Shown here: piece after piece, positions 1-64,000 of the stretch
Numbering within the stretch: the first letter of the stretch is position 1
Layout of the letters: each line of letters starts with the position of its first letter
Sequence record: PQ374922.1
Source of the DNA: a phage
Length of the DNA stretch: 64,000 nt
Reading direction: 5' to 3' (one strand)
Program-made: the position numbers and the translations under genes
Notes under the pieces: model-generated
Database searches by the model: none
Told to the model about the DNA's origin: nothing
Seen by the model: only the letters and a program-made list of their open reading frames with translations

Positions 1-666
1 AAACATTATCACCTGGAAAAGACTGAAATATGTGAAACTCAGGGTATCCAGTTGATCCACATCTGGGAAGATGAATGGGTTGAGAAACAGGAAGTGGTAA
101 AATCTCTTCTGAAAGCTAAACTTGGAATTAAAACGCCTGCGTCATATGCTCGCCAACACAAAGTCGTTTGGGGAAATATAAGCGGCTTGAGGGAGTTTTT
201 AGACAACCACCACATACAAGGTTCCGTTTCTTCCACCCACCATTTGTCGTTAATTGACAAGAGTGGGGCCATACAAGCCGTGATGCTATTCACTAAAAGG
301 AAAGATGGCCTGGAATTAGTCAGATTTGCCTCTAATGATTGCCACGGGGCATTCAGTAAACTTCTTTCACACTTCAGAAGAAAATTTACCGGCACCAAAA
401 TCTATTCCTTTGGGGATAGGTGTGTTGTAAGCAGGTTGTCCAACATTTACCTATCCCACGGATTCGTAGAAGAGGAAGTACAGAAGCCAGACTACAAATA
501 TCACAAGCCTGGCACATTTATGCGTGAGCACAAATTCGGTTTCAGAAAAGGTTCATTTGCTCGCATGGGGTATGACGTAGAAGGCAAAACAGAAAGCCAA
601 TTAGCAACCGAAGCCGGGTTGGTCAGGATTTGGAATTGTGGACTGATCAAATATGTCTTGAACTAA
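1..666 (+). CDS. hypothetical protein, 5'-truncated by window edge (C-terminal >=221 aa)
   Basis: Frame 1 is open from nt 1 to stop at 664-666; AT-richer codon usage than neighbouring genes; no catalytic motif recognised. Confidence 0.45.
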   Translation, partial: KHYHLEKTEICETQGIQLIHIWEDEWVEKQEVVKSLLKAKLGIKTPASYARQHKVVWGNISGLREFLDNHHIQGSVSSTHHLSLIDKSGAIQAVMLFTKRKDGLELVRFASNDCHGAFSKLLSHFRRKFTGTKIYSFGDRCVVSRLSNIYLSHGFVEEEVQKPDYKYHKPGTFMREHKFGFRKGSFARMGYDVEGKTESQLATEAGLVRIWNCGLIKYVLN

Positions 667-673
667 AAGAACA

Positions 674-721
674 TTTCAATAACGGGGCGAAAGGTATCAT
701 TACCCTCTCTATTAATCGAGG
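674..721 (+). repeat. promoter-like repeat element copy 1 (tttcaataacgggg...tattaatcgagg)
   Basis: ~48-bp element ~80% identical to copy at 935-982, each just upstream of a small ORF. Confidence 0.6.
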
Positions 722-729
722 AAATCGCA

Positions 730-930
730 ATGAGCCTGAAAGAAGATTCTGTAAACACCACAGTCGCCAACTCCACCTTCCGTGAGTGGCACGACGTATT
801 ATGTAAAGTCGCGAAAAGCCAGGGTGGTTCAGCCGCCGACGCCGACGCCTGGCGTGATGACTACGAAGCGGGCAAGACACCTCGCCAGTCTTGGGAAGAT
901 GAATGGGGTTGGGAAGAACAAGAAGGATAA
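730..930 (+). CDS. hypothetical small acidic protein (66 aa)
   Basis: ATG with upstream GAGG; preceded by ~48-bp promoter-like repeat element. Confidence 0.45.
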   Translation: MSLKEDSVNTTVANSTFREWHDVLCKVAKSQGGSAADADAWRDDYEAGKTPRQSWEDEWGWEEQEG

Positions 931-934
931 CAGT

Positions 935-982
935 TTTCAATAACGGGGTGAGAGGTATTATTGCCCCGTCTACTATCCGAGG
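935..982 (+). repeat. promoter-like repeat element copy 2
   Basis: See copy 1. Confidence 0.6.
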
Positions 983-990
983 GTTGTACC

Positions 991-1215
991 ATGTACTTGA
1001 AAAAGATCGTGAAGAAGCCGAAAGCCGGTGTTGCCGAGGTGCGCCTCATCGAGGTTTACGTTGATTCTTGTAACAATGAGCAGTGTTACTTCATGGTCGA
1101 CACGATGGTGTATGTGCCAGCCTCTCACCTGAACCGTGATTTCGTCACAACCGAAAATGTCGTCCGCTGGGAGATTGCAACGCAGTCCGATATCGACGAA
1201 CACAACATTCTTTGA
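991..1215 (+). CDS. hypothetical protein (74 aa)
   Basis: Internal ATG of ORF 961..1215 chosen; preceded by second copy of the promoter-like repeat. Confidence 0.4.
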   Translation: MYLKKIVKKPKAGVAEVRLIEVYVDSCNNEQCYFMVDTMVYVPASHLNRDFVTTENVVRWEIATQSDIDEHNIL

Positions 1216-1232
1216 AAGGAAGGATCTATATC

Positions 1233-1676
1233 ATGTGTAACAAGAATTTCATTTTCATTAGTCCCGCCAAGAAACAGTTCTTCCGTAGCTCCGTTGGGGA
1301 CAAGGTGGAAGGTTTCCGTAAATTCAAAGATTATCGCCTGGCATGTGGTGATGTTGATTTTCAGAGTTTCGACAATGATCGCCAGGATTTGAACGATGAG
1401 GGTTGGACAGAAGTTCCATCCCCTCAGTATATCCATATCAAGCTGTACTACATGAAGGACAGCGGGAAGTATTATTCTGAAGGTGAACTCGTCCTCAATC
1501 GTGGAGAGGCTGAAGCTGAACCTGCTAAGTCCTGGATGGACACTATGGATAAAATCCGATATCTACTCGACTCAGGCAATTTGCCCGGTTTGGTTAAAGG
1601 TGCCCGGTACGAGGTCTTCGTGACCGGAGAAGGGCATCCAGGTGGTTATCCACAACTGTTCCGCATTAACAACTGA
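1233..1676 (+). CDS. hypothetical protein (147 aa)
   Basis: ATG in conserved context ctatatcATG; ORF 1212..1676. Confidence 0.5.
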   Translation: MCNKNFIFISPAKKQFFRSSVGDKVEGFRKFKDYRLACGDVDFQSFDNDRQDLNDEGWTEVPSPQYIHIKLYYMKDSGKYYSEGELVLNRGEAEAEPAKSWMDTMDKIRYLLDSGNLPGLVKGARYEVFVTGEGHPGGYPQLFRINN

Positions 1677-1684
1677 GGTTAAAC

Positions 1685-1921
1685 ATGATTATCAAAAAGA
1701 TCGGCGCAAGTCCTCTCACTGGTACTATATTCCAGGGCAGGTTGAACACCAAAACCAGCATGTGGGTTGGTGAGAAGACCGACGTGACAGATGACTGCGT
1801 GGCAGCTGTAGCTGAACACTTGCGTCACATCAAGAAAGACTATTGCTTCCCAACGACGGATGGTAAGTTTCTGGTGCTGAGCGCCGAGGTTCACGACACC
1901 CTTCCTGATCGCTTCAAATAA
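1685..1921 (+). CDS. hypothetical protein (78 aa)
   Basis: ATG 5 nt after previous stop, upstream GAGG. Confidence 0.5.
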   Translation: MIIKKIGASPLTGTIFQGRLNTKTSMWVGEKTDVTDDCVAAVAEHLRHIKKDYCFPTTDGKFLVLSAEVHDTLPDRFK

Positions 1922-1969
1922 ATTTTAAATTTATTCAATAAACGGGGTTTAATTCTTCAATAAACCCCG

Positions 1970-1990
1970 TATACTTCATTCCATAAGCAG
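1970..1990 (+). repeat. exact 21-mer tatacttcattccataagcag (copy 1), contains -10-like TATACT
   Basis: Identical 21-mer at 37625-37645; both follow a hairpin. Confidence 0.8.
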
Positions 1991-2123
1991 CACAACACTG
2001 ACTCTGAAATGAAGGGACTATCACCAATCTCGTTACAAAGTAACATTGCAGCAATTTGTTCTAAACCTTTGAACAGGGTATGTTAACCGCATACCCTATC
2101 CCCTACAAATAGAGGACTTTACC

Positions 2124-2468
2124 ATGGCAGCAGACACCAAACTGAACAAATCCGTGGAGATCCCCCACATCGTCAAATTCGAAAAGCCGAGTGAGCGCAA
2201 GCCACGCAAAACGCGCCGCCTGGTCACCAAGCTGGATCTTCTGAAACAGAAGTTCGGCGACCACAGCGTGTTCACTCGCATTCGAAATGCAATAAAGGAA
2301 GGGCGAACTGAGCTGGAGCTATATCGACCGAACGGTTCGACACGCGCGTATCAGACCACTGACGGCTTACTGGAACTGATCCGCCTGAGCGGGATGACGA
2401 TCGAACCGCGTTCGTCAGGCACTCCTCTGTGCTCCCTGTACGTAATCGGCAATCTTGGGGCGCTGTGA
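2124..2468 (+). CDS. hypothetical basic protein (114 aa)
   Basis: ORF with AGGA upstream; Lys/Arg-rich N-terminal half. Confidence 0.5.
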   Translation: MAADTKLNKSVEIPHIVKFEKPSERKPRKTRRLVTKLDLLKQKFGDHSVFTRIRNAIKEGRTELELYRPNGSTRAYQTTDGLLELIRLSGMTIEPRSSGTPLCSLYVIGNLGAL

Positions 2469-2473
2469 GTTCT

Positions 2474-2896
2474 ATGAAGAAGTATATCGTTCTCATTACG
2501 GGTTCCCGCTCAATCACCGAGCGGGATAAGGTATTCGCCAAGCTGGACGAACTCCTCGATCCTCATGAGGTCTATACACTGATTGAGGGTGAAGCCTCTG
2601 GTGTGGACAAGATTTGCCGTGACTGGGCTGAAATCAATTATGTTCATATCACTCCTATGCCAATACCTCCGAGCTATTATGAAAAGTATGGGAAAGGGAT
2701 GGGCAACAAACGCAATCAGGACATGTTAGACAAGGCATTGGATCTCGTCAGGCAGACCAAGCTGGAAGTGTATCCGATTGCGATGTGGGATGGTTCGTCC
2801 ACTGGCACCCTGGACATGATCAACCGTTGCAAGAAAGCTGGCCTCCCTGTGGATATCACTCTAATGGGTAAGCCGAAGACCAAGCGCCTTTTGTAA
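2474..2896 (+). CDS. DUF2493-like SLOG-superfamily protein (predicted nucleotide-binding Rossmann fold)
   Basis: Motifs ITGSR, GEASGVDKICRDWAE, NKRNQDML, WDGSSTGTLDMINRCKKAGLPV match the pattern I recall for DUF2493/SLOG proteins. Confidence 0.5.
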   Translation: MKKYIVLITGSRSITERDKVFAKLDELLDPHEVYTLIEGEASGVDKICRDWAEINYVHITPMPIPPSYYEKYGKGMGNKRNQDMLDKALDLVRQTKLEVYPIAMWDGSSTGTLDMINRCKKAGLPVDITLMGKPKTKRLL

Positions 2897-2937
2897 CATA
2901 TCATAAATAATTTGAGTATACACAGCGGAGATACATC

Positions 2938-3108
2938 ATGTTTGTCGTCATCAATCTGTTCTGTTACATCTTCACGGCGTACTTCTTGGGCGCGGTAGGG
3001 ATTGAGACCTACAATGACCTGAAGGATGGGGAATACGCCAACCGAATGGTTTATGTCAAGAAGTTTGTTCGTAAGTTCTGGTCCAACTTCGTTTACAAAC
3101 TACCATGA
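2938..3108 (+). CDS. hypothetical small membrane protein (56 aa)
   Basis: Not in ORF track (<60 aa); ATG after GGAGA; hydrophobic N-terminus; stop overlaps next start (ATGA). Confidence 0.35.
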   Translation: MFVVINLFCYIFTAYFLGAVGIETYNDLKDGEYANRMVYVKKFVRKFWSNFVYKLP

Positions 3109-3875
3109 TCCCTAAATACCCCCATCATCCATGGGGGTATTTTCTTATGAACACACAGATCTATGACGCCCTATCACAGGGCAACGCCTTTACCAATCCT
3201 CTCCCGTCCCTCAGCAGCGCCTCACAGGGGTTAATCACCAGTGGTAAGGCGACTACAGCGTCACTGGCTAACACCGGAAATGCGCAGATTCAGGAAGCGC
3301 TGACGGCAGGTGGGTTGACTACAGCCAAACTCAACGAATCTACAGCAATGTTCAACTCAGCCAACAACAGCATCACTACTTTGAACAACTATGGCGACCA
3401 GTCAGTGAACGAGGCATATTCCCGCATCGGTACATCTGTGTCGTATAAGTCCGCCCTGAAGTCTATAGGTCGAGAACCGAACAACTGTGATCTGATCAAT
3501 AATGCATTTGGGGTTATTCAGAACCTCGGCAAACAGTGGATCAACACCATGCAAAGTGTTCTCACAACTATCACAAACAAGATGAATGAGCTGGCTGAGT
3601 TGGTAGCTCAGGGTGTCAGTGCTGGTCTTGATGCTATTCGGGCACTGGCTGCTGAAGTTACTCAAGCCATCGACACTGCTGTCGCATCAGTAGCCTCTAT
3701 TGCTCAGGACATCACGAACGGTATTGCAGCAGAGTTAGCCCATATCCAAGACATGGTTGGTAAGTGTCTTAACTTCTCTTTTGCCAACGTGATCTCAGAG
3801 TGGGCGAAAGATATCTGCGCCGGAGGTGTCATCAACAGCATTGGTTCCGATAATCTGAAGAACGCGCTGAAGTAA
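3105..3875 (+). CDS. hypothetical protein, Ala/Ser/Thr-rich (256 aa)
   Basis: Long ORF, alternative start at 3147; no motif recognised. Confidence 0.5.
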   Translation: MIPKYPHHPWGYFLMNTQIYDALSQGNAFTNPLPSLSSASQGLITSGKATTASLANTGNAQIQEALTAGGLTTAKLNESTAMFNSANNSITTLNNYGDQSVNEAYSRIGTSVSYKSALKSIGREPNNCDLINNAFGVIQNLGKQWINTMQSVLTTITNKMNELAELVAQGVSAGLDAIRALAAEVTQAIDTAVASVASIAQDITNGIAAELAHIQDMVGKCLNFSFANVISEWAKDICAGGVINSIGSDNLKNALK

Positions 3876-4283
3876 TCAGTGCTCCCGCGCCGGAAGAACT
3901 CCCACTGGTTCGATGCCATCCAACAGCAGGGAGTTCACACCCACATTACTCAGTCTGATCAAGATCGTTCCCCCTGGGTTAACTTCAAAGATACTCATCC
4001 CATTTCCAACCGCGTCGTTGTTAACGAACACACCCTGAGTTGCGATTCGTACTGGTTTATCTGAGTCATTCATGATCTTGAACGTCACGATTATATCTGA
4101 TGTTGTATCCAGTCGCCCAACCATGTGTTGCTTCAGCTTGGCATGGAATGATGGATTAAAAGTGATAATGATGCTGTTATTCTGAGAGTAATAAATACTT
4201 GCTGATAGGTATGGAATCTTCCCTTCATCGCCATGCCGCAGGAGAGGAATTGTGGTCTTCCAGTATGGCTTGAGGGTGCTCAT
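3876..4283 (-). CDS. hypothetical protein (start uncertain)
   Basis: Only long ORF over 3876-4250; C-terminal part looks protein-like, N-terminal extension to 4691 is Arg/Leu/Ser-rich and likely antisense artefact; no convincing RBS. Confidence 0.3.
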   Translation of the reverse strand: MSTLKPYWKTTIPLLRHGDEGKIPYLSASIYYSQNNSIIITFNPSFHAKLKQHMVGRLDTTSDIIVTFKIMNDSDKPVRIATQGVFVNNDAVGNGMSIFEVNPGGTILIRLSNVGVNSLLLDGIEPVGVLPAREH

Positions 4284-5067
4284 GTTCTCATCAAAGCAAC
4301 CTAAAGGTACGAGCTTCTGGAAGGGCTGGAACTCTTGCACGATGATGTCCAGCATACCCTTGTTACAAGTGGGAACGCTGGCCGACAACGTCACAGGTAC
4401 AGTGCGCACTTCTGGGTTCCAGAGTTCGGAAACAGAAATTATTGGCGTGACAAAGATGCGACAGCTCGTAAACAAGAGCATCGAGCATGCCAACAACAAT
4501 CTACTGATCCCGCGCATCAGGGTCACAAAATATCTCCACAGCAAAGGTGCTATTATGTCCAACGTACAATTTAAGAACGAAAACCCTAATTTCGCGGCGT
4601 CCGATAAGTGGCGTCTGACTATCGGAGACCTTGTACTCCTAACCCGTAACATCCACGACTTCAGTATACCAGGGGTGTACTCCGAAGGCATCGATGGTCC
4701 GTCTCCTGGTGACGTGTTGGTTTCTATACCTTCAGAGCGTTTAACCTATGATCCCGTCGTATTTACTTTCGTTATAGACGAGGACTGGAAATCATGGTTA
4801 CAGATCCACCAATGGATTACCAGCAACGTCGGCAAGGATTTGCCTGTCAGCAAGGACATTACCATTGAATTGCTGGATAACCTCAACCGACCGATTGGCC
4901 TCACTCTCGTGCTGGAGGAAGCCCGCCCGACTGCTTTGGACAACGTACTGGTGGACGTAGACGCAGCTGTACCTCAGCTGGTGACGACAGTGACCTTCAA
5001 GTTCCAACAGCTGGTTCCACTATCTGGTGGGAAGGCGATTGATTCTAATCCGCGAAATGCGGTATAA
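4252..5067 (+). CDS. hypothetical protein (271 aa from GTG; alternative ATG at 4555)
   Basis: GTG start preceded by AGGAGAGG at proper spacing; TAATAAATAC late-promoter-like element ~55 nt upstream. Confidence 0.45.
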   Translation: MVFQYGLRVLMFSSKQPKGTSFWKGWNSCTMMSSIPLLQVGTLADNVTGTVRTSGFQSSETEIIGVTKMRQLVNKSIEHANNNLLIPRIRVTKYLHSKGAIMSNVQFKNENPNFAASDKWRLTIGDLVLLTRNIHDFSIPGVYSEGIDGPSPGDVLVSIPSERLTYDPVVFTFVIDEDWKSWLQIHQWITSNVGKDLPVSKDITIELLDNLNRPIGLTLVLEEARPTALDNVLVDVDAAVPQLVTTVTFKFQQLVPLSGGKAIDSNPRNAV

Positions 5068-5097
5068 TTCTATGACATTGACAAGCTGGGATATTTT

Positions 5098-5550
5098 ATG
5101 AAAGAACAACTACAGACAATGGCTACCGAGGACATCATGAACGAACTGGAGCCGCTGATCACAGTGGACCCAGAAGACATGAACCTTGACCAGATCTCAC
5201 TGAAAATCGGGCGCTCTTGGATGGCTGTACAGCGGCATTATCTGCGCGAGGGGCGTTATCTTGAATTTCTCAACGGGCGCTTCCGCCAGATCGATCTCTA
5301 TCTGCGCCGCTACTATGCAGGGGAGTTACCCCCTAACATCTACGCAGAGCGCCCCCTGAAGGTTCGCCCCCTGAAGTCTGACCTAGATACATGGGTCAAA
5401 GCAGACGATGACTATGTGGAGTTGTCTGTTCTGTTACAAGAACAAAAAGCAAAAGTCAAGTTCATAGAGACTTGTTTGGATCGCCTGAACAAACTGGGAT
5501 ACGAAGTGAAAAATGCTATTGAGTGGAGAAAATATATTGATGGTGTATAA
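5098..5550 (+). CDS. possible UvsY-like recombination mediator (150 aa)
   Basis: Size, position next to UvsW-like helicase, and weak pattern similarity (RYYAG, acidic C-terminal helix) to T4 UvsY as recalled. Confidence 0.4.
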   Translation: MKEQLQTMATEDIMNELEPLITVDPEDMNLDQISLKIGRSWMAVQRHYLREGRYLEFLNGRFRQIDLYLRRYYAGELPPNIYAERPLKVRPLKSDLDTWVKADDDYVELSVLLQEQKAKVKFIETCLDRLNKLGYEVKNAIEWRKYIDGV

Positions 5551-5565
5551 CGAGGATCACACATA

Positions 5566-6312
5566 ATGGCATCCCTCCAAGATCTACGCAAGCTGAACGA
5601 CTTCGAAAACCGTCATTACACATTCCAGCAATACGAACTTCCTTACAAGGAACTGGAGTGTGTTACGACGGAGAATGGTCGTCATTACGTTTCACCGTCT
5701 GGTGTAAAACTGACATCCGTCACGACTATGCTGGGACGCACTGGAGATCATGAATGGCTTGAGTCTTGGAGGAAGAAGCTGGGCGCAGAGGCCGCTGACC
5801 TTGAGACCATGCGCTGTGCTGACCGAGGGGAGAAGCTGCACCTTGCGTGTGAACTGTATCTAAAGAACCGCCCAATGAAAGAAGTGTTGGAAGCGGCTGG
5901 CGAATACATGTTCATGTTCAAGCAGCTGTTCCCTTACCTGAACAAGATGACAAAGATCTATGCTCAGGAGATCCCATTATATAGCGAGGTGCTTGGTCTT
6001 GCAGGTCGTGTAGACCTTATCGGGGTTTATGAGGGTAAACCTGCTGTCATCGACTTCAAGACATCGAACACCATGAAGACGCGGGGCATGATCGAGGATT
6101 ACAGTATCCAGCTATGCTTATATTCGGTCATGTTCCAGCAGATGTTCGGCGTCAAGATCACCCGCCTCATCAACGTGATCGCCAACGAGTCTTCCCCTCT
6201 ACCAACCGTCATTGAGTTCAACCGTGATGACATTCTGACAAAGATGTTTGAGCGTGTTCGTCTGTATCATCGCATGGATAAAGAACAAAACGGAGTCTGG
6301 CCGGATCACTAA
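5566..6312 (+). CDS. PD-(D/E)xK family exonuclease (RecB/Cas4/lambda-exo-like)
   Basis: Motif GRVDLIGV...VIDFKTS (D...D/E.K core); AGGA RBS. Confidence 0.55.
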   Translation: MASLQDLRKLNDFENRHYTFQQYELPYKELECVTTENGRHYVSPSGVKLTSVTTMLGRTGDHEWLESWRKKLGAEAADLETMRCADRGEKLHLACELYLKNRPMKEVLEAAGEYMFMFKQLFPYLNKMTKIYAQEIPLYSEVLGLAGRVDLIGVYEGKPAVIDFKTSNTMKTRGMIEDYSIQLCLYSVMFQQMFGVKITRLINVIANESSPLPTVIEFNRDDILTKMFERVRLYHRMDKEQNGVWPDH

Positions 6313-6340
6313 ATACCCCATAATCCTTGGGAGATTTTGT

Positions 6341-7849
6341 ATGGTAGACATTCAGATTGTTAAGGTTAACGAAGTCCGCATGCGTTGCATCGCAGATCTT
6401 TCTATCAGGGAAGAACTTAATGACTACTTCAAATTCGAAGACCCGAACTTCGTTCCCAACCCCTTTTCTAAATGGGACGGGGTTGTCCGCCTATTTACCA
6501 AGTCATCTGGTCTAATCGATATCGGTCTGCTGTTTGAGGTATTTAAGTTCTGTAAGAACAACGGATACACCATTGAACTGGATCCGGCACTGAAGTACAT
6601 TCAGGACATCCCAGATGAAGAAATCCGTGACTTCATCGACAGTCTGCATCCAAAGATCCGCACCGAAAATCACGAATATATCGATGCCGAGACTCGTGAC
6701 TACCAGTACGACACCATCGCCAAGGCTATGCGTCAAACCAGATGCGTCTGTGAACTGGCTACGAGTGCCGGTAAGTCCTTTATTCTGTATGTCATGGCGC
6801 GGTACTACAGGCGGCGCAGAGAAGCTCTCGAAAGTCCTCTGAAGACGCTTATCGTGGTGCCGTCAATCCACCTAGTCACTCAGCTGTACGACAACTTCGA
6901 AGAGTATGCACATGGCAGTGATTGGAAGCCCGTTGTTAACACCCAGCTGATTTTTGAGGGCGCGACAAAGGATATCAGCAAACCAATCGTCATCAGTACA
7001 TGGCAAGGCATTCAAGACCAGCCGAAGGAATGGTTCCACCAGTTCGGTGATATCGTGGTGGATGAAGTGCACACCTCCAAGTCTGAGAAACTGTCTTACA
7101 TCCTAAACAACTGCATCTATGCCGACCAGCGCCTGGGGGTTACAGGTACGCTGGCGAATACCAAAGTTGCCGGGCTTCAGGTGGTGGCTCACTTCGGGGC
7201 GTACCATAAGATCATCACGGCTCGCGATCTTATCAATCTCGGGTACGCCACTGACATCAAAGTGAAGATGATCCAGCTGAAGCACACTCCGGCGGATGCT
7301 GTTGGTCTGGACGGGGATTATTCCAAGGAAATAGAATACCTTATCACACACCAGTCCCGCAACGAACTGATCGCCAAGATGGCACTGAATCTGAAAGGAA
7401 ACGTGGCCATCATGTTCGAACGTATTGATGGTCACATGATGGTCGTGTATGATATGCTGAGCGCGGTCAAGCCCAACGTGTTTGTCATCAACGGGGAAGT
7501 AAAGATCGAAGACCGCCGCCGCATACAGAAAGCGATGGAGGATGGAGAGGACATCACCCTGTTGGCATCATACGGGACAATGCAGCAGGGAGTGTCGATC
7601 AAGAAGCTACACCACCTTGTACTGGCACACCCGAGCAAGTCATATATCCGCGTCATACAGACATTGGGTCGTCTGATGCGTCAGCACTCCTCTAAGGACG
7701 TCGCGTGGATATGGGACTTAGTGGATGATGCATCGTACAACGCCAGCACGAACCACGCTCTTAGGCACTCTCACGAGCGTTACAAGTTTTACCTGGCAGA
7801 GCGCCACCCTGTGGAGTTCATGAAGGTGGCGCTGGGTAATCACGATTAA
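6341..7849 (+). CDS. uvsW: SF2 DNA helicase, UvsW-like
   Basis: Walker A ATSAGKS, DEVH box, helicase C-terminal motifs; start at internal ATG with GGGAGA RBS (ORF track starts at 6248). Confidence 0.7.
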   Translation: MVDIQIVKVNEVRMRCIADLSIREELNDYFKFEDPNFVPNPFSKWDGVVRLFTKSSGLIDIGLLFEVFKFCKNNGYTIELDPALKYIQDIPDEEIRDFIDSLHPKIRTENHEYIDAETRDYQYDTIAKAMRQTRCVCELATSAGKSFILYVMARYYRRRREALESPLKTLIVVPSIHLVTQLYDNFEEYAHGSDWKPVVNTQLIFEGATKDISKPIVISTWQGIQDQPKEWFHQFGDIVVDEVHTSKSEKLSYILNNCIYADQRLGVTGTLANTKVAGLQVVAHFGAYHKIITARDLINLGYATDIKVKMIQLKHTPADAVGLDGDYSKEIEYLITHQSRNELIAKMALNLKGNVAIMFERIDGHMMVVYDMLSAVKPNVFVINGEVKIEDRRRIQKAMEDGEDITLLASYGTMQQGVSIKKLHHLVLAHPSKSYIRVIQTLGRLMRQHSSKDVAWIWDLVDDASYNASTNHALRHSHERYKFYLAERHPVEFMKVALGNHD

Positions 7850-8217
7850 TCTTGATTCACATAGGCGGGGGTGGCCTCGCCTTCATCAGTTACTACACCG
7901 AACAATTTGTCCAGAGAAGCCAGACATTGTGCGTTCAGGTGTTCACTGATCGTATCCTTCAGCATTTGTTCGCTGTTCAATTGGAATGGCAGAACCTTCG
8001 CTTCGATGCCGTTATCAAACGTCACAACGCCAACATACAGACCAACTTTCAGGCCTGTCATCAAGCCAAGGGGGACAAATCGCGGCTCCGATGGTAAGTT
8101 CTTGTCTGACGCCAGCTGTGTCAGATAAACTGGGGTGCCTGTGATAAATTGACCTGTGGTGAGGTTGGCGTCTGGCTTACTACACCCGACTGCGTATAAT
8201 CCTACGAACTGTTTCAT
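7846..8217 (-). CDS. hypothetical small protein, possible lipoprotein
   Basis: Minus-strand ORF with GAGAG RBS; N-terminus MKQFVGLYAVGC resembles a short lipobox; convergent with uvsW. Confidence 0.45.
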   Translation of the reverse strand: MKQFVGLYAVGCSKPDANLTTGQFITGTPVYLTQLASDKNLPSEPRFVPLGLMTGLKVGLYVGVVTFDNGIEAKVLPFQLNSEQMLKDTISEHLNAQCLASLDKLFGVVTDEGEATPAYVNQD

Positions 8218-8380
8218 ATATTACTCTCGTGTGTTGGTTAACATGACATACATATTATTTCGCGTGCATGTTTAGACCAAATAAATTATTTTTGTTGTTG
8301 AATAAAAACTGCTTTCTTGTTGAACAATGGCGTGGTATTATACGAGTTGTGAGCGTTAGCGAACAACGAGTATTTGTTTT

Positions 8381-8400
8381 ATGAGCGAAGCGAATAGGAT
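8381..8400. repeat. 20-mer atgagcgaagcgaataggat (copy 1), preceded by 12-mer tatttgttttat
   Basis: Exact reverse complement present at 53886-53905; 12-mer tatttgttttat also shared (8371-8382 and 53871-53882). Confidence 0.85.
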
Positions 8401-8408
8401 TAATAAAA

Positions 8409-8443
8409 GTTATTATCTTTAATAAGGTTATTATCTTTAATAA
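8409..8443. repeat. tandem direct repeat, 17-bp unit gttattatctttaataa x2
   Basis: Two identical 17-mers separated by 1 nt in the 360-bp intergenic region upstream of the clamp gene. Confidence 0.85.
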
Positions 8444-8449
8444 AGTCCA

Positions 8450-8470
8450 TAAATGCCGAAGGCATTTATT
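8450..8470. repeat. inverted repeat ataaatgcc-gaa-ggcatttat
   Basis: 9-bp perfect stem next to the tandem repeats. Confidence 0.7.
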
Positions 8471-8577
8471 AATAACGCGTAGCGCAATTTGCCACTTGTT
8501 CTATAAGCAAAACACAGCGATACTAGATTTCGTCAAACATGACTTGAACCACCACTATATTTTGAGGATACATACAA

Positions 8578-9246
8578 ATGCAAGAGATCACTCTCTCCGA
8601 ACGTACACTTCAGTTGCTGGCCAACTTTGAGACCATCAACCCATCTATCGTTCTGACACCGGGCAAGATGCTGCGCAGTATTAATGATTCTTCTACTGTG
8701 ATCGCCGTGGCGCAGATCGAAGAAGACTTCCCGTTTGAGTTCCCGATTCTGGACCTGACCAAACTTCTGGCCATCCAGCGCCTACCTTCCTTCAAAGGTG
8801 CCAAAGCCGAATTCCATCAGGACTACATCCTGTTGAAAGGTGAAAGTTCTCAGCTGCAATTCTGGCGTTCTGCTAAAGAACTCACGGTTGTCCCGGCTGA
8901 TACTATCGAACTGCCGTCTGTTGACTTTGAAGCGATCATCACTCCAGAGAAGATGAAAGAACTGACCCGCGCCTGTTCTACCCTCGGACATAAGACTGTG
9001 CGCCTGGTTGCTCAGGGTGGCAAAACTCGCCTGGTTGCAACCACCACTACCCTGGACAACTCCAACAACTACACTGTTGAGCTGGGTGAAACCGCGCTGC
9101 CGGACTTCGTAATGCCGCTGGATGTTGCCAACCTGAAAATGATCGAAGGCAACTACACTCTGCGTGCCTGTGCTGATCTACAGATGGTGAACTTCCAATC
9201 ATCCGACGCGACGATCAATTACTTCGTCGGCGCACAGATTGAGTAA
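8578..9246 (+). CDS. sliding clamp, T4 gp45-like
   Basis: 222 aa, E. coli-optimal codon usage, immediately upstream of clamp-loader ATPase; order 45-44-62-regA as in T4. Confidence 0.8.
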   Translation: MQEITLSERTLQLLANFETINPSIVLTPGKMLRSINDSSTVIAVAQIEEDFPFEFPILDLTKLLAIQRLPSFKGAKAEFHQDYILLKGESSQLQFWRSAKELTVVPADTIELPSVDFEAIITPEKMKELTRACSTLGHKTVRLVAQGGKTRLVATTTTLDNSNNYTVELGETALPDFVMPLDVANLKMIEGNYTLRACADLQMVNFQSSDATINYFVGAQIE

Positions 9247-9274
9247 TCAATCTCCAGCCTGATGCTATAATGTG

Positions 9275-9300
9275 TGGGCGGGGCGTTCCCCGCCTATTTG
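9275..9300 (+). terminator. hairpin plus T-rich tract after clamp gene, preceded by TATAAT
   Basis: gggcgggg-cgtt-ccccgcc then tatttg; TATAAT at 9265-9270. Confidence 0.45.
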
Positions 9301-9327
9301 AAATGATTCTTCTACACGAGGCTGAAA

Positions 9328-10317
9328 ATGTCTAATATCACAATTGTAAAAGACCAGTATGCATGGGAAAACCGCTTCCGCCCTGACAACCTGGACGAGA
9401 TTATCATCCCTCAAGACGTCCGCGCTAAAATCCATGGCTACATCACCAGCGGCAACGGCAACATCCCGTCTATGCTGTTCTACTCCCCTCAGCCTGGTAC
9501 TGGCAAGACTACCTCCGCCCTGGCCGTGTGTAACGAGATCGGTTGTAAGCAACCACTGATGATCAACGCATCCCTGGACAACAGCATCGACGTTATCCGT
9601 GACCGCGTGATTCAGTACTCTACTGGTGTGAGCGTATTCGGTGGTCGCAAAGTCGTTATCCTCGACGAAGTAGAGCGTCTGTCTATGGCGGCACAGGAGT
9701 CGCTGAAGGGTATTGTGGAGAAGGTCTCCAAGAACTGTTCATTCATCCTGACCACCAACGCCAAGCAACGTGTGAACGAACCTCTGCGCTCTCGTTGCCG
9801 TGAAATCGACTTTATCTGGAATGAGACCGAGGCTGATGAGGTCAAACTTCAGTTCATGCGCCGCTGTGCTGAAATCCTTCGCTGCGAAGGTGTTGAGTAT
9901 GACCCTCCTGTGTTGGCTGCTATTGTCAAGCGCCATTTCCCTGATAACCGCCGCATCATGGGTGTTCTACAGGATAACGTCACCACTTACGGCAAGATCG
10001 ACGAACGTGCACTGGCTGTGTTAAAATCGGCCGATATGGGCATGTTGGTGAATATGTTGAAGGATAATGACTGGGCTGGGATGAAGCAGTGGGTGACCGA
10101 CAACCAGAACTATATCACTGAAGACTTCTATTCCCGCTTCTTCCAGTTCTGTGTACCACAGGATAAAGAGAAGCAAATGTTGGTTCAGAATGAGTCTATC
10201 CCTGATCTGGTATGTGTATGTGGTCAGTCTCAGATTGAACACCGTCAAGTCGGCGATGTCTGGCTGCATGCTGTGTTTTTCCTGACCAATGTCATGCTCA
10301 ACATCAAGTGGAAGTGA
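9328..10317 (+). CDS. clamp loader large subunit, T4 gp44-like AAA+ ATPase
   Basis: Walker A PQPGTGKTT, Walker B VVILDEVE, sensor motifs; 329 aa. Confidence 0.85.
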   Translation: MSNITIVKDQYAWENRFRPDNLDEIIIPQDVRAKIHGYITSGNGNIPSMLFYSPQPGTGKTTSALAVCNEIGCKQPLMINASLDNSIDVIRDRVIQYSTGVSVFGGRKVVILDEVERLSMAAQESLKGIVEKVSKNCSFILTTNAKQRVNEPLRSRCREIDFIWNETEADEVKLQFMRRCAEILRCEGVEYDPPVLAAIVKRHFPDNRRIMGVLQDNVTTYGKIDERALAVLKSADMGMLVNMLKDNDWAGMKQWVTDNQNYITEDFYSRFFQFCVPQDKEKQMLVQNESIPDLVCVCGQSQIEHRQVGDVWLHAVFFLTNVMLNIKWK

Positions 10318-10321
10318 TATT

Positions 10322-10744
10322 ATGGCCGCCCTTGGATTGTTCGATTACCTGGCTGCTCTGAACAGCAGCAAAGAAAACCTTTTGCGGTCTGATGACCCAG
10401 AAGTGTTGAAAGGATTCGACCCGTTTATGACGCGGCGTGGTTTAGCTCAGAGCAAAGACACTCTAGTGGCTGCGCAACAGATGAATAAGCTACATGCTAT
10501 CACTCCATGGATGCAATGGTCATATGCCTTTTACACCATTCCGGCTCGGAAACGCTACGACAAATGGTCTAAGAAAGGTCCGATTGATCCTGACGTGAAG
10601 TTACTCTCAGAGTACTTCTACATCAGCATGGAGAAGGCATCGGAGTACGTCCGTTTCTTGCCGAAGGAAGTCCTGGCCGAGATACGCGAGAAGATGAGAC
10701 GCACTGAGCTGAACGCCAAAGCGAAACCGCGCAAGGCTAAGTAG
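10322..10744 (+). CDS. clamp loader small subunit, gp62-like (by synteny)
   Basis: ATG overlapping gp44 stop region; position between gp44 and regA. Confidence 0.55.
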   Translation: MAALGLFDYLAALNSSKENLLRSDDPEVLKGFDPFMTRRGLAQSKDTLVAAQQMNKLHAITPWMQWSYAFYTIPARKRYDKWSKKGPIDPDVKLLSEYFYISMEKASEYVRFLPKEVLAEIREKMRRTELNAKAKPRKAK

Positions 10745-10773
10745 TTCAAACTATTGTAAAAGGGGAATGAGTC

Positions 10774-11238
10774 ATGGCGCGTAATACGCTAGACATATTG
10801 AATATTTCAGCAGTCAACGATGAGGCCAGCATCGTTGATTGTATGGTTGAAGTTCAATTGAACCAAGATCGGCCAGGTATATTCCTGGGGATCAAGGAAA
10901 CACTGAGTCGAATTGGGGTAAACACGCGCCAAGAGCCGAATACTCTGTATCAGACTTGCCATATTCTTCATAAGTGTGGTAAGTATTATATCGTCCACTT
11001 CAAGCATCTATTTATGCTGGACGGGCATTATAACGGATTTAACCGCGAAGATGTCCTGAGGATGAACCGAATCATCAAGCTGCTGGAGCAGTGGAACATG
11101 GTGAAGGTCATTCATCCTGAGCAGGTCACTGAAGCAGCCGATATGTCTCGCATTAAAGTGGTTAAACACGATCAGGTTCCTGAATGGAAACTGGTTCCAA
11201 AATACATCATCCGGCCTACGAAGGCAAAAAGCGAATAA
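10774..11238 (+). CDS. regA: translational repressor RegA
   Basis: Similarity to T4 RegA as recalled: LYQTCHILHKCGKYYIVHFKHLFMLDG vs T4 LYQSCHILQKKGLYYIVHFKEMLRMDG, C-terminal EWKLVPKY. Confidence 0.85.
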   Translation: MARNTLDILNISAVNDEASIVDCMVEVQLNQDRPGIFLGIKETLSRIGVNTRQEPNTLYQTCHILHKCGKYYIVHFKHLFMLDGHYNGFNREDVLRMNRIIKLLEQWNMVKVIHPEQVTEAADMSRIKVVKHDQVPEWKLVPKYIIRPTKAKSE

Positions 11239-11254
11239 CTGGAGTCGCTAAATC

Positions 11255-12127
11255 ATGACAACTACATTTTCCAAGAACGTGAATCTGAATCTGGCTTTCG
11301 GTAATGCAAAGGGCGACGTCACATCGCCCGACTTTGGTAAGATCCGCAATCAGGCGAAACTGGTGCTGGAAGAAACCCGTGAACTGCTGGAAGCGGCGTA
11401 TTTCGACCACGAGGTGAAAATTGAGTTCACTGCATCTCCGCGAGTCCTGAAAGAACCCGTTGTTGTCGACATCAAAGACATTATGCGCCAGATCATGGAT
11501 GCTCAGGGCGACATCACAACAGTCAACGACGGCGTGGCTCATATTGCTGGTTTCGACGGTGACGAATGCCTACAGCGCGTGTATGCCTCTAACATGAGCA
11601 AGTTCATCCGTAATGAAGGTGAAGTTGTGCCAGCACTGGATTACTACTACAACAAAGGATTCCCACGCGAAAGTCTACGCATCGAAGGGGAATTCCCTCA
11701 GGCGTGCATCAAAGTGGTAGACACCATCACCGTCGACGGCAAAGAATACCCGGCTGGCAAGTTCCTGAAGAACATGGCAACCTTCAAAGAGCCTGACTTC
11801 TCTGATATGTTGACCGCCGAGCCTAAGCGCCAGATCACCGAAATCATTCTGACAGGTACGGCTACCCCAGGTCGACTCGGATGCAACGAACACGCTGGTG
11901 TTGCCTACGCACCGTTCGATTTTATTGACGAGATCGTGGGATACACCAAGATGGGCTTCCAGGCGTTCTCTGGCGAAACAGTCGAGAGCTACATTCCCGT
12001 GTTTGTTTTCAATGAAGACAACTTCCCAACTCTACCGTTGATCTGGGGTGAATGGAAAGCCAACGTCCGTATCTATGTGGCCAGCCCAGTGCAATCATCT
12101 ATCACCCAACTGACCCGTATCGATTAA
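11255..12127 (+). CDS. hypothetical protein (290 aa)
   Basis: Occupies the slot where T4 has DNA polymerase; optimal codon usage; no polymerase motifs. Confidence 0.6.
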   Translation: MTTTFSKNVNLNLAFGNAKGDVTSPDFGKIRNQAKLVLEETRELLEAAYFDHEVKIEFTASPRVLKEPVVVDIKDIMRQIMDAQGDITTVNDGVAHIAGFDGDECLQRVYASNMSKFIRNEGEVVPALDYYYNKGFPRESLRIEGEFPQACIKVVDTITVDGKEYPAGKFLKNMATFKEPDFSDMLTAEPKRQITEIILTGTATPGRLGCNEHAGVAYAPFDFIDEIVGYTKMGFQAFSGETVESYIPVFVFNEDNFPTLPLIWGEWKANVRIYVASPVQSSITQLTRID

Positions 12128-12149
12128 GATATACAGTTGTTCACTAAAC

Positions 12150-12177
12150 AACAGAGGCTATAATGGCCTCTGTTTTC
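12150..12177 (+). terminator. terminator hairpin with TATAAT in loop
   Basis: cagaggc-TATAATg-gcctctg followed by ttttcg. Confidence 0.55.
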
Positions 12178-12195
12178 GTATTCTAAGAGGATACC

Positions 12196-13416
12196 ATGAA
12201 AGATAAAGCCCTGGACGTCCCGTACTGCGGTGTCCGTGAAGAAAAGATAAAGTCGGCCAAACCGGTTCTCAGTCCGACCCATACCTGCCTGTCTTACGAA
12301 TGGATGCGCGATCGTTATCAGATCCACGTCAAGAAGGACGTCCAGCGCCTTCCTGCTCCTTGGACTGATAATCCCATATTACGGCAGGTCAAGTTCTGTA
12401 ACGTCCGGAGAGAGCACGACAGGCAGTCTCTCAACCTGATCAACAACATCGTCAACAACGATGCTCTGGGTATGGCCGACAAGATGTTCAACTGCGTGTT
12501 GTTCCGCATGTTCAACCTCTGGGATCCAATCCAGGCTATCGGCGGCGCGATGACGATCAAAGAATTCGCCGAGATCAACCTCGATGCAACCCGCGAACGA
12601 CTTAAGAAGTTCGAGGCCGACGGCGGTAAGGTATTCACCAATGCCTTCAACACGGGCGGCCTGAAACAATGCCTGGCTTTCCCTGAGATGGTTGTCAACC
12701 ACAAGGAGCAGCGCTTCGGTGGGATGATGGTGAATCTGATCTGTAAAGATGGTTCAACCCAGAACATGGATTATAAAGAAGCCAAGGCGATAGCCGAAGC
12801 AGAACCGGACTTCTACACCATCGAAGGTTGGGAACCGTACATGCCAATGCGTGTCATCCGCTCCCTGAAGGCATTCGTCAACAAGTATCCAAATTACTTC
12901 CATGACCTGCTGCGCCTTGGTACTCCTTTGGAAGTATACCAGCGCATGTACGACGACATCGAAGGGCTTGGTCCATTCCTGGCCTATCAGATCTGGGTAG
13001 ACTTCACTTACATTCCTGAATATCCTTTCAGTGAGAACCACTTCACGGTTGCTGGACCAGGCTGTCGCGCAGGGATCGACCTGATGTTCCAGGACAAAGA
13101 TGGCATGACGCATGAAGAATGCATCTTCTGGTTGCGGGACAATCAGGACGCGGTTTATGGCCCTCTTGGGTATAACAGGGAAGAATTTTGGTCTGCGGAA
13201 GAGCCTTGGGATCAGTGTATGAATGTGATGAGCATCGAGAATATGGCATGTGAATTGTCGAAATATACTCGTTGTGTAGAGGCCATACAGCAAGGTAAAA
13301 AACCGCGCGGGAAGGTTGGATATGACGGCGGTGGGGAATACAAAAAGCGCTGTGATGAAGTCGTGCTCAAACGTGGTTCCGTCAATTTGCTGGACCGTTT
13401 GAAGAAACCTGAATAA
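12196..13416 (+). CDS. hypothetical protein (406 aa), candidate nucleic-acid modification enzyme
   Basis: Long ORF after terminator-promoter hairpin; no motif confidently recognised. Confidence 0.6.
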   Translation: MKDKALDVPYCGVREEKIKSAKPVLSPTHTCLSYEWMRDRYQIHVKKDVQRLPAPWTDNPILRQVKFCNVRREHDRQSLNLINNIVNNDALGMADKMFNCVLFRMFNLWDPIQAIGGAMTIKEFAEINLDATRERLKKFEADGGKVFTNAFNTGGLKQCLAFPEMVVNHKEQRFGGMMVNLICKDGSTQNMDYKEAKAIAEAEPDFYTIEGWEPYMPMRVIRSLKAFVNKYPNYFHDLLRLGTPLEVYQRMYDDIEGLGPFLAYQIWVDFTYIPEYPFSENHFTVAGPGCRAGIDLMFQDKDGMTHEECIFWLRDNQDAVYGPLGYNREEFWSAEEPWDQCMNVMSIENMACELSKYTRCVEAIQQGKKPRGKVGYDGGGEYKKRCDEVVLKRGSVNLLDRLKKPE

Positions 13417-13530
13417 AGATTCCCTTTACTTCGTTCTTCAATAACTCAATCCAGCGTATATTGACCTCACTTAAACGAAGCGCCCTGGCAAACGGGGCGC
13501 ACATTTGAACTGAAACAGGAAGATTACACC

Positions 13531-15549
13531 ATGTCAGATTTTAAGCCCTTCGCAGTAGCTGTCAACAATAACGTGCTGGCCATGTCAGCAACTGGTCTGT
13601 TCATGACCAACATCGATAAAGATGCTCTGTGGGATCTGTATCTGTCTTCTTTCCCTGCTGGCACTAACCCGCTTTATCGTGAGCGTACCGAGCACGACTG
13701 TACCTGCTGCAAACAATTCATCCGTAACATCGGCGGTGTAGTCACCATCGACTCCGATCTGAACGTGATCTCTATCTGGGATAACATTCAGCTGGGTAAC
13801 GAATACGACGTTGTCGCTGCGGCGCTGTCAGCATATGTTAAGCAGCACGCAATCGTCGACGTGTACTTCAACGACACCAAGAAAGTTGGTGTTGAATCGA
13901 ATCACGAAATGAAAGACGGTATTGTCCGCACCTACAACCACTTCCACACCGACCTGCTGGGCAGCTATGTTCTGCGGGCAGATACCATCGCTTCTAAGAA
14001 GGGTGAAATCCGCCAGGCGATTGAAGTGTTTGAGCGCGGCCTGCGTGAACTGTCTCTGGAATCGGCTGAAATCGTTCTGGAATTGATCGACCAGAATTCT
14101 CTGTATCGCGGTGAAGAGCACAAAGCGGCAGTGCAGGCGTTCGTGGTGAACAAGACCCTGTACGAACAAACTGCAGAAGAGAAACGCGCTCTGTGGGCTT
14201 GGCGCACTGGCTACCGTGCAAACGGTCATACCCCTCACGGCATTCGTAATACCGTGATTGGCTCTCTGCTGGTAGACCTCAATGAAGGCCGGGATCTGGA
14301 AACCGCCGTGAAGTCCTTTGAAGCCAAAGTCGCTCCGACGAACTACAAGCGCCCAACCGCGCTGGTCACGAAATCCATGATTGAAAACGCGCAGAAAGAA
14401 GTCGAAGCGCTGGGTCTGACTGATTCACTGGGTCGCCGTTATGCCGTGTATGACGATCTGACCATCAACAACGTTCTGTTCGCCGACCTAGCAGCTCAGA
14501 AGAAGATGGACCCGTTTGCTCAGCTGGCGTCTGAAGTGAAGACTCCGACCAAGTCCCTGGACAAGGTTGAAGAGATCACGATCGACGACTTCCTGACCAA
14601 CGTGTTGCCAAAGGCGCATTCCCTGGAAGTGCTGGTCGAAAACTCTCACATTGGCAACCTGATGTCCCTGATCGCTCCGGCCACCGCAGGCGCTCCTAAC
14701 CTGTTCAAGTGGAACAACGGCTTCAGCTGGTCGTACAATGGCGAAGTGGCCGACTCCATCAAAGAGCGCGTGAAGACCGCAGGCGGCAATGTCGACAGCT
14801 TCCTCCGTGTGTCACTGGCTTGGCATAACAACGACGACCTGGATCTGAGCCTGAACGATCCTCTTCACAACCACGTGTATTATCACAACCGTCGTTCGAC
14901 AACTGGCGCAACTCTAGACATCGACATGAACGGTATGGACGGCATTGATCCAAACCGCCGTCCGGTGGAGAACATCTTCTTCAGCGATGAACGCAAGCTG
15001 CGTGATGGTCTGTACGAGTTCTATGTCACTAACTTCAGCCAGCGTGAAACCTGTGATATGGGCTTCGAAATCGAAGTTGAATACAAAGGCCAGACCAAGC
15101 GTTTTTCGCATCCTGGCCTGAAGCACAAAGATCGCACTCTGGCTGTTGTGATTGATGTCCGCGCTGGACAAGTGGTAGACATCCGTTCTACCCTGAAAGA
15201 CGACGCTCGCTCTCAGGAAATCTGGGGCATCAAGACCTCCGTCTTCCAGAAGGTACAGCTGGTTCTGAACTCACCAAACCATTGGGACGGCGAGCAGACT
15301 GGCAACAAGCACGTGTTCTTCATCCTGGAAGGTTGTGCTAACCCTGTCGGCACCCGTGGTTTCTATAACGAATATCTGAAGCCGGAACTTGATAAACACC
15401 GCAAGGTTTTTGAAATGTTAGGTGGTAAGATTAAAGTACAGCCAAGCACTGAGCAGCTGTCCGGTCTGGGCTTCTCTACCACCCAACGCAACCACGTGTT
15501 CGTGAAGGTGAGCGGTTCGTTCAACCGCACTGTGAAAGTTGTGTTCTAA
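13531..15549 (+). CDS. hypothetical protein (672 aa), highly codon-optimised
   Basis: Long ORF with strongly E. coli-optimal codons; no Walker or polymerase motifs seen. Confidence 0.65.
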   Translation: MSDFKPFAVAVNNNVLAMSATGLFMTNIDKDALWDLYLSSFPAGTNPLYRERTEHDCTCCKQFIRNIGGVVTIDSDLNVISIWDNIQLGNEYDVVAAALSAYVKQHAIVDVYFNDTKKVGVESNHEMKDGIVRTYNHFHTDLLGSYVLRADTIASKKGEIRQAIEVFERGLRELSLESAEIVLELIDQNSLYRGEEHKAAVQAFVVNKTLYEQTAEEKRALWAWRTGYRANGHTPHGIRNTVIGSLLVDLNEGRDLETAVKSFEAKVAPTNYKRPTALVTKSMIENAQKEVEALGLTDSLGRRYAVYDDLTINNVLFADLAAQKKMDPFAQLASEVKTPTKSLDKVEEITIDDFLTNVLPKAHSLEVLVENSHIGNLMSLIAPATAGAPNLFKWNNGFSWSYNGEVADSIKERVKTAGGNVDSFLRVSLAWHNNDDLDLSLNDPLHNHVYYHNRRSTTGATLDIDMNGMDGIDPNRRPVENIFFSDERKLRDGLYEFYVTNFSQRETCDMGFEIEVEYKGQTKRFSHPGLKHKDRTLAVVIDVRAGQVVDIRSTLKDDARSQEIWGIKTSVFQKVQLVLNSPNHWDGEQTGNKHVFFILEGCANPVGTRGFYNEYLKPELDKHRKVFEMLGGKIKVQPSTEQLSGLGFSTTQRNHVFVKVSGSFNRTVKVVF

Positions 15550-15593
15550 ACCTGATTTGAAATTGTAACCCATTCATCATTGAGGATAGTAAA

Positions 15594-15965
15594 ATGTTTG
15601 ATAAAGCAACCCGTATGAAACTGCGCTTCGAGTCTAACAAAGGTCTGCTGTCTGTTGAGCAGGTCTGGGACCTGAGCCTGACTGCCCTGAACGAAATGGC
15701 GAAAGGTCTGAGCCGTCAGGTGAAAGCAGCAGAAACCGATGAAGAAGATTTCATTGGTACCAAAAGCAACGTTGACTCCGAACTGCAGCTGCGCTTCGAC
15801 GTTGTCAAGCACATCATCGGCGTTAAGCTGAAAGAACGTGACGACAGCAGAGAAGCGGCAGAGCGTAAGGCGAACAACCAGGTTATCCTGGAGCTGATCC
15901 AGCGTAAGAAACAGCAAGAGCTGGAAAGCAAATCTGTTGAAGAACTGGAAGCGCTGCTGAAATAA
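15594..15965 (+). CDS. hypothetical charged alpha-helical protein (123 aa)
   Basis: AGGA RBS; followed by strong rho-independent terminator. Confidence 0.55.
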   Translation: MFDKATRMKLRFESNKGLLSVEQVWDLSLTALNEMAKGLSRQVKAAETDEEDFIGTKSNVDSELQLRFDVVKHIIGVKLKERDDSREAAERKANNQVILELIQRKKQQELESKSVEELEALLK

Positions 15966-15987
15966 CCCTGTTGGCCTCGGCCTGAGC

Positions 15988-16016
15988 AACCCCGCCATGT
16001 GCGGGGTTTCTTTTGG
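15988..16016 (+). terminator. rho-independent terminator
   Basis: aaccccgc-catgt-gcggggtt followed by tcttttgg. Confidence 0.7.
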
Positions 16017-16025
16017 ACAAAGAAT

Positions 16026-16436
16026 ATGAAACTTGTCATCTGTGATTACTGCGGCCTCCTAGCCGAATTCGTCGGTGGTGATGTTCTCTACCCTCATCGC
16101 CCTGACCTCCGCAATCTGAAGTTCTGGGTTTGTACCCCATGTGATGCCCGTGTCGGTTGCCATGCCCATGGCGACGGCAGACAACCTCTGGGAAGGATGG
16201 CGAATGCCGCTCTCCGTGCCGAGAAGCAAAAAGCCCATAGATCGTTTGACCCATTATGGAAAGGCGGAGAGAGGAGCAGGAGCGACGCTTACAGTTGGCT
16301 GGCGCATAAGCTGGGGATAAAGAAGCGTGAGTGTCATATTGGCTTGTTCGATATCGACATGTGCCGTAAAGTAGTTGTTGTCTGTCAACAATACGAGGCA
16401 CATATCAATGTCAAAGGAAATACAAGAAGCGTTTGA
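16026..16436 (+). CDS. Cys-rich zinc-binding protein (136 aa)
   Basis: CDYCG...CTPCDARVGCHAH cysteine pairs; internal ATG of ORF 15999..16436. Confidence 0.5.
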   Translation: MKLVICDYCGLLAEFVGGDVLYPHRPDLRNLKFWVCTPCDARVGCHAHGDGRQPLGRMANAALRAEKQKAHRSFDPLWKGGERSRSDAYSWLAHKLGIKKRECHIGLFDIDMCRKVVVVCQQYEAHINVKGNTRSV

Positions 16437-16713
16437 GAATCTAACTCAGGCGCTCACCAACTGCAACCGTCTCAACTATTGCAACGACCCATTGCAAAAG
16501 CTGAAGTCCCTGGTAGAATCAGAACTGGCTAAACTGGCCGAATACAACGCCATCCAAGAAGACGTGGCGTTCATGTCGGACACGGTCGTAGACACCCTTC
16601 CGCGCGAAGTGTACAATGTCTTGGACCGCATCGCAAAGGTGGGTTTCCGTGAACCACAAGACGCCAAACCCACCCCCGAAATTCTTACATCCATCGTTGA
16701 CTCGTTTAAGTGA
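16408..16713 (+). CDS. hypothetical protein (101 aa)
   Basis: Starts MSKEIQ; overlaps upstream gene by 29 nt. Confidence 0.45.
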   Translation: MSKEIQEAFENLTQALTNCNRLNYCNDPLQKLKSLVESELAKLAEYNAIQEDVAFMSDTVVDTLPREVYNVLDRIAKVGFREPQDAKPTPEILTSIVDSFK

Positions 16714-16720
16714 GACCACC

Positions 16721-16954
16721 ATGTCTAAAGAGATTATCTTTACCGGGGCGGCGCTTGACACCATGTATGCCCTGTACAATCGTGGTCCACTGAGCATTGG
16801 CGATATCCCGTCTAAGTCAGGTCTGGACTTCCTGTTGCGACATAAGCTGGTTGTGGCTGTGGTAGTCAGGGGTGAAACGCAATACGCCGGGTCGATGGCC
16901 ATGGCTTCCCACTACAAACGTCAGACATGGAAGGGCGCTTCCTCCAAATCCTGA
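16721..16954 (+). CDS. hypothetical protein (77 aa)
   Basis: Starts MSKEII, similar N-terminus to preceding gene. Confidence 0.45.
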   Translation: MSKEIIFTGAALDTMYALYNRGPLSIGDIPSKSGLDFLLRHKLVVAVVVRGETQYAGSMAMASHYKRQTWKGASSKS

Positions 16955-17062
16955 GTTTGTCAAAACCTTTTCAATATCAATAACGTCCAGCGTAAATGCT
17001 GGGCGTTTCAATTTGTGCATCACAGTATAATACGGCTGTACAATACACCATGAGGCTACATT

Positions 17063-17917
17063 ATGTTTCGTTTGAAATTGAACGACCAAGATGTGTTCTA
17101 CAAACACTTCACCTTCCCAGGTGGTGAGGAACATATCAAGATTCAAAAGTCTGGTATCCCTATCGGCCACGTTCAGAACGTGGCGATTGATGCTCACATC
17201 AAATCATCGGCTGACTTCATTGAGCTGGCGCTTCTGGTAAACGCCGTTCGTGGTCTGGGTAACGTGGACCGTCTGACGACATTCCATGCGTATATCCCTT
17301 ACTTCCCGTATGCTCGCCAGGACCGCCATTGTGACTTCGGTGAGCCTCTGTCTGTGAAGTGGGCGGCTGAGTTCATCAATAGCATGAACTTTGACCGCGT
17401 GGCGATCAAAGATCCTCACAGCCATGTTGTGTCTTCTCTGATCAACAACGTCCATGTTGTCCCGCAAGATTACATCGTGCGTCAGTATCTGGGCTGGTTC
17501 ATCCGTGGGAACAACGCTGTGTTGGTAGCCCCTGACGGCGGCGCGGCTAAGAAGACCGAAGCCCTCAGTCTGTCGTTGGACGGTGTTCCTGTTGTCTACG
17601 GTCACAAGAACCGTGACACCAAGACTGGTGAGATCATTGGGGTGAGTATTACGAACCCTGAACTGATCAAAGACCGCTATCTGGTGGTGGTCGATGATAT
17701 CTGCGACGGTGGGCGCACGTTCGTTGAGTTAGGCAAAGAGCTTCAGAAGCACAAGCCTAAGCACATGACGCTCTTCGTTACCCATGGCATCTTCAGCAAA
17801 GGTCTCTCTGTTTTCGACGGGATCTATGATGCTGTGTATGCCGACACTGTCTGGTGGGAGAACATCACCGCCGACGGGCTTCCTTTCAAAACTGAAAATA
17901 CAGGACGTGTAAAATGA
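17063..17917 (+). CDS. ribose-phosphate pyrophosphokinase (PRPP synthetase) family; Prs or ADP-ribose pyrophosphokinase (Adps)-like
   Basis: IPYFPYARQDR and PRPP-binding VVVDDICDGGRTF motifs; 284 aa, shorter than cellular Prs. Confidence 0.85.
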   Translation: MFRLKLNDQDVFYKHFTFPGGEEHIKIQKSGIPIGHVQNVAIDAHIKSSADFIELALLVNAVRGLGNVDRLTTFHAYIPYFPYARQDRHCDFGEPLSVKWAAEFINSMNFDRVAIKDPHSHVVSSLINNVHVVPQDYIVRQYLGWFIRGNNAVLVAPDGGAAKKTEALSLSLDGVPVVYGHKNRDTKTGEIIGVSITNPELIKDRYLVVVDDICDGGRTFVELGKELQKHKPKHMTLFVTHGIFSKGLSVFDGIYDAVYADTVWWENITADGLPFKTENTGRVK

Positions 17918-19578
17918 GCATGCGCCACTTAGACCCAATCCATGCGATCGACTTCTACAAATCGGGGCACATCTATCAGTTCCCTGAAGGCAGTGAGCTG
18001 GTGTTCTCCAACGGAACTCCGCGCTCTAACAAACTGTTCAACTCTCACCTGCCGAAGAACGGCGTGGTGGTCTGGGGCATCCAGGGCTTCATGACCTGGT
18101 TCCACGAACTGTTTGACGAAGCATTCTTCCAGCGCCCGAAGGCCAAGGTGCTGAAGAAGTATGCCCGTCGCATGAACAAAGTCCTGGGTCCAGGCCGCGT
18201 CGGCACAGAGCATATTGAAGCCCTGCATGACCTCGGCTACCTGCCTATCGAAGTCCGTGCGCTGCCTGAAGGCACCATGTGTCCGTATGGCGTTCCGGTG
18301 TATGTGATGTTCAATACCCTGCCGGAGTTCTACTGGCTGACCAACTATCTGGAGACTGTGTTCAGCTCTGAGATCTGGAAGCCGATGACGAACGCCACCA
18401 TAGCTCTGCATTACAAGGCACTGATGGTGAAAGCTGCCCTCGCTACGGGAGTATCACCAGACCATTGGTTCATCGACTACCAAGGTCACGACTTCTCCTT
18501 CCGTGGTATGAGCGGGTGGCATGACGCCGCGTCTTCCGGTTCCGGTCATCTGGTGTTCTTCAAAGGCACCGACACCAACCCTGCCCTGGACTTCGTAGAA
18601 GAGTATTATGGCGCAGACATCGACGAAGACTATGTCGTTGCTGGGTCGGTTGCCGCAACGGAACATGCGGTGATGTGTATGGGCACGAAGGATGGTGAAT
18701 TCGAAACCTTCCGCCGCCTGGTGCAGGACGTGTATCCTGATGGCATCGTCAGCATCGTGTCTGATGCGTGGGATTACTGGCAGGTCATCGACGACTATCT
18801 GCCTCGCCTGAAAGACATTATCATGGCGCGCAATGGTAAAGTCGTGATCCGCCCCGACTCGGGCGACCCTGTACACATCGTCGGCGGCTACCGCATCGAG
18901 GGGTTCAAAGACCGCGCTACGCTGAACATCAGCGGCGTGTCTAGCAGCACCGAAGTTATCCACATCGAAGAGACGAACACCTATCACCTGATCACAGGCG
19001 AAGGCACGATCAACTCTCTGATGGCAGATGACCGTAATATCATCAGCCGTTCAGAAGCGGTCGGCTCTATCCAGCGCCTGTGGGAGATCTTTGGTGGCAC
19101 CCAGACTGAAACTGGGCACTTCCTGTTGGATGAGCACATCGGCCTGATCTACGGTGATTCTATCACCCTGGCGCGTGAAGACCAGATCTTTAGCCGTCTG
19201 GCTGACCGGAACTTCGCTTCCATCAACGTGGTGTTCGGTATCGGTTCCTACACCTACCAGATGAACACCCGTGACAGTACTGGCACAGCAGTGAAAGCCA
19301 CGGCTGGTAAAGTGAACGGTGAATTCCGTGAGATCTTCAAAGAGCCGAAGACCGATAAAGGCGGGACTAAAAAGTCTGCGCGTGGTTTCCTTAAAGTCAT
19401 TAAAGACCCTCAGGGTAAACTAGTGTTGGTTGACGGTATCACTTTTGATCAGGTGCAAGACGCCGACAACCAGCACCAGCTGGTGTATCGTGATGGCGAG
19501 TTCTTCAATACTCAAACACTGGAAGATGCGCGTGTTCGTGCTGCTCCTCTGGTGACGGAACTGGCATCACAAATCTGA
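17914..19578 (+). CDS. nicotinamide phosphoribosyltransferase family (NadV/NAMPT or Namat-like)
   Basis: 554-aa ORF translationally coupled to Prs-like gene (ATGA overlap); recognised as NAMPT-type phosphoribosyltransferase by overall sequence pattern. Confidence 0.8.
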   Translation: MSMRHLDPIHAIDFYKSGHIYQFPEGSELVFSNGTPRSNKLFNSHLPKNGVVVWGIQGFMTWFHELFDEAFFQRPKAKVLKKYARRMNKVLGPGRVGTEHIEALHDLGYLPIEVRALPEGTMCPYGVPVYVMFNTLPEFYWLTNYLETVFSSEIWKPMTNATIALHYKALMVKAALATGVSPDHWFIDYQGHDFSFRGMSGWHDAASSGSGHLVFFKGTDTNPALDFVEEYYGADIDEDYVVAGSVAATEHAVMCMGTKDGEFETFRRLVQDVYPDGIVSIVSDAWDYWQVIDDYLPRLKDIIMARNGKVVIRPDSGDPVHIVGGYRIEGFKDRATLNISGVSSSTEVIHIEETNTYHLITGEGTINSLMADDRNIISRSEAVGSIQRLWEIFGGTQTETGHFLLDEHIGLIYGDSITLAREDQIFSRLADRNFASINVVFGIGSYTYQMNTRDSTGTAVKATAGKVNGEFREIFKEPKTDKGGTKKSARGFLKVIKDPQGKLVLVDGITFDQVQDADNQHQLVYRDGEFFNTQTLEDARVRAAPLVTELASQI

Positions 19579-19585
19579 TAACCGA

Positions 19586-19609
19586 AGGGGAGGCAACTCC
19601 CCTGTTTTG
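19586..19609 (+). terminator. rho-independent terminator after NAMPT-like gene
   Basis: aggggag-gcaa-ctcccct followed by gtttt. Confidence 0.7.
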
Positions 19610-19680
19610 AGGGAAACCTGATGTCTGTGAAGACCGTTATTAAATCCCAACAGGGCTTCGTCTCTGTTAAGTGAGATCAA

Positions 19681-19896
19681 ATGATACTGAAAGAATGTTT
19701 TACCGACCTGAAGGCGACGTCTGAAAGTATTCCGGCTTGCATTCAGAACTATGCTCCAAAGGATGTGCTCTTGGCTCAGCTGGAGCAGTCTCGTGAATTT
19801 ATCAACAATATGCTGGACTCTGTAAAGACGCGCATCGAAGCCGCTGATGAGTCTGAACTTAACCCTTACGCACAAGGCGAAGAAAACAATGATTGA
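19681..19896 (+). CDS. hypothetical small protein (71 aa)
   Basis: ORF after terminator; weak RBS. Confidence 0.3.
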   Translation: MILKECFTDLKATSESIPACIQNYAPKDVLLAQLEQSREFINNMLDSVKTRIEAADESELNPYAQGEENND

Positions 19897-22090
19897 ATCA
19901 TTAGAATTTAAGAATGCGGTTGCGACTGCTGCCCCGTCCAACCATGTAATCGTTGTAGACATTTCCGGCTCTATGTACCGTGCGCTCCCTGAAGTCCGCA
20001 AGCACCTGAAGGAGAACCTGCCATCCCTGGTGAAACCGGAAGACACTGTGAGTGTTCTATACTTCTCATCCAAAGGCGACTTTGGTACTGTGTTCGCTGG
20101 CCGTCAGATCAATGCAGCATCCGACCTGAGCGAAATCAACAATCTGATTGACCGCTTCCTGAAACCGTCTGGTTGCACTGGCTTTGTTGAGCCGTTGAAA
20201 CTGGCGATGGACACTGCTCGTGGCCTGAAGAAGCCTGGCTATGTCAACAACCTGGCGTTCATGACTGACGGGTATGACAACTGCTGGCGTACCAACGAAA
20301 TTCTACTGGTTGCTGAGACCCTGCCATTTGCTTTCGATAACATTACATTTATTGAATATGGCTGGTACTGTAACCGCGAACTGCTGGCGCAGATGGCCGA
20401 ACGCTCTGGTGCTACTCACGTGTTTGCCGAAGGTCAGACCGAATACCAGACCGAACTGGAAAACGTGCTGAAGTCATCAGTGCCGAAGGTGAAAGTTGAT
20501 GTCCCAGTCATCTACACCCATGCCATCTACGTCGAAAACGGTGTGGCAACAGTACTGGCGGTGCAGGACGATGACTCTCACCCGGTCGGCTATGTGAGCA
20601 TCCCTGAGAGCATCACCAAGCTGTGGGTTGTAAACCCTAACATGATCGACCAGCTTGATGCGCTGGCGGATATCCAGGCGGCATACGTGCTGGCGTTCTA
20701 CGGCGTACACATCATGGACGCGGACCTGGTGTGGGCTGCACTGAAGAAAACGGGTGACGTTCGCTTCATCAAACAGTACAGCAACTGCTTCACCAAGCAG
20801 GACTACTCCAACATCAAGAACGATCTGGTTCAGGCGATTGTTGACGACCAGCTGCGCGGCGTTGACGGTATTGACTATGACCTGGTTCCGGCTGAAGATG
20901 CGACCACCGTCGTTGATGTGCTGACGTACCTGGCTGAAGCTGGTGTGCCTGTTGCTACCAAGCATCCGATGTTCTCCTATAAGAGCATCGGGCGCGGTAC
21001 TGTGCAGAAAACCGACGACACCGAAGACAAGCTGGCAGAACAGATCGCGAATGCTCAGTCCAAAGAAGAGCGTAAAGCCCTGGCTCTCAAGCTGGCAGAA
21101 CACGAAGAGTGGAACCCGACGTTCGAACCTACCAACGACCTGGGTGTTGTGCCAATCAGCGATTTGGTCTATAACTCCGAGCGCCCGAACATCAGTGTGC
21201 GTACAATTCAACACGGTACTGTGGCTGTGCCTGAATTCGCACAGAAGAAGTTTGGCCTGCCTGAAGAACTGGACACTTTCCAGTGGCGCAACTACACCAT
21301 CGTCAAAGACGGCATCATCAACGTGAAGACTCTGCCGTTCAAGGCTGATATCGAAGTTGTACAGAAGCTGATCGAAATGGGCGTCCACGTGTTTGGTGGT
21401 CCGGAAGTGTTCATCCTGAACCTGGAAAGCGTACCACTGGTCAACCGCGCCATGGTCAAGAACATCAGTGCTGCTCAGTTCTTTGCGGATAATGTCCGTT
21501 TGGAAGCCCTGAAAGGCAAGCAGAAGGTGCTGAAGTTCTATCGAGACGCCCTGGTTGGTAAGGGTAACGCCAAAGGCCTGGCAGTACAGTACGGTGCTGA
21601 GGCGGCCGAGTTCCTGTCCTCCTACGGTATCCGCGATTACGGCTTCTCACCGAAGACTGAGACCAAAGAGTCTACCGACTTCTACATGAGCCGTGAGCTG
21701 AACGTTAAGATCGCCGGGGCGTCTTCACTACCGAGCATCGCGGCAGTACAGAAGAAGATCGCAGAGAATAAGAAACTCAATGCTGGTGACTTGTTTATCG
21801 CCAATGCTCTGAAAGAGTACGAAGCATTCGTGAAGTCTCCTATGATCACTGCCGTGCCTGAAGCCTTACAGAAACAGCTGATCGAAAACTGGATCGACGC
21901 TGCTGCCAAGGCGGCCATCACCGAAGTCCGTGCCCTGAACAAGACACTGTCTAAAGTGGTGTATGGTATCGTTGCTGGCCACGGCTGGTTCACCGACCTC
22001 GACCTGGAAGAGTCCACCATGGAAGTTGAAGTGGATGGCGTGAAGTACAAGGTCACTGCCGAACTGACAGAGAAAGAAATCAAAATCTAA
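19889..22090 (+). CDS. von Willebrand factor A (vWA) domain protein (733 aa)
   Basis: MIDAS motif VIVVDISGSM...FMTDGYDN near N-terminus; internal ATG 19889 chosen. Confidence 0.7.
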   Translation: MIESLEFKNAVATAAPSNHVIVVDISGSMYRALPEVRKHLKENLPSLVKPEDTVSVLYFSSKGDFGTVFAGRQINAASDLSEINNLIDRFLKPSGCTGFVEPLKLAMDTARGLKKPGYVNNLAFMTDGYDNCWRTNEILLVAETLPFAFDNITFIEYGWYCNRELLAQMAERSGATHVFAEGQTEYQTELENVLKSSVPKVKVDVPVIYTHAIYVENGVATVLAVQDDDSHPVGYVSIPESITKLWVVNPNMIDQLDALADIQAAYVLAFYGVHIMDADLVWAALKKTGDVRFIKQYSNCFTKQDYSNIKNDLVQAIVDDQLRGVDGIDYDLVPAEDATTVVDVLTYLAEAGVPVATKHPMFSYKSIGRGTVQKTDDTEDKLAEQIANAQSKEERKALALKLAEHEEWNPTFEPTNDLGVVPISDLVYNSERPNISVRTIQHGTVAVPEFAQKKFGLPEELDTFQWRNYTIVKDGIINVKTLPFKADIEVVQKLIEMGVHVFGGPEVFILNLESVPLVNRAMVKNISAAQFFADNVRLEALKGKQKVLKFYRDALVGKGNAKGLAVQYGAEAAEFLSSYGIRDYGFSPKTETKESTDFYMSRELNVKIAGASSLPSIAAVQKKIAENKKLNAGDLFIANALKEYEAFVKSPMITAVPEALQKQLIENWIDAAAKAAITEVRALNKTLSKVVYGIVAGHGWFTDLDLEESTMEVEVDGVKYKVTAELTEKEIKI

Positions 22091-22095
22091 TCCAA

Positions 22096-22120
22096 CGGGC
22101 GGGGCAACCCGCCTTTCTTT
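22096..22120 (+). terminator. rho-independent terminator after vWA gene
   Basis: gggcggg-gcaa-cccgcc followed by tttcttt. Confidence 0.7.
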
Positions 22121-22132
22121 GGGAGAAGTAGC

Positions 22133-22456
22133 ATGAGCAGTAAACCAACATATGTTGAAGTCATGCGTCATCTGGCTCAGTACGCCACTGACAATCTGAA
22201 TATGGATCTGTGGCGTGACGATGACAAGCGCAAATTGCTGGACGACGTGGCATCTCAGAACGAGGACGCCCTGGACAAGCTGGCTGGCCTCCGTACCAAG
22301 AAAGACCTCGGCGGTGATGAACTGGATGCCATCGAAATTGTAATGGAACTAGAAGAAGAGTTCAACGTCGAAATCGACGACGGTTGGCTGGGTAGTAAAG
22401 GTGATGACCCGACCATGGGTGAACTCGCTGAACTCGTGGTTGCCCTGCGCAAATAA
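22133..22456 (+). CDS. acyl carrier protein homolog lacking phosphopantetheine-attachment serine
   Basis: KDLGGDELDAIEIVMELEEEFNVEI aligns with ACP [24 protein letters not shown], with Ser replaced by Glu. Confidence 0.7.
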   Translation: MSSKPTYVEVMRHLAQYATDNLNMDLWRDDDKRKLLDDVASQNEDALDKLAGLRTKKDLGGDELDAIEIVMELEEEFNVEIDDGWLGSKGDDPTMGELAELVVALRK

Positions 22457-22579
22457 CAGAAGCCCCCAACAAACGTTGGGGATTTTTACTTTTAGGGGTT
22501 TACTTCCTCTAAGGAATGTCCTATTATTCAATAACTGGCGAACGATGGCGTTCACCAGATTGAGATGAAGGATTACATT

Positions 22580-22819
22580 ATGAAACTGCCTGGTTACGTT
22601 GACATCTATGCCCGCCTCGATAAAGACGGCAATCTGAAAGCCAAAGAATTGACGCACATGATTATCAAGTACGGCGTCGACACTGTGGTCGAAGTTGAAA
22701 ACGAACAAGTTAAAGGTGAGTATGTCAAAATTAAAGGGTGTGGCCTCAGAACAAACCCGACTTACTTTGTGGGAGTTCACCTTGACACAGGTAAAGAAGT
22801 CGTGGAGATGGTGGCATAA
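22580..22819 (+). CDS. hypothetical protein (79 aa)
   Basis: ATG with GAAGGA RBS. Confidence 0.5.
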   Translation: MKLPGYVDIYARLDKDGNLKAKELTHMIIKYGVDTVVEVENEQVKGEYVKIKGCGLRTNPTYFVGVHLDTGKEVVEMVA

Positions 22820-23064
22820 TGTCAAATAAGAACAAGATGGTAGAAACCTCAGTAGAGATTGATCGCAATTGGGGATTGCTCCGCGCTAAAGGGTTCCGCC
22901 GTGTGTATGCGACCAAAGAAGTCTACGCACAGCGTCGTGACGTTATCATCAGCAAGAAAGGCAAAGAGTGGGTTGCTGAAGAAGTTGATGTCGAGACAGG
23001 CATCGTGGGAAAGGTAAAGGCCAAGGCCGCGATCCTCTTCGCTCTTCTGAAGCACATCAGTTAA
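22819..23064 (+). CDS. hypothetical protein (81 aa)
   Basis: ATGA overlap with upstream gene. Confidence 0.5.
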   Translation: MSNKNKMVETSVEIDRNWGLLRAKGFRRVYATKEVYAQRRDVIISKKGKEWVAEEVDVETGIVGKVKAKAAILFALLKHIS

Positions 23065-23079
23065 TTCTATAACTTTGGG

Positions 23080-23107
23080 CGGGGTATGATTACCCCGTCT
23101 ATTTGAA
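23080..23107 (+). terminator. hairpin plus T-rich tract
   Basis: cggggta-tgat-taccccg then tctatttg. Confidence 0.45.
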
Positions 23108-23123
23108 ACCAAGAGACTATATC

Positions 23124-23498
23124 ATGAAAAAGTTAATCCTCGCTGTTGCCCTGCTGGGCGCTTCCTTTGCTGCTGTTTCCGCCCCTCCTGTCATCACCGG
23201 AGTGTCTACCAACGGTGTTTATGCTTTCAAGGCGTATGGCCAAGACCTCGTTCTGTATAAGAACGGGAAGATGATTGAGCGCTGCGTATCAGACGACGTG
23301 AATCGTGGGATCGACAATCAGGGCAGCCCATACGTCCTGGACATCTATTCCTGCTCTAACGGGACGAAGTCCTTTGGCGTCAAGACCTTTGGCAACGTCG
23401 CCGACGGTGGCTGGGGCTTCATGTTCGAAACCCGCAACCACCACCCGGTCAAGACCATGCAAGAAGAGTTCTTGATCTCTGTCGGGGGTACGTTATGA
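23124..23498 (+). CDS. secreted protein with signal peptide (124 aa)
   Basis: N-terminus MKKLILAVALLGASFAAVSA; conserved ctatatcATG start context. Confidence 0.55.
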   Translation: MKKLILAVALLGASFAAVSAPPVITGVSTNGVYAFKAYGQDLVLYKNGKMIERCVSDDVNRGIDNQGSPYVLDIYSCSNGTKSFGVKTFGNVADGGWGFMFETRNHHPVKTMQEEFLISVGGTL

Positions 23499-23782
23499 CA
23501 CCATCAGAGAGAAGTTCTATCAAGGAGATGATCAGAGACAAGGCGTGTGTTGACCATACTCAGTCAGAGAACATCTTGCGCCTGATGGTAATAAAGAACG
23601 ATATCGATAACAGCCGATTCCAATCAGCGCTCTACGGGCTTCTCGAGTTCGTTCTCCGCCAGGCTGATCTTGGTCCTGTCGGTACTCTTGATGATCTAAC
23701 CAAGCTGTTGAACACGGGCGGGGAAACTTTCGACGCCGCTCGTATCCTGATTGACGGTAGACCTGAAGAAGACGAGGTATAA
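23495..23782 (+). CDS. hypothetical protein (95 aa)
   Basis: ATGA overlap with upstream gene. Confidence 0.5.
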   Translation: MTPSERSSIKEMIRDKACVDHTQSENILRLMVIKNDIDNSRFQSALYGLLEFVLRQADLGPVGTLDDLTKLLNTGGETFDAARILIDGRPEEDEV

Positions 23783-23783
23783 T

Positions 23784-23942
23784 TTGGATAAAGAATTGGT
23801 TTGGGAAATTGTGAAGGGTGTCCTAGTAATAATCGCGGTGGTTTTCATCTTGGGTGGGAACTTCTTCTATTGGTTATTCCGATCCGACCAGAAACGTCGC
23901 GAACGCAAGGAGAAAGAGAGAAAGGATCGATGGATGCGCTAA
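23784..23942 (+). CDS. possible small membrane protein (non-ATG start)
   Basis: No ATG in ORF; TTG at 23784 or GTG at 23811 possible; hydrophobic segment then Lys/Arg-rich tail. Confidence 0.25.
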   Translation: MDKELVWEIVKGVLVIIAVVFILGGNFFYWLFRSDQKRRERKEKERKDRWMR

Positions 23943-23974
23943 CTAAGGGATAACCCTATATCCCGAGGTGTGTC

Positions 23975-24424
23975 ATGTTCCTTACATCTTTTATTGACTG
24001 GTTGAACATCATTAACGGCCTGAGGATTCCTGTTGGGAACCTCGGGCTTTCGCGTTCTTCTATGCCACAAATCGATGCCGACAAACAAGAAGATTTTCAC
24101 AAATATCTTGAAGACAACGGCGTGTCCATAGATGCTGTACAAGTGCCCATCAAAATGCTTCGTCTCACCCAGAACGAAATCAACAAGATGAAGGTCTGGA
24201 AGATCATGAAGAACATCAGAAATAAGAAACCTATGGGTCGAGTTTGGGTGTCTTCTGACAATTACGTTGTTGACGGTTCTCACCGATTTGTCGCTGCGTT
24301 GAACATGGACGGCAAACAGCGCATGAAGGTCTACAAAGTTGATTTGCCAGCGATGGAATTTGTTAAACTCGCTAAACAGTTTCAGGGTGTGCGATACAGA
24401 ACGGTCAGCGATACTCGTTTCTGA
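23975..24424 (+). CDS. ParB/Srx-like nuclease domain protein
   Basis: Motif VPIKMLRLTQNEIN ... VVDGSHRFVAA resembles ParB N-terminal domain. Confidence 0.5.
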   Translation: MFLTSFIDWLNIINGLRIPVGNLGLSRSSMPQIDADKQEDFHKYLEDNGVSIDAVQVPIKMLRLTQNEINKMKVWKIMKNIRNKKPMGRVWVSSDNYVVDGSHRFVAALNMDGKQRMKVYKVDLPAMEFVKLAKQFQGVRYRTVSDTRF

Positions 24425-24503
24425 ATACGATAGTTTATTGAATCCCTTTACTCATCATGGTGAGCCGCCTATCATTTCATCCAATGAAATAAGGAGAATC
24501 ACC

Positions 24504-25190
24504 ATGAAACGTTTAATCCTCGGGGTTGTGCTGGCTGGTCTGGCATTACCCGCCGCTGCCAAGCTGAACTCCACAGGTGATAAACTGTGGTCCGACCTTT
24601 CCTATTGTGCTGGGTTCTCCCAGGCGGTTGCCATCGACAAGTCTGGTTCCATAGAGAACTTCGCTGAACTCTGGAACACAGGCAACGTCTCCACTGCTGT
24701 CATCAATGCCGGAATTGAGTTCAACCGTTACAAACAGGGAGCCTATAACCTCAAAGGCTACCTCAATGACGACGAATTTAACCGTGGAGGCATGGAGGCT
24801 GGCGATTTGATCATGACTGGGCGTATGGGCACCCAAGGCCGAATGACCGTAAGACAGTGCCGTTCGCTCCCTTCTCCGGCATTACAGAAGGGTGTGCAGG
24901 TTGGTCGCCGCCACCTGAACCTTATCAACGATGGCAACCAGTGCATCAAAGTATTCGAATACAGCGCTACGCAGACCTCTGATCGCGTCCTGAAGAAGGA
25001 ATGGCGCACCCGCGCTCTTGGTCTCAGAGCCTGGCTGGTTGAGAACGATTATTACTTTGAAGACAGGGTTCAGAACGGTCTGAAAGACCTGGCCACGAAT
25101 CTGAGCGTGAACCTTGATGATCCCCGCATGTCGCGCGAACTCCAGCAGACTCGTGTTGACTGCGACAATATGATGAAGGAGAACGAGTGA
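24504..25190 (+). CDS. secreted protein with signal peptide (228 aa)
   Basis: N-terminus MKRLILGVVLAGLALPAAA; AAGGAG RBS. Confidence 0.55.
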   Translation: MKRLILGVVLAGLALPAAAKLNSTGDKLWSDLSYCAGFSQAVAIDKSGSIENFAELWNTGNVSTAVINAGIEFNRYKQGAYNLKGYLNDDEFNRGGMEAGDLIMTGRMGTQGRMTVRQCRSLPSPALQKGVQVGRRHLNLINDGNQCIKVFEYSATQTSDRVLKKEWRTRALGLRAWLVENDYYFEDRVQNGLKDLATNLSVNLDDPRMSRELQQTRVDCDNMMKENE

Positions 25191-25516
25191 TGAAATGTAA
25201 AATCCTGCTCTTGTTGGTACTGATAGCCGGGTGTGTAAATGCCGCGCCACCGTCTAAACTGAACACATGTGTGGCATGGATGGAGACGTATCAGCAGTTC
25301 CACCCAGATGACAAAGACACATCTATCCTCCTGTCCGACTTCGAGGGGGAGCTGAAGCGCCTTGATCTGTTCAGTGTTGATCAGATAGAGAATGCGCTGG
25401 ATCTTCCCATGATGCTGACTGCGGCTGACAACAGTACACAAACGAAGAAAGACCTGATGTATTGCCGGGGGATTGCCCAGGACTTTGTCGGATTTCAAAA
25501 TAAAGTTTCGGGTTAA
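25190..25516 (+). CDS. predicted lipoprotein (108 aa)
   Basis: Signal peptide with lipobox LIAGC; coupled to upstream gene. Confidence 0.55.
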   Translation: MKCKILLLLVLIAGCVNAAPPSKLNTCVAWMETYQQFHPDDKDTSILLSDFEGELKRLDLFSVDQIENALDLPMMLTAADNSTQTKKDLMYCRGIAQDFVGFQNKVSG

Positions 25517-25555
25517 AATTTAGCCCTACAATGTGAACTGAAGGAATACACTGTG

Positions 25556-26422
25556 ATGCTCCTGACCAAAACAATCGCTGCGGCGATTATCGAAAAGAAT
25601 AAGGCTTTTGCCCCCAACGCAGCCAAAGTTATGTTGGTACACGAAGACGCTCGCGTGATCTTCGCCGAGAAGTTCGAGATGGGCGCGAAGTTCTGGTATG
25701 CCGACAACTTGCGTGAGAGCAAACTTCAGGGTATCATCCACAAACTGACTCTGGTCGCCAAGCGTAATGACCAGGGTGACTGGGTCGGCGTTTCTGACTT
25801 CAGTACGAAGATCACCCCAAAGGCTCCGCTTTCTCGTCAAGAGCGCATTCTGGAAGCCCAGGAAAAGCTGCGTGCGGCTCGGAGTACCCCAAAGGCGAAA
25901 CCAGATGCAAGCCCTGTCATCAAGCCAGCGGTTGTTCCTAAGTCCAAATACCTCCCGCCCGTGAGTCAAAAGGCTGTGGAGCAATTGGTCGAGAAGCGCA
26001 AGGGTGACGTTGTGATGAAGTCTGACTCTTCAGTGGAGCCGTTCAAGCCGGATCCAGCAGAAGTACAGGCGCTGGCAGAAAAGGTAAAGAATTCACAATT
26101 CATTTCCTTGCGTGAACTTGAACCGCCTACTCGCCGTCGTGTCGCCAACGAGCTGTTTGTGTCGTTCAGGTCGGATGGCAAGATCGTCCTGTGCAAAGCC
26201 CTGCGCGATGCAATCCCTTGGACAACTCTGAACATGATGGTCACTCGCGACTTCAAGCGTTTTGGTATCATGCAAGGCAAGGACTACAACGTCAACCAGA
26301 GCGGGACTTATGTTAATCGCGCCATGTGTGACAAACTGACCTTCCCAGAAGATACCGGAACGATCCGTGTCGTTCTGAACTGGGACGACAAGCTGAACAT
26401 GTATGTTGGCGATTTCCAATAA
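25556..26422 (+). CDS. hypothetical protein (288 aa)
   Basis: AAGGA RBS; Lys/Pro-rich central linker. Confidence 0.55.
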   Translation: MLLTKTIAAAIIEKNKAFAPNAAKVMLVHEDARVIFAEKFEMGAKFWYADNLRESKLQGIIHKLTLVAKRNDQGDWVGVSDFSTKITPKAPLSRQERILEAQEKLRAARSTPKAKPDASPVIKPAVVPKSKYLPPVSQKAVEQLVEKRKGDVVMKSDSSVEPFKPDPAEVQALAEKVKNSQFISLRELEPPTRRRVANELFVSFRSDGKIVLCKALRDAIPWTTLNMMVTRDFKRFGIMQGKDYNVNQSGTYVNRAMCDKLTFPEDTGTIRVVLNWDDKLNMYVGDFQ

Positions 26423-26478
26423 TCAATAACCTCGGGCGGCTTATCATAAAGCTGCCCTTTCATTTGAGTGACTATATC

Positions 26479-26940
26479 ATGGAAAAACTTTATTCTATTA
26501 TCGTCGGTCCTGATCCTGACGGATTATTCTTCGCCCCGTTGTCTTATATTGCCCACGCCCGTATCGGTAGCCATTACGCATATTGCACACGTGGCCACGA
26601 CGGTTCCAATATCCTCCATTATAGCCGCCTGAACGATTTCCTGGCACTTCAACCAGAAGATGTTGTGTTGGCGCGTCGCGTGTTCATCGACTTCAACGCG
26701 ATGCACAACAACGAAATCGACGCTCGCTATCATGCCATGCGTTCTATGGAAGGGGGAGACTGCATTTATCGTATCGACCATTTTAGTGAGTTTACCCAAT
26801 CTATTGATTGGTTCGTTTCAGAAAAGACGTTGGGTGAAAGAATCGTCACAACTCCGTGGGCACATGCGGACAACTTCGTGTGTCTACCGATGCGTACAAA
26901 GAAGTCGACAATCTGTGCAACAAGTTCCGCATCTCGGTGA
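26479..26940 (+). CDS. hypothetical protein (153 aa)
   Basis: ATG in conserved gactatatcATG context. Confidence 0.5.
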   Translation: MEKLYSIIVGPDPDGLFFAPLSYIAHARIGSHYAYCTRGHDGSNILHYSRLNDFLALQPEDVVLARRVFIDFNAMHNNEIDARYHAMRSMEGGDCIYRIDHFSEFTQSIDWFVSEKTLGERIVTTPWAHADNFVCLPMRTKKSTICATSSASR

Positions 26941-27140
26941 CCTGTAATCAAGACCTGGGCGAAGAGATACAATGGACAGCTGAGTCTCCTCATTTCAGTG
27001 GCCTGGTGATGACGGCCGAAACCCGTTCCCGTGCTGTTGTCCAGTTAGTACTCTGGGCGTTCTACCAGCGCACCCCGTTCTCATACATGGGACAGAAAGA
27101 GATTGATGAACTCCTGAAGTCTCACGCGGTGGAGGTATGA
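26936..27140 (+). CDS. hypothetical protein; GTG start or frameshifted continuation of upstream gene
   Basis: ORF 26856..27140 overlaps 3' end of previous ORF in another frame. Confidence 0.3.
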
Positions 27141-27141
27141 C

Positions 27142-27420
27142 ATGGCTGGTGTATGGTGTGATGTCTTGCTGGTTCGTTACAGCGTAAATGGGAGCACGCA
27201 AGTGTGTTCTGCTTTCTATCCGGTCCCGTTCTCTTCCGGTGGCCTGACGGTTCAGCGAGTTCTCAATATTGAGGCAGAACTGAACAAAAAGTCTTTTGGT
27301 GTACAAGTCCTGGGGTACGATCTTCTGAATGAAATGATGGTTGAAGAAGACAAAGTTGAGACTGTCATTGGTCGTCAGGAGATGGAATCGTTAATCTCCA
27401 AATCGGAGGTCAAATCATGA
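27142..27420 (+). CDS. hypothetical protein (92 aa)
   Basis: GGAGG RBS. Confidence 0.5.
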   Translation: MAGVWCDVLLVRYSVNGSTQVCSAFYPVPFSSGGLTVQRVLNIEAELNKKSFGVQVLGYDLLNEMMVEEDKVETVIGRQEMESLISKSEVKS

Positions 27421-27668
27421 GTCCCAACATGGCAATAATCTGGGTTGGTGAATCGTCAATGCGTTGTCCTCACAAGACGATCACCTTCTTGGACGATGAG
27501 CGCCTGGCCGAACAACGGGTTGAAGTCCGCGAAATGCAGGTTTCTTCAAAGGCGGTGAACGTTCCTGTGACTAATATTCAGACTTTTAAGCCTTGCGTTA
27601 GAGTGATTTGTGAACGCTGTGGATGTTATGGCACGATGACGACTGAAGACGTGGCGAAAGGCTATTAA
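27417..27668 (+). CDS. Cys-rich small protein (83 aa), probable zinc binding
   Basis: CPHK...CERCGC cysteine pattern; ATGA overlap. Confidence 0.5.
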   Translation: MSPNMAIIWVGESSMRCPHKTITFLDDERLAEQRVEVREMQVSSKAVNVPVTNIQTFKPCVRVICERCGCYGTMTTEDVAKGY

Positions 27669-27758
27669 TTCCGCTTTATTCAATAAAATTTGTTAGTTAA
27701 ACTGTAGTCCTCTTGTAGTGAACATGAAAGTAAACATTAACCCAACGGAGAAATCCAG

Positions 27759-28037
27759 ATGAATCGTACTGAATTTGTTGCCCACATTGCTTCGACCCAG
27801 AATATCACCAAAGGCGAAGCGGAGAAAGTAGTGGCATCCTTTATCGACGGTGTTAAAACTGCAGTTGCTGCAGGCGCATCTGTACAGCTGGTCGGCTTCG
27901 GTGCGTTCGAAGTGAAACACCAAGAAGCGCGTGAAGGCCGCAACCCTCTGAACGGCCAGACTATTCAGATCGCGGCGAAAAACGTTGTGAAATTCAAAGT
28001 GGGCGAAGGTCTGAAGAACGCTGCCAACGGCAAGTAA
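27759..28037 (+). CDS. HU/IHF family DNA-binding protein
   Basis: MNRTEFVAHIA...GFGAFEV...RNPLNGQTIQIAAKNVVKFKVG matches HU family; followed by strong terminator. Confidence 0.85.
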   Translation: MNRTEFVAHIASTQNITKGEAEKVVASFIDGVKTAVAAGASVQLVGFGAFEVKHQEAREGRNPLNGQTIQIAAKNVVKFKVGEGLKNAANGK

Positions 28038-28088
28038 TTCTATCTGACGCGCGGCCAGGCTCTGCAATCAGGGCATGGCAAAAGAGAA

Positions 28089-28118
28089 AGCCGGAGTACA
28101 ATGCTCCGGCTTTTTCGT
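28089..28118 (+). terminator. rho-independent terminator after HU gene
   Basis: agccggag-tacaatg-ctccggct followed by ttttt. Confidence 0.75.
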
Positions 28119-28165
28119 TCTTGGGGATCGGGTAAACTATAGGCGAATCCCATAGGAGGAAGAAA

Positions 28166-29884
28166 GTGACAGCATTCAACCAATATACCAAGGCGCTTGA
28201 CGGCGTCGGACCAGTCAGCATAGACCGCATCAAGTCTCTTGCCACTGAGTTCTTCCCGTATGACACCGCCAACCCCGGCCAGATGGAATGCATCGTTGAA
28301 GCCATTGATGCCCTTGTGAATAAGAAATTCAAACACGTGATCATCGAGGCTCCGACTGGTGTGGGTAAATCCCTCATCGGCACTACCATCCATAACGTGC
28401 TTCGCCATTTGGTTCTTGAGCACAACCCGTATGGTCAGTTCCGCACGTCTATCACGACGCCGACCAAAGGTTTACAGGATCAGTATGCAGCAGAGAAAGC
28501 CGTGACGATAGACATCCTGAAGGGCAAGAAGAACTACCGTTGCCACATCAGTCCCGACCTATACTACAACGCCATTCAGTGCCGTATGGCATGCCGTGAT
28601 GGCCACTGTAGTAAGAATCGTTGCCCATATGTTCAGGCGCGTAGACAGTGGACCGACGTCTCCTCCCTGCGCTGCACCAACGCCGCCATGATGGTGGAGA
28701 TGTGTACGACGATTTGTATGAAGCCGGAAAACCGTGCCGATATGCTGATCCTTGACGAGTGTCATAAGATGCCCTCTACGCTCCTAGAGCATACTATCAT
28801 GGAATACAACATAAAGGCTGTGGAAGGGTTGCTTACGATCCCCGAGGGAGTGCCTATCGTGGAGACCATCAAGGATATCATCATCCGCACAGATAACTAT
28901 GAATTGGGCAAGCTGTATTCCCTGTCTGGTGAGATGCATGCGATATTTGATGAACTGCACGGCAAGGTTGAAGCCCTGTTGGAAACTCTTGAGGAACTGG
29001 TAGAGGACGAGCGCCTGACTGAAGCCCAGGTGATGAAGCTGTCTGATATTATTGATACTCTTCACAACCTCAGCGACTACTGTGGTATCATGGGGCAGAC
29101 CAACGCCAGCACTTTCATCGTACAGGAGAAGGACAAGGGTATGATTCAGTTCAAGCCTGTCATCGCCTCTGATGTATCCCAGTTCGGCCTGTTCCGCAAG
29201 GGTGACTACCACGTTCACATGTCGGCTACCATTTGCGGGATTGACTCGTACGCCCGGTCACTGGGTATCCGCGAGGGTGAGTACCACAAGATACAGATCG
29301 GCAACCCTATCCCGATTGAGAACCGGAAAGTCAACTACATGCCCATCATGAAGATGACAGCGAACATGGGTGACTACGAGATGAAGAAGCTGGCTGAATA
29401 CGTGGATGAAATTATCGCGTTCCACCCTGGGCAGTCTGGCATCATTCACACAGTCAGTTATGACCGCGCCCTGGCTCTACAAAAGTTCAGTAAGTACCGG
29501 AATATGATTCACGTTCCTCGTACTCGTAAGGCTCTGATGGACATCATGGAACACGCGTTCAGGACGAAGACACCTTGTGTCATCGCCAGTCCGTCCATGG
29601 AAGAGGGGTATGACTTCAAAGGCGATTATAGTCGATTTCAGATCTTGATCAAGGTGCCATATGATTACCTTGGTGATCCTCTGGTGGCCCACGTCAACAG
29701 TGTGGACCCATCGGCGTACTTCAGGATGGCGGTACTGCGTATCGTTCAGATGTGTGGGCGTTCGGTCAGGGGCGTGAATGACTGGGCTGCGACGTACATC
29801 CTTGATTCTTCTTTTGAATCACTGATGATGCGCAACCCAGAGTTCTTCCCCGCTTGGTTCACTGATGCCGTGTTTGAGGTTTAG
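28166..29884 (+). CDS. DinG/XPD-like Fe-S cluster SF2 DNA helicase
   Basis: GTG start after AGGAGGA; Walker A EAPTGVGKS, DECH box ILDECHKM, four-Cys cluster between them. Confidence 0.7.
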   Translation: MTAFNQYTKALDGVGPVSIDRIKSLATEFFPYDTANPGQMECIVEAIDALVNKKFKHVIIEAPTGVGKSLIGTTIHNVLRHLVLEHNPYGQFRTSITTPTKGLQDQYAAEKAVTIDILKGKKNYRCHISPDLYYNAIQCRMACRDGHCSKNRCPYVQARRQWTDVSSLRCTNAAMMVEMCTTICMKPENRADMLILDECHKMPSTLLEHTIMEYNIKAVEGLLTIPEGVPIVETIKDIIIRTDNYELGKLYSLSGEMHAIFDELHGKVEALLETLEELVEDERLTEAQVMKLSDIIDTLHNLSDYCGIMGQTNASTFIVQEKDKGMIQFKPVIASDVSQFGLFRKGDYHVHMSATICGIDSYARSLGIREGEYHKIQIGNPIPIENRKVNYMPIMKMTANMGDYEMKKLAEYVDEIIAFHPGQSGIIHTVSYDRALALQKFSKYRNMIHVPRTRKALMDIMEHAFRTKTPCVIASPSMEEGYDFKGDYSRFQILIKVPYDYLGDPLVAHVNSVDPSAYFRMAVLRIVQMCGRSVRGVNDWAATYILDSSFESLMMRNPEFFPAWFTDAVFEV

Positions 29885-30648
29885 TAACCCGCAACGAAGG
29901 ACAGATGGCACTTGACATTCGGTTCCAACGACGTCACAGAAACCGTCATATTGTCCGTATCTTGGCTGAAGTCAATGGTGGCGAGAGGTTTGGTCTGAAT
30001 ATGGTTGTATACACTGTAGATCAGATCCTCGCCACGATACCCTACCTTCCCGTCTGTGTCTTGCCAATGACCCAGTGTCTCATCGTAGACATGCACTCTG
30101 AACTCGATCATATGGAAGAGTGCCTTGGGGATGTCCTTGAGTACGCTGGTGCCAACCACGGGAATCTCTATGCTGGAATCATTAGAGTTCCCTTCATAGA
30201 CCGAAGCCCATGCAAAGGTAGGATCACCCCCAGCAACAGGGGTTCGCTTCCAGTATTGGAATTCTGGGTTGCCTGAAGCGTTCTTCTGAAGTAGAATGAC
30301 CTCACCACCTTTGAAGTTCGAGGTATCGATGTCGCCTCGCTGAAGTTCATCTGCTGGAGATCCAATAAATTTCCAGCCTTCGCGATCCAGTAAAGACTTA
30401 TAATAGTCGGTGAACACGTTGCTGTCTTCTGCATCGTTGATGGCATCTTTGAGACCTTGGCCTGTCACCATCTCGTTGAGCTTCAACCACATGTTCTTGA
30501 CAGCAGAAGCTGCTGCGACTTGTCCAGCAGTCCCACCTGCAGCATAATCATAGATGATATCTTCTGACTTGATAGCATCATAGATAGAGAGGAGCAATTG
30601 CTCAATCTGCGGGGCGGTGAGACTGAAACGATATGCGCGGGGTGCCAT
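29881..30648 (-). CDS. hypothetical protein (255 aa), minus strand
   Basis: Internal ATG with GAGGAATG RBS; convergent with helicase gene; ORF track extension to 30807 would overlap RNase H start. Confidence 0.5.
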   Translation of the reverse strand: MAPRAYRFSLTAPQIEQLLLSIYDAIKSEDIIYDYAAGGTAGQVAAASAVKNMWLKLNEMVTGQGLKDAINDAEDSNVFTDYYKSLLDREGWKFIGSPADELQRGDIDTSNFKGGEVILLQKNASGNPEFQYWKRTPVAGGDPTFAWASVYEGNSNDSSIEIPVVGTSVLKDIPKALFHMIEFRVHVYDETLGHWQDTDGKVGYRGEDLIYSVYNHIQTKPLATIDFSQDTDNMTVSVTSLEPNVKCHLSFVAGY

Positions 30649-30693
30649 AGTTTCATTCCTCTTTCTATAAAACCAGTTTGGGATATTTATATC

Positions 30694-31221
30694 ATGATAG
30701 AAATTTATTCTGACGGGGGTTCTAACCCGAAGACCAACCAGGCCGCAGGCTGGGCATTTGTCATCAGGCCAATAACGGGTATGCAATGGAAGGTGTTCTT
30801 CGGTCATCTACCTCCCCCGTCCACTAACAATATCGCCGAGTTGTTGGGTGTGACCAACGCATTGAAGCTACTGTGGGCATTCTCAGGAAAGGGTGAGCGC
30901 AGAATACCAAAGGCAACAATTTGGTCTGACAGCCAATATGCCATCAAGAGTGTCACCGAATGGCGAACGAAGTGGGAGTATCAGGGTTTCCCAGAAAAGA
31001 ACGTTGAACTCATCAAAGATCTGTTCAGAATCTATGATCTCGTTTGTTCAATTTGTGATGTTGAACTAAAATGGGTTAAGGGTCATGCGGGACACGAAGG
31101 CAACGAACTTGCCGATGACTGGGCTACAGCAGCCAAAAACGACAGCAACTTCCTGATTGAGAATGACAAGATCTCGGTGAAGAAGGTTGTTGGATCTTTT
31201 GATGAATTTATCGGTATCTGA
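30694..31221 (+). CDS. ribonuclease HI
   Basis: IYSDGGS, TNNIAEL, SDSQY, KWVKGHAGHEGNELADDWA motifs as in E. coli RNase HI. Confidence 0.85.
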   Translation: MIEIYSDGGSNPKTNQAAGWAFVIRPITGMQWKVFFGHLPPPSTNNIAELLGVTNALKLLWAFSGKGERRIPKATIWSDSQYAIKSVTEWRTKWEYQGFPEKNVELIKDLFRIYDLVCSICDVELKWVKGHAGHEGNELADDWATAAKNDSNFLIENDKISVKKVVGSFDEFIGI

Positions 31222-31232
31222 GGACTATCATA

Positions 31233-32024
31233 ATGGGAATGAACTTCGTGGACAGAGGGGAGAATGTCGTCAAATATTTCACGGACGAAGACAACGAGCG
31301 TGTCATTAGTATCCTTCGTGATTGGATCCCTGCTCGCAAGAAAGCACTTGCTGAGGGCACCAGGCTTCCAAAGATCCCCAACTATGTTGCTCTGCAGGTC
31401 CAGCGCATCATCACCAAGATGAGTACCCGCTACAACTATCGCGATTATCCCTTCCGTGAAGACATGGTCTCTGAAGCAATAGTCAACATCTTGCGCTACC
31501 TCCACACATTTGACGTCGAACACATTGGAAAGAAAGGGAAGATCAACTTCTTCTCTTGGGTGACCATGTGTGCTGATCGATCATTCGCTCGTAAACTGAA
31601 TATCGAAGAAGAGCACACGTACATTAAATTGCGCTCATTTGAAGAGGCGGGTGGGTTCGCAGGCCTGGCAGACGATCCCGACTTCCAACAAGAGGTCTTT
31701 GTTGATGCTACAGGAATTGGCATGGACTTCCGTGAACGTATCGGCAACTTTGAGAACAAAAAGGACGCTCAAAGGCAGAAGGAGCGAGAGAAGGTGGAGG
31801 CAGCTCGTCTCGCAGAATCGAATAAAAAGATTGCGAAAGGCATACTTCAATACATGGCGCAGGCTAAGAATACGGTAACAGCGCAGGCCGAAGACAATTC
31901 AGATCAAGACTTCGGCAAAACCCAATTCAATCTGGAAGATGATATCTGTGCGATGGAACCAGATTGGGAAGCCCTCAAACAAAGATTAGAAGAACGGGAG
32001 AAAAAGAACAATGGCGATTGCTAA
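31233..32024 (+). CDS. late-transcription sigma factor, T4 gp55-like
   Basis: Pattern similarity to T4 gp55 as recalled (ISILRDWIP, central helical region); precedes gp47/gp46 as in T4. Confidence 0.65.
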   Translation: MGMNFVDRGENVVKYFTDEDNERVISILRDWIPARKKALAEGTRLPKIPNYVALQVQRIITKMSTRYNYRDYPFREDMVSEAIVNILRYLHTFDVEHIGKKGKINFFSWVTMCADRSFARKLNIEEEHTYIKLRSFEEAGGFAGLADDPDFQQEVFVDATGIGMDFRERIGNFENKKDAQRQKEREKVEAARLAESNKKIAKGILQYMAQAKNTVTAQAEDNSDQDFGKTQFNLEDDICAMEPDWEALKQRLEEREKKNNGDC

Positions 32025-33126
32025 AATTGGCGATCTGCATATCGGGAGCCGTAATGGTTCTCGATACGTTCGCGACTTCATCAAGAACTATCTCATCAAT
32101 TATTTCATTCCTGAACTTGCCGACTCTGATATCAAAGAGGTCTGGCAGTTCGGTGATACGTTTGATGTCCGCAAATTCATGTACGGTCGTGACAAAGACT
32201 GGCTGAAGGATGAACTCACCCCTGCGTTGAAAGCGGCTGGTATCAAGTGGAATGGCATCGTGGGCAACCATGATATCACCCTGGAAGAGTCCAACCGCAT
32301 CAACTGGCCATCCTACCTGAACGAACTCGACCCGGATGTGTACTGCTATTACAGCGAACCGACCGAAGTGATGATCGAGGGTGTCAAGACTCTGCTGCTG
32401 CCTTGGATCAACAAGGAGAACTATGATGCGTCTATTAAAGCGATACAAGATACAGACGCCGAGTACTGTTTTGCGCATCTGGAGCTGGCGGGGTTCAAAA
32501 TGTATCAGTCTTCTACTTGTGATCACGGTCAGATCGACGTTGCTCTGCTTTCCAAGTTTACCAGAGTCGACACGGGTCATTTCCATACCCGTTCGATGGA
32601 AGGTAACATTCAATATATTGGGACTCCATATCACCTGAACTGGGAAGACTACAAAGACGGTACCAACCGTGGCTTCTATGTGGACGACATGCGTGGTGGT
32701 GAGATCTTTATCCCGAACGCCGAGCACCAGACGCTGTTCCGCTATGTGGAATATGATTACACCAAGTTGTCCTCTGATGAAGAAGGTAATTGGATCGACC
32801 CGGAATGGTTGAACACAGGCTTGGGTATTGAAGGGCAAATTGTTAAGGTTATTGTACAGAACCGTGACAATGCTAAGCATTATGAAAAGTTCTATGATGC
32901 CATGAAGCGCTGTAAGTGCATTGACTACAACTTCATCGACCGGACGATTACTGTTGCTGCCGAGAAGGTTGAGGTCACCGAAGAGATGGTGGCGACCGAT
33001 GCGGTGGAAGTCCTGAAGAAGGATATCCGCGCCGGGAACAACATTCAGCGCCCCGACAATGTCTGTAAACTGGCAGAGCACTTCTATAATGCTGCCCAAC
33101 AACGCCTGAACAAACTGGATGCATAA
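32011..33126 (+). CDS. recombination nuclease subunit, Mre11/SbcD-like (T4 gp47-like)
   Basis: Calcineurin-like phosphoesterase motifs GDLHIG, GNHD, GHFH. Confidence 0.85.
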   Translation: MAIAKIGDLHIGSRNGSRYVRDFIKNYLINYFIPELADSDIKEVWQFGDTFDVRKFMYGRDKDWLKDELTPALKAAGIKWNGIVGNHDITLEESNRINWPSYLNELDPDVYCYYSEPTEVMIEGVKTLLLPWINKENYDASIKAIQDTDAEYCFAHLELAGFKMYQSSTCDHGQIDVALLSKFTRVDTGHFHTRSMEGNIQYIGTPYHLNWEDYKDGTNRGFYVDDMRGGEIFIPNAEHQTLFRYVEYDYTKLSSDEEGNWIDPEWLNTGLGIEGQIVKVIVQNRDNAKHYEKFYDAMKRCKCIDYNFIDRTITVAAEKVEVTEEMVATDAVEVLKKDIRAGNNIQRPDNVCKLAEHFYNAAQQRLNKLDA

Positions 33127-35464
33127 CATGACTCAGAGCACAGATATCTTGACCAAATTTGGTAATCTTTTGAAGGAAGCCGACGCCCCGGTCGAGGTTG
33201 AAGTCCCATTTGAAGTGCGTAACGTTGTTACACACAAACTGACCTTCCGCAAAGGCCGCGCCAAGAACTTCCGCTCCATCGGCAATCAGTTCATGGAGAT
33301 TGATTATCAGCGCAACCCGGCCACCCTTGTTACGTCTGATGACAACGGCGCGGGTAAATCCACGATGCTGGTATGGCTGCTGTTTTTCGTACTGTACAAC
33401 GACACATACAGCAAGAAGGAGAAGAAGGCAGGTCTGGTTAACTCACAGAGCCGCAAGGAATGTGTGGGTGAGGTGGAGTTTGCCTGCCGTGGTAGCGAAT
33501 GGAAGGTTCGCCGTGGCATTAAACCTGACTTTGTTGAAGTCTACCAGATGGTGGACGGCAAGTGGTTGCAGATCGATAACGAAGCAGCCAAAGCCGACAT
33601 GAACAAGTACATCGTGAACCTCATCGGCGTGGACCAGAAGATGTTTGAGAACTCTCTGGTGCTGGGCAAAGAGAAGTTCATTCCGTTCACGGAGATGTAC
33701 ACAGCCGACCGCCGCGCCATGGTGGAGACTATCTGGGACTTGGGCTTCTTCAGCCTGATGAACGAAGATGTCAAGGCTGCCATCAAGAAAGCGAACGAAA
33801 AGCTGGACACGATAGCGAATGAATGTGCGTTGAAGGTTGTTGACCGCACCAACAAGAAGACGCAGCTACAGCAGATAGAGCGGTCCAATGCCCTTATCCA
33901 ACAGCAGTCGGCCGATATCCTTGTACAGCAACAGGAAGCCCTGACTTCCCTAGACGCTGACATCGCCGCCCAGAATGAAGAGCGCACCCGCCTCACGGCT
34001 GTGGAGTTTGAAGCCACCCAGGAAATGAAGACGGTAGAAAGCCGCCTGCATGATGAATCCATGGTGGAGATCGAGGCTGTCAAGAAAGACTTTGATGCCA
34101 AGATCCAGGCGGTGAAGGACGCCGCGCAGGACAAGGCTGACGATTATGAGCGCATCGAAGTGTCTACTGCGGAGCATGATCTTCAGGTCTTGCGTGACCG
34201 CGCCTTTACAGTGGCCGAACGCAAGAACACCCTGCTCACCGAGCGCAACACAAACCTGGACACCCTGAACGCTGCTATTCAGCGCCGCCAGCAGGGTGAG
34301 AACTTCCGTATCAAGTTCCAGACTGAAATGGAGGGGCATCAGTCGGCCATCAAGCGCTTCCACGATATGGGGACTTGCCCAACATGTACCCAACTGGTGT
34401 CTGATGACACCAAGGCGCGGATTGAGAGTGAGTACAATCCTCGGATCCAGGAACTACAGTCGAAGTTAGATCAACTGGACAAAGTTACCGCCGATATCAA
34501 TGTCCTGATCGATGATCACAAGGCTCAGGACGACAAGCTGGTTGCTGACATTGCTGTGTTGGATGCTGAACTGGATGCCATGCGCAAGCAGGCCGACGAA
34601 ATCGTTGACAACATCAAGCAGCTGCGCCGTGATATTCAAGGTTTTCATGATGCCGCCACGATTGAGTGTAATTCGCTGAACCGTGAATGCCAACAGAAGA
34701 TCCTTGACATCCGTAAGGCACTGAACGTTCGTTTTGAAGATATCACTGCTTCGCTGCAACAGACGCGAGAGAATGCCGTCAGCGGGATTAAAGCCGTCGA
34801 TGATAAGATCGCCGAGCTGAAAGTCCGTCGTGCTCCTCTCGTGGCGTCTATTGCCGATCTGGAGCGTAAACTGGCTGTACAGCCAACACCTACCACCGAC
34901 CTGGAGAACTCTATCGCTGCGTTGGAAGGTGAACTGGAGGCTCTGTATGAACTCCGTGAAGATGCAGATGAGGAACTCCAGGACTTACAGCACCTGCTGT
35001 TCTTCTTGAAGGATGACCAGACCAAGGCGCGTATCATCTCCCTGTACTTGCCATTCCTCAATAGCAAGATCAACGAGTATCTTGAAGCCCTCAACATGTT
35101 CTTGGACATCGTTGTTGACGATACCTTTGAGATCACCATGAGCGCAGCAGGTCGCAAAGGACAGAGTATCTTCTCCCTGTCTACTGGCCAGCGCAGTCGT
35201 CTGAACCTGGCTGTAACATTAGCTCTGCGCGATGTGGCTAACCTCAAGGCATCGGTGCAATGTAACCTGTTTGTCCTGGACGAAATCCTTGAGAACATGA
35301 GCGAGCGCGGGGTGCAGGAATCGGTTGAGATGTTGAAGCATAAGTTCGGCGGGAACAACCTGTTTGTTATTAGCCAGCGCGAACAGGAGTTCCAGGAATA
35401 CTTCCAACACAACATTCGCTACGGCCTGCGAAACGGCCTGACTGAAGTCATCAAGAAGGATTGA
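33119..35464 (+). CDS. recombination ATPase subunit, Rad50/SbcC-like (T4 gp46-like)
   Basis: Walker A DDNGAGKST, long coiled coil with CPTC zinc hook, signature LSTGQRSRL, Walker B LFVLDE. Confidence 0.85.
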   Translation: MHNMTQSTDILTKFGNLLKEADAPVEVEVPFEVRNVVTHKLTFRKGRAKNFRSIGNQFMEIDYQRNPATLVTSDDNGAGKSTMLVWLLFFVLYNDTYSKKEKKAGLVNSQSRKECVGEVEFACRGSEWKVRRGIKPDFVEVYQMVDGKWLQIDNEAAKADMNKYIVNLIGVDQKMFENSLVLGKEKFIPFTEMYTADRRAMVETIWDLGFFSLMNEDVKAAIKKANEKLDTIANECALKVVDRTNKKTQLQQIERSNALIQQQSADILVQQQEALTSLDADIAAQNEERTRLTAVEFEATQEMKTVESRLHDESMVEIEAVKKDFDAKIQAVKDAAQDKADDYERIEVSTAEHDLQVLRDRAFTVAERKNTLLTERNTNLDTLNAAIQRRQQGENFRIKFQTEMEGHQSAIKRFHDMGTCPTCTQLVSDDTKARIESEYNPRIQELQSKLDQLDKVTADINVLIDDHKAQDDKLVADIAVLDAELDAMRKQADEIVDNIKQLRRDIQGFHDAATIECNSLNRECQQKILDIRKALNVRFEDITASLQQTRENAVSGIKAVDDKIAELKVRRAPLVASIADLERKLAVQPTPTTDLENSIAALEGELEALYELREDADEELQDLQHLLFFLKDDQTKARIISLYLPFLNSKINEYLEALNMFLDIVVDDTFEITMSAAGRKGQSIFSLSTGQRSRLNLAVTLALRDVANLKASVQCNLFVLDEILENMSERGVQESVEMLKHKFGGNNLFVISQREQEFQEYFQHNIRYGLRNGLTEVIKKD

Positions 35465-35466
35465 TC

Positions 35467-35631
35467 ATGAACTACGAACAAATTAAACTCGCAATCCTGG
35501 TCTTTGCATGCATCATTGACATCGTTGCGTTTTCTCGTGAAGTCGAAAGGAAAAACTACCTGAAATCACTGGGGTATCTCGGGTTCTCTGTCTGTTTCTG
35601 TTATCTACTTGCAGGTCAAATCCTGAAATGA
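35467..35631 (+). CDS. hypothetical small membrane protein (54 aa)
   Basis: Not in ORF track; hydrophobic. Confidence 0.3.
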   Translation: MNYEQIKLAILVFACIIDIVAFSREVERKNYLKSLGYLGFSVCFCYLLAGQILK

Positions 35632-35957
35632 AAGTCGTCCACTTCAAGAAGGAGCCATACGACGTCTACATCGGTCGTCCCGGTAAATGGGGGAACCCAT
35701 TTGAGGTCAAAGACCATGGACGAGGCGTCTGTATCGAACTGTTTGAGGACGACCTGTATGTGCGCCTGATTGAAGGGGATATCACTGAGGATGAACTCCT
35801 TGATCTTGACGGGAAGGTATTGGGGTGCTGGTGTAAGCCGCGCCCCTGCCACGGAGATGTTTACGTCAAAGTCGTCGGGCGTATTAAACTATTCCGCAAG
35901 CTGGGTAAATCCTTTACTGAACATCTGAGACAAACGTATGTCAGAAAACAAAGATGA
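35628..35957 (+). CDS. DUF4326-like protein
   Basis: Motifs YIGRPGKWGNPF and CWCKPRPCHGD as I recall for DUF4326. Confidence 0.5.
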   Translation: MKVVHFKKEPYDVYIGRPGKWGNPFEVKDHGRGVCIELFEDDLYVRLIEGDITEDELLDLDGKVLGCWCKPRPCHGDVYVKVVGRIKLFRKLGKSFTEHLRQTYVRKQR

Positions 35958-36222
35958 AATTCAGGAATCCTGTGACATTGCTGTGGAGATATGGAATCGC
36001 AGGAATCCTCATTACCAAGTGACCGTCACTCCGAATCGTTATCTTGAGCAGGGTGGTCTGATTGTGGTTGATGCTGTACTCGCTTTCAACAAGTACCAAG
36101 ATATGCAGATCCTGGACGGCAACTTTACCGTCGCGACCAAGACGGCATGGGATGACCCTCTACAGTTCGTCTACGGCTGGCTGGAGTGCATCGAGGAATC
36201 CTACCACCTCATCTACGAATGA
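35938..36222 (+). CDS. hypothetical protein (94 aa)
   Basis: Followed by terminator hairpin. Confidence 0.5.
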   Translation: MSENKDEIQESCDIAVEIWNRRNPHYQVTVTPNRYLEQGGLIVVDAVLAFNKYQDMQILDGNFTVATKTAWDDPLQFVYGWLECIEESYHLIYE

Positions 36223-36227
36223 GGCTG

Positions 36228-36261
36228 AAGGGCACTAAATACCACGTGCCCTTTATCTTTT
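36228..36261 (+). terminator. terminator hairpin with late-promoter-like TAAATAC in loop
   Basis: aagggcac-TAAATACCAC-gtgccctt followed by tatctttt. Confidence 0.6.
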
Positions 36262-36318
36262 AACCCCTGTCAGGAGGCTCAATCGAGCTGCAAGTCGACA
36301 AACATAAGGAACGCCATC

Positions 36319-36933
36319 ATGACGATGACAACGTTGAAGGTCATGGCCTTGTCCGTGACCTTTACCATTGCCAGCGGGAATGTGCACGCTTCCCAAAGTA
36401 CCACCCAATGTGTTTATAATTTCTCCGAGCAACAACTTAATACGATGGCAACCGCCTATCACGTGGGCAAGACACAAGATCTTGGCTACACTCTGGCCGC
36501 CATATCTTGGCGTGAGAGCCGCGCTGGCGAAGATGTAGTGTCAATGCGATACGGCCTCAAGGCGGCCAACATGGGAGCCTTTCAGAACAAGGTGAAGACA
36601 GTTGGTGATCGCGAAGGTTGTAAGAATCGCAAGTGCTATGCCAATGTCGCTATAAAGTTGCTGACCGACCAAGAATATGCCGCGCAAGCCGCCCTCGATG
36701 AGATGCAGTTCTGGCTGACCTATCACAATCAGAATATCCGCAAATCCCTCTCCTCTTACAATGCTGGCTTCGCCCGTAATCCTGCATCGAACGCTTATGC
36801 TGCCGACGTCGTGAAGAAAGCTAAATATCTTCAGAAATGTGTGTCCTTCGAAGGCCGGACCATCTCCGAGGTAGATCCTCAGGTGATCGCCATGAACAAG
36901 CACACAATAGAGAAACTGAAGAGGACAAGATAA
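36319..36933 (+). CDS. secreted lytic transglycosylase (SLT domain) with signal peptide
   Basis: Signal peptide MTMTTLKVMALSVTFTIASGNVHA; SLT-like motif AISWRESRAG...MGAFQ. Confidence 0.5.
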   Translation: MTMTTLKVMALSVTFTIASGNVHASQSTTQCVYNFSEQQLNTMATAYHVGKTQDLGYTLAAISWRESRAGEDVVSMRYGLKAANMGAFQNKVKTVGDREGCKNRKCYANVAIKLLTDQEYAAQAALDEMQFWLTYHNQNIRKSLSSYNAGFARNPASNAYAADVVKKAKYLQKCVSFEGRTISEVDPQVIAMNKHTIEKLKRTR

Positions 36934-37571
36934 TGAACATCACTCCATCTCAGGCCGGATATGAACATATCTTGGTCTTCATTGCTCTACAGGGTGCGAA
37001 GGAAGGCATCATCGTATCCGAGTACTCAGGTACGGTTCGCCTTGCTGATTATGTCGCACCGGAGGCATTTATCAAGAAGTGTATTGACGCATGGTGCCTC
37101 TATGCCCTCAGCACATACCCTGCTCCTCCTGAGGGTGAGCTGTTGTTTACTGTGCCGACTCCGGCTGTTGGCGATACAGACGCGATCTTTGCCGATATGC
37201 TGGCCAAGGGGTATTTGGTGTATGACCTCACCCACGATGTCTACTCCTTTACTTCGCTGAACACCGTGTTTGGATTCACCATCACATCTGAAGCCAACAT
37301 CCCTGACTGGGGTATTTTGGCGTGGGGCGTTGACGGTCTGGGTGCAACCTACGCATCGTCTGACGTCGGTGCGGTTCTGATTGATGAGGGTGTCACCATG
37401 GAGCAGTACCTTGCCCAGTTCCCTCAGCACAATATCACAGGCAGCGACATCATTTTGGTCCAGCCTGGCGCTATCGCTCTCCCCCGTTTGGTGGATGGAT
37501 TGAAGCCTCAGCTGAAGGACATCATCGCAGGTATTCGATCCCACATTCCGGTTGTGAATCTGACGCCGTAA
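36933..37571 (+). CDS. hypothetical protein (212 aa)
   Basis: Start overlaps previous stop. Confidence 0.5.
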   Translation: MNITPSQAGYEHILVFIALQGAKEGIIVSEYSGTVRLADYVAPEAFIKKCIDAWCLYALSTYPAPPEGELLFTVPTPAVGDTDAIFADMLAKGYLVYDLTHDVYSFTSLNTVFGFTITSEANIPDWGILAWGVDGLGATYASSDVGAVLIDEGVTMEQYLAQFPQHNITGSDIILVQPGAIALPRLVDGLKPQLKDIIAGIRSHIPVVNLTP

Positions 37572-37624
37572 AAATAATTCAATAAAAGGGGCTTTCGCCC
37601 CTTTACTTCTTCAATATCCTTCCC

Positions 37625-37645
37625 TATACTTCATTCCATAAGCAG
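37625..37645 (+). repeat. exact 21-mer tatacttcattccataagcag (copy 2)
   Basis: Identical to 1970-1990. Confidence 0.8.
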
Positions 37646-37678
37646 TACGACACCAACTTGAATAGCAGGAACTATATC

Positions 37679-38014
37679 ATGACACAACTCAAGAACTTCA
37701 CCGCCGATGACATGTTTGCCTTCCAGGGTGCTGAGCACTTTGCTGACGGCTCTGTACCTCGCATCTACTACTTCTCCGACGAAGAGATGGAAGCGTTCTT
37801 CGACCTGATGGAAAAGGACTACGAATCGAGCGACTTCGTTTATATCATCCATCACGCTGAAGGACTGACCTTGGGTTGGACGGCCAACAACGAACCAGAA
37901 GAAGTAAACTTCCCTGAAGGTATCATGTCAGAGCGCGTCGAATATCTACTGGAAGCCCTGGACCCCCACACCCTCCCGCTCTGGGCGATGTCTGTAGCCC
38001 AAGTTCAAAAATAA
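37679..38014 (+). CDS. hypothetical acidic protein (111 aa)
   Basis: Conserved ctatatcATG start context. Confidence 0.5.
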   Translation: MTQLKNFTADDMFAFQGAEHFADGSVPRIYYFSDEEMEAFFDLMEKDYESSDFVYIIHHAEGLTLGWTANNEPEEVNFPEGIMSERVEYLLEALDPHTLPLWAMSVAQVQK

Positions 38015-38089
38015 GATAAGGGGGCTGACGCTCCCTTTTGGTTTCGCTAATTAGAAGAAACCGCCGTTAATTCAGTCAGGAGATATAAA

Positions 38090-41008
38090 ATGTCAAAGCT
38101 AAGTTTCCTCCAGTTCATGCAGGAAAGAGATCAGTTGGACGAAGCGTTCAACTCCGCTCCGTATGAGCTGACCATGGGCAAGAAGAACGCAGGCGATGTG
38201 TTCTTCACCTTCATCGACGAAGATGAAAAGGAATACCGTATTCAGTTCTATACCCCTCAGGGGCTGGGTAAGAGTGTTCGTCAGGTTTTCATCGGCCAGA
38301 AGCGCGGCTCCGTCTATCCTGACGCCATCGCTCGCTTCAAGAACCCAATGCGCGTTATCGCTTCCATGATCGAAGCGACCAAACAATTCATGGCGACTCC
38401 TCTGGGCAAGACCATCGATGGCTTTGCTGTCAACTTCTCTAAGAAAGCCCTGGATCGCGGTATGACCCTGATTCCTAAGATCATCCGCCAGTCCGGCCTG
38501 AAGCAGAAACTGAACGTCATGGACCTGACCTACGCGCCTGTTCCTGACCGTGGTTATGTGTGGCTAGTTCGTAAGGGTAAAGATCCGGCTCAGGTATTCG
38601 ACGGTCCGAAGATGCAGGGTATCACCTGGGATGATCCAGACAAAGTCGGTGACGTTCCGGTTCAGAACAATACTCCGGATGTGGGAGTTGGGGCTGGTTC
38701 TTCTGAAATCGAAGTCAACCGCGAGTGGTACAACAGCTCGGACACTGGTCTGGAGTTGAAGAGCGGGCGAGACCCGATTCGTGGAAATTACGTCCGTCTG
38801 ATAAGCGGTTCGAAAGAAGTAGCCACATTCTATGGTTATGATTTTGACAAATATCCAGACGGGACTGAGGTATCTTGGAATATGAAGCGCGGCTTCACCA
38901 ACCAAGACTTGGTCGGTGCGTCCATGACCAAACAGAAGAAAGGTATGTACGATCAGTACACTTTCAAGAAAGGTACTCAGATAATTCTGGTGGTGGACGT
39001 TGACACCAGCAATGACACCAGCAATGACACCAGCAATGGCAACGGATGGAAATTAACTTCAAACGGGGATCAGCCCATGTTGTTATGGGCTGGTAAGGAG
39101 AGAGGCCGCACGAACACGGCAAATATCGCTCCCCACTACAATGAGCCGGGCGTGTATGTTGGCGCATACATGAATGAGAAACCTGTGCGTGGGCAAAGTG
39201 CTGATTTCATTGCTCGTCAGTTGAAATTACCGCAAGTCCCTATCAATATCCTGAATGATTTCACCATGGCGTCTACAAAATTTTGGAAAGGTTCTCAAAA
39301 CAGTTCAGACAGAAATAACCCAGCCAACATTATCGGTTCTGGAACTGCTGTTATTGATGCCAAACGACTTGGTGCTCGAGAAGTAAACGTTGAACGATTC
39401 AAAAACGGTGTTCGCATGCGTTCTCAAAACGGTGACGTCGACATCAGTATTTCTGACCCAGACTTTTCAAATGCAGCAAGTGCGACTGATGCTGCTACTG
39501 CCTCTGTTGTGGTCAAGAACGGGCGTTACGAAGGTGCCATCAATTCAAAGCGCAAGATTGCCCGCACCTCGTACGAGCAGGGTACTGAATGGGATATCAT
39601 CGGTGTCAACGGGGAAACCCTTGTCTCTATCAAGTTGAACAAAGTGTCTAAATCCGCATCGGATTCGACCGAGGGTGCAACCAGTGTTGATCAATTACGT
39701 GACAGTGGTTTCATCGCTCGTGTTCTGGGTATCATTGATACCAACGTTGGGCTGGACACTTCTATTCTTCCTGGTGAAAACATCCGTCGCGTGGGCGCTG
39801 GTCGTTACACGACGGCAGGCGGGTTGGTTATCGTTGTCAACTTCACAAACGTCCTCGCTGGTTTCGTTCAATACTCAGTTTTCAGCGAAATTGCTGAAGA
39901 GGAGAACGTGGCCAAAGGTAGCGCCCGTGACGTCGCCAATGCGGTAATTGCGTCCATCTTTGAGGTTGCCAAGACCCAGTACACTGGGAAATGGGAAATT
40001 AGCGCAGTGCCAACAAGCGCTCCATATCCTATCAAAGCCATTCGCCGTTCTCGGGGCTGGGGTTATGTGGAAACCGCAAACTGGACTCTGACAGTGTCCG
40101 ACGCTGTCCTGAATCGTGTGAAGCCAGGGAAAACTGCCCTACTGGAACTCATCAAAGAACCTCCGCGTGGCAAGCACCCGCTGGAAATCATCCCAGAGAA
40201 GGGCGACAAGACCCTGATGCTGAAAGATCGTATTACCGGGGCCATCTATGGTTCTATCGACCTGAATGCCCAAGGCGCTGATCTGGTCAACTCTGGAACC
40301 CTGAAGATGCCACGCAACGCCATGGTGTTTGGTGAGACTGTCAACGGTATGTCCATTCGGTGGGATGTCAATTTCCCCGAAACGGGAAAATACGCCGGTG
40401 CTTCTATGATAACCAACGTGACCTATTACTACGACAAAGGTAAAGTTGCATTCACCCCAATTGTCTCTCAGAAAGGGCGTACCCTGAACAATCCGAAGAC
40501 ATATGAACTTCCTTTAAACAAAGATATGGTCCAGAGTGTGATTGATGAGATTTCATCAAAAATGGAATATCTTTCCAGAAACCTCCAACAGTTGAAAAGT
40601 CAGTCATACAACCCAAACCAGGTGTTCTTGAACGATATAACCATCACGGATAAAGGTGAAGTGATTTGGAATGATTACAACTTGTCTGACGGCAAAGTTA
40701 CACAAATTATGCTGTCCATGATAAGCGCAGAAAATAAACGTCTAGAGAAAGTGGCAAACAAGCCGGATATCAATATCACATTGCCAAAGAAACAAGCTGA
40801 AGTGATAGAATTTATAAACCGGATGATCGACATTGATCTCACCCCTTATGTGAGAACCCCCAAAAAACGTGATGTGGTATTATTTGACTCTTCTGAATTG
40901 TCGATGAACCAACTCAACAACATAGAACGCCTGGGAAGAGAAACAGGAAAATGGTCTCTTCAGTCAAACGGCGGTATGGGTCATGCACTATTTCTGAATG
41001 TTTGGTGA
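38090..41008 (+). CDS. large hypothetical protein (972 aa) with internal SNDT tandem repeat
   Basis: Uninterrupted 2.9-kb ORF; 12-bp x3 tandem repeat at 39002-39037; 3' ~500 nt markedly AT-richer. Confidence 0.7.
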   Translation: MSKLSFLQFMQERDQLDEAFNSAPYELTMGKKNAGDVFFTFIDEDEKEYRIQFYTPQGLGKSVRQVFIGQKRGSVYPDAIARFKNPMRVIASMIEATKQFMATPLGKTIDGFAVNFSKKALDRGMTLIPKIIRQSGLKQKLNVMDLTYAPVPDRGYVWLVRKGKDPAQVFDGPKMQGITWDDPDKVGDVPVQNNTPDVGVGAGSSEIEVNREWYNSSDTGLELKSGRDPIRGNYVRLISGSKEVATFYGYDFDKYPDGTEVSWNMKRGFTNQDLVGASMTKQKKGMYDQYTFKKGTQIILVVDVDTSNDTSNDTSNGNGWKLTSNGDQPMLLWAGKERGRTNTANIAPHYNEPGVYVGAYMNEKPVRGQSADFIARQLKLPQVPINILNDFTMASTKFWKGSQNSSDRNNPANIIGSGTAVIDAKRLGAREVNVERFKNGVRMRSQNGDVDISISDPDFSNAASATDAATASVVVKNGRYEGAINSKRKIARTSYEQGTEWDIIGVNGETLVSIKLNKVSKSASDSTEGATSVDQLRDSGFIARVLGIIDTNVGLDTSILPGENIRRVGAGRYTTAGGLVIVVNFTNVLAGFVQYSVFSEIAEEENVAKGSARDVANAVIASIFEVAKTQYTGKWEISAVPTSAPYPIKAIRRSRGWGYVETANWTLTVSDAVLNRVKPGKTALLELIKEPPRGKHPLEIIPEKGDKTLMLKDRITGAIYGSIDLNAQGADLVNSGTLKMPRNAMVFGETVNGMSIRWDVNFPETGKYAGASMITNVTYYYDKGKVAFTPIVSQKGRTLNNPKTYELPLNKDMVQSVIDEISSKMEYLSRNLQQLKSQSYNPNQVFLNDITITDKGEVIWNDYNLSDGKVTQIMLSMISAENKRLEKVANKPDINITLPKKQAEVIEFINRMIDIDLTPYVRTPKKRDVVLFDSSELSMNQLNNIERLGRETGKWSLQSNGGMGHALFLNVW
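39002..39037 (+). repeat. in-frame tandem repeat, 12-bp unit gacaccagcaat x3 (encodes DTSN x3)
   Basis: Three perfect copies inside the 972-aa ORF. Confidence 0.9.
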
Positions 41009-41082
41009 AACCAGCTGGACTTGAGAACAGAATAAAGCCCCTCCGGGGGCTAATTACATCTAAATCCCCGAGGAGAGATCCA

Positions 41083-41388
41083 ATGAAACCGTTTATCGAA
41101 TATTTTAAAGAACAAGCCGCTAAACCTCAGACCCATGCTGGTGTCCAGGGTAAGACCGTATCCATCACCAAGCAAGCTGACGGCACTCAGTGGTGTTCCG
41201 GCGCTACCGTGACCCAGATCACTCCTGACAATCAGGCGGATATCTACAACCTGGAGTTAACCAACGGCAACACCATCAAGGTGAAGCTGACCCCAGACCA
41301 GACTCACGGTATCTCCCAAGGTCAGGAAGTCGTTGCTGTCCATGACGGTTTCGAATTCTTCTTTGGCAAGTCTGTCGACAAAGACTAA
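41083..41388 (+). CDS. hypothetical protein (101 aa)
   Basis: GAGGAGAG RBS. Confidence 0.5.
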   Translation: MKPFIEYFKEQAAKPQTHAGVQGKTVSITKQADGTQWCSGATVTQITPDNQADIYNLELTNGNTIKVKLTPDQTHGISQGQEVVAVHDGFEFFFGKSVDKD

Positions 41389-41428
41389 GTGAAACCATCA
41401 AGATGACCCTGGTCAAGCCGTGATTACA

Positions 41429-41460
41429 ATCCCCCTAAATACAGGGGGATTTCTTTTTCT
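41429..41460 (+). terminator. terminator hairpin with TAAATACA loop
   Basis: atccccc-TAAATACA-gggggat followed by ttctttttct. Confidence 0.65.
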
Positions 41461-41472
41461 GAGGACAACATC

Positions 41473-41826
41473 ATGGTCAATGCGAGTATTTTCATCAACC
41501 GTGGACTGCTTGCTATAGCCCACTCTCATGCCTTACACTTCGTTACAACGTCCTATGCCAAGCACAAGGCACTCGGGGAGTTCTACGGGGATCTAGAGGA
41601 CTTGCTGGACACGTTTACCGAAGCATACATCGGTGCGGGTGGTCAGTATGTTCCATCATTCGAGAATATCAAATTGTACAACCCAGACCCTATCTCCTAT
41701 ATTAACAGTGTGGTGATAGACGTCGATGGCATCTACAAGCAGTGTGACTCCCACCTTCAGAGCACTCTTGACGATATCAAGACACTGTGCTATCAGACGA
41801 TCTACAAACTGAAGCAGCTGTCGTAA
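41473..41826 (+). CDS. hypothetical protein (117 aa)
   Basis: Downstream of hairpin carrying TAAATACA loop. Confidence 0.5.
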   Translation: MVNASIFINRGLLAIAHSHALHFVTTSYAKHKALGEFYGDLEDLLDTFTEAYIGAGGQYVPSFENIKLYNPDPISYINSVVIDVDGIYKQCDSHLQSTLDDIKTLCYQTIYKLKQLS

Positions 41827-41883
41827 GTCAATACGAAATAAAGGCATATAATTTTGCTCATTATTCACCGAAAGGAAAGGACA

Positions 41884-42495
41884 ATGAGCAAAATCTTTAT
41901 CCCGTCACACCGCGAAGGATGTGAAATCGCGGCCAACTACCTGCGCGGTCGCATGAACTGCGGCGCTGTCTTCATCGAGCCAAATTCGTTTGACAACAAA
42001 GAATCACCTGATGCCATCGGGTTCCGTTCCGGCGGTTGCTCTATCCTGATGGAAGTGAAGGTGTCTCGCTCTGATTTCCTTACCGACAAGAAGAAGCCCC
42101 ATCGGATGGACCCCACAACAGGTATGGGCGCATACCGCTTTTATGTCTGCCCTCAGGAAGTAATCAGGGTTGAAGACCTACCACCAAAGTGGGGGTTGTT
42201 CTACTTCACACCCCGCAAGTCCCTGATGCCAGTTCATGTGCCAGACATGCAGTACTCTTCATTGTCATCACCGGAGCATTATCAGAAGTACCTTGATGAA
42301 CAGATCAAGAGAGGAAGAACCGTTACCCGGCATATGCGCAGCTACATGGAACTCCTCGACGGCTTCGCCCACTTTGAGCGCAACATGGCTGGGGAACAGA
42401 ATATCCTGTATGGGGCTTGGCGTCAACTGTGTATAGCTCAAAGTCGTGGTGTAGACTATACTGTGACCGAAGTGTTCCAGAGGCCGAAGATCTAA
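41884..42495 (+). CDS. PD-(D/E)xK nuclease-fold protein
   Basis: Core motif SPDAIGF...ILMEVKVSRSD; AAAGGAAAGGA RBS. Confidence 0.5.
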   Translation: MSKIFIPSHREGCEIAANYLRGRMNCGAVFIEPNSFDNKESPDAIGFRSGGCSILMEVKVSRSDFLTDKKKPHRMDPTTGMGAYRFYVCPQEVIRVEDLPPKWGLFYFTPRKSLMPVHVPDMQYSSLSSPEHYQKYLDEQIKRGRTVTRHMRSYMELLDGFAHFERNMAGEQNILYGAWRQLCIAQSRGVDYTVTEVFQRPKI

Positions 42496-43151
42496 TGAAC
42501 TATCAAAAAATTCATGACGCTATAATAACCAGAGCCAGAGATAGAATTTTAACTGGTTACAAGGAAAAACACCACGTCATCCCTCTATCTCTTGGTGGTG
42601 AAGACAGGAACTACAATAAAGTTTCTCTCACAGCATCTGAACATTATATTATTCATCTTCTGTTGGCCAAAATTCACGGCGGGGTAATGGTCAGCGCATT
42701 TAAAAAGATGCGCCACTTGACCTCTAATCCTCCAAACAATAAAGAGTTTGCCGTCAGGAGGGAATTGTTGTGTACAACAGCCGGGGAGAAAGCGAAAGAT
42801 CCACAAAAACGGAAAAGGCATTCTCTGAAAATGAAGGGTAGAAACCATACAGAATCTGCCAAATTATCAATATCCAATTCCATGACTGGGGAGAATAACC
42901 CAATGAAGGGGATACCTGCATGGAGGAACCCGACCAACATCAGCCGAGGAACTCATAAAAATTGGTTGGCGGCTGGAGAAATTTATGACTTGTACGTCAC
43001 AGGGAAATTTTTAAGAGTTATCGACCTCTTCAATGCTTGCAAATTGCCGACATCATACGGAACGGTTTCCACCATAAAAACAAAATTGGAATTGGGTTGG
43101 GAGCCAAGGAAAGACGCGGATTGGTTGCAATTCTATGAGGAACACAAATGA
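42495..43151 (+). CDS. HNH homing endonuclease
   Basis: HNH motif KEKHHVIPLSLGGEDRNYNKVSLTASEHYIIH; AT-rich codon usage unlike neighbours. Confidence 0.75.
   Translation: MNYQKIHDAIITRARDRILTGYKEKHHVIPLSLGGEDRNYNKVSLTASEHYIIHLLLAKIHGGVMVSAFKKMRHLTSNPPNNKEFAVRRELLCTTAGEKAKDPQKRKRHSLKMKGRNHTESAKLSISNSMTGENNPMKGIPAWRNPTNISRGTHKNWLAAGEIYDLYVTGKFLRVIDLFNACKLPTSYGTVSTIKTKLELGWEPRKDADWLQFYEEHK
42495..43151 (+). mobile_element. free-standing homing endonuclease gene insertion
   Basis: Compositionally distinct HNH gene wedged between nuclease gene and primase with overlapping start/stop codons. Confidence 0.5.
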
Positions 43152-44206
43152 AATTTCTCGACGAACAATTCATAAATTACGTTGCTCCCAGACTCGATAA
43201 ATTCAAGTGGGAACGCGTTGGGTCTGTCGCAAATTTTAGATGCCCGCTTTGTGGAGATTCTCTCAAAAGTGCTAATAAACGACGCGGTTATTTTTTCTTC
43301 GATCGAGATAATGACTGCTTTCGGTTTAAATGTCATAATTGCCATAACATGAATGGCTGGTCATTTGAGTTCTGGCTGAAGAAGTTCGACGAACGCCTCT
43401 CAACAGAGTACAACATGGAGAAGTTCCGTCTGCTGGGTGATACGTCGGGCAGACCACTTCCTTCCCTGAAGCCGCTGCCAAAGCTGACACAGACCGCCCG
43501 TATTGGCTCAGTGGCGGCGAAACGCGACGAGAGCCTCCTCGGCAATATGCTACGGCTTGATCTGCTACCGCCTGACCATAAGGCTCGACAGTACGTACAG
43601 TGGCGTGGACTGCCGGAGAGCACTTTGTCCCTCCTGTATTACACACAACACTTCCGCCAGGATCTACTCCAGTTCGAAACGAACCCTGAGAAGCAACTGA
43701 AAATTCCCGATGACGAGCGCCTGGTAATCCCATTCTGGACGCAAGATGGGCGGATGAAGATCGTTCAGGGGCGTGCATTCGACAAGAATGCGACACTGCG
43801 CTACGCAACAGTCAAGCCCAAGGATGAAGACACTAAGGTGTATGGTGAAGACCGGGTAAACATTCACAAGACCAAGCTGGTTGTGGAAGGTCCGATTGAC
43901 AGCCTGTTCCTACCCAACTGTCTTGCATCGGCCGACGCTGATCTACTGAGCGTGAAGGGTGACATTTATATCCCTGATAATCAGTACCGGAACCCGCAGG
44001 TGTGTGACGGTATTCAGAAGATGATAGATAAAGGTGTCAAGGTTGTACTGTTCCCACCAGACGTTCCTTGGAAGGATATCAACGACATGGTCATGCCATC
44101 AAAGGGCAACATGTCCATACAAGACCTCCTGAAGCTGATCGCCAAGAACGTTTACCAAGGTATGGCCGCATCATTACAATTCGCTGAACTGAGGAAAGTG
44201 CGATGA
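43148..44206 (+). CDS. DNA primase, T4 gp61-like
   Basis: Zinc-binding CPLCGDS...CHNCHN and Toprim motif VVEGPIDSLFL (T4 gp61 has LEGPIDSLFI). Confidence 0.85.
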   Translation: MKFLDEQFINYVAPRLDKFKWERVGSVANFRCPLCGDSLKSANKRRGYFFFDRDNDCFRFKCHNCHNMNGWSFEFWLKKFDERLSTEYNMEKFRLLGDTSGRPLPSLKPLPKLTQTARIGSVAAKRDESLLGNMLRLDLLPPDHKARQYVQWRGLPESTLSLLYYTQHFRQDLLQFETNPEKQLKIPDDERLVIPFWTQDGRMKIVQGRAFDKNATLRYATVKPKDEDTKVYGEDRVNIHKTKLVVEGPIDSLFLPNCLASADADLLSVKGDIYIPDNQYRNPQVCDGIQKMIDKGVKVVLFPPDVPWKDINDMVMPSKGNMSIQDLLKLIAKNVYQGMAASLQFAELRKVR

Positions 44207-44409
44207 CGTTAGAAGAACTGAACAAACTGGACGACGGAGAGATCGTGCGGGGGTACTTGAAATCTCGTGAGGGGTATGTCTTATCTGGGGAAGAATCTCT
44301 GAGTTTCATCCACGGCTGGAAGAATGGTCAGGCGGACTTCCATGGGGTTCCCATCAGTGATGAGCAGGCCGAATTGGCTCGCGAGTTTGTAAGATTTCGC
44401 CCGAACTAA
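44203..44409 (+). CDS. hypothetical protein (68 aa)
   Basis: ATGA overlap with primase. Confidence 0.5.
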   Translation: MTLEELNKLDDGEIVRGYLKSREGYVLSGEESLSFIHGWKNGQADFHGVPISDEQAELAREFVRFRPN

Positions 44410-44606
44410 AACTTTTTACTTCACATCACTTCCCTCTAGGCCTCATTCGACGAGGCCTTTTAAAATACTTCAAAAATAATTTTTTAAAAATTATTGAAAA
44501 AGACTTTACTCTTCAATAATGATGCACTATTATAGTTCACATAGGGCGGCAACACACCGCCGAATGAAAAGTGAAATGAACCAACTACATTATGAGGAAT
44601 TACATC

Positions 44607-45095
44607 ATGGCTACCACCAAAACTCTGATCACCAACGGCACCATCTCTTTCGAACTGAACACCGAAGTTGCTAAAGTTGAAATGTTCCGCATCGCTCAGG
44701 CAGCTGGCTTCACTGGTGGTAAAACTTCCTTCATGAACCTGCTGAACGGTAAAGTGAAATCGACAAACGGCTTCACCCTGGTAGAGCAGGTTGTGGTTGA
44801 CAAAGCTGTGGTTGATAAGACTGCCGACAAAGTTGGTATGCTGAAAAACCTGGGTCACGACATCCACATTGTCGAAGCAAACACCGAAACTTACGGCACC
44901 ATCGTAGTCGGTAAAGGTCGCATCCAGCTGAACCCGCTGAACAACGGTTCCTTCTCTGTGATGGTCTTCCCTAAGAAGGGATATGACAACACCGACATCG
45001 TGAAAGCTGTTGGCGGCGAAGCAAAAGCTCAGTACGTCAAAATGGGTAAACTGAGCGCCGACGCAGTTGAAGCTCTGGTGAGCAAACTGGCCTAA
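44607..45095 (+). CDS. hypothetical protein (162 aa), likely highly expressed
   Basis: Near-ideal E. coli-optimal codon usage; GAGGAA RBS. Confidence 0.6.
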   Translation: MATTKTLITNGTISFELNTEVAKVEMFRIAQAAGFTGGKTSFMNLLNGKVKSTNGFTLVEQVVVDKAVVDKTADKVGMLKNLGHDIHIVEANTETYGTIVVGKGRIQLNPLNNGSFSVMVFPKKGYDNTDIVKAVGGEAKAQYVKMGKLSADAVEALVSKLA

Positions 45096-45244
45096 TCCAG
45101 ACGTATAACATAGGGGAGGCAACTCCCCCTATCAGGTCTTGGGAGGAGATCACAGTCATTCAATCCTCTTTAGGCGCTCTCTGGGTTGCTGACACATTCA
45201 GAACAAAGTCTCCCCCAGCTCCTCGAGTAGTTCACTTTCACTTT

Positions 45245-45275
45245 AAATACCTCTGCATTCATTGTGGAGGTATTT
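45245..45275 (+). promoter_or_regulatory. hairpin pairing TAAATACCTC with the endolysin Shine-Dalgarno region
   Basis: aaatacctc (45245-45253) is reverse complement of gaggtattt (45267-45275), 5 nt before the endolysin ATG. Confidence 0.45.
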
Positions 45276-45279
45276 TCTT

Positions 45280-46074
45280 ATGGCCATTCTAAAACTTGGC
45301 AACCGTGGCACTGAAGTGAAGGCACTTCAGGATAGCCTCAACAAAATCGGCTTCACCCTCGTCGCTGATGGTATCTTTGGCAAGGCAACAGAGAACGCCG
45401 TCAAGACTGTTCAGGCGGGTGCGGGGCTTGTCATTGATGGTATCGTGGGTCCAAAGACCTCCTATGCTATTCGCAACGCCGGAGACGCCCATCAGGATCA
45501 TCTAACTGAGTCAGACCTGATTGATGCTGCTAACGATCTGGGTGTTGACCTTGCCTCTGTCAAGGCGGTGAATCAGGTTGAGTCGCGCGGCACGGGCTTC
45601 ACCAAGTCAGGTAAGATCAAGACATTATTTGAGCGCCACATCATGTATAAGAAGCTGATGGCGAAGTTCGGACAGGCTCGGGCGAATGCCATGGGGCATA
45701 TGTACCCGACGTTGGTCAGTCCTTCCGCAGGCGGGTACACGGGAGGCGACGCGGAGTTGGATCGACTTCATGCGGCCATCAACATCGATGAGGATTGTGC
45801 GTACGAGAGCGCCTCTTACGGTCTCTTCCAGATCATGGGATTCAACTGCCAGGTCTGTGGATATGCCAACGCCAAGGAGATGTTCAACGACTTCCTGACA
45901 GGAGAACGTGCTCATTTGATGGCATTCGTGAAGTTCATCAAGGCTGACGCCAAGCTCTGGCAGGCTCTGAAGGACAAGAACTGGGCTGAGTTTGCGCGGC
46001 GCTATAATGGTCCGGCGTATGCCAAGAACCAGTACGACACGAAGCTCGTAGCAGCATACAAGAGTTTCAGTTAA
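45280..46074 (+). CDS. endolysin with N-terminal peptidoglycan-binding domain
   Basis: PG_binding_1-like N-terminus (LKLGNRGTEVKALQ...GIFGKATENAVKTVQ) plus C-terminal glycosidase-like domain. Confidence 0.65.
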   Translation: MAILKLGNRGTEVKALQDSLNKIGFTLVADGIFGKATENAVKTVQAGAGLVIDGIVGPKTSYAIRNAGDAHQDHLTESDLIDAANDLGVDLASVKAVNQVESRGTGFTKSGKIKTLFERHIMYKKLMAKFGQARANAMGHMYPTLVSPSAGGYTGGDAELDRLHAAINIDEDCAYESASYGLFQIMGFNCQVCGYANAKEMFNDFLTGERAHLMAFVKFIKADAKLWQALKDKNWAEFARRYNGPAYAKNQYDTKLVAAYKSFS

Positions 46075-46080
46075 CTCAAA

Positions 46081-46102
46081 GGCCGGAAACGGCCTTTTCT
46101 TT
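46081..46102 (+). terminator. rho-independent terminator after endolysin
   Basis: ggccg-gaaa-cggcc followed by ttttcttt. Confidence 0.7.
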
Positions 46103-46176
46103 ATCCAATCCTCAGGTATGCTGGGGTTGTCACCTTAATTAGAGGTGATGACACCCTGAGATATAGGAAGGTTCCC

Positions 46177-47019
46177 ATGCAATCTGCCACCAAAGTTGTA
46201 AGTAAGAAGCCAGCGGGCAAGACCAAGTCAGCACGTAAGAAAGAGACAATTCAGAAAGAAGATGACTGGATGAAGTTCTCTAAAGGTGACTTCAGAATCG
46301 CTCCGTTCAATGGCCTCTCAGAAAATCAGAACCTCGCGTATCAATCTGCTCTTGAAGAAAACCTCACCATCGCAATCGGTCCGGCAGGCACAGGTAAATC
46401 GTACTGTGGTGCCTCAGCCGCCGCCAAGCTCCTGATCGATAAAGTGGTCAGCAAGATCGTCATCACGCGTTCTCCGTTGCCAACAGGCCAGACTGCAGGC
46501 TTCCGCCCTGGCGACACATACGAAAAGTTGATGCCATATCTGATGCCCCTGATTCAGACGCTGAAGAAGGTGCTGAAGACTGACACAGGCAGCGACGGTT
46601 TCTTCAACTATCTGTGGGAGAAGCGGATCATTGAGATCCAGGATCTGGAGACCATCAAGGGAATGACCTTCGACGACACCTTCCTGATCATTGAAGAAGC
46701 GCAGGAATGTGATATGGAGCAGCTGAAGAACCTACTGACCCGCGCATCCGACTCGACTTACATCTTCGTCAACGGTGACATCAAACAGTCCAACAAGCGC
46801 CTGCGCGACAGCGCCCTTGAAAAGTACGTCAGTTCCTTCCGCGACTTCAACGCCAAGCTGGAGGCCGGAACCCTGAAGATCGATGGTGTTGGCGTCAGTG
46901 ATGAGTACCCTGAATGGGTTCAGCCGTTCAGTATCATCGAGTTCGACAAGTCTGACCGCAACGGGCGCGGCGACTTCACCCGCCTGATGCTGGAAGTCAA
47001 CGATCTGTACGACATTTAA
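46177..47019 (+). CDS. phoH: PhoH-like ATPase
   Basis: Walker A GPAGTGKS and PhoH-family overall pattern. Confidence 0.8.
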   Translation: MQSATKVVSKKPAGKTKSARKKETIQKEDDWMKFSKGDFRIAPFNGLSENQNLAYQSALEENLTIAIGPAGTGKSYCGASAAAKLLIDKVVSKIVITRSPLPTGQTAGFRPGDTYEKLMPYLMPLIQTLKKVLKTDTGSDGFFNYLWEKRIIEIQDLETIKGMTFDDTFLIIEEAQECDMEQLKNLLTRASDSTYIFVNGDIKQSNKRLRDSALEKYVSSFRDFNAKLEAGTLKIDGVGVSDEYPEWVQPFSIIEFDKSDRNGRGDFTRLMLEVNDLYDI

Positions 47020-47102
47020 GTAACTCGCCAACCCTCCCCGCCGCCTTCAATCTACGAGGGCGGCGTATAATAAAACCTGCGTAAACAAACCCGAGGAACA
47101 CC

Positions 47103-49385
47103 ATGATTAACGTTATAAAACGTGACGGATCTTCTGTCCCATTTGATATTGAGAAACTACACGCAGTCGTAGACCGCGCATGTGATGGCCTGTCTGGTGT
47201 GTCAATGTCAGAGGTGATCGCTGCATCGAAGATTCAGTTCACCGACAACATGAGAACAGATCGCATTCAGGATATCCTCATCCAGGCTGCGGCTTCACTG
47301 ATCTCTGTAGACAAACCCAATTACCAGTATGTGGCTGCTCGTCTGAAGTCGTATGATCTGCGCAAGGCTGTCTACGGTCAGTATAAGCCGCCTCACCTGC
47401 TGGATATCTTCGTCAAGAACATCAAACAGCGCGTGTATGATCGTGAGTTCCTTGATCTCTACACGACAGAAGAGTTCAACGAGCTGAACGATGTCATTAA
47501 CCACAAACGCGATAAGAACTTCACGTGGGCGGCCATGGGCCAGCTGACAGAGAAGTATCTGCTGCGCGACCGTTCCAAGAAAGACAGCAAGATCTTCTAC
47601 GAAACCCCACAGGTCATGTACATGGGAATCGCCATGGCGTTGTTCTCTAACTGGGACAAAGACAGCCGCCTGGAGATGGTGAAGAAGTTCTATGAATATG
47701 CCAGCACAGGCAAGTTCAGTCTTCCCACCCCGATTATGGCAGGTGTTCGTACTCCTACCCGTCAGTTCAGTTCCTGTGTGTTAATCAAGACTGATGACAC
47801 CCTGAACTCTATCAACGCAACAGCCAAGACCATCGTTGACTATGTGTCCAAACGTGCGGGTATCGGCTTCGATGTCGGGGCAATCCGTGGGATTGGTAGT
47901 CCTATTCGCGGCGGAGAGATGGTTCACACAGGCCTGATCCCGTTCATCAAGTATCTCACTGGGGCACTCAAATCGTGCTCTCAGGGCGGCATTCGTGGTG
48001 GTGCAGCAACAGCGTACATCCCTCTGTGGCATTACCAGTTCGATGACGTTGTTGTTCTGAAGAACAACCGTGGTACTGAAGAAAACCGCGAACGCCGTAT
48101 CGACTATGGCATTCAGATCAACCGCGTGATGTTTGAGCGCCTTGTTGCCAAGCAGCCTCTGTATCTGTTCGACCCGAAAGACAACCGCGAAATGTATGAA
48201 GCATACTTCGCTGACGTTGACAAGTTCCGTACTCTGTATGAGAACATGATCAAGGCCGCTGATGCTGGTTTGGTTCGTGCTAAAAAGTTGCAGGCAGAAG
48301 AGGTGTTCCAGATGCTGTTAGACCAGCGTTCAGACACAGGCCGCATCTACATCGCGTTTGTCGATCACATGAATGAATACAGTCCATTCAACCTAGACAC
48401 GATTTATTCTTCAAATCTTTGTTTAGAAATCGCCCTGCCGACCCGTGAGTTTGAGCAGTACAACGATGAAAACGGGCGCGTGGCTCTGTGCACCCTAGCT
48501 TCCTTCAACCTGACGGCGTTCGAAGATCCTACGGAAATGGAAGACGTGGCGTTCGTGTTGGTATCTGCGCTGGACATGCTGTTGGAATATCAGGACTATC
48601 CAGCGATTCAGGCTCGTAAAGCTGTTGAAGACTATCGTCCTCTGGGTGTTGGTATCGTGAACGTGGCTCACTTCTTGGCCAAGAACTTCACGGGCTATGG
48701 CTCACCAGCTGGTCTTGAAATGCTGGATGCGTGGATGGCACACCTGCACTTCTATCTGGTCAAGGCGTCCAACCGTCTGGCTATGAAGTTCGGGGCGTGT
48801 AAACGCAGAACCATCCACAATAATGGGCAGGTCACCGCCGACCTTCAGCCGCTTCCACTTGATATCCTACCAAATGGCAAGAAGCCAGAAGGGATGGCAT
48901 ATGGGCTGGATTGGGATGAGTTGAAGGATAATCTGAAGACCTATGGTATCCGCAACGCCACTCTGCTGGCAGTAGCCCCTACCGAAAGCTCCTCACAGGT
49001 CCTCAACGCAACGAACGGCATTGAGCCACCGAAGGGCTTGGTGAGCATTAAGGGTAGCAAGGACGGCACTTATAAGCAGGTCGTCCCGGACGTTGAGACC
49101 CTTGGACCGATGTATGACCTCAAGTGGGACCTGGACTGTATTGAGTACCTGAAGACCGCTGCTGTCATCCAGCGCTGGGTTGACCAGTCCATCAGTACCA
49201 ACACGTGGTATGATCCAGAGAAGTACCCTGACAGCAAGATCCCTCGTGCCAAGATGATGCAGGATATCCTGTCGTTCTATATGTGGGGTGGCAAGACTCT
49301 GTATTACAACACAAACAAGGACGCCAAGGAAGACGAAGAGCTGAAGCAGGCTGAGGAAACTCAGTGTGATAGTTGTGTTGTATAA
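47103..49385 (+). CDS. nrdA: ribonucleoside-diphosphate reductase large subunit (class Ia)
   Basis: N-terminal ATP-cone (VIKRDGSSVPFDIEKL), 760 aa, C-terminal Cys pair. Confidence 0.9.
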   Translation: MINVIKRDGSSVPFDIEKLHAVVDRACDGLSGVSMSEVIAASKIQFTDNMRTDRIQDILIQAAASLISVDKPNYQYVAARLKSYDLRKAVYGQYKPPHLLDIFVKNIKQRVYDREFLDLYTTEEFNELNDVINHKRDKNFTWAAMGQLTEKYLLRDRSKKDSKIFYETPQVMYMGIAMALFSNWDKDSRLEMVKKFYEYASTGKFSLPTPIMAGVRTPTRQFSSCVLIKTDDTLNSINATAKTIVDYVSKRAGIGFDVGAIRGIGSPIRGGEMVHTGLIPFIKYLTGALKSCSQGGIRGGAATAYIPLWHYQFDDVVVLKNNRGTEENRERRIDYGIQINRVMFERLVAKQPLYLFDPKDNREMYEAYFADVDKFRTLYENMIKAADAGLVRAKKLQAEEVFQMLLDQRSDTGRIYIAFVDHMNEYSPFNLDTIYSSNLCLEIALPTREFEQYNDENGRVALCTLASFNLTAFEDPTEMEDVAFVLVSALDMLLEYQDYPAIQARKAVEDYRPLGVGIVNVAHFLAKNFTGYGSPAGLEMLDAWMAHLHFYLVKASNRLAMKFGACKRRTIHNNGQVTADLQPLPLDILPNGKKPEGMAYGLDWDELKDNLKTYGIRNATLLAVAPTESSSQVLNATNGIEPPKGLVSIKGSKDGTYKQVVPDVETLGPMYDLKWDLDCIEYLKTAAVIQRWVDQSISTNTWYDPEKYPDSKIPRAKMMQDILSFYMWGGKTLYYNTNKDAKEDEELKQAEETQCDSCVV

Positions 49386-49455
49386 ATTGGTCTAAACATA
49401 CTACCGTTATATCATCAGGGGTGAGAGATCACCCCTTATTAATCAGGAAAGAAAC

Positions 49456-50559
49456 ATGAGCGAACAGAAACAATTCTCCGTATTCGACCCAAGCTCGGAC
49501 AACACTGGTCTACCGTTCTTCGGTGACCCAGTGAGCATCCAGCGTTACGATGTCGTGGCCTGGCCATTCGTACAGAAGTGGTATGAGAAAGGTCTCAGCC
49601 AGTTCTGGCGTCCTGAAGAGGTGGACATCACCAAGGACAAGGCAGACTTCGCTACTCTGAACGAAGCAGAGAAACATGTCTACTTCAGCAACCTGAAGCG
49701 CCAGACCATGCTGGACTCTATCCAGGGTGCGGCTCCGTTCGAGGCGTTTGGTCCGTGGGCGTCTACCCCTGAAATGCAGTTTGCTGTCCTTGAATGGACG
49801 CGCCAGGAAGCCATTCACTCTTTATCGTACACCCACATTTTGCGCAATACTGTGAACGATCCAGGTATCGTGTTTGACCACGTACTGGATGTTGTGGAGA
49901 TCGTGGACTGTGCTCACCAGATCAGTGTGTACTACGATGACATGGTACAGTACAGTGGCATGCGTATGGCCGGACGCATCTTCACCCGAGAAGATCTGAT
50001 GAATGCCAAACGCGCATTCTGGCGTGCTCTGTTTGCTGCCAACACACTGGAAGGCATCCGCTTCTACGTGTCCTTTGCATGCTCTTGGGCATTCACACAG
50101 TTCCAGAAGAAGATGGAAGGCAATGCCAAAATCATTCGACAGATCGCCCGTGATGAGCAGGATCACCTGATCCTGACCCAGACGCTGCTAAACCGCCTGC
50201 CTGGTATGGACCCCGACTTTGCAATCATCCGTGAGGAACTGCGTGGTGAGATGACCCAGATGTTTCTGGACGTAGTTCATCAAGAGAAGGAGTGGGCGAA
50301 CTACCTATTCAAAGACGGTTCCATCCTGGGGCTGAACGCCAAGATCCTTCATCAGATGGTAGACTGGCTGGCAACCCACCGAATGGGCGCTATCGGGCAT
50401 CCATATCCCGGTGAACCTCGCAAGGAGAACCCAGTCCCATGGATTAATGACTGGCTAGATAATAAGGCAATGCAGTACGCGTTGCAGGAAGCGGAAGCTC
50501 CTGATTATCTGATGGGTGTACTGACTGGTTCGGTATCCGATGGCCTCAAATTCGCTTAA
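49456..50559 (+). CDS. nrdB: ribonucleoside-diphosphate reductase small subunit
   Basis: 367 aa immediately after nrdA; di-iron ligand pattern with conserved Glu/His. Confidence 0.85.
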   Translation: MSEQKQFSVFDPSSDNTGLPFFGDPVSIQRYDVVAWPFVQKWYEKGLSQFWRPEEVDITKDKADFATLNEAEKHVYFSNLKRQTMLDSIQGAAPFEAFGPWASTPEMQFAVLEWTRQEAIHSLSYTHILRNTVNDPGIVFDHVLDVVEIVDCAHQISVYYDDMVQYSGMRMAGRIFTREDLMNAKRAFWRALFAANTLEGIRFYVSFACSWAFTQFQKKMEGNAKIIRQIARDEQDHLILTQTLLNRLPGMDPDFAIIREELRGEMTQMFLDVVHQEKEWANYLFKDGSILGLNAKILHQMVDWLATHRMGAIGHPYPGEPRKENPVPWINDWLDNKAMQYALQEAEAPDYLMGVLTGSVSDGLKFA

Positions 50560-50568
50560 AGGTGAGAA

Positions 50569-50793
50569 ATGATTACGATCTATTCCAAACAAGGTTGCGC
50601 TCAGTGTGTAACAGCCGAAAATCTGTGCAAAATGAAAGGGCTGGAACACAAGATCCTCAAGCTGGACAAAGATTACCGGCTGGAAGAACTTCAGCAGTTG
50701 ACGGGTAAGCCGCGCGTGTCGATGCCTGTAATCGTCCTCGCTGACCAGACCGTGACCGACGTTAATGGACTCGCCGCCAGCCTTAAACGCTGA
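50569..50793 (+). CDS. glutaredoxin-like protein (NrdH/NrdC-type)
   Basis: 74 aa with CAQC redox motif right after nrdB. Confidence 0.65.
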   Translation: MITIYSKQGCAQCVTAENLCKMKGLEHKILKLDKDYRLEELQQLTGKPRVSMPVIVLADQTVTDVNGLAASLKR

Positions 50794-50800
50794 CAAGCCA

Positions 50801-50833
50801 AAGCCCCTCATTGAGGGGCTTTACTTCTATAAT
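50801..50833 (+). terminator. hairpin followed by TATAAT (terminator-promoter unit)
   Basis: aagcccctc-att-gaggggctt then tacttcTATAAT. Confidence 0.45.
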
Positions 50834-50898
50834 CCCTGCGCTTATACTTCCCAGTAATTCATTGGCATTCGCCACAAATTGAAAGCGGGAACTATATC

Positions 50899-51360
50899 AT
50901 GACAAACAAAGTACTCACCAACCCACTGCACAACTTCGGTTACATTCAACTCCCTCTGGTGATCGACACCCTGTACGCCGACGACAAAGAAGAGATCTGC
51001 TGGTCACCCACCGCACTGATTGAACGCGAAATCTTCAAGTCTGTTGTTGATGTCATGTTCCGTATCGGTCGCAATGGACCTCTGGTCTACCTCGGCAAGG
51101 TGACTGAGTTGAAGACAAGCCACAACGAACGCTTCCTTCGTATCGATACAACGGGGTGCTCTCATCAGGACTTCAACACATTGCGCAATTATGTTCTGGT
51201 CAACCGCCCGGTCAGTCAACACCGCCCGTATCTGACTTCAATGCACATCGACAATTTCATCACCGACGTACACCTCCGCGCCGAAACCCTCCATGAAGAG
51301 GAAACAGGCCGAGCTATCGACACAGTCTTAAATATGGTTGTGATCACCCTGGCGGAGTAG
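50899..51360 (+). CDS. hypothetical protein (153 aa)
   Basis: Conserved gaactatatcATG start context. Confidence 0.5.
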   Translation: MTNKVLTNPLHNFGYIQLPLVIDTLYADDKEEICWSPTALIEREIFKSVVDVMFRIGRNGPLVYLGKVTELKTSHNERFLRIDTTGCSHQDFNTLRNYVLVNRPVSQHRPYLTSMHIDNFITDVHLRAETLHEEETGRAIDTVLNMVVITLAE

Positions 51361-51365
51361 TCCTC

Positions 51366-51716
51366 ATGCAAGATTACAAAGAGTTGAGAATGCAGCTGGC
51401 AGTCCCCATACCAGACAAAGGTTTATACCAAAACCTGCATCATCTGATGTCTGAAGGGCATATGCTGCCCTTGCGGTCTGAGGATGGATCTCAGATCGGT
51501 TATGCCACCAGTTGCGTGGTCTATGACAAACCAGGAGACGAAGAGCGCGGAAAGGTCAGTGTCGGTTCCAGATTTATGTTGAACAAGAAGCTGGAGGGAT
51601 CAGTGGTTGACGTCAGGCCGATGATTATCCTCTACCACTTCAACGGCAAAGAAATGTTCAGGCTATTGAGCCACTTCATGTTAGTCGTGGCTCCGGCATT
51701 CAGGACGAAATTCTAA
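51366..51716 (+). CDS. hypothetical protein (116 aa)
   Basis: 5 nt after previous stop. Confidence 0.5.
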   Translation: MQDYKELRMQLAVPIPDKGLYQNLHHLMSEGHMLPLRSEDGSQIGYATSCVVYDKPGDEERGKVSVGSRFMLNKKLEGSVVDVRPMIILYHFNGKEMFRLLSHFMLVVAPAFRTKF

Positions 51717-52093
51717 TTCGTCCTTTTCAACCACACGGTGTCTGTTATTGGATCTGGATTGTTGACCACATAGAATGTGATGGTAACGCCCAGAGAATGG
51801 TAATCCTCTGACAGACTCACCGTGACTTCTTCTACCTCTGCTCTGGGTTCATACAGGGCGATGGCGTCCTCTACTTTGTTCTTCACATCTACCTGGATAG
51901 TCGGTGTCGTGTTTTCACCCAGCAGCCCATAAAGCCCCGCGCCGATCCCAGGATAAGTGGGCCAGTCCCCGACTGAAGACATGACGATATTCCGCACGGA
52001 TTGTAAGACAGCATACACACCTGATTTCATGGTGACATCTTTGGTCACTGGATGCATGCCGAACTTCAGATCGACATCTTTATACTCTTTCAT
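51713..52093 (-). CDS. baseplate wedge protein, gp25/GPW-like
   Basis: Motif VLQSVRNIVMSSVGDWPTYPGIGAGL typical of gp25 family; GAGAGGA RBS. Confidence 0.7.
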   Translation of the reverse strand: MKEYKDVDLKFGMHPVTKDVTMKSGVYAVLQSVRNIVMSSVGDWPTYPGIGAGLYGLLGENTTPTIQVDVKNKVEDAIALYEPRAEVEEVTVSLSEDYHSLGVTITFYVVNNPDPITDTVWLKRTN

Positions 52094-52166
52094 TTCGCGA
52101 TCCTCTCAGGATGCCTATAAGGAGCAGAGAGACGTGCTGTCCCTCTGCCACTAAACTTATACCAAC

Positions 52167-53777
52167 TTACTCTTTGGTGCCGAAATTACCACCATTGTCT
52201 TTTAATTCTGCCTTGATGTCAATCTCACCCGGACCCGTAGGGGATGCAGGGGTTGCACCTGACAGAGAAGAAGCACGACCAGCACCTTCGGCATATATGA
52301 TGTTACCATTGATCGTCTGAGCGACAGTCAGTTTGTCAGCGATGATCTCAGTCGTTAGAATCTTAGGAACCTTCAATGTCCCACCGACCTCCAGAGTCTC
52401 GCAGATAATGCGCAGAATATTCTGCGCTTGCATTTCCGCTAGGTCACTGAATTTCATCAGCGCTGTGCCCGCAACCACATTTGAGTAGTTGTTGGAATGC
52501 AAATGATAGACCTCACCTGTCTTGCGCTGGACTTCAGTTCCTTTGACCGTCAGGTTGTGGTCCCCGCCGACATAATAACGCTTGTTGAACATCGTCAGGT
52601 CATAGTGGTCTTTGACGGACTTGTTGACCACATCACCATCCGGCAACATTTGCTTGTAAGACCCAGACTTATGCATCCAATGAAGACGTTCACCACCAGG
52701 GGTGTCATCCACTTCCATAATATGCCCAGCTCGGGACACCATGACGTTATTGTACGGGTATTTAGATCCACCCGCAGCCGGAACCATGGTTTCTCCAGTG
52801 TTGTCAATATCCTGTACTCGCCCAGTAGGAGCCGGAGTCGGTTGTTCCTTTGGAGTACGATCTGGGATAGGTTCTGACCATTTACCATTCTGCTGCGCAG
52901 GCGCGGCTGTGGCTGTGTTAGCAGGACCAGGCCAACGATATCCCAAGACCGAAGAACGTCTGAAACGACTGACCTTCACTGAATCGGATTGGTTGCCACC
53001 AATACACCAGACATAGTTTGCATCGAACTTCTGCACAAACGCTACGTGTCCAAATGTAGGGTTGTTACCACGCCGGAAGACTACGATAGCGCCATATTGT
53101 GGTGCTGACAGTGGAGTGCCCCATGTAAGGTAAGATCGGGCAAGAGCGGAGCGTGTAGACGTGTATCCAGCCTGTATCATAACCCAACCCACGAACGCCG
53201 CACACCACGACACTTCATCTTCAGAAGCACCAAGGGAGGTTGTCTTGTGATATTCTATAATGCGCGGGTTGTTGTTGAACTTTCCGGCATACTCCTTGAT
53301 ACCTAATTCGCCACGAGCGATTGTCATCCACTTCTCTGGATCATACCCACCAACAGGTGGTTGTGGATCTGGTTGTGGTTCGTCTTCTTGTTTCACAGGA
53401 ACGTCAGTGACGGCGTTGTACGCCTGACGTTCCACAGATTGAACGACCTGCCCGAGAGCCAGTGGGTTTGTGTCGGCACCATCAGTAGGACTTGAACCAG
53501 TCCAAGTCCAGGTGATGCGTAAATTCTGGTATGCTTCGTCAAGGGCGAACCCCATAACCTCAGTGCCAGGAATGATACCCGTTGGAGACCAACCTAAACC
53601 AGCAGAGGAGGCGTTAGAAGCAGGCATCAGTACCTTCGCCCATGGGAGTTTGTCCGTAGGCAGGAGGACGGGATCGTCGGTGTGTACGCCATATATGCGA
53701 ACAGCAACTCGCCCATTTTGGTCTGGATCGTTGACATCTTCAACGGTGCCGTAAAACCATCTCATATTGTCTAACAT
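52167..53777 (-). CDS. baseplate central hub/spike protein, gp5-like, with CHAP peptidase domain
   Basis: N-terminus MRWFYGTVEDVNDP like T4 gp5 OB domain; Cys/His CHAP signature SWCAAFVGW...FGHVAFV; CATAAATA late-promoter-like element upstream. Confidence 0.6.
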   Translation of the reverse strand: MLDNMRWFYGTVEDVNDPDQNGRVAVRIYGVHTDDPVLLPTDKLPWAKVLMPASNASSAGLGWSPTGIIPGTEVMGFALDEAYQNLRITWTWTGSSPTDGADTNPLALGQVVQSVERQAYNAVTDVPVKQEDEPQPDPQPPVGGYDPEKWMTIARGELGIKEYAGKFNNNPRIIEYHKTTSLGASEDEVSWCAAFVGWVMIQAGYTSTRSALARSYLTWGTPLSAPQYGAIVVFRRGNNPTFGHVAFVQKFDANYVWCIGGNQSDSVKVSRFRRSSVLGYRWPGPANTATAAPAQQNGKWSEPIPDRTPKEQPTPAPTGRVQDIDNTGETMVPAAGGSKYPYNNVMVSRAGHIMEVDDTPGGERLHWMHKSGSYKQMLPDGDVVNKSVKDHYDLTMFNKRYYVGGDHNLTVKGTEVQRKTGEVYHLHSNNYSNVVAGTALMKFSDLAEMQAQNILRIICETLEVGGTLKVPKILTTEIIADKLTVAQTINGNIIYAEGAGRASSLSGATPASPTGPGEIDIKAELKDNGGNFGTKE

Positions 53778-53811
53778 ATTGAATTCCGGTTGTCAAACAA
53801 GGATTTGAAGG

Positions 53812-53819
53812 TATTTATG
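53812..53819 (-). promoter_or_regulatory. late-promoter-like CATAAATA upstream of gp5-like gene
   Basis: 7/8 match to TATAAATA on minus strand, 35-42 nt upstream of ATG at 53777. Confidence 0.4.
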
Positions 53820-53885
53820 CGCAGCTGTTTTTGCCTTATATACTATAGGAAGCTCTGCTTCCGTTCATTTTATTTGTTTTATTCG

Positions 53886-53905
53886 ATCCTATTCGCTTCG
53901 CTCAT
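53886..53905. repeat. 20-mer copy 2 (inverted orientation)
   Basis: atcctattcgcttcgctcat is the reverse complement of 8381-8400. Confidence 0.85.
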
Positions 53906-54112
53906 CAAACCGCCCTATGCGGGCAGCACCATTCCAATGCCATGGAGGCATAAGGGCGAGGCAATAACTGTACACCCCAGAACACTCCTTGAAAAATGGT
54001 ATTTTACTGACAATCTGATTCAAAACAGACAAACACCAACAAATGACTCGGGAACAAGCCCATTATAGCAATTTCAGGTAAAGAGAGTGCGTGTTAACCG
54101 ATTTTACAGTTA

Positions 54113-54141
54113 AGCCAATAAAAATCCCGCCGAAGCGGGAT
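54113..54141 (-). terminator. rho-independent terminator for minus-strand gene 54290-55096
   Basis: atcccgc-cgaa-gcgggat with A-run on + strand (T-run on - strand). Confidence 0.6.
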
Positions 54142-54289
54142 TACTGTTTCTTAGACAACCTGACCTTGAGGGCTTCGGTTAACAAGTCAAGATGCCATGG
54201 CATCGACTCGTTGATTTCAAATATGCTATAGCCGTGTAACTTCAATTCATCACACATCACGAAGTAGGATAATAAATCAGTTTCAAACA

Positions 54290-55096
54290 TTAAATGAAAA
54301 TTTCATTAATACTATTGAATTCGATTTTGTGCTCCTTACCACATTTCGGACACTTGATCGAACTCTTGTAGTGGATGCGCGGTATTTTGTGGAAGAAGTT
54401 CTTCGTAATGCTGTCAATAACATCTGATTCGATGTTATCCTTCACCCACTCAACAAACGCTTCTTTCACACGGCGGCGCTCAGTAGCCTCTTCCGGAGTG
54501 ATTCCGATTTCTTCAGGATTCTCAACCTTCCACACCTGACCGTCATCATCGTACAGACAGTCGATAAAGGTGGCCAGCATCATCTCAACGCTTGCAGCAT
54601 CAGACAGTGCCGTAGCGTCCGAGAAGGAAGGTTGGCGCATCTTGAGGTGATATCCACCTGGCAGGTCAAACGTCTCCCGGAAGCCGTCCTGAGCAATGCA
54701 TTTGACGTTGTTCAACGGGATAGGTAGAGTCAGTTCCTGCTCACAGGGAGCTATCTGGTGCTTTTCTTGACCATCTCCCAGATCGATCGTTTCTTCAATC
54801 TGATTATTGCACTTATAGCGAATCTTCATCAATTCACCGATGGAGATCATGCGCATGCGGATGAACACTTCCTCAACAACGCCGATTGGCAGTTTACTGA
54901 AAGGTGCACCTGCATTTACACATTCGCTAAAGAGACTCTCCATCATGGCTGCGCGTTCTTCAATCGGCGTTTGCGGATCTGACACCTGAAGTAACAAAGT
55001 TTGTTGCCCCGCAGTAAAGGCGCGATATTTGATCACAGTAGGCCAAAAGTCGCTTTTATATGTCTTTTCTGTTCTGGGCAATGATGGTAAATTCAT
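54290..55096 (-). CDS. hypothetical protein with C-terminal zinc ribbon, possibly baseplate-associated
   Basis: GGAGATACATT-ATG RBS; CPKCGKEHK; AT-rich codon usage; followed by minus-strand terminator. Confidence 0.5.
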   Translation of the reverse strand: MNLPSLPRTEKTYKSDFWPTVIKYRAFTAGQQTLLLQVSDPQTPIEERAAMMESLFSECVNAGAPFSKLPIGVVEEVFIRMRMISIGELMKIRYKCNNQIEETIDLGDGQEKHQIAPCEQELTLPIPLNNVKCIAQDGFRETFDLPGGYHLKMRQPSFSDATALSDAASVEMMLATFIDCLYDDDGQVWKVENPEEIGITPEEATERRRVKEAFVEWVKDNIESDVIDSITKNFFHKIPRIHYKSSIKCPKCGKEHKIEFNSINEIFI

Positions 55097-55145
55097 AATG
55101 TATCTCCACGGTATATTGTAAGAGTAATTATAACGAGGAATGAAA

Positions 55146-55670
55146 ATGCGCGGATTTTGTTTTAGTGAAATAGGCAAAGAACTGTCTATACAATATCCCG
55201 ATCCCAACACAGACTTCTTTATCTTCCTGACCGATTATGCCAAGAAAGAGAATATCCTCCATGTGGCAATGAAACACGAAGATTATAAGTTCTGTCGGCT
55301 GGGTGTCAAAGACCTGCTGCGTTATGGTCTACAAGTGGTCATCGTAGACCCATACTACAGCCCTATCGACGATGAAGAAGTTCTACCCGTGTATGTTCAC
55401 CGCAACATCAATACATTGGACAAGCATTATCCAGATTGTATTGTCATCGGCGAACTCATCTCGTATTATCATCGTGTGCGAAAGCTGGAACAGATTAAAA
55501 GTTATTTTCAAGAGGGTGTTGGTCAATATAAGATGAATGCCCTTAGTAGTGGATGGATGGTGCTGTCTTCAGCAGGCAGTGCTGACTATATTAAGATGCG
55601 TGTCTACCAATACGTTGTGGAGCGCGATTATGAACTGGAGAAAAGTAATGCAAAACGAAAAACCCGTTGA
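55146..55670 (+). CDS. hypothetical protein (174 aa)
   Basis: Second ATG chosen for RBS spacing; AT-rich. Confidence 0.45.
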   Translation: MRGFCFSEIGKELSIQYPDPNTDFFIFLTDYAKKENILHVAMKHEDYKFCRLGVKDLLRYGLQVVIVDPYYSPIDDEEVLPVYVHRNINTLDKHYPDCIVIGELISYYHRVRKLEQIKSYFQEGVGQYKMNALSSGWMVLSSAGSADYIKMRVYQYVVERDYELEKSNAKRKTR

Positions 55671-56139
55671 ACGTGCTCCGATTGAGGAAGTACAACAACA
55701 CGTCCTGGACCTTATGAAACACACAGTTTCTGATGCCGAAGGTAAAGTGCCGGATGAGTTCATCGGTGCGTTCGATCAGGTGGCTTTCGATACCGAGGGA
55801 GTTCCTTTGATCCAGACGATCGCTGGTATGGTTTTGTTTGAACCGAAAGCAGTAGAAAATGGCGTAATCGTCTACTCAGCCAACATTGGTGTGGACGGTG
55901 AGTCCCTGTCTCTCGAAGTTAGCAACATTGCTAAGTACCTGATCAAGTGTGGTTATGATCTGCAGGTTGTGACAGCCCACTACATCGATCCTCAGGGGCA
56001 GATCTCCTACGGTGATGAAGCGCGCAAAGTGAAACGCCACATTGACACTACCGTGATCCTGCAGAGTATCCAACAGATGCAGAAGAACCTGGACCACCCT
56101 GGTCTGATCCTGCCTGATAGCAAAATCATCACCCGTTAA
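55648..56139 (+). CDS. hypothetical protein (163 aa)
   Basis: GGAGAAAAG RBS. Confidence 0.5.
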   Translation: MQNEKPVERAPIEEVQQHVLDLMKHTVSDAEGKVPDEFIGAFDQVAFDTEGVPLIQTIAGMVLFEPKAVENGVIVYSANIGVDGESLSLEVSNIAKYLIKCGYDLQVVTAHYIDPQGQISYGDEARKVKRHIDTTVILQSIQQMQKNLDHPGLILPDSKIITR

Positions 56140-56190
56140 CCCGGCATAAATAGCCCATACACCAATGAAACTTCGTTATGGGCTATTTAC

Positions 56191-56781
56191 ATGAAATATT
56201 GCGGAATCGACTACTCCTATGGCTGTCCATCCCTGTGCTTCTGGGATGATAAAGACCCTCTTGATTTTGATCATCTGCGCTTCTACGCATATTATACTGT
56301 GGAGAAGTGCTGCACTCAGATTCGTCAGAACATCCTTATCATGAAGCAACCGAAGTGGGAGACCCCAGAAGAACGCTTCTATAACATCTGTAAATGGGCT
56401 GAGGCTGTCCTGTTGACTGAGAAGCCGGATGTGATCACTCTTGAAGGGTATGCTATGGGCAACTCTAAGAACTCCAACAACATATGCCAGACCGCAGAGA
56501 ATACCTCACTGTTAAAGCAAGCCCTGCGCCGTAACAATTTCGACTTCCAGATCGTAACGCCATCACACGTGAAGAAGATGTTCACCGACAAGGGCAACGC
56601 GGATAAACACGCCATGATCGCTCACTTCGAGTCGCTGTTCAATGTTAGCATGCGCGGTATAATGGATATGTTGGAAGTTAAGGATCCTAAGCCAATCGAT
56701 GACCTCGTGGATTCGTTTGCGATAATGGCTTGTGGCTCTTACTTCATTGAGAATAATCCAGACTTCAACAGAGGTATATGA
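56191..56781 (+). CDS. RuvC-like Holliday junction resolvase
   Basis: MKYCGIDYS (catalytic Asp), ITLEGYAMG (Glu), IDDLVDSFAIMA (Asp pair) in RuvC order. Confidence 0.55.
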   Translation: MKYCGIDYSYGCPSLCFWDDKDPLDFDHLRFYAYYTVEKCCTQIRQNILIMKQPKWETPEERFYNICKWAEAVLLTEKPDVITLEGYAMGNSKNSNNICQTAENTSLLKQALRRNNFDFQIVTPSHVKKMFTDKGNADKHAMIAHFESLFNVSMRGIMDMLEVKDPKPIDDLVDSFAIMACGSYFIENNPDFNRGI

Positions 56782-57092
56782 TGGTCGATTATTGGTTGTT
56801 GGCGAACTTCCTGACGTTCGCTTTGTTGTTAGTGGTTGTCTTGGTCTGGGTGAAGTCGTTCTTCACTCTGGTTCATGCGTATGTGTACCAGATCAACTTC
56901 TACACACTGTCCCCACATCGTGACACGAACGTTCGTGCCGATCAACAGGCCGAGGCTATCCTCTCATATCAGTTCATCCACATGCGCGATAAAATGATCA
57001 AGCGTGTAATGTTTTCTACAGTGATGTTGCTGGTTATCATTATGGTACGTTTCGTGCTGACAACCGTGGGGGTGTTCCATGCCGCTGTATGA
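56778..57092 (+). CDS. membrane protein with two predicted TM helices
   Basis: Hydrophobic N- and C-terminal segments. Confidence 0.5.
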   Translation: MMVDYWLLANFLTFALLLVVVLVWVKSFFTLVHAYVYQINFYTLSPHRDTNVRADQQAEAILSYQFIHMRDKMIKRVMFSTVMLLVIIMVRFVLTTVGVFHAAV

Positions 57093-57324
57093 TTATCAAT
57101 GCAAGGGCTGTGGTAACGCGATGACACTGCGTAAATCTATTGCAGATCGCCATGAGCCTGAATCCAACCCCTGCACTGAGTGCGGAGGGGAGATTAAAAT
57201 GGTCGTGGGTGCTCCCAAGATTGTCTCTGGGGTGAAGGGACCACAATCAGCTCCAGACGGCTTCAAGGACGTCTTGCGTACGATAAAGAAGGGTTCGGGT
57301 AAGGGGAACACAATCGATGTCTGA
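57079..57324 (+). CDS. FmdB-like zinc-ribbon protein
   Basis: MPLYDYQCKGCG ... CTECGG. Confidence 0.55.
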   Translation: MPLYDYQCKGCGNAMTLRKSIADRHEPESNPCTECGGEIKMVVGAPKIVSGVKGPQSAPDGFKDVLRTIKKGSGKGNTIDV

Positions 57325-57562
57325 CGAAAAACAGCCAGCGCTTGTGATGACACCAGAATTATTTTCTGAAATCGTCCTACTACGCGCCGCCCAAACCAAG
57401 GATAGTATCCTTGAGACTCTGGCAGCTGTCTGTGAAGAGAACGACATAGACGAGACCAAAGTCAAAAAGATGATTACAGCACCATTGTTGTCACGACTGA
57501 CAGCTGAGTGCTCCGATGCGCGCCTGATAAAAGACGCGCTAAAGTCCAAGAAATTAGTGTAG
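57317..57562 (+). CDS. hypothetical protein (81 aa)
   Basis: ORF overlapping neighbours by a few nt. Confidence 0.5.
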   Translation: MSDEKQPALVMTPELFSEIVLLRAAQTKDSILETLAAVCEENDIDETKVKKMITAPLLSRLTAECSDARLIKDALKSKKLV

Positions 57563-57569
57563 GTCTATT

Positions 57570-57809
57570 ATGAGCAAAGAATCAATTTACAGCGCAATGA
57601 AAGCCTCCGAGTTCCTTCCTGGCTCTATGCGCTGGCGTGTGGGTAGCCTCAACGAGCATGCCGACCAGACGGATCGTATTCGTTACGTTACCCCTGATGG
57701 TCGCTCATACGTCGTTGAGTATCACACGCACGACGAAGGCAAGAAGACGTTTTCGGACGTGTTCGACATTATTGAAATTGACCCAGCAAATCAAGTGCTT
57801 AAAGGTTAA
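57570..57809 (+). CDS. hypothetical protein (79 aa)
   Basis: ORF followed by hairpin. Confidence 0.5.
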   Translation: MSKESIYSAMKASEFLPGSMRWRVGSLNEHADQTDRIRYVTPDGRSYVVEYHTHDEGKKTFSDVFDIIEIDPANQVLKG

Positions 57810-57821
57810 TTCAATGTAAGA

Positions 57822-57848
57822 TCGGGGTATAATTACCCCGCTTTGTAG
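57822..57848 (+). terminator. hairpin with TATAAT spanning the loop, upstream of SSB gene
   Basis: cggggta-taat-taccccg then ctttgtag. Confidence 0.5.
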
Positions 57849-57908
57849 TAAACTGAAAATACATGTAACAGAATAGCCCTGAGGGGCGGAAACATAGGAA
57901 ATTAAGAA

Positions 57909-58931
57909 ATGGGTAATTTATTCGATCGTCTGAAAGCATCCCGTGGCCAGCAAACTGAAGCTATGCAGGCGCGTCTTGCACAGCAAGGCCAGAAGTCCGG
58001 TTTCCAGAAGGATCCTCGCATCTGGAAATGGACTTGGAACAAAGATGGTATCTCTGAGAACATCATCCGCTTCCTGCCAGTCCCGCTGGTAGACCTCAAG
58101 GCACAGGAAGAAGGAACGATCGATAAAGATCAGATCCTTACCCCTTGTGCCATGATCATGAAGCATCAGTTCCAGGGACCTGGTGGCTGGTACATTGAGA
58201 ACTCACCTCAGACGTTCGGCAACGACGATCCGGTGCGCGACCATGACCGTCCGCTGTGGGCGCAGCAGAAAGAAACGAACGACGAAAAGCTGAAGGACAT
58301 CCTGAAGAAACGTCTACCCGACACCAAATACTACGCTAACATTCTGGTGATCAAAGATGTCAACGTACCGGAAAACAACGGCAAGGTCTTCCTGCTGGAA
58401 TTTGGTAACGCCATCAAGAAAATCCTGGATCAGGCGCAGAATCCTAAGTTCCCAACCGACCCTAAATTCGATCCGTTCGATCTGTGGGAAGGTGCCAACC
58501 TGAACCTGAAGCTCTTTGGCGAGCAGAAGAAGTTTGGGAACTGGGAAGGTCTGGTGGCAAACTTCAGTAAGGTGGTGTGGGAGAACCCTGCCCCGCTGAG
58601 TGATGACGAAGCGTATATGGAAGACGTCTGGTCTCGCGAGCACAGCCTGTTTGAATTCTTCAATCCGGCTAACTTCAAAGACTACGACTCCCTGGAAAAG
58701 CGCCTGCGCAAAGTTCTGGCAATCCCTGATGACCAGCCTCTGGTTGAAGGTGGTGCAGCCACGATGGCTCATGCTCCTAGCACCCAGACCACACATCAGC
58801 CAACTGCTCAAGACAGCCTGAAACAGCAACAGGCCGCGCCGTCGCAGGCTCAGACTCAGACTCAGTCTCAACCGAATGCCAGAAACACGGCTTCCATTGA
58901 CGAATTCGAGCAGTATCTCAAGTCTAACTGA
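57909..58931 (+). CDS. single-stranded DNA-binding protein, T4 gp32-like
   Basis: IRFLPVP and KYYANILVIKD match T4 gp32 (IRFLP, KYYVNILVVKD); acidic Gln/Ser-rich C-terminal tail. Confidence 0.85.
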   Translation: MGNLFDRLKASRGQQTEAMQARLAQQGQKSGFQKDPRIWKWTWNKDGISENIIRFLPVPLVDLKAQEEGTIDKDQILTPCAMIMKHQFQGPGGWYIENSPQTFGNDDPVRDHDRPLWAQQKETNDEKLKDILKKRLPDTKYYANILVIKDVNVPENNGKVFLLEFGNAIKKILDQAQNPKFPTDPKFDPFDLWEGANLNLKLFGEQKKFGNWEGLVANFSKVVWENPAPLSDDEAYMEDVWSREHSLFEFFNPANFKDYDSLEKRLRKVLAIPDDQPLVEGGAATMAHAPSTQTTHQPTAQDSLKQQQAAPSQAQTQTQSQPNARNTASIDEFEQYLKSN

Positions 58932-58936
58932 TCAAC

Positions 58937-58965
58937 AAGCCATCTTCGGATGGCTTTTTATTTTC
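58937..58965 (+). terminator. rho-independent terminator between convergent genes (possibly bidirectional)
   Basis: aagccatc-ttcg-gatggctt followed by tttattttcc; A-run on the other side. Confidence 0.7.
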
Positions 58966-59902
58966 CCATCACGTCTTGCAATATTCCCAACAGGCTTGTC
59001 TTCTCCGCCGCCGTCAGGTTATCGTTACCCATGATGTCACGAGAGATACCTACCGAGATGCGCTCGAAGTCCTGTATGCTTATCCCAGCCAGGTTGTTTA
59101 CAAGTTGGTCAAGCTGTTTGTAAGCCAGGAGAGCCTCTCCTGTGAAGTTCCCTTCTTTCAACTTGCGATAAAGCTGTCCAGCTTTTGAGGCCGCAGTTTC
59201 CCAGTCACCACTGGTAAGAGCGTCAGCAATGCCGAGAGGAAGAAAATCGCTGGAAAGGCTGCGTGTTTCATATTCTGTCTCCGAAAGCACTTTGTTGTAA
59301 GAGAAAGAAATGTTGTACTGGTTGAACTGGTCTGTGGCACCTTTATCTAGCTCAATAGAACTGAAATTTATTGGGTGAGCCTCGACGATGTAGACGCGGT
59401 GGACCACTTGATCTTCGGTGTCAAGCTGTTCAATGCATATGTCAGTCACGAAGTCTTCGTAATATCCCATTTTGGTGGTGTGTGGATCAAAGATCAGACT
59501 CTTCCACTTGTCCATCACAGACTTCTCATAATAGTCATTGGCTAATAAGAATGACAAGTCGAGGTCGACGTTGGACTTGTTGTTCGGCATCTTGATGTGA
59601 TTACCGTTGTTTGTCATTGGAGTGGTGTCGATACCAACCCCTGGCAATGAGGCAACCATACACATCATCTGAAGGGAACGGGACGTCTGGTTTGTCCCTC
59701 CAAAGAAAGCGTTTACAATACGGGCTGACTGCTTAAACAAGTCACCAAAAGATGAATTGGTTCTGTACGCCTTTCCGTCATTAGCCAGAGTGGCATTGGA
59801 GTCAAAGATCCCTGGTGGTAGAGGGATGGTCACTCTGAAGCGGTTCTTGCGCGACAAGCCCCGCTGTAATATCTGTGTGATAAAATTGCGATAGTCTTCC
59901 AC
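58958..59902 (-). CDS. putative virion structural protein (late gene)
   Basis: GTG start with GGAG RBS; exact TATAAATA 35-42 nt upstream on minus strand. Confidence 0.55.
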   Translation of the reverse strand: MEDYRNFITQILQRGLSRKNRFRVTIPLPPGIFDSNATLANDGKAYRTNSSFGDLFKQSARIVNAFFGGTNQTSRSLQMMCMVASLPGVGIDTTPMTNNGNHIKMPNNKSNVDLDLSFLLANDYYEKSVMDKWKSLIFDPHTTKMGYYEDFVTDICIEQLDTEDQVVHRVYIVEAHPINFSSIELDKGATDQFNQYNISFSYNKVLSETEYETRSLSSDFLPLGIADALTSGDWETAASKAGQLYRKLKEGNFTGEALLAYKQLDQLVNNLAGISIQDFERISVGISRDIMGNDNLTAAEKTSLLGILQDVMGK

Positions 59903-59936
59903 GGTGAGGACTCCACTTAAATAAAATAACTGTTAT

Positions 59937-59944
59937 TATTTATA
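59937..59944 (-). promoter_or_regulatory. T4-type late promoter core TATAAATA
   Basis: Exact TATAAATA on minus strand 35-42 nt upstream of structural-gene GTG start at 59902; phage encodes gp55-like sigma. Confidence 0.5.
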
Positions 59945-59955
59945 GGAGTTGACAA

Positions 59956-60660
59956 ATGGCAAAGAATGCAGCTGGCGAAGAAGATCCGTTGCTGTTTCCG
60001 GCCGAGATGGACGCCCCCGAGCTGGTCAAGCGTTACATCCGCAAGTACCGTCAACACTTCGGTCCAGAGGCGAAGCGTAACATCCGCCGTTCGCATGTGT
60101 GGTTCATGGAGCGTGTGTCTAAGGACGCCAACCTGAGTCCCAACCATATGAAACAGGCGTTTGCTGATCACAAACGTCCGGTACAAGGTGTGCGGTATAT
60201 AGTCGGGCGTATGTTCTATTTCAAATATGATGCTCTGACGAAGAATGAACTACCCTACTGGGATATGTACCCTCTGGTGTTCTTCTTCAACTTTGTCAAG
60301 GGTGATGGCATCACCTTTGGAGAGAAGGGTGTGACATACCTCTGGGGGCTCAACATGCACTACCTGCCACCGAAGCTCAGGCTGTTGGTGTTTGAGGATC
60401 TGATCAAGTTGCGTAACGAACGGGCATACCGCTCAAAGACGCGTCTGAAGCTCACCTGGGAAGCCCTGAAGCGCTTCGCCAACCATCCGCTGTACAATCA
60501 CTGTGTGAAGCTGTACCGTGCCGATCAGTTCCGTTCACAGCTTTACGAGATTGAGCCACAGTACTGGGAGATCGTTCTCTTCATGCGCACTGCCCGCTTC
60601 CAGAAACAGAGCCAGATGTCTGTGTGGAAAGATGCACGTCGTATGCATAAGAAGAAATAG
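59956..60660 (+). CDS. hypothetical protein (234 aa), probable late gene
   Basis: TAGGAG RBS; TTAAATAA element ~35 nt upstream. Confidence 0.55.
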   Translation: MAKNAAGEEDPLLFPAEMDAPELVKRYIRKYRQHFGPEAKRNIRRSHVWFMERVSKDANLSPNHMKQAFADHKRPVQGVRYIVGRMFYFKYDALTKNELPYWDMYPLVFFFNFVKGDGITFGEKGVTYLWGLNMHYLPPKLRLLVFEDLIKLRNERAYRSKTRLKLTWEALKRFANHPLYNHCVKLYRADQFRSQLYEIEPQYWEIVLFMRTARFQKQSQMSVWKDARRMHKKK

Positions 60661-60722
60661 TTCTATAACCCGTTCCGAGGGATAATTCGTGAACAGGTAA
60701 TCCTAAATGATGAGGCTATAAC

Positions 60723-61472
60723 ATGTCACAAATTTATCGTATGTTCGGGTTAGAGTTTACCCCAGCTCGCCTTGATATGAAACTCCCAAATTTTGAAAAG
60801 AGTGGATTCGAAGTCGGTTGTGTTCTGGGTTTCGATCGAAACGGCAGATTCGTTCGCGAACAAAATATTTTCGATGTTCTGGGTGTGAAACCGGACAGTG
60901 AAACAGCAATCCGCTTCGAAGAGGACATCCGTTTTGGTCATTCCGACCTGTACGATTATGTCCGTGATGTGATCGCTGGTTATGAACAAGCTAAAGCACA
61001 CATGAAGATGGCCACCGATGCATGCCTGAAACTGGCGCATTGTCTATACTTCTTTGGTCGCAAGCGTCAGAATCTCGATATGGTATTCCCATCGGAACTG
61101 CTTGAACGCTTCTCTGAAACCGAATTCCTGCTGAAGCAAGCCGACGGAGTTGCTGTCAAATCTAGTGAAGTATTCAAATACCCGATAAATCTGGTGTCTG
61201 GGCATCTGCTGGTAGGGCGTGATCAGGTCGACCTGGCGATTCATCCGGATATGGAGTATGATCAGAACTCCTGTCGTGCCATCCACAACTACGTAGGTGT
61301 CATTCTAGAAAACTTGTACTCAGCCATGGAAGAAGTGATGGCAGCAGAACAACAGGAAGAAGTGATTCGTCGTATCCGCGAAGATATCGAAGGGAAGGTG
61401 AAACAGGATGTTCTAGGGGAATATCCACCAGAGTATTTCCCTGAAGTTCCAAACTTCTACTTGTCCAAATAA
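60723..61472 (+). CDS. hypothetical protein (249 aa)
   Basis: Long ORF, no motif recognised. Confidence 0.55.
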   Translation: MSQIYRMFGLEFTPARLDMKLPNFEKSGFEVGCVLGFDRNGRFVREQNIFDVLGVKPDSETAIRFEEDIRFGHSDLYDYVRDVIAGYEQAKAHMKMATDACLKLAHCLYFFGRKRQNLDMVFPSELLERFSETEFLLKQADGVAVKSSEVFKYPINLVSGHLLVGRDQVDLAIHPDMEYDQNSCRAIHNYVGVILENLYSAMEEVMAAEQQEEVIRRIREDIEGKVKQDVLGEYPPEYFPEVPNFYLSK

Positions 61473-61492
61473 CTCCACTGTGAGAGGTGTGT

Positions 61493-61768
61493 ATGAAACG
61501 TTATCTGAAGCTGACGACTGTCCTTGAGTCGATCATAGAGTATTTCATCATGCAACACCTCCGCGCTGACAACATGCATTTAGACGGTTGCCTGACGTAT
61601 GACCACAAGATCATTGTCCATTCTGTTGAAGTGGTGGATGATGATCTGATGATTGCAAATGTAGAACACTGTCTGTTTGATGAGTCGGTTGATGCGTACT
61701 GCCAACCACGGTTCGCAAAAGTCGAGCTAACAAATTGTTGGCCGCCGGAAATGGTTTTTCTATATTGA
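61493..61768 (+). CDS. hypothetical protein (91 aa)
   Basis: GAGAGG RBS. Confidence 0.45.
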   Translation: MKRYLKLTTVLESIIEYFIMQHLRADNMHLDGCLTYDHKIIVHSVEVVDDDLMIANVEHCLFDESVDAYCQPRFAKVELTNCWPPEMVFLY

Positions 61769-61860
61769 CGTAGAAAGTTAATATTCACGCAAGTTCGCGC
61801 TCCGCTTGGTCGCGCACCTTATAACACTAAGGTGTTAACTTTCTTTTCAATAAAAAGTAG

Positions 61861-61889
61861 TTTACATCTATGAAAATGCAGTATATTAT
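61861..61889 (+). promoter_or_regulatory. sigma70-like early promoter TTTACA-N17-TATTAT
   Basis: Near-consensus hexamers with 17-nt spacer, AT-rich upstream including TTCAATAA, ~70 nt before gene 61958. Confidence 0.5.
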
Positions 61890-61957
61890 GTTCTCACTAC
61901 ACAGTCAGAACAACAATATGCCGCGGATACGGTCTTAATAACGAAAGGGTTTTTATT

Positions 61958-62794
61958 ATGTCATATATTCTTCATGTGGATTCTGGAACCAAAATTGAAA
62001 TTGAAGGCAAAGACGTTGCGGCTATCCAGGCTGAAATCAAAGAAGCAGGTCTGATCATCGGAAACGTTACCCTGCGCCGTATGGTTGAAGGTGTTCTTCA
62101 GGCTGCCAACGGCTTCGAACTGATTGAAGGTCTGAGCGCTGAAGAGAAGGAAGAAACTCAGCAGGCTCTGGCGCAAGCCCAAGAGCAAGCCCAAGCTGAA
62201 GTATCGCTGAAAGTCGCTGAAACTATTGATGCTGAAGCACCGATCTCTGCCGATGCATGTGAAGCCCCAGTGTCCGACGCCCCGGTAGACGCGGTTGAAG
62301 ATGCAGTCAACGCGGCGCTGGAAGAAGGTAATCAGCCGTCCGACGCGAAAATCGGTTCCTTGGCGTCTTCTATGCTGAAAGAAGCATCGAAGGGTAAGAC
62401 CCTGACCCCGCAGGCAGCGCTGGTAGAGCGTAAACGCCGTCACACCAAACGTGAGGAAATGGTTGACTTGGCTCGCGCTTCTAATCACGGTCCGGTCTTG
62501 GCGGCGATTGAAGCTGGTGTTGTCCCCGGCGTGTTCCTGAGCTACGTGAACCCAGACATGCGTTGGTTCCAGTTCCCGGTCACCGAACTGGCTAACCCTG
62601 AAAACCTTCACGCTCGCACCAATACGTATGTCGACGTTGCGCCTATCGTTTCCGGTGGCTGGGGCTTCAGTCTGTACGTGAACGGCAAGTCCTTCACCAA
62701 ACGTCAGAAGATCAAAGAGTCTGATGCTGAGTCTCTGGTTAAGGCGATCAATGAATGGCTTCCACAGGCTCTGGCTGAAGCGAAAGCTGTGTAA
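61958..62794 (+). CDS. hypothetical acidic protein (278 aa), probable early gene
   Basis: Sigma70-like promoter TTTACA-N17-TATTAT ~70 nt upstream; optimal codons; Glu/Ala/Gln-rich central region. Confidence 0.6.
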   Translation: MSYILHVDSGTKIEIEGKDVAAIQAEIKEAGLIIGNVTLRRMVEGVLQAANGFELIEGLSAEEKEETQQALAQAQEQAQAEVSLKVAETIDAEAPISADACEAPVSDAPVDAVEDAVNAALEEGNQPSDAKIGSLASSMLKEASKGKTLTPQAALVERKRRHTKREEMVDLARASNHGPVLAAIEAGVVPGVFLSYVNPDMRWFQFPVTELANPENLHARTNTYVDVAPIVSGGWGFSLYVNGKSFTKRQKIKESDAESLVKAINEWLPQALAEAKAV

Positions 62795-62824
62795 ATTTAA
62801 GTTCAGAAACTGTTCAAAAGATGA

Positions 62825-62858
62825 AGGGGCTGCTATAATAGCAGCTCCTTTTGTTTAT
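62825..62858 (+). terminator. terminator hairpin with TATAAT in loop
   Basis: ggggctgcta-taat-agcagctcc followed by ttttgtttatt. Confidence 0.55.
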
Positions 62859-62869
62859 TGGAGCAGTTT

Positions 62870-63529
62870 ATGTCCTACTCCCTGAAGGGGTTGATGAAGC
62901 GCCCCGTCCACACATTCTTTAAACCACCAGTCGTAAAGGGGATCTATCCAGCACGAGGGCAAATCTACTACGTCAAAGGCTCCAATGGTAGCGGTAAATC
63001 CACTGTACCGTCTCAGCTGGCGGAGAGGGATCCTCAGGCGTATGTCGTGACCCATAACGGCAAGGTAATGCTGACTGTCTGTCCTTCGTTCAACGTGGTC
63101 TGTATCGGTAAATATGACAAGTCGAAGTCCAAGGGGGTTGATTCCCTGAAGGACACTGAGCAGATGTTGTTCGCGTTGTCTATTGCTGACCAACCAGAAT
63201 ACTTGAAATATGATGTGATTTTCGAAGGTATCATTCCATCCACATTATTGAGTTCTTGGATCCCCCGCCTGACGCGCCCACCACGTGAATTGGTTGTGCT
63301 CTTTATGGACACTCCCCTTGAAACGTGTATCTCCCGCGTTAAATCACGTAACGGTGGTGTGGAATTCAATGAAAGTCTGGTGGTCGAGAAGTGGGAGAGA
63401 GTTCATGACCATCGTCAACGACATAAAGACTTGTTCCCTACGGTAGCTGCGGGTATGATGAAGTCTCACGGCCTAACGGTAGACCAGGCTGTGATGGCAT
63501 TCCTCTGTCGTGATTTTGGGAGTATCTGA
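62870..63529 (+). CDS. P-loop kinase (candidate nucleotide or 5-hydroxymethyl-pyrimidine DNA kinase)
   Basis: Walker A GSNGSGKST; GGAG RBS; coupled to downstream ThyA-family gene. Confidence 0.55.
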   Translation: MSYSLKGLMKRPVHTFFKPPVVKGIYPARGQIYYVKGSNGSGKSTVPSQLAERDPQAYVVTHNGKVMLTVCPSFNVVCIGKYDKSKSKGVDSLKDTEQMLFALSIADQPEYLKYDVIFEGIIPSTLLSSWIPRLTRPPRELVVLFMDTPLETCISRVKSRNGGVEFNESLVVEKWERVHDHRQRHKDLFPTVAAGMMKSHGLTVDQAVMAFLCRDFGSI

Positions 63530-64000
63530 TGGAAATCAAAGCAATTAACAACAATGACATGTTGAAGCAGGCTGTCTTGGCTATCCGTGAATTCGGGATC
63601 GAATCTGATCCTGGTAATGCTGAAATCAATACTGATAGCACCCGCTTCCTTGATGGTGTGACTATCACTGTTTCCGATATTCGTGACCGCTGGCTCTCCG
63701 TTGAAGGTCGCAACTCATCGGCTATCGCTGCCATCGGCGAGACCTTCTGGGTGTTGTCAGGTCGCAACGACATAAAGTTCCTGTCACGCGTATTGCCTCG
63801 CGCTGCTAACTTTTCGGATGATGGGGTAACATGGCGAGCTGCTTATGGTCCGCGTCTGTACGCCCATGGCCAGCTGGATAGCGTTATCAACCGCCTGCGC
63901 AAGAACCCAAACACTCGCCAGGCGTACCTCACTATTTATGATCCGGCTTTGGATTCGGATGCTGGTCTGGCGAAGTTCAGCGAGAGCGGCGAAGCGAAGA
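63529..64000 (+). CDS. thymidylate synthase family enzyme, divergent (candidate pyrimidine hydroxymethylase), 3'-truncated by window edge
   Basis: ETFWVLSGRND, AAYGPRL, GQLDSVINRLRKNPNTRQAYLTIYDP align with ThyA motifs but N-terminal region lacks canonical substrate-binding motif; ORF runs off window. Confidence 0.65.
   Translation, partial: MEIKAINNNDMLKQAVLAIREFGIESDPGNAEINTDSTRFLDGVTITVSDIRDRWLSVEGRNSSAIAAIGETFWVLSGRNDIKFLSRVLPRAANFSDDGVTWRAAYGPRLYAHGQLDSVINRLRKNPNTRQAYLTIYDPALDSDAGLAKFSESGEAK

Follow-up and report, generated by a model that had tools for sequence, protein, structure and literature searches.

Why does a single octamer, TTCAATAA, recur in front of one gene after another in a 64,000-nt stretch of phage DNA (PQ374922.1; hereafter the window), and what might read it there? 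The window belongs to the Ackermannviridae (Aglimvirinae; ViI/Ag3-like) and is about 99-100% identical to Escherichia phage YX22, in line with the phage origin given in a preliminary description of this DNA, which had reported the octamer as enriched in intergenic regions. When the YX22 CDS calls are projected onto the window, 5,326 bp (8.3%) are intergenic. The octamer is present in 14 copies, ten on the + strand and four on the - strand, versus 2.26 expected from dinucleotide shuffles, and this number was reached in none of 100 such shuffles of the window. All ten + strand copies lie wholly within intergenic DNA, each of them upstream of a + strand gene; since 0.24 such copies are expected in this 8.3% of the sequence, the original observation is confirmed. 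Moreover, TTCAATAA ranks first by count among the intergenic 8-mers of the window and is not equally frequent within genes. Nine of the ten listed positions were exact, while the copy placed at 13436 actually starts at 13437. On the - strand, two of the four copies are intergenic as well (24435 and 44491); the other two (20349..20356 and 57769..57776) lie antisense within coding regions, lack a promoter context and are probably fortuitous. In the whole genome of YX22, 22 of 30 copies fall within the non-coding 8.6%, and 18 of these 22 are oriented like the downstream gene.

Intergenic DNA of the window is more AT-rich than coding DNA (GC 42.5% vs 49.9%), and an AT-rich word might merely be common in AT-rich sequence. 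However, shuffles confined to the intergenic DNA yielded a maximum of three + strand copies in 2,000 rounds as opposed to the ten observed, and the strand bias, the fixed spacing to a second hexamer and the conservation of the octamer across genera, which are described below, are equally at odds with a compositional accident. The intergenic-only shuffles and the spacing counts refute this explanation, and its probability is practically nil.

Part of the answer is already in print. The motif TTCAAT[N14]TATAAT is listed alongside the late motif CTAAATAcCcc among the hallmarks of the Ackermannviridae, formerly 'Viunalikevirus' (Thanh et al. 2020, PMC7283392), and its strict form was found only five times in phage EspM4VN (PMC7283392). 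The arrangement TTCAATAA-N12-TATNAT equals TTCAAT-N14-TATNAT and shares with the published motif the phage family and the intergenic position upstream of genes; the motif is thus known, and because it has been catalogued, its rediscovery is not news. Nevertheless, the published version covers only three to four of the ten exact octamers of the window, and it omits the AA extension, the box variants (TTCTATAA, ATCAATAA), a tolerance of N12-15, the placement of the -10 hexamer in hairpin loops, and the octamers that TTTACT-N17 promoters carry at -45, -23 and +1. Reportedly, the motif was first described by Adriaenssens et al. in 2012 in Arch Virol, and that description is said to have called it 'sigma70-like', i.e. 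directly recognized by the host polymerase. What the present analysis adds is a map of putative promoters, comprising box/-10 sites with a geometry like that of the T4 MotA box and two-box TTTACT-N17 architectures, with predicted start coordinates, as well as the finding that MotA and AsiA are absent.

The preferred reading, which agrees with the data and which the preliminary description had offered as one option, takes the octamer for the site of a phage transcription factor. Accordingly phrased, TTCAATAA would be a DNA-level promoter element of Ackermannviridae phages, namely the 5' box of TTCAAT[N14]TATAAT, probably bound by a phage protein, and we give this proposal an even chance of being right. 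In its main use, the box would occupy about -32 to -25 and be followed, at a distance of 12 nt, by a good -10 hexamer of the sigma70 type, in promoters that lack both a -35 hexamer at 16-18 bp and a TGn extension.

The published geometry is shown by three to four of the ten exact octamers (675, 936, 13437 and, loosely, 27679), and about eight further sites carry variant boxes such as TTCTATAA or ATCAATAA. In these box/-10 sites, 12 nt (range 10-13) separate the end of the octamer from the -10, which puts the octamer's centre at about -28.5; the -10 reads TATNAT, with T, A and T being essentially invariant. The pattern TTCWAT-N14-TANNNT occurs eight times on the + strand and once on the - strand (0.71 expected on both strands together), the histogram of distances from TTCAAT to the -10 hexamer has a sharp peak at N14, and a two-block model finds 12 matches on the + strand and one on the - strand, compared with about 0.17 per strand in shuffles. 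In seven of the 12 two-block sites the -10 ends 29-36 nt upstream of an ATG. The N14 motif is found at the exact octamers 675, 936 and 13437 and at the variant boxes 23065 and 47046; it is missing at 1934, 1956, 22527, 37578, 44512 and 61846. A TATAAT-like hexamer had been noted often to follow the octamer 13-16 nt later, which holds only if the distance is measured from the end of TTCAAT (N14), and then for three of the ten exact copies, or four if N13 at 27679 is included. The more general association with promoters is strongly supported by the strand and intergenic bias, the sharp spacing peak, the tight distance from -10 to start codon and the cross-genus conservation, and we infer promoter activity and temporal class from sequence of this kind.

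The candidate box/-10 promoters described here all lie on the + strand. At 675..700 (TTCAATAA-N12-TATCAT) and 936..961 (TTCAATAA-N12-TATTAT), 29 nt separate the end of the -10 from the ATG (at 730 and 991, respectively); in the latter, which is conserved in loci L006 and L012, the -10 lies within the loop of a CGGGG...CCCCG hairpin. The candidate at 13437..13462 (TTCAATAA-N12-TATATT; gene at 13531) has no hairpin and provides the best footprint, with L009 and L011 retaining the box, the N12 length and TATATT while the upstream gene and the spacer sequence differ. The loose fit at 27675..27703 consists of the 13-bp palindrome TTTATTCAATAAA, followed 10 nt on (11 nt past the octamer) by TAAACT, upstream of a gene of the HU/IHF family (27759-28037). 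Among the candidates with variant boxes, 8499..8524 (TTCTATAA-N12-GATACT) precedes the sliding-clamp gene (8578), and its counterpart in L011 combines the box TTCTATAT with a spacer of the same length and different sequence. The site at 12140..12164 (TTCACTAA-N11-TATAAT) has its -10 in the loop of a terminator-like hairpin (12150-12174), and relatives carry TTCAATAT at this position. Similarly, the -10 is located in a hairpin loop at 23065..23090 (TTCTATAA-N12-TATGAT; gene at 23124), where relatives read (A)TCAATAA-N11-TATGAT, and at 57810..57833 (TTCAATGT-N10-TATAAT; hairpin 57823-57840). At 47046..47071 (TTCAATCT-N12-TATAAT), upstream of the gene for the large subunit of ribonucleotide reductase (47103), it is the box that lies in a hairpin loop, with the -10 following the stem; this site is conserved in Menlow-type loci, and its phiMAM1 counterpart is TTCAAT-N15-TATAAT. 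A further candidate, 60661..60686, reads TTCTATAA-N12-GATAAT and precedes a gene at 60723. Two near-copies had been reported in addition: the one at 26415 corresponds to the site ATCAATAA-N12-TATCAT, correctly placed at 26422..26447 (gene at 26479; -10 in the loop of the terminator-like hairpin 26434-26457), whereas the one at 16970 is TTCAATATCAATAA in the 3' end of a gene and is accompanied by a cleaner TTCAAT-N13-TATAAT at 17007..17031, which, also located in the 3' end of the preceding gene, is separated by 31 nt from the ATG at 17063. A TTCTATAA at 30663 was dropped as a promoter, being unconserved in other genera and too near the ATG.

As these examples illustrate, about half of the box/-10 promoters have their -10 within the loop of the terminator hairpin of the upstream gene, and the octamer precedes a hairpin, as had been stated, at 936, 1934, 22527 and 37578. 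Since well-conserved sites have no hairpin, the latter was rejected as an obligatory part of the element. A signal at the RNA level would be a different matter: UUCAAUAA directly 5' of terminator hairpins could act as a processing, stability or termination-efficiency element in read-through transcripts, and the four octamers just named indeed adjoin the 5' foot of a GC hairpin, in a sequence where terminator-like hairpins are abundant intergenically (two of the three segments scanned contain 30-31, where about 18 are expected). Yet the well-conserved sites 13437, 27679 and 61846 have no hairpin, the fixed distance runs to the -10 hexamer and not to the stem, copies stand in both orientations upstream of -35 hexamers, unlike an RNA signal, and Rfam at gathering threshold returned no match in the whole window, rendering this explanation very improbable.

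In sigma70 promoters the spacer measures 16-18 bp, which is also the definition used by the generic scanner applied here. The box/-10 sites do not contain a TTGACA-like hexamer at this distance from the -10, and the profile of the sites is unconserved upstream of the box, including the 3 nt before it, revealing neither a -35 nor an UP element. An extended -10 (T at -15, G at -14) is not apparent either, with T at -15 in one of 12 sites and a region that is G-rich (GGG) instead. Hence, the suggestion that the octamer is a canonical -35 element fails: its best TTGACA register gives a 14-bp spacer, and the only box/-10 site flagged by the scanner is 936, at the minimum of 9/12 and in a shifted register (TTTTCA-16-TATTAT). 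The scanner does flag a separate class of TTTACW-N17 promoters, in which a canonical -35 is present; overall, canonical promoters are mildly in excess in one of the three window segments and not in excess in the other two.

Direct recognition by the host sigma70 holoenzyme is what the label 'sigma70-like' of the taxonomic literature implies. TTCAAT, which matches TTGACA in three of six positions, would then serve as an unusual -35 at a 14-bp spacer, or nnTTCA would do so at 16 bp, and the promoters would be ordinary host-type early promoters. The excellent -10 hexamers, the passing of 936 through the scanner with 9/12 matches, the lack of a recognisable phage activator and the quotation of the motif as a regulatory motif of the family are all compatible with this; on the contrary, the 14-bp spacer falls outside the sigma70 range, the 16-bp register matches only C and A of TTGACA while the two bases before the box are unconserved, and there is no compensating TGn. 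Moreover, a regular TTTACT-N17 class exists in the same genome alongside these sites, an argument for two modes of recognition. We therefore consider direct recognition by sigma70, and with it the assignment of these sites to ordinary early promoters, unlikely.

Sigma70 RNA polymerase normally needs more than a -10 hexamer alone. Because of this, and because the box does not lie in register with sigma region 4, a separate protein, probably encoded by the phage, is proposed to bind the box and to replace the -35 contact. A comparable arrangement is known from the middle promoters of T4, which combine a MotA box with a sigma70 -10 and are used through sigma appropriation by MotA and AsiA; there, the box has its centre at -30, at most 13 bp ahead of the -10, and takes the place of the -35, while TGn is present in about half of the promoters (Hinton 2010, PMC2988021). 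The box/-10 sites of the window share this geometry (centre near -30, 11-13 bp upstream of the -10), with a box about 12 bp from a sigma70-type -10 in place of a -35, as well as the position upstream of replication and nucleotide-metabolism genes, in a YX22-type genome that is T4-related. The likeness ends with the components: TTCAATAA has no GCTT core and is unrelated to the MotA box, (a/t)(a/t)(a/t)TGCTTtA, TGn is missing, no MotA or AsiA homologue is found, and the octamer is also placed in other registers and in both orientations. The box may thus be a functional analogue of the MotA box that drives replication and nucleotide-metabolism genes.

For the reading factor itself, T4 MotA and AsiA were compared by phmmer and blastp with 3,922 six-frame segments of YX22 plus the window, which gave no homologue at the sequence level (best E-value 0.15), in agreement with Kutter 2011. 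According to Kutter et al. 2011, early and middle transcription control in ViI-like phages was unidentified and could not be solved by informatics; in the literature on the family, no RNA-seq, transcript 5' ends or in vitro transcription were found for any member, and in a 2024 review of the family the words promoter, transcription and sigma are absent. Pfam and PHROGs searches with the ten genes adjoining sigma70-type promoters detected no transcription-factor domain except in the HU/IHF-family protein. This protein is closer to generic HU/IHF than to SPO1 TF1, so its deposited label 'transcription factor 1' is no evidence of a specific regulator; by sequence, the sole DNA-binding protein found among the tested genes is a generic member of the HU/IHF family. 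The existence and identity of a box-binding protein are what we infer from the promoter architecture.

The exact octamers outside the box/-10 geometry adjoin sigma70-type promoters of the form TTTACT-N17-TATNNT. Some stand at about -45, in one orientation or the other, and others are placed within the spacer (about -23) or over the start site. In YX22, eight of ten sigma70-type promoters carry octamers, at -59 to -37, -28 to -19, or -7 to 0. Treating the ten exact copies as a single class is not tenable, as they occupy at least three positional registers. The candidate two-box promoter at 1930..1975 (+) starts with the palindromic box TTTATTCAATAAA (octamer 1934, about -48 to -41) and the stem ACGGGG, followed by TTTAAT at -35 (TTTACT in relatives), the second octamer at 1956 (about -26 to -19), the stem CCCCGT and TATACT; its boxes are 22 bp apart, and the promoter is nearly invariant across genera. 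In the region 37578..37630 (+), a paralogue of 1930-1996, an octamer at about -59 to -52 precedes a terminator hairpin; TTTACT, TTCAATAT, N7 and TATACT follow in this order. The two boxes are spaced by 32 bp, and relatives have TTCAATAA where the window has TTCAATAT. In the candidate two-box promoter at 44491..44533 (+), an inverted octamer at 44491 (about -49 to -42) is followed by TTTACT, the octamer 44512 (about -28 to -21; 21 bp from the first box), N8 and TATTAT. This promoter is conserved in Limestonevirus, Kuttervirus and Menlow-type loci, and L054 and L055, loci of Erwinia and Serratia phages, show the same two-box layout. Single boxes accompany the candidates at 24435..24475 (+; TTTACT-N17-TATCAT), where the - strand copy at 24435 appears as the inverted octamer TTATTGAA and spans about -47 to -40, at 61846..61889 (+; TTTACA-N17-TATTAT), with the octamer at about -50 to -43, and at 22499..22534 (+; TTTACT-N17-TATTAT), where the + strand octamer 22527 (about -7 to 0) overlaps the end of the -10 and the start site and is followed by a hairpin. 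A TTCTATAA variant at 50825 overlaps the -35 of the candidate at 50820..50848 (+; TTTACT-N17-TATACT); it is unconserved in other genera and therefore probably incidental. The distances between paired boxes form two clusters, with 11 of 20 pairs spaced by 20-23 bp and four by 32 bp; these statistics represent about four to six independent architectures, because many of the pairs are orthologues of each other.

The -35 of T4 early promoters is GTTTAC, and with their AT-rich upstream DNA the TTTACT-N17-TATNNT promoters resemble the strong 'UP/-35/TGn/-10' type of T4. Octamers at -50 to -40 also occupy the zone of UP elements of T4 early and E. coli promoters; here, in contrast, the sequence is a specific 8-mer in either orientation and not an A/T tract, and a second box lies inside the spacer, helically phased with the first. 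Of all copies, the designation 'UP-type' suits just 1934, 61846 and, in inverted orientation, 24435 and 44491, which stand at about -48 to -41 of their TTTACW-N17 promoters. A host protein could in principle use such AT-rich sites in an auxiliary stimulatory or an architectural role, instead of a phage-specific operator being present, be it the alpha C-terminal domain in an UP-like manner or IHF, HU, Fis or H-NS: seven YX22 copies, some of them inverted, fall within the UP-element zone of sigma70-type promoters (-59 to -37), the genera bearing the box all infect Enterobacterales, which share these proteins, and there is a loose likeness between the box and the ATCAA core of the IHF consensus, with variants reading ATCAATAA. 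Against this, the box is not A-tract-like as UP subsites are, most copies are found at -32 to -19, around -28 or -23, where alpha-CTD is not known to act, and exact 8/8 conservation is far tighter than usual for sites of nucleoid proteins. An IHF site (WATCAANNNNTTR consensus) was rejected, as the TTR element is in register in none of 30 octamers. Taken together, we rate a host-protein site as quite improbable.

Returning to a box-binding phage protein, its second use would be at these sigma70-type, probably early promoters, where paired boxes two or three helical turns apart would bracket the -35. That the same octamer brackets the -35 or occurs at about -23 and at the start site suggests that the same protein also modulates the TTTACT-N17 promoters. 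The multi-register use could instead stem from several unrelated constraints, the -30 geometry being seen in only three to four of the ten exact copies, and the hypermodified thymidines of these phages could change the recognition rules. A more far-reaching version, which we deem rather unlikely, is that a single phage protein other than MotA or AsiA reads TTCAATAA as an early-to-middle switch, activating -10-only promoters and silencing or retuning TTTACT-N17 promoters. Bound at about -28.5, it would stand in for the -35 contact at genes for replication and nucleotide metabolism. At TTTACT-N17 promoters, where a pair of boxes in helical phase (either orientation, spaced by 21-22 or 32 bp) would bracket the -35 or a single box would cover the start, it would shut transcription down or retune it. 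If true, such a switch would constitute a second, independently evolved answer to the problem that T4 solves by sigma appropriation, and the hypermodified thymidines, with which the T-rich box is filled, might influence it. In phage phi29, protein p4 both represses and activates from sites near early and late promoters (PMC3100819), which parallels the idea of one protein with repeated sites around the -35, turning early promoters off and later ones on, and fits the phased layout in several registers; phi29 is an unrelated phage, with different polymerase contacts and an unrelated site sequence, and the analogy to the putative protein is purely architectural.

Phages of this family find wide use in biocontrol and in therapy, their targets being E. 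coli, Salmonella, Klebsiella and Dickeya, and knowledge of their promoters would therefore help both their engineering and the understanding of host takeover. In about 21 kb examined of each of the distant loci L013-L015 and L057-L059, no intergenic enrichment of the octamer was seen; L057-L059 include Aeromonas phage phiA8-29. Within Agtrevirus, Limestonevirus, Kuttervirus, Taipeivirus-like, Serratia and Erwinia phages, the box, its spacing and the -10 persist while the flanks diverge, and orthologous intergenic sites are conserved in Limestonevirus, Menlow-type, Kuttervirus, phiMAM1 and Bue1 loci. Footprinting of the sites 13437, 8499, 12140, 23065 and 47046 accordingly shows that the spacer sequence and the upstream gene change without loss of the box, the spacer length or the -10, and in Erwinia phage Bue1 and Serratia phage phiMAM1 the octamer likewise stays outside open reading frames.

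By megablast the window is assigned to the Ackermannviridae (ViI/Ag3-like myoviruses), with 100% identity to Escherichia phage YX22 (OR776998.1; Ackermannviridae, Aglimvirinae) in the first 8 kb and 98.7% at 36-46 kb, and with further matches to hundreds of relatives from Salmonella, Klebsiella, Escherichia and Dickeya. Transfer of the YX22 CDS calls to window coordinates via BLAST yielded a gene map with 58,674 bp of coding and 5,326 bp (8.3%) of intergenic DNA, in which nearly all genes are located on the + strand. The octamer TTCAATAA, hereafter termed the box, occurs 14 times in the window (10 on +, 4 on -) against 2.26 expected copies. All ten + strand copies are wholly intergenic, while two copies on the - strand lie within genes (20349, 57769) and two between them (24435, 44491). 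Since intergenic DNA is richer in AT (GC content 42.5% vs 49.9% in coding DNA), the shuffle control was restricted to intergenic segments, which gave 0.24 expected + strand copies and a maximum of 3 in 2,000 shuffles, compared to 10 observed. TTCAATAA also represents the most frequent intergenic 8-mer, far above shuffles, so that both the + strand enrichment between genes and the k-mer check of intergenic versus coding DNA raised in the preliminary description are borne out; its coordinates are correct apart from 13436, which is actually 13437. Of the 30 copies carried by the assembled YX22 genome, 22 fall within its non-coding 8.6%, and 18 of these 22 are oriented towards the downstream gene. 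A chance origin of this pattern is excluded.

The finding is nevertheless a rediscovery, because the motif already stands in the literature as a hallmark of the family: Thanh et al. (PMC7283392) give TTCAAT-N14-TATAAT as the family motif, which equals TTCAATAA-N12-TATAAT and thus makes the octamer its 5' half. In the window, TTCWAT-N14-TANNNT is present eight times on the + and once on the - strand (0.71 expected, both strands together), and the histogram of box-to--10 spacings features a sharp peak at N14. The motifs reportedly go back to the proposal of the genus 'Viunalikevirus' in 2012, which is said to have termed them sigma70-like and late promoters. The late-promoter motif, CTAAATAC, has five copies (36235-36242, 41435-41442, 3112, 6309 and, on the - strand, 52758) against about 1 expected; it resides in hairpin loops at 41428-41451 and 36230-36250 and never overlaps the octamer.

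The profile of the box/-10 class, in which the box is followed by a 12-nt spacer and a TATNAT-like -10, was built from twelve clean YX22 sites, TTCAAT being invariant by construction. AA directly follows TTCAAT in nine of the twelve, TGn is missing (T at -15 in one site), and the bases flanking the -10 are G-rich immediately 5' and C-rich immediately 3'. Sequence 5' of the box is unconserved among the twelve sites, and hence they possess neither a -35 at 16-18 bp nor an UP element. A two-block model comprising box and -10, separated by 10-13 nt counted from the octamer end, retrieved 12 sites on the + and one on the - strand of the window vs about 0.17 per strand in shuffles; five are identical to training sites, and the independent ones are 17007, 41827, 56638, 57810 and 60661. 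In seven of the 12 + strand sites, 29-36 nt separate the end of the -10 from the start codon, and the genes behind box/-10 sites include those for the large subunit of ribonucleotide reductase and for the sliding clamp. Exact octamers in this class are confined to 675, 936, 13437 and, loosely, 27679; the box variants are TTCTATAA (8499, 23065, 60661), ATCAATAA (26422), TTCACTAA (12140) and TTCAATNN (17007, 47046, 57810).

The suggestion that the octamer functions as a canonical -35 fails at these sites, of which a generic sigma70 scanner called 936 only, with a score at the minimum and the register shifted. Direct recognition of the box by sigma70 is the main rival to its being read by a separate protein, and an unlikely one. 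In three window segments, the scanner returned 20, 23 and 31 sites vs 20.8, 20.6 and 22.3 expected; promoter-like sites are hence modestly over-represented in the third segment and not in the other two. It did call a second class, TTTACT/TTTACA-N17-TATNNT, at 22499, 24447, 37602, 44505, 50820 and 61861. As these sites are called and the box/-10 sites mostly missed, the genome employs two geometries in parallel.

Octamers accompany eight of the ten predicted intergenic TTTACW-N16-17-TAnnnT promoters of YX22: seven between -59 and -37, in both orientations, three in the spacer (-28 to -19) and one spanning -7 to 0. Among the sigma70-type promoters of the window, one carries octamers 1934 (about -48 to -41) and 1956 (about -26 to -19), another the inverted 44491 (about -49 to -42) and 44512 (about -28 to -21), and a third pairs 37578 (about -59 to -52) with TTCAATAT at 37610; single octamers are found at 22527 (about -7 to 0), 24435 (inverted; about -47 to -40) and 61846 (about -50 to -43). 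Across six genomes, box-to-box spacing is 20-23 bp in 11 of 20 pairs and 32 bp in four, corresponding to two and three helical turns, and the pairs nearly always flank a TTTACT hexamer on both sides. Because many pairs are orthologous to each other, they constitute about 4-6 independent architectures. The regions 1970-1996 and 37625-37651 are paralogous promoter-plus-leader regions with a common TATACT-TCATTCCATAAGCAG(Y)AC(R)ACAC.

Footprints were compared at loci around four genes from relatives named by BLAST, i.e. Klebsiella phage Menlow (three loci), Salmonella phage barely (Kuttervirus), Serratia phage phiMAM1, Erwinia phage Bue1 and Aeromonas phage phiA8-29 (one each), as well as from LIMEstone1 (four loci, tentatively assigned). 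At 13437, relatives of ~72% identity differ in upstream gene and spacer sequence but retain TTCAATAA, TATATT and a spacer of 12 nt; 8499, 12140, 23065 and 47046 display a similar footprint with box variants, and the ribonucleotide reductase site of phiMAM1 reads TTCAAT-N15-TATAAT. The two-box promoter 44491-44533 is kept across relatives, the 8 nt 3' of the octamer varying, while TTCTATAA variants at 50825 and 30663 are unconserved and therefore taken as incidental. In Bue1 and phiMAM1, octamers again fall outside ORFs and flank TTTAC hexamers in either orientation; the phiA8-29 locus and two other distant loci (about 21 kb each; 40-46% primase identity) contain no intergenic octamers. The double-octamer region 1930-2000 is nearly invariant in all genera, which are themselves only about 72% identical overall, with TTTAAT in the window vs TTTACT in relatives. 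Such near-invariance is suggestive of a 5' leader or small RNA that has been conserved. Rfam has no match in this region or elsewhere in the window, and a reading of the octamer as an RNA-level signal has very low probability.

With high probability, the octamer constitutes a DNA-level promoter element. The box/-10 class shares the geometry of the T4 MotA box, a middle-promoter element centred near -30 that replaces the -35, the box centre here lying at about -28.5. A separate protein bound at the box would substitute for the -35 contact, and the chances are roughly even that the box is read in this way, as a functional analogue of the MotA box. The MotA/AsiA system itself was rejected: a search of 3,922 six-frame segments from YX22 and the window with T4 MotA and AsiA (NC_000866) gave no homologue (best E = 0.15), in agreement with Kutter et al. 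2011, who state that MotA, AsiA, Alt and ModA are absent from ViI-like phages and that the early and middle promoters of these phages escaped identification. In the ten genes directly behind sigma70-type promoters, no transcription-factor domain was found except for a 92-aa HU/IHF-family protein (27759-28037; Pfam PF00216, E = 6e-30), which is labelled 'transcription factor 1' in YX22, is nearer to generic HU/IHF than to SPO1 TF1 and has the 13-bp palindrome TTTATTCAATAAA upstream of its gene. That the box serves as a site for host alpha-CTD or a nucleoid protein is rather improbable; the octamers do not match the IHF consensus, TTR being in register at 0 of 30. A one-factor switch from early to middle transcription is unlikely but, if shown, would make a valuable counterpart to sigma appropriation in T4.

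Sites 1934, 12140, 23065, 26422 and 37578 each come with a strong hairpin, which is absent at 13437, 27679 and 61846; hence a hairpin is not obligatory to the element. In YX22, a GC stem encloses 10 of 59 sense-strand intergenic TATNAT hexamers vs 3.2% of control positions (p = 1.5e-5). A TTCAAT-like box precedes nine of these ten by 12-16 nt, and in the same nine the stem is followed by a T-rich tail. In the window, the -10 lies in the loop of a GC-rich terminator-like hairpin with a T-rich tail at 947-972, 12150-12174, 23077-23101, 26434-26457, 57823-57840 and about 62826-62848, of which 12150-12174, 26434-26457 and 57823-57840 were called as terminators by a scanner. These sites look like overlapping terminator-promoter modules, and compaction, by which an upstream gene's terminator would overlap the next gene's promoter, is the simplest reading. 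Transcripts starting about 7 nt past the -10 would lack the 5' arm of the stem and could thereby escape termination. Relative to the literature reached, the apparently new computational observations are the use of the octamer at multiple registers, helically phased box pairs around the -35, a geometry like that of the MotA box in the absence of MotA and AsiA, and -10 hexamers within terminator loops.

Two stretches of YX22 are missing from the window: a 657-bp gene lying between those for clamp and clamp loader (9247-9327), and a block comprising two small genes past 45095 (45096-45279). Both look like presence/absence of mobile or accessory genes. Unusually long gene-free stretches of 245-406 nt occur at 3876-4281, 28038-28282, 53778-54140 and 59669-59955; since a 271-aa - strand ORF overlaps the first and an upstream extension of the next ORF the second, the deposited annotation may be incomplete at both. 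Upstream of the sliding-clamp gene, a 360-nt non-coding gap between divergent genes (8218-8577) harbors two copies of the 18-nt tandem direct repeat AAAGTTATTATCTTTAAT (8406-8441) plus AT-rich runs and could be regulatory or origin-like. Finally, ACTATATC is repeatedly found directly 5' of ATG (four intergenic copies; five on +, 0 on -), e.g. at 23115-23126, 26470-26481, 37670-37681 and 50890-50901, and is a conserved translation-initiation context.

Follow-up and report, generated by a model that had tools for sequence, protein, structure and literature searches.

An exact 20-mer that occurs twice in the window, the stretch of 64,000 nucleotides of phage DNA (PQ374922.1) analyzed here, is one hairpin (hairpin C) of three paralogous structured non-coding elements, which on balance would probably act as RNA leaders in cis, share a docking factor and be kept alike by gene conversion. 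The three genes behind the elements encode the sliding clamp gp45, the baseplate hub protein gp5 and the baseplate wedge protein gp6, and all of the elements point toward them. The repeat is real and nonrandom. A DNA site or a promoter accounts for it less well than an RNA hairpin within an undescribed element, the function of which we infer from the sequence.

Three Related Intergenic Regions

The window belongs to a phage of the Aglimvirinae (Ackermannviridae) that is 98-99% identical to Escherichia phage YX22, and its relatives are Ag3, SKML-39, LIMEstone1, the Kuttervirus phages and the Klebsiella phages of the genus Taipeivirus. The 20-mer, ATGAGCGAAGCGAATAGGAT, is located at 8381-8400 (plus strand) and at 53886-53905 (minus strand). 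A scan of the window with up to three mismatches gave no extra match, and 0/100 dinucleotide shuffles contained one, so that none is expected by chance. The similarity outlasts the 20-mer, with 24 of 25 positions identical in an ungapped alignment (8376-8400 vs 53910-53886) and 31 of 34 when one gap is admitted, GTTT[T/G]ATGAGCGAAGCGAATAGGAT[T/CG]AATAAAA. The first-pass annotation had reported that both copies lie in the same orientation relative to the gene downstream, the clamp gene and gp5, respectively, and this is confirmed, as are the two gene assignments, which hold from the annotation of the relatives (gp45 starts at 8578 on the plus strand, gp5 at 53777 on the minus strand). By contrast, its description of the surroundings as otherwise unrelated intergenic regions is wrong, since alignments and a third locus upstream of gp6 reveal both regions to be paralogous. 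This third locus was located by BLAST of both regions against the complete YX22 genome; a stretch of 52 nt (90%) matches sequence flanking the gp5 site, and one of 28 nt (93%) matches sequence flanking the clamp site. The three sites are:

Site 1: a 360-bp region from a small divergent ORF (7846-8217, minus strand) to the sliding-clamp gene gp45 (8578, plus strand)
Site 2: a gap of roughly 360 bp, minus strand, from a 49-aa ORF with its terminator (54123-54142) to gp5 (start 53777)
Site 3: YX22 134,540-134,904, outside the window, the divergent region upstream of gp6

Each of the three regions is present in about 270 phage records, which cover four genera and a Serratia phage. Representatives of Agtrevirus, Limestonevirus, Kuttervirus and Taipeivirus and a Serratia phage were aligned for each site, followed by loci from IMG/VR. 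The alignments reveal a modular layout in which site 3 consists of modules A, B and C, site 1 of A and C, and site 2 of B and C. Hairpin C, which carries the 20-mer, is the only module found at all three sites, while modules A and B occur exactly twice each per genome in IMG/VR. The search of the complete genome for further copies that had been suggested earlier yielded nothing for the 20-mer itself, as the window and the whole YX22 genome hold only the two copies with up to five mismatches, but it did bring up the third related locus. Within the YX22 genome compared with itself by BLAST, the repeat between sites 2 and 3 is the only such match among the non-coding repeats, and two covariance models (R1 and R2) detected no loci beyond the three in the window and the YX22 genome. 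A loose pattern for hairpins with tandem G.A is not enriched genome-wide (48 found vs 60 in shuffles). Nothing similar was found in 5,426 complete E. coli genomes, which were screened for mimicry of the host, and distant gp45 loci (26-27% protein identity) lack hairpin A. The small ORFs flanking the sites match no Pfam family, and in PHROGs they match only families of unknown function, together with a weak gp51-like match.

A functionless repeat that arose by chance or neutral duplication has a practically negligible probability: only two copies are present within the window and the adjoining 12-mer match is lineage-specific, as such an origin would have it, but no shuffle matched and, across four genera, the elements persist at three sites and show compensatory changes.

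Features of the Clamp and gp5 Sites

Site 1 contains the following features, from the upstream region to the clamp gene:

8313-8341, plus strand: putative promoter-like layout, TTTCTT, 17 nt, TATTAT after TG(G), with an A-tract further upstream; read from alignments
8340-8373, plus strand: hairpin A, AUAC-GA-GUUGU-GA-GC-GUUA-GC-GA-ACAAC-GA-GUAU, in which two tandem G.A motifs are invariant; the tip is 8351-8366
8371-8382, plus strand: 12-mer TATTTGTTTTAT, running from the 3' end of hairpin A through a U-rich linker to the second nucleotide of hairpin C
8381-8400, plus strand: 20-mer, comprising hairpin C, AU-GA-GC-GAA-GC-GA-AU (8381-8395), and then AGGAU
8409-8443, plus strand: A/U-rich spacer with a tandem duplication of GTTATTATCTTTAATAA (8409-8425, 8427-8443)
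8449-8469, plus strand: hairpin T, AUAAAUGCC-GAA-GGCAUUUAU, palindromic, with a late-promoter-like 5' arm, (C/T)ATAAATG
8496-8524, plus strand: putative proximal promoter-like element of the clamp gene, TTGTTC, 17 nt, GATACT; read from alignments

The segment 8351-8366, which had been listed as a degenerate copy of the 20-mer, is a genuine relative, namely the apical part of hairpin A, a second hairpin of the same design. According to the alignments, the layout upstream of the elements is common to the three sites (A-tract, TTTC, 16 nt, TG-TAnnnT), and the -10-like hexamer of site 1 reads TAnTAT/TAYNNT in all genera. The T, the A and the final T of the shared hexamer are kept in every genus. 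A consensus promoter scan called none of the promoter-like layouts at sites 1 and 2. The hexamer TATTAT of site 1 (8336-8341) shares positions with the outer stem of hairpin A, so that one of the two, stem or promoter, must be spurious. In the lineage of the window, GUUUUAU (8376-8382) at site 1 pairs with AUAGGAU (8394-8400), and the unit GTTATTATCTTTAATAA, duplicated in the spacer of the window, is present as a single copy in P46FS4 and LIMEstone1. Every genus has a hairpin at the position of hairpin T of site 1, its sequence being different in Taipeivirus, and the clamp-proximal element combines two invariant blocks, CACTTGTTCTATA and GCGATACTA, with a variable spacer. Reading the 20-mer as the start of a micro-ORF (ATG AGC GAA GCG AAT AGG, 'MSEANRI') was rejected, because the start codon is replaced by ACG in most lineages and the downstream frames differ.

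Site 2 is organized as follows, in the direction of gp5:

54123-54142, minus strand: intrinsic terminator with a C(UUCG)G loop, which ends the gp26/small-ORF transcript and forms the upstream edge of the site
54062-54070, minus strand: putative extended -10-like element TGCTATAAT, conserved in five genera; read from alignments
53967-53995, minus strand: second, putative promoter-like layout, TTTTCA, 17 nt, TACAGT after TG, paralogous to the layout of sites 1 and 3
53951-53958, minus strand: leader CGCCCUUA, conserved, within CCUCGCYYUUAUGCC
53909-53951, minus strand: module B, with hairpin B1 (53951-53937), an H-type pseudoknot and hairpin B2 (53927-53909)
53945-53942 with 53932-53929, minus strand: the H-type pseudoknot, in which the B1 loop CCAU pairs with AUGG
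53886-53905, minus strand: 20-mer, comprising hairpin C (53905-53891) and then AGGAU
53871-53882, plus strand: 12-mer, read as AUAAAACAAAUA on the sense (minus) strand, within the A-rich spacer after hairpin C
53848-53862, minus strand: hairpin T, GGAAGC-AGA-GCUUCC
53812-53819, minus strand: late-promoter-like CATAAATA, about 40 nt before the start of gp5 (53777), conserved in five genera

The terminator at the upstream edge is also annotated as a terminator in LIMEstone1 and Magnus. The leader of site 2 reads exactly CGCUCUUA in P46FS4 and LIMEstone1 and resembles the boxA of lambda. Other boxA-like versions are CGCCUUUA in CBA120 and UGCCCUU(C/U) at the gp6 site, compared with CGCCCUUA in the window, and the clamp site has none. 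With up to one mismatch, the window contains 42 matches to the boxA-like 8-mer vs 35 expected, which is no enrichment, so that the boxA-like leader CGCYYUUA before module B is statistically unremarkable and would serve as a lead only. Hairpin T of site 2 reads GGAUGC...GCAUCC in Taipeivirus and the Serratia phage, which represents a compensatory change. A terminator scan called the T hairpins terminator-like solely on the strand antisense to the genes, their sense tails being A/U-mixed, and good U-tracts are missing from the downstream hairpins in most lineages. The CATAAATA site corresponds to a 'putative late promoter' in the annotation of LIMEstone1, and a late promoter has been proposed for gp5 of Ag3 in the literature. 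Both gp5 and gp6 are preceded by a late-type YWAAATA as the promoter-like motif of the gene itself.

The occurrence of the 12-mer beside both 20-mers, likewise noticed in the first-pass annotation, is exact at both positions (0.01 expected). Because the 12-mer lies on the plus strand both times, its place beside the 20-mer differs when the sites are read toward their genes: 5' of the 20-mer at site 1 and, as the complement, 3' of it at site 2. In the alignments, LIMEstone1, CBA120 and Magnus have site 1 linkers of varying sequence and length, and the 12-mer of site 2 is not kept in P46FS4, LIMEstone1, CBA120 or Magnus, so that its presence at both sites is confined to the lineage of the window and YX22. 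Unconserved beyond this lineage and placed on opposite sides of the hairpin, the 12-mer was rejected as a part of the element, and the double occurrence is, judging from the aligned relatives, a minor coincidence of the window's lineage outside the conserved element.

The arrangement of the sites also bears on a different reading, possible if unlikely, in which the elements are three independent genes for small trans-acting RNAs of ~100-150 nt, each transcribed from its own promoter and ending at the downstream hairpin, with hairpin C as a protein-binding or stabilizing module. Such genes would be consistent with the promoter-like layout upstream and the hairpin downstream at every site, with the separate late-promoter-like motif between element and gene at gp5 and gp6, owing to which the element need not join the mRNA of the gene, and with the terminator-like end of site 3 in Kuttervirus (ACGC...GCGUUUUGAUU). 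However, the terminal hairpins are mostly devoid of U-tails (UAUAGUAUAU, UAAUAACG), the 3' end of site 3 differs between genera, and no conserved single-stranded seed region is evident at the sites.

Base Pairing and Strand of the Elements

Hairpin C follows the scheme AY-GA-GC-loop-GC-GA-RU, in which a base of two pairs (A:U and Y:R) is topped by an invariant tandem G.A/A.G and then by G:C, while the top is variable. The second pair is U:A at sites 1 and 2 of the Aglimvirinae and C:G elsewhere. The loops range from 3 to 18 nt and read GAA, GUA, AAC, AUA or UUCA, apart from two longer versions of 13 and 18 nt; in the longest one, the helix of hairpin C is prolonged coaxially by the insert. All tandem G.A positions are invariant. 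Modules B and C were tested together on 18 distinct sequences, with 342/342 cells in standard pairs, six pairs with double changes (two in B1, one in the pseudoknot and two in B2 among them) and a covariation score of 0.306, compared with 0.138 in shuffles, of which 0/500 reached 0.306; controls in which the pairing was slid gave 24-53% pairing. At module B of site 2, model R1 scores 87 bits. For hairpin A, which was tested on 10 distinct sequences and is found by model R2 only at the clamp site and the gp6 site, 110/110 cells are paired and four pairs carry double changes, with a covariation of 0.354 vs 0.159 in shuffles. The compensatory double changes amount to ten pairs in total, which represent few independent events, several of them separating paralogs or whole genera, within a structure that was derived from the same sequences as used for its test and that would give identical covariation as a hairpin of single-stranded DNA.

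The structure includes conserved G.U wobbles. Read on the opposite strand, these would turn into C.A mismatches and the tandem G.A into mismatches between pyrimidines, so that the antisense strand folds more weakly or not at all. Indeed, the 25-mer folds with -3.7 kcal/mol in the sense direction and 0 in antisense, and hairpin A as RNA reaches -12.3 kcal/mol (z -4.8) vs -7.2 in antisense, which is 5 kcal/mol weaker. For the elements as a whole, folding is more favorable than in shuffles (z -2.2 to -3.2). Hairpin C alone is weak by nearest-neighbour energies, and the isolated copy of site 2 does not fold as hairpin C; in the minimum-energy fold of site 2, its 3' strand pairs with the conserved leader CUCGC instead. 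The G.U pairs assign the structure to the strand that is sense to the downstream gene. Compensation within one strand, indels that affect only the loop, and folding of the sense strand represent the signature of an RNA (or single-strand) hairpin, which speaks for a structured RNA rather than for a promoter or a site in double-stranded DNA.

The first-pass annotation had proposed a protein-binding or promoter element, or a recombination site. That the repeat is under selection as a functional element, and that recombination is involved, agrees with the present data, whereas the double-stranded part of the proposal does not. Such a site, whether it served as an operator bound by a DNA-binding protein of phage or host or belonged to a promoter, for example to a T4-type middle promoter as in LIMEstone1, is highly improbable. 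It is true that the repeat is located in promoter-rich intergenic DNA, that the LIMEstone1 record has a 'putative middle promoter' across the 20-mer on the opposite strand, and that AGCGA occurs in GAGCGAAGCGA in what looks like a direct repeat. However, the LIMEstone1 promoter is an in silico match to a consensus pattern, the variation is compensatory within one strand, the insertions of 1 to 15 nt fall exactly in the loop, and the sense strand folds while the antisense strand does not. Furthermore, there are only three copies per genome, and this number of loci speaks against a general promoter motif. In promoters activated by MotA, the box (a/t)(a/t)(a/t)TGCTT(t/c)A has its center at -30 and is followed 11-13 bp downstream by a -10 element TAnnnT. 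On the opposite strand of the window, GCTTCGCTCATAAAACAAATAC has no TGCTT box, the equivalent -10 (AAATAC) fails TAnnnT and the linker for the -10 varies between genera, so that a MotA middle promoter was rejected. The direct repeat AGCGA-AGCGA was rejected as a DNA site as well, since variants of hairpin A (AGTG..AACG) break the repeat and keep the pair.

Probable Exchange Between the Copies

Sites 1 and 2 of the Aglimvirinae have the derived U:A state and AGGAU in common. All three copies of Taipeivirus read GCGAGUUGA, and sites 1 and 3 of this genus are identical over a stretch of 24 nt, ACGAGCGAAGCGAGUUGAUUAAUA. In Taipeivirus and the Serratia phage both B copies have undergone the same double change in the pseudoknot. 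The gp6 site of YX22 is 94% identical to that of Kuttervirus except for the B2 segment, which is that of its own gp5 site, whereas the gp6 sites of other Aglimvirinae have the Kuttervirus form. Lineage-specific states that are common to paralogs suggest that the exact identity stems from gene conversion, and conversion between the copies would be the simplest reading of the identical 20-mers. Co-selection by a common partner is an alternative to conversion. The earlier suggestion that recombination is involved is thus borne out by the shared states and the conversion-like patch of YX22, but an inversion between the sites is not seen: the relative orientation is the same in 13/13 distinct phage genomes among the matches listed for both regions, and no reciprocal exchange was seen among these 13.

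These observations are relevant to a further possibility, that the hairpin operates in single-stranded DNA, where it would mark an origin of replication, a site of priming or a hot spot of recombination beside an A/T-rich unwinding region. RNA and single-stranded DNA are not told apart by covariation, each of the three hairpin C copies is followed by A/T-rich sequence, and the exchange between the copies is conversion-like. In addition, the core GCGAAGC is a very stable DNA mini-hairpin, and T4-type phages use several replication origins. We nevertheless regard this reading as scarcely probable, because the pseudoknot and the multi-helix module B with its G.U pairs are typical of RNA, evidence of rearrangement or inversion is absent from the 13 relatives, and the orientation is fixed relative to the downstream gene.

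Relation to Known Regulatory Elements

A leader RNA of the kind favored here has likenesses among known systems, although none of them matches it. No gathering-score match to Rfam 15 was obtained in the window, and in the three regions no match at E up to 10 rose above chance level; scans for tRNA and tmRNA found none in the window. The boxB of lambda has a sequence-conserved 5-nt GNRA-like loop, which is recognized by N, and boxA lies a few nucleotides 5' of it. The elements resemble nutL and nutR in that a short RNA hairpin occurs in few copies per genome, 3' of a promoter-like region and 5' of hairpins and genes, with copies that face opposite ways on the genome map and yet are oriented alike with respect to transcription, and in the pyrimidine-rich leader CGCYYUUA (CGCUCUUA in two relatives) before the hairpins of the gp5 site. 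They differ in that the loop of hairpin C varies from 3 to 18 nt while conservation resides in the tandem-G.A stem, unlike in boxB, and in that the boxA-like motif is absent from the clamp site and not enriched statistically. We know of no Nus/N system in T4-related phages. The put RNA of HK022 consists of two stem-loops of about 70 nt directly after the promoter and modifies RNA polymerase in cis. Like putL and putR, the elements are predicted here to be multi-helix modules that are paralogous within one genome, promoter-proximal and located before terminator-like hairpins, and their structure is more conserved than their loops. By contrast, there is no similarity to put in sequence or model (no Rfam match on either strand, E up to 10), and the elements contain an H-type pseudoknot and tandem G.A.

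In the leader of T4 gene 32, a pseudoknot is followed by an A/U-rich unstructured stretch that nucleates the cooperative binding of gp32. The present elements likewise have an H-type pseudoknot and an adjoining A/U-rich stretch in a 5' leader of a T4-related phage. However, 110-180 nt, including further hairpins and promoter-like sites, separate them from the start codons, they are present in three copies before genes other than gene 32, and the clamp copy has no pseudoknot. The gp5 copy, UGAUGA-GC-GAA-GC-GAA, has the same tandem G.A extension of a short helix as stem II of the hammerhead ribozyme, but the core is not conserved (GUUACGAGC...GCGAGU; ACGAGC...GCGAGU in most copies), including the equivalents of G5 and A14, and a three-helix junction, a cleavage site and an Rfam match are all missing. 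The hammerhead reading of UGAUGAGC..GCGAA was rejected, as the core is unconserved in the other genera. Hairpin B2 weakly resembles the repeat hairpin of type I-F CRISPR, CUGCC...GGCAG, so that mimicry of a CRISPR repeat would be a weak candidate reading.

The PeSL cassettes of T4-type phages are composites in which a sigma-70 early promoter comes directly after a terminator stem-loop; they are short and numerous and are found in hyperplastic regions, flanking variable ORFs (PMC2839356, PMC4122927). Like them, the elements are repeated intergenic sequences with a putative promoter and a stem-loop that probably recombine mutually in T4-related genomes. They differ in being restricted to three loci in the conserved core (gp45, gp5 and gp6), in having >100 nt of structure with covariation, and in being present family-wide in the same places. 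At the clamp site, hairpin T is followed by the putative promoter-like TTGTTC-17-GATACT, which is a small part of the element. A true PeSL-like pair is present elsewhere in the window, at about 1948-2010 and 37602-37663. Literature searches that reached Ackermannviridae papers, together with the LIMEstone and PeSL papers, gave no description of the elements, broader searches being too unspecific to count. From its sequence and predicted fold, each element looks like an undescribed phage RNA motif, unlike a chance repeat or a plain DNA-binding site.

Possible Course of Regulation

Hairpin C most likely works as RNA that is transcribed in the sense of the downstream gene. Transcription would start from the conserved sigma-70-type promoter-like region within each intergenic region, and hairpin C, together with hairpin A and/or the pseudoknotted module B, would form the 5' part of the transcript. 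An A/U-rich spacer, another hairpin and the proximal promoter of the gene itself would follow 3' of hairpin C. Since hairpin C is the sole module at all sites and its tandem G.A platform is invariant, we infer that it is the dock for one common trans-acting factor, which could be an RNA-binding protein of phage or host, or RNA polymerase itself. This factor would set the fate of the leader in a nut/put-like manner, by read-through of the downstream hairpin or by leader stability, and gene conversion between the paralogs together with purifying selection would keep the two copies identical. Termination or antitermination at the downstream hairpins is a conjecture, because these hairpins are mostly without good U-tracts. 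A more far-reaching proposal would be a new RNA-based control in T4-related phages, in which the common G.A hairpin, accompanied at two sites by the boxA-like leader and the pseudoknot, recruits one factor (a phage RNA-binding protein, Nus factors or RNA polymerase) and couples or times the expression of the clamp and baseplate operons by antitermination or stabilization, while gene conversion keeps the copies fitted to that partner; this we consider speculative and rather improbable.

We know of no experimentally mapped transcription program for the Ackermannviridae, the ViI-like phages that include CBA120, LIMEstone and the Kuttervirus biocontrol phages, and the promoters published for this family are, to our knowledge, pattern matches. 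A family-wide structured motif with three copies, before the sliding clamp and two baseplate operons, would provide a handle on the regulation and timing of expression. It is also a clean case of short regulatory paralogs that evolve in concert within one phage genome, and it draws attention to 'empty' intergenic regions of about 350 bp that are now filled with spurious ORFs or affected by mis-set start codons.

Surroundings of the clamp and gp5 sites

Upstream of the clamp gene gp45 (site 1), two blocks at window positions 8490-8528, CACTTGTTCTATA and GCGATACTA, are unchanged across all genera, while the intervening 11-12 nt are variable, and together they may constitute a promoter of the clamp gene. 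The CACTTGTTCTATA block exceeds the length required of a -35 element, and it is similar to an rrn-type boxA (UGUUCU.UAA). The A/U-rich spacer of site 1 also carries a tandem duplication of the 17-mer GTTATTATCTTTAATAA (window 8409-8443, 18-nt spacing), which is present in two copies in the window and the YX22 lineage and in one copy in the related phages P46FS4 and LIMEstone1. In LIMEstone1 (87109-89703), the uvsW gene adjoining site 1 is interrupted by an element annotated as the intron I-LimI (homing endonuclease); its counterpart in the window (6248-7849) is a single unbroken ORF of 533 aa. Between gp26 and the region upstream of gp5 (site 2) sits a 49-aa ORF (54141-54290, minus strand). 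It has a weak match (E 4e-4) to a gp51-like PHROG family, "baseplate hub assembly catalyst", in the C-terminal portion of that family.

Other repeats in the window

A second intergenic repeat of ~63 nt, with roughly 85% identity between its copies, looks like a cassette of the PeSL type, in which a terminator stem-loop is combined with an early promoter, as in T4-type phages:

1948-2010 and 37602-37663 (+): TTTA(A/C)T, 16-17 nt, TATACT, then the conserved leader TCATTCCATAAGCAG
37588-37601: terminator hairpin GGGGCTTTCGCCCC, directly before the copy at 37602-37663

The motif RGRRACTATATCATG (repeat families D1/D5) recurs at 23112-23131, 26467-26486, 37667-37686 and 50887-50906, ending at start codons, and appears to represent a common translation-initiation region rather than a promoter.

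The gp6-upstream region and related database records

In the Klebsiella phage Magnus (MN045230, 24635), the annotated gp6 CDS begins with a TTG directly after hairpin C (CGAAGCGAGTTG), the small conserved hairpin that contains the shared 20-mer. This start codon is probably mis-set, because gp6 in all other genera starts further downstream, at the conserved ATGGCYACRCAAACAG. Several Kuttervirus and Klebsiella records place small "hypothetical proteins" within these non-coding regions. Furthermore, the unannotated 111-kb record OR844942.1, which bears the title "Enterococcus phage Efm 3-10", includes a 94% identical copy of the gp6-upstream region of Ackermannviridae, and one "Pseudomonas" record likewise matches this region; both are probably mislabelled or contaminated entries. 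Against ~160 Kuttervirus records, the gp6-upstream region of YX22 (134,540-134,904) shows 90-95% identity, whereas its clamp and gp5 regions reach only 72-78% with the same records. As judged from these identities, the difference suggests an exchange between genera beside the tail-spike module, at the gp6-upstream region of YX22.

Follow-up and report, generated by a model that had tools for sequence, protein, structure and literature searches.

What purpose is served by the 360 bp of non-coding DNA in front of the sliding clamp gene of the phage with sequence record PQ374922.1? The window analyzed here comprises 64,000 nt of this record and belongs to a ViI-like phage of the Ackermannviridae, with 98.6% identity to Escherichia phage YX22 and 93.7% identity to Shigella phage Ag3 over positions 7800-9300. 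The non-coding region (8218-8577) is flanked on the left by a 123-aa ORF on the minus strand (7846-8217), which gave no Pfam match, and on the right by the plus-strand clamp gene gp45 (8578-9246), recognized by a tblastn match to T4 gp45 (E 4e-9). The gene uvsW is located upstream of the clamp gene; gp44, gp62 and regA follow downstream. A search for tRNA and tmRNA genes found none. A preliminary description had called the region unusually long and AT-rich and had proposed an iteron-like origin of replication, a regulatory hub or a small RNA. The length of 360 bp is correct, but the region is not unique in this respect: a crude ORF map revealed at least nine other gaps of 200–460 bp, and the gp26-gp5 intergenic region (about 53778-54141) is about equally long. 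The AT-rich tracts are reflected in a GC content of 0.33 compared to 0.49 for the whole window. On balance, we consider the region to be a conserved transcription-control hub of the clamp/clamp-loader/regA operon and not an iteron origin. The earlier proposal of a regulatory hub or small RNA is backed by purifying selection, three promoter-like signatures of fixed spacing, compensatory changes in hairpins and larger paralogues elsewhere in the genome.

The intergenic region is 0.80 identical to that of phage Vi01 and 0.75 identical to that of Menlow. The respective values are 0.76 and 0.74 for the gp45 coding sequence, 0.51 and 0.48 for its third codon positions, and 0.55 and 0.51 for the neighbouring small gene. 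The region is conserved as strongly as the clamp gene across four Ackermannviridae genera, and at least 80% of it is covered in 271 of 273 phage records. Judged from these alignments, it is under purifying selection. The preliminary description had named a lack of conservation among relatives as the observation that would speak against its proposal; the comparison showed that the region is conserved and that the tandem repeat within it is not. No ORF of at least 15 aa in the region is conserved between genera, and the lengths of the indels are not multiples of three. The sole ORF starting with ATG (8268-8384, 38 aa) is interrupted by a frame change in Ag3 and missing in the other genera, and the 39-aa ORF of the Mooltan annotation lacks conservation as well. 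Consequently, both were rejected as small conserved genes.

The tandem repeat is the conspicuous element of the region and proved to be a red herring. The 17-nt sequence GTTATTATCTTTAATAA is present in exact copies at 8409-8425 and 8427-8443, with a TRF score of 78, the highest in the window. What had been described as a perfect 17-bp tandem repeat (8409-8443) does consist of identical units, but a G between them results in a period of 18. The duplication is part of an AT-rich variable spacer (8401-8447), the least conserved block of the alignment, and is limited to the immediate subclade of the window (LHE287, ZQ1, RPN242, PC3, CECAV_050 and the IMG/VR contig L016). The unit occurs as a single copy in Ag3, SKML-39, fGh-Ecl02, RC-2014 and all Dickeya phages; Kuttervirus and Taipeivirus lack it despite conservation of the sequence around it. 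An exact tandem repeat in an AT-rich tract adjoining replication genes is what suggested an iteron origin, with the 17-nt repeats as presumed binding sites of an initiator protein. Iteron arrays consist of at least three such direct repeats and are conserved in related genomes, whereas only two units with a period of 18 were found here and most Aglimvirinae lack the duplication. Restricted to the closest relatives and to the least conserved stretch, the duplication is therefore not an iteron array. The GC skew, which is weak evidence in phages, shows no inflection at the region either. The iteron proposal was abandoned, and we attach next to no credence to it. Judged by its distribution, the 18-bp tandem repeat arose recently by slippage within the spacer and has no conserved role.

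From left to right, the region contains a leftward promoter-like site, a distal rightward site (P1) preceded by an A-tract, the hairpins H1 and H2, the AT-rich spacer, a third hairpin (T), a proximal rightward site (P2) and the gp45 leader. The three promoter-like sites each carry -35 and -10 hexamers separated by 17 ± 1 bp, as is typical of sigma70 promoters. The putative leftward promoter of the 123-aa gene (8252-8280, minus strand) is composed of TTGGTC (8280-8275) and TAATAT (8257-8252) and is followed by the Shine-Dalgarno sequence GAGAG (8228-8224, minus strand). Its hexamers are conserved; the sequence of its spacer varies, with a length of 17 nt in 24 of 24 homologues. The putative promoter P1 (8301-8341, plus strand) comprises the A-tract (8301-8308), a -35 hexamer TTTCTT (8313-8318), a 17-nt spacer and a -10 hexamer TATTAT (8336-8341), which reads TAnTAT in relatives. 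Its spacing is nearly constant (17 nt in 20 homologues, 18 nt in 4). The putative promoter P2 for gp45 (8496-8524, plus strand) is formed by TTGTTC (8496-8501) and GATACT (8519-8524). No change was seen in these hexamer blocks among 12 sequences of four genera, and the spacer, variable in sequence, measures 17 nt in all 23 complete homologues. P2 is followed by a conserved gp45 5' leader of about 50 nt (8525-8577) with the Shine-Dalgarno sequence GAGGA at 8564-8568; the leader block GCGATACTAnnTTGCGTCAAACATGACTTGAA..CCACTATATTTTGAGGATA is near-invariant across the four genera. With 3-4 of 6 matches per hexamer all three sites are weak compared to the sigma70 consensus, and a built-in promoter scan called none of them. 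Elsewhere in the window a class of intergenic promoters with the pattern TTTACT-N17-TATACT is present. Kutter et al. (2011) stated that the divergence points of ViI-like phages must carry promoters in both directions, which were yet to be located, and that these phages lack MotA and AsiA (PMC3184105). The literature searched contained no transcriptome of an Ackermannviridae phage.

Directly downstream of P1 two hairpins were found on the plus strand, both formed by a stem with tandem G·A pairs of the sheared type and a GC clamp of two pairs. H1 (8340-8373) consists of 11 Watson-Crick pairs, two tandem G·A/A·G motifs (CGAG...CGAG and UGAGC...GCGAA) and a GUUA loop, and includes GCGTTAGC at 8353-8360. 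In an alignment of seven sequence types 100% of the H1 cells were paired compared to 23–64% in slid controls; the sequences are closely related, so that shuffle controls overstate significance. Compensatory changes were observed at 4 pairs. Among orthologues of the clamp-upstream element (designated c1) a C-G pair is replaced by U-A and a U-A pair by U·G; the outer pairs covary between paralogues only. The plus-strand RNA folds with −15.4 kcal/mol (z −3.0) versus −5.9 kcal/mol for the minus strand. The G·U pairs and the tandem G·A motifs are compatible with the plus strand only, and its fold is far better. H2 (8376-8400) contains a flanking stem, a tandem G·A/A·G motif, a GC/GC clamp and a GAA loop, and includes GCGAAGC at 8385-8391. 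The 20-mer ATGAGCGAAGCGAATAGGAT (8381-8400), pointed out earlier, was found as described, is part of H2 and is repeated without mismatch at a single further site, 53886-53905 on the minus strand (0.03 expected by chance). The closing pair of H2 covaries (U-A in 6 sequences, C-G in 10). Among paralogues GAGC...GCGA is invariant, and the loop is GAA, AAA, GUA, UUCA, AUA, AAC or an 18-nt extra stem-loop. Alternative folds were also considered for H2. The minimum-free-energy structure pairing UAUUUGUUUU with GAAGCGAAUA is unsupported by the orthologues. A hammerhead ribozyme was suggested by UGAUGAGC...GCGAA in the element upstream of gp5; it was rejected because the core CUGANGA...GAAA is not conserved (UAUGA, CACGA and GCGAGU at the core positions of orthologues) and no match to an Rfam hammerhead was obtained at E values up to 10.

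A third hairpin, T, has a 9-bp stem and a 3-nt loop (8449-8469, plus strand). This is the palindrome of the preliminary description, where it had been placed one base too far to the right (8450-8470). Aglimvirinae and Cvivirinae both retain it; its loop changes from GAA to GUCA, and its stem shows no covariation. In Taipeivirus a different, AT-only palindrome occupies this position. On the plus strand T has only 3 G-C pairs and a tail, TAATAACG, without a qualifying T-tract, and a terminator scan flagged it on the minus strand only. Termination at T is doubtful because of the few G-C pairs, the missing plus-strand T-run, the absent covariation and the replacement in Taipeivirus. The left arm of T carries CATAAATG (8448-8455), which begins one base ahead of the stem and resembles the motifs CATAAATA and CTAAATA located 16–46 nt upstream of late genes. 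As CATAAATG is 130 nt away from the ATG and not conserved in Taipeivirus, we did not adopt its reading as a T4-type late promoter for gp45.

The design of H1 and H2 recurs at two further places in the genome, upstream of the baseplate-hub gene gp5 (element c2) and upstream of gp6 (c3). Element c2 lies inside the window on the minus strand (53848-54075) and contains, in the order of transcription, an extended -10 promoter (TGCTATAAT), hairpin Ha, a pseudoknot, hairpin Hb, H2 (53886-53905) and a further hairpin (53862-53848). The late promoter CATAAATA (53819-53812) is situated just past its 3' (low-coordinate) end. Both paralogues share the H2 design, and c3 also possesses H1. Apart from an insert of about 40 nt, c1 aligns with c3 from the A-tract and the -35 hexamer through H1 and H2; P1 and the gp6-upstream element have in common the block TAAAAACTnCTTTyyT followed 17 nt downstream by TATnnT. 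In addition, c2 and c3 carry an inserted module, missing from c1, of one hairpin, an H-type pseudoknot and another hairpin. In the alignment of c2 and c3 97% of the cells were paired, with 7 covarying pairs, compared to 31–47% in slid controls, and a pseudoknot pair changes from A-U to C-G. A long-range helix predicted in c3 is unsupported by orthologues. A covariance model built from c1 alone found every c3 copy at E values between 2e-6 and 2e-5, with no further match in the window; its alignment to c2 covers 53881-53925 with 18 bits (E 0.06). By these comparisons the H1/H2 element is a reduced ("mini") member of a structured family with three copies, which is absent from Rfam: the gathering thresholds of Rfam 15 yielded 0 matches in the whole 64-kb window, and relaxed scans (E up to 10) of c1, c2 and c3 gave chance-level matches only. 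The family members are probably RNA elements.

The family was present in all four enterobacterial Ackermannviridae genera sampled, and motif scans of IMG/VR detected the elements in Ackermannviridae contigs only. In the Vibrio Ackermannviridae (Campanilevirus GR28A and K493) an AT-rich gap precedes gp45, with neither H1/H2 nor a covariance-model match. Mimicry of a host element was rejected: none of 5,426 E. coli genomes showed any similarity, and bacterial genomes scanned for the motif yielded chance matches only (one spurious full-pattern match in 120 loci). A MITE or another mobile element was also dropped; the one paper found names the family in its reference list only.

The predicted start of P1 near 8347-8349 falls within the 5' strand of H1. 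Thus, RNA from P1 could form the inner part of H1 only, and the full hairpin could arise only in transcripts that enter from upstream or in single-stranded DNA. An RNA hairpin fits poorly with such a start site, which poses no problem if the folding strand is displaced DNA, as postulated for an R-loop origin like T4 oriF/oriG. Transcription from P1 would there lead to a persistent RNA-DNA hybrid, the displaced non-template strand would fold into H1/H2 DNA hairpins, the AT-rich spacer would serve as unwinding element, and the three cassettes would represent three origins. The T4 genome has multiple replication origins, which the multiple copies per genome resemble. The succession of promoter, hairpins and an 85–90% AT tract (8401-8447, beginning about 55 nt after the predicted P1 start) near replication genes including uvsW agrees with this scheme. 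So do GCGTTAGC and GCGAAGC, which are mini-hairpin DNA motifs of the complementary-strand origins of G4, St-1 and alpha3 (PMC13037366). However, no other part is as poorly conserved as the AT-rich tract, which shrinks to about 15–25 nt upstream of gp5 and gp6. The mini-hairpin loops also vary (GCTTTGC; UUCA, AUA, AAC), and the covarying H-type pseudoknot and the conserved G·U pairs are typical of RNA. Moreover, the GC skew does not change, and the other two copies precede baseplate genes. P1 itself is a promoter-like site of sigma70/early-like pattern. An R-loop origin is an unlikely explanation.

The same mini-hairpins, which are known as extraordinarily stable DNA structures (PMC13037366), lend some plausibility to a role at the DNA level. 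In such a role the element would be recognized as DNA, by its structure or by a protein. It might, for instance, be nicked or serve for loading of the clamp and thereby activate the late promoters nearby; or a phage regulator recognizing GAGC-N3-4-GCGA might use it as its operator. T4 late transcription needs gp45 loaded at nicks or primer ends (PMC3184105), and all three cassettes contain a late-promoter-like motif 44–84 nt after H2 (CATAAATG at 8448 in c1, CATAAATA at 53819 in c2 and CTAAATAT in c3). Nevertheless, the conserved motif is not a palindrome in the duplex, its loop length ranges from 3 to 18 nt, and the compensatory changes preserve intra-strand pairing and not a fixed duplex sequence. 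The c1 late-promoter-like motif also suffers from its distance to the ATG and its lack of conservation in Taipeivirus, as noted above. We regard such a DNA site as very improbable.

The best reading of the region, and one we favor with some reservation, is that of a promoter and leader hub which encodes a short structured RNA. Host sigma70 RNA polymerase would start at P1 early in infection and produce a structured RNA of about 120–130 nt, ending in part at hairpin T. Read-through transcripts would bear H1/H2 as a 5' leader, and the bulk of the gp45 mRNA would originate from P2. The leftward site would serve the 123-aa gene. The RNA most likely would work by way of its hairpins, by binding a protein or the polymerase or as a stabilizing element; base-pairing to target RNAs is unlikely because the single-stranded parts are not conserved.

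A rival explanation would be processive antitermination in cis as at the put sites of phage HK022. By this analogy the nascent H1/H2 hairpins would bind the elongating RNA polymerase, which would then pass hairpin T and terminator-like hairpins within the operon. H1 and H2 (8340-8400) are indeed two stem-loops of about 60 nt directly after an early-type promoter, and their paralogues share sequence. Potential targets exist: a GC-rich hairpin follows gp45 at 9280-9297, where the equivalent site of Menlow is annotated as a terminator, and about 40 intergenic terminators were reported for AG3 (PMC3121705). For phages without MotA, delayed-early control by antitermination has been suggested (PMC3184105). 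On the other hand, the P1 start would truncate H1, and the gp5 and gp6 copies precede late genes with late promoters of their own, for which early read-through would be odd. Such a put-like function thus seems rather unlikely. A broader possibility, offered as a speculation that we hold less probable than the hub itself, is that H1/H2 and the paralogues constitute an undescribed family of early-transcribed RNAs which is part of the missing early-to-late control. This family, with its tandem-G·A hairpins and H-type pseudoknot, would be specific to enterobacterial Ackermannviridae and belong to the control system of phages that have gp55, gp33 and gp45 but lack MotA/AsiA. By analogy to put it could act on RNA polymerase; alternatively, the 3' ends of R-loop RNAs could provide clamp-loading or priming sites near the late promoters of gp45, gp5 and gp6. 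Elements c2 and c3 each lie between an early-type promoter and the late promoter of their own gene.

Early and middle transcription control of the ViI-like phages was described in 2011 as yet to be found (PMC3184105). These phages are widely used in biocontrol and therapy against Salmonella, E. coli O157, Klebsiella and Dickeya. The present analysis supplies the coordinates of three candidate promoters and of a conserved structured element. This element occurs in three copies per genome in at least 270 phage records, and the GenBank records inspected carry no annotation for it. Should it function as an RNA, it would open a way to study how expression of the clamp and of the first baseplate genes is timed; should it be an origin, none would have been mapped in the Ackermannviridae before it.

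Several known systems resemble the region in part. T4 oriF(uvsY) and oriG(34) likewise consist of a promoter followed by an AT-rich stretch, exist in several copies and belong to a phage with T4-like replication genes and UvsW. In contrast, they use MotA-dependent middle promoters and ViI-like phages have no MotA (PMC3184105); here the AT-rich stretch is variable and the hairpins are conserved. The putL and putR sites of HK022 are sequence-related paralogues of about 70 nt with two stem-loops containing non-canonical pairs, located just downstream of PL and about 270 nt downstream of PR, respectively (PMC9378689). They share with H1/H2 the size range of about 60–70 nt and the position after early promoters, but here the stems contain tandem G·A pairs and two of three copies carry a pseudoknot module and precede late genes. 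The DNA mini-hairpins GCGNAGC and GCGNNAGC of the G4, St-1 and alpha3 origins and the N4 early promoters occur as exact motifs in H1 and H2. However, they are not conserved where the element is. Kuttervirus and Taipeivirus have GCTTTGC in place of the mini-hairpin in H1, c2 has the loops UUCA, AUA or AAC, Kuttervirus c3 contains an 18-nt stem-loop instead, and AAA is found as well. As the relatives swap the loops and keep the GA...GA and GC pairs, the conserved feature is the tandem-G·A helix and not the mini-hairpin. In LIMEstone1 the same nucleotides are annotated on the minus strand as a "putative middle promoter" with its -35 element within H2, a call that came from a pattern search for the T4 MotA box (PMC3296691). 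This assignment was rejected, given phages without MotA and conserved bases that better fit the hairpin of the opposite strand. Simple cassettes of a promoter and a GC-hairpin are also found in the window, for example at 9262-9300. The promoter-early stem-loop (PeSL) cassettes of T4-type phages, reportedly described by Arbiol, Comeau and Krisch in 2010, are also repeated intergenic units of an early promoter and a stem-loop. Unlike these short, numerous and simple cassettes, the family presented here comprises three copies at fixed positions across genera and a covarying structure with a pseudoknot.

The window originates from an Ackermannviridae (ViI-like) phage. Over nucleotides 7800-9300 its identity is 98.6% to Escherichia phage YX22 and 93.7% to Shigella phage Ag3. 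The non-coding region is bordered on the left by a 123-aa ORF (7846-8217, minus strand) and on the right by the sliding-clamp gene gp45 (8578-9246, plus strand). Upstream of the region lies uvsW; downstream of the clamp gene come gp44, gp62 and regA. In Dickeya phage RC-2014 (L006, 1-1132) an HNH endonuclease gene interrupts uvsW; this insertion, which resembles an intron or intein, is missing from the window. The gp45-gp44 gap (9262-9300, plus strand) carries an extended -10 promoter, TGCTATAAT, directly followed by the GC-rich hairpin GGCGGGGcgttCCCCGCC; the homologous site in phage Menlow bears a terminator annotation.

The identity of the region to Vi01 (0.80) and Menlow (0.75) is level with that of the gp45 coding sequence (0.76 and 0.74) and far above that of gp45 third codon positions (0.51 and 0.48) and of the neighbouring small gene (0.55 and 0.51). 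At least 80% of the region is covered in 271 of the 273 matching phage records. No conserved ORF was found, every reading frame being broken by indels in the aligned relatives. The region is under selection.

All features listed in the preliminary description were recovered. The tandem 17-mer GTTATTATCTTTAATAA occupies 8409-8425 and 8427-8443 with a period of 18 and has the top TRF score of the window (78). A single further exact copy of the 20-mer at 8381-8400 lies on the minus strand (53886-53905; chance expectation 0.03), and the region is AT-rich (GC 0.33 versus 0.49 in the whole window). The palindrome, here hairpin T, exists with a 9-bp stem and a 3-nt loop, but spans 8449-8469, one base from where it had been placed. 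The length of 360 bp is considerable but not exceptional, as intergenic gaps as long or longer occur elsewhere.

The proposal that the repeat marks an iteron-like origin was not supported. In an alignment of the region that covered 12 phages and four genera (Agtrevirus-like, Limestonevirus, Kuttervirus, Taipeivirus) the repeat unit is single in Ag3, fGh-Ecl02 and RC-2014 and absent from Kuttervirus and Taipeivirus. A 57-nt query spanning the repeat matched in one piece only in LHE287, ZQ1, RPN242, PC3 and CECAV_050; in more than 25 further Aglimvirinae records the match shrank to 39 nt with one copy of the unit, and one IMG/VR relative contains a version with a 19-nt period. The comparison indicates a young duplication. 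Since it is confined to few relatives and located where the region is least conserved, an iteron array was ruled out. Another perfect tandem repeat of the window, the 12-bp TGACACCAGCAA (x3.2, 39001-39038, TRF score 76), lies inside a 972-aa ORF (38090-41008) and would represent an in-frame 4-aa repeat.

Three sites in the region, each with two conserved hexamers and a spacer variable in sequence and fixed in length, are putative promoters. The leftward site TTGGTC-17-TAATAT (8280-8252, minus strand) precedes the small gene and keeps its 17-nt spacer in 24 of 24 homologues. The distal rightward site P1, TTTCTT-17-TATTAT (8313-8341, plus strand), has an A-tract ahead of it and a spacer of 17 nt in 20 and of 18 nt in 4 of 24 homologues. 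The proximal site P2, TTGTTC-17-GATACT (8496-8524, plus strand; 17-nt spacer in 23/23 homologues), is followed by a leader of about 50 nt that hardly varies and by the SD sequence GAGGA. All hexamers match the sigma70 consensus weakly, and a promoter scan called none of the three sites. A clearer promoter class, TTTACT-N17-TATACT, was observed in other intergenic regions of the window. Early promoters of ViI-like phages had reportedly not been identified, and MotA/AsiA are reported to be absent (PMC3184105). A 'middle promoter' annotated in LIMEstone1 on the opposite strand, which originates from a T4 pattern search, falls within the hairpin H2 described below.

The octamer TTCAATAA has 10 plus-strand copies (e.g. 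675, 936, 1934, 1956, 13437, 22527, 27679, 37578, 44512, 61846), all intergenic and none within plus-strand genes. It usually adjoins either a terminator hairpin or a promoter of the TTTACT-N17-TATACT class and may belong to a cassette of terminator and promoter. At 12150-12174 (plus strand), directly upstream of a 406-aa ORF at 12196, the loop and upper stem of an 11-bp terminator-like stem-loop read GCTATAAT; thus, this hairpin contains a promoter -10 element.

The 20-mer is part of one of two hairpins. H2 (8376-8400, plus strand) consists of a flank stem, tandem G·A/A·G, two G-C pairs and a GAA loop. H1 (8340-8373, plus strand) contains the H2-type core twice (CGAG...CGAG and UGAGC...GCGAA) and 11 Watson-Crick pairs. 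Orthologues of this copy, c1, show one compensatory pair in each hairpin and a U-A to U·G change in H1. When paralogous H1 sequences were added, 77 of 77 cells were paired and 4 pairs showed double changes (slid controls, 23-64%). The plus strand folds with -15.4 kcal/mol (z -3.0) versus -5.9 for the minus strand, and the G·U and G·A pairs are compatible only with the plus strand, the gp45 sense strand. Kuttervirus contigs L061, L075, L055 and L098 carry an additional isolated H2-type hairpin in AT-rich intergenic DNA, with a perfect 9-bp stem (GTAAACTAC-GAGCGAAGCGA-GTAGTTTAC).

The main interest lies in an undescribed family of structured elements. The second 20-mer copy, c2, lies in a conserved 360-bp gap upstream of the baseplate hub gene gp5; c3, outside the window, lies upstream of the wedge gene gp6 and was found in 276 phage records. 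In c3 H1 is followed by an insert and H2, both common to c2. This insert comprises hairpin Ha, an H-type pseudoknot (Ha loop CCAU with downstream AUGG) and hairpin Hb. Among 20 distinct c2/c3 sequences 97% of cells were paired (slid controls, 31-47%), with compensatory changes in 7 of 20 pairs, among them the pseudoknot pair that is A-U in 14 and C-G in 6 sequences. H2 loops vary (GAA, AAA, GUA, UUCA, AUA, AAC, a 13-nt loop, an 18-nt extra stem-loop), yet GAGC...GCGA is unchanged throughout. If the insert of about 40 nt is omitted, c1 can be aligned with c3 over the A-tract/-35 block TAAAAACTnCTTTyyT, H1 and H2. A covariance model of c1 orthologues alone recovered every c3 copy (E 2e-6 to 2e-5) and c2 weakly; neither the window nor Vibrio Ackermannviridae gave any other match. 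No Rfam family matches c1, c2 or c3, the element is not a tRNA, E. coli genomes contain nothing similar, and only chance matches turned up in bacterial genomes and in viral contigs from outside the Ackermannviridae.

Between element and gene, c2 and c3 carry the late-promoter motifs CATAAATA and CTAAATAT, both invariant across genera; in c1 the left arm of hairpin T includes CATAAATG. Candidates for the late-promoter element of this phage are the CTAAATACC(CC) motifs at 3112, 6309, 36235 and 41435 (plus strand), of which the one at 6309 precedes uvsW by 32 nt; according to the 2011 CBA120 paper, a late motif had still to be defined for ViI-like phages. The c2 gap between the gp26-like and gp5 genes (53778-54141, minus strand) is as conserved as the region 8218-8577. 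It contains, in this order, a terminator, the extended -10 promoter TGCTATAAT, a leader of about 115 nt, c2 including its pseudoknot, a covarying hairpin (GGAAGC...GCTTCC, in Taipeivirus GGATGC...GCATCC) and the invariant CATAAATA.

Conservation, promoter-like signatures and covarying hairpins support the regulatory hub and small RNA also considered in the preliminary description, and a promoter and leader hub is the best-supported reading of the sequence. Transcription from P1 into H1/H2 would yield a short structured RNA and/or a structured leader, and P2 would supply the gp45 message. The main difficulty is the predicted P1 start at about 8347-8349, within the 5' strand of H1. This start and the occurrence of GCGTTAGC and GCGAAGC, both known as extraordinarily stable DNA mini-hairpins at the origins of G4, St-1 and alpha3 (PMC13037366), keep alive a role of the element at the DNA level or in an R-loop origin. 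However, the mini-hairpin loops are not conserved, the AT-rich tract is the variable part, the pseudoknot covariation is RNA-like and the GC skew is flat. Within the promoter and leader hub, the element would probably serve as a binding target or an RNA stabiliser, not as an antisense sequence, because the hairpins alone are conserved and the linkers are not. A stand-alone early sRNA would fit, and suits c2 and c3, whose downstream late genes have their own late promoters. A put-like cis antiterminator would also fit, given the position of the element directly after a promoter in a genome rich in terminators.
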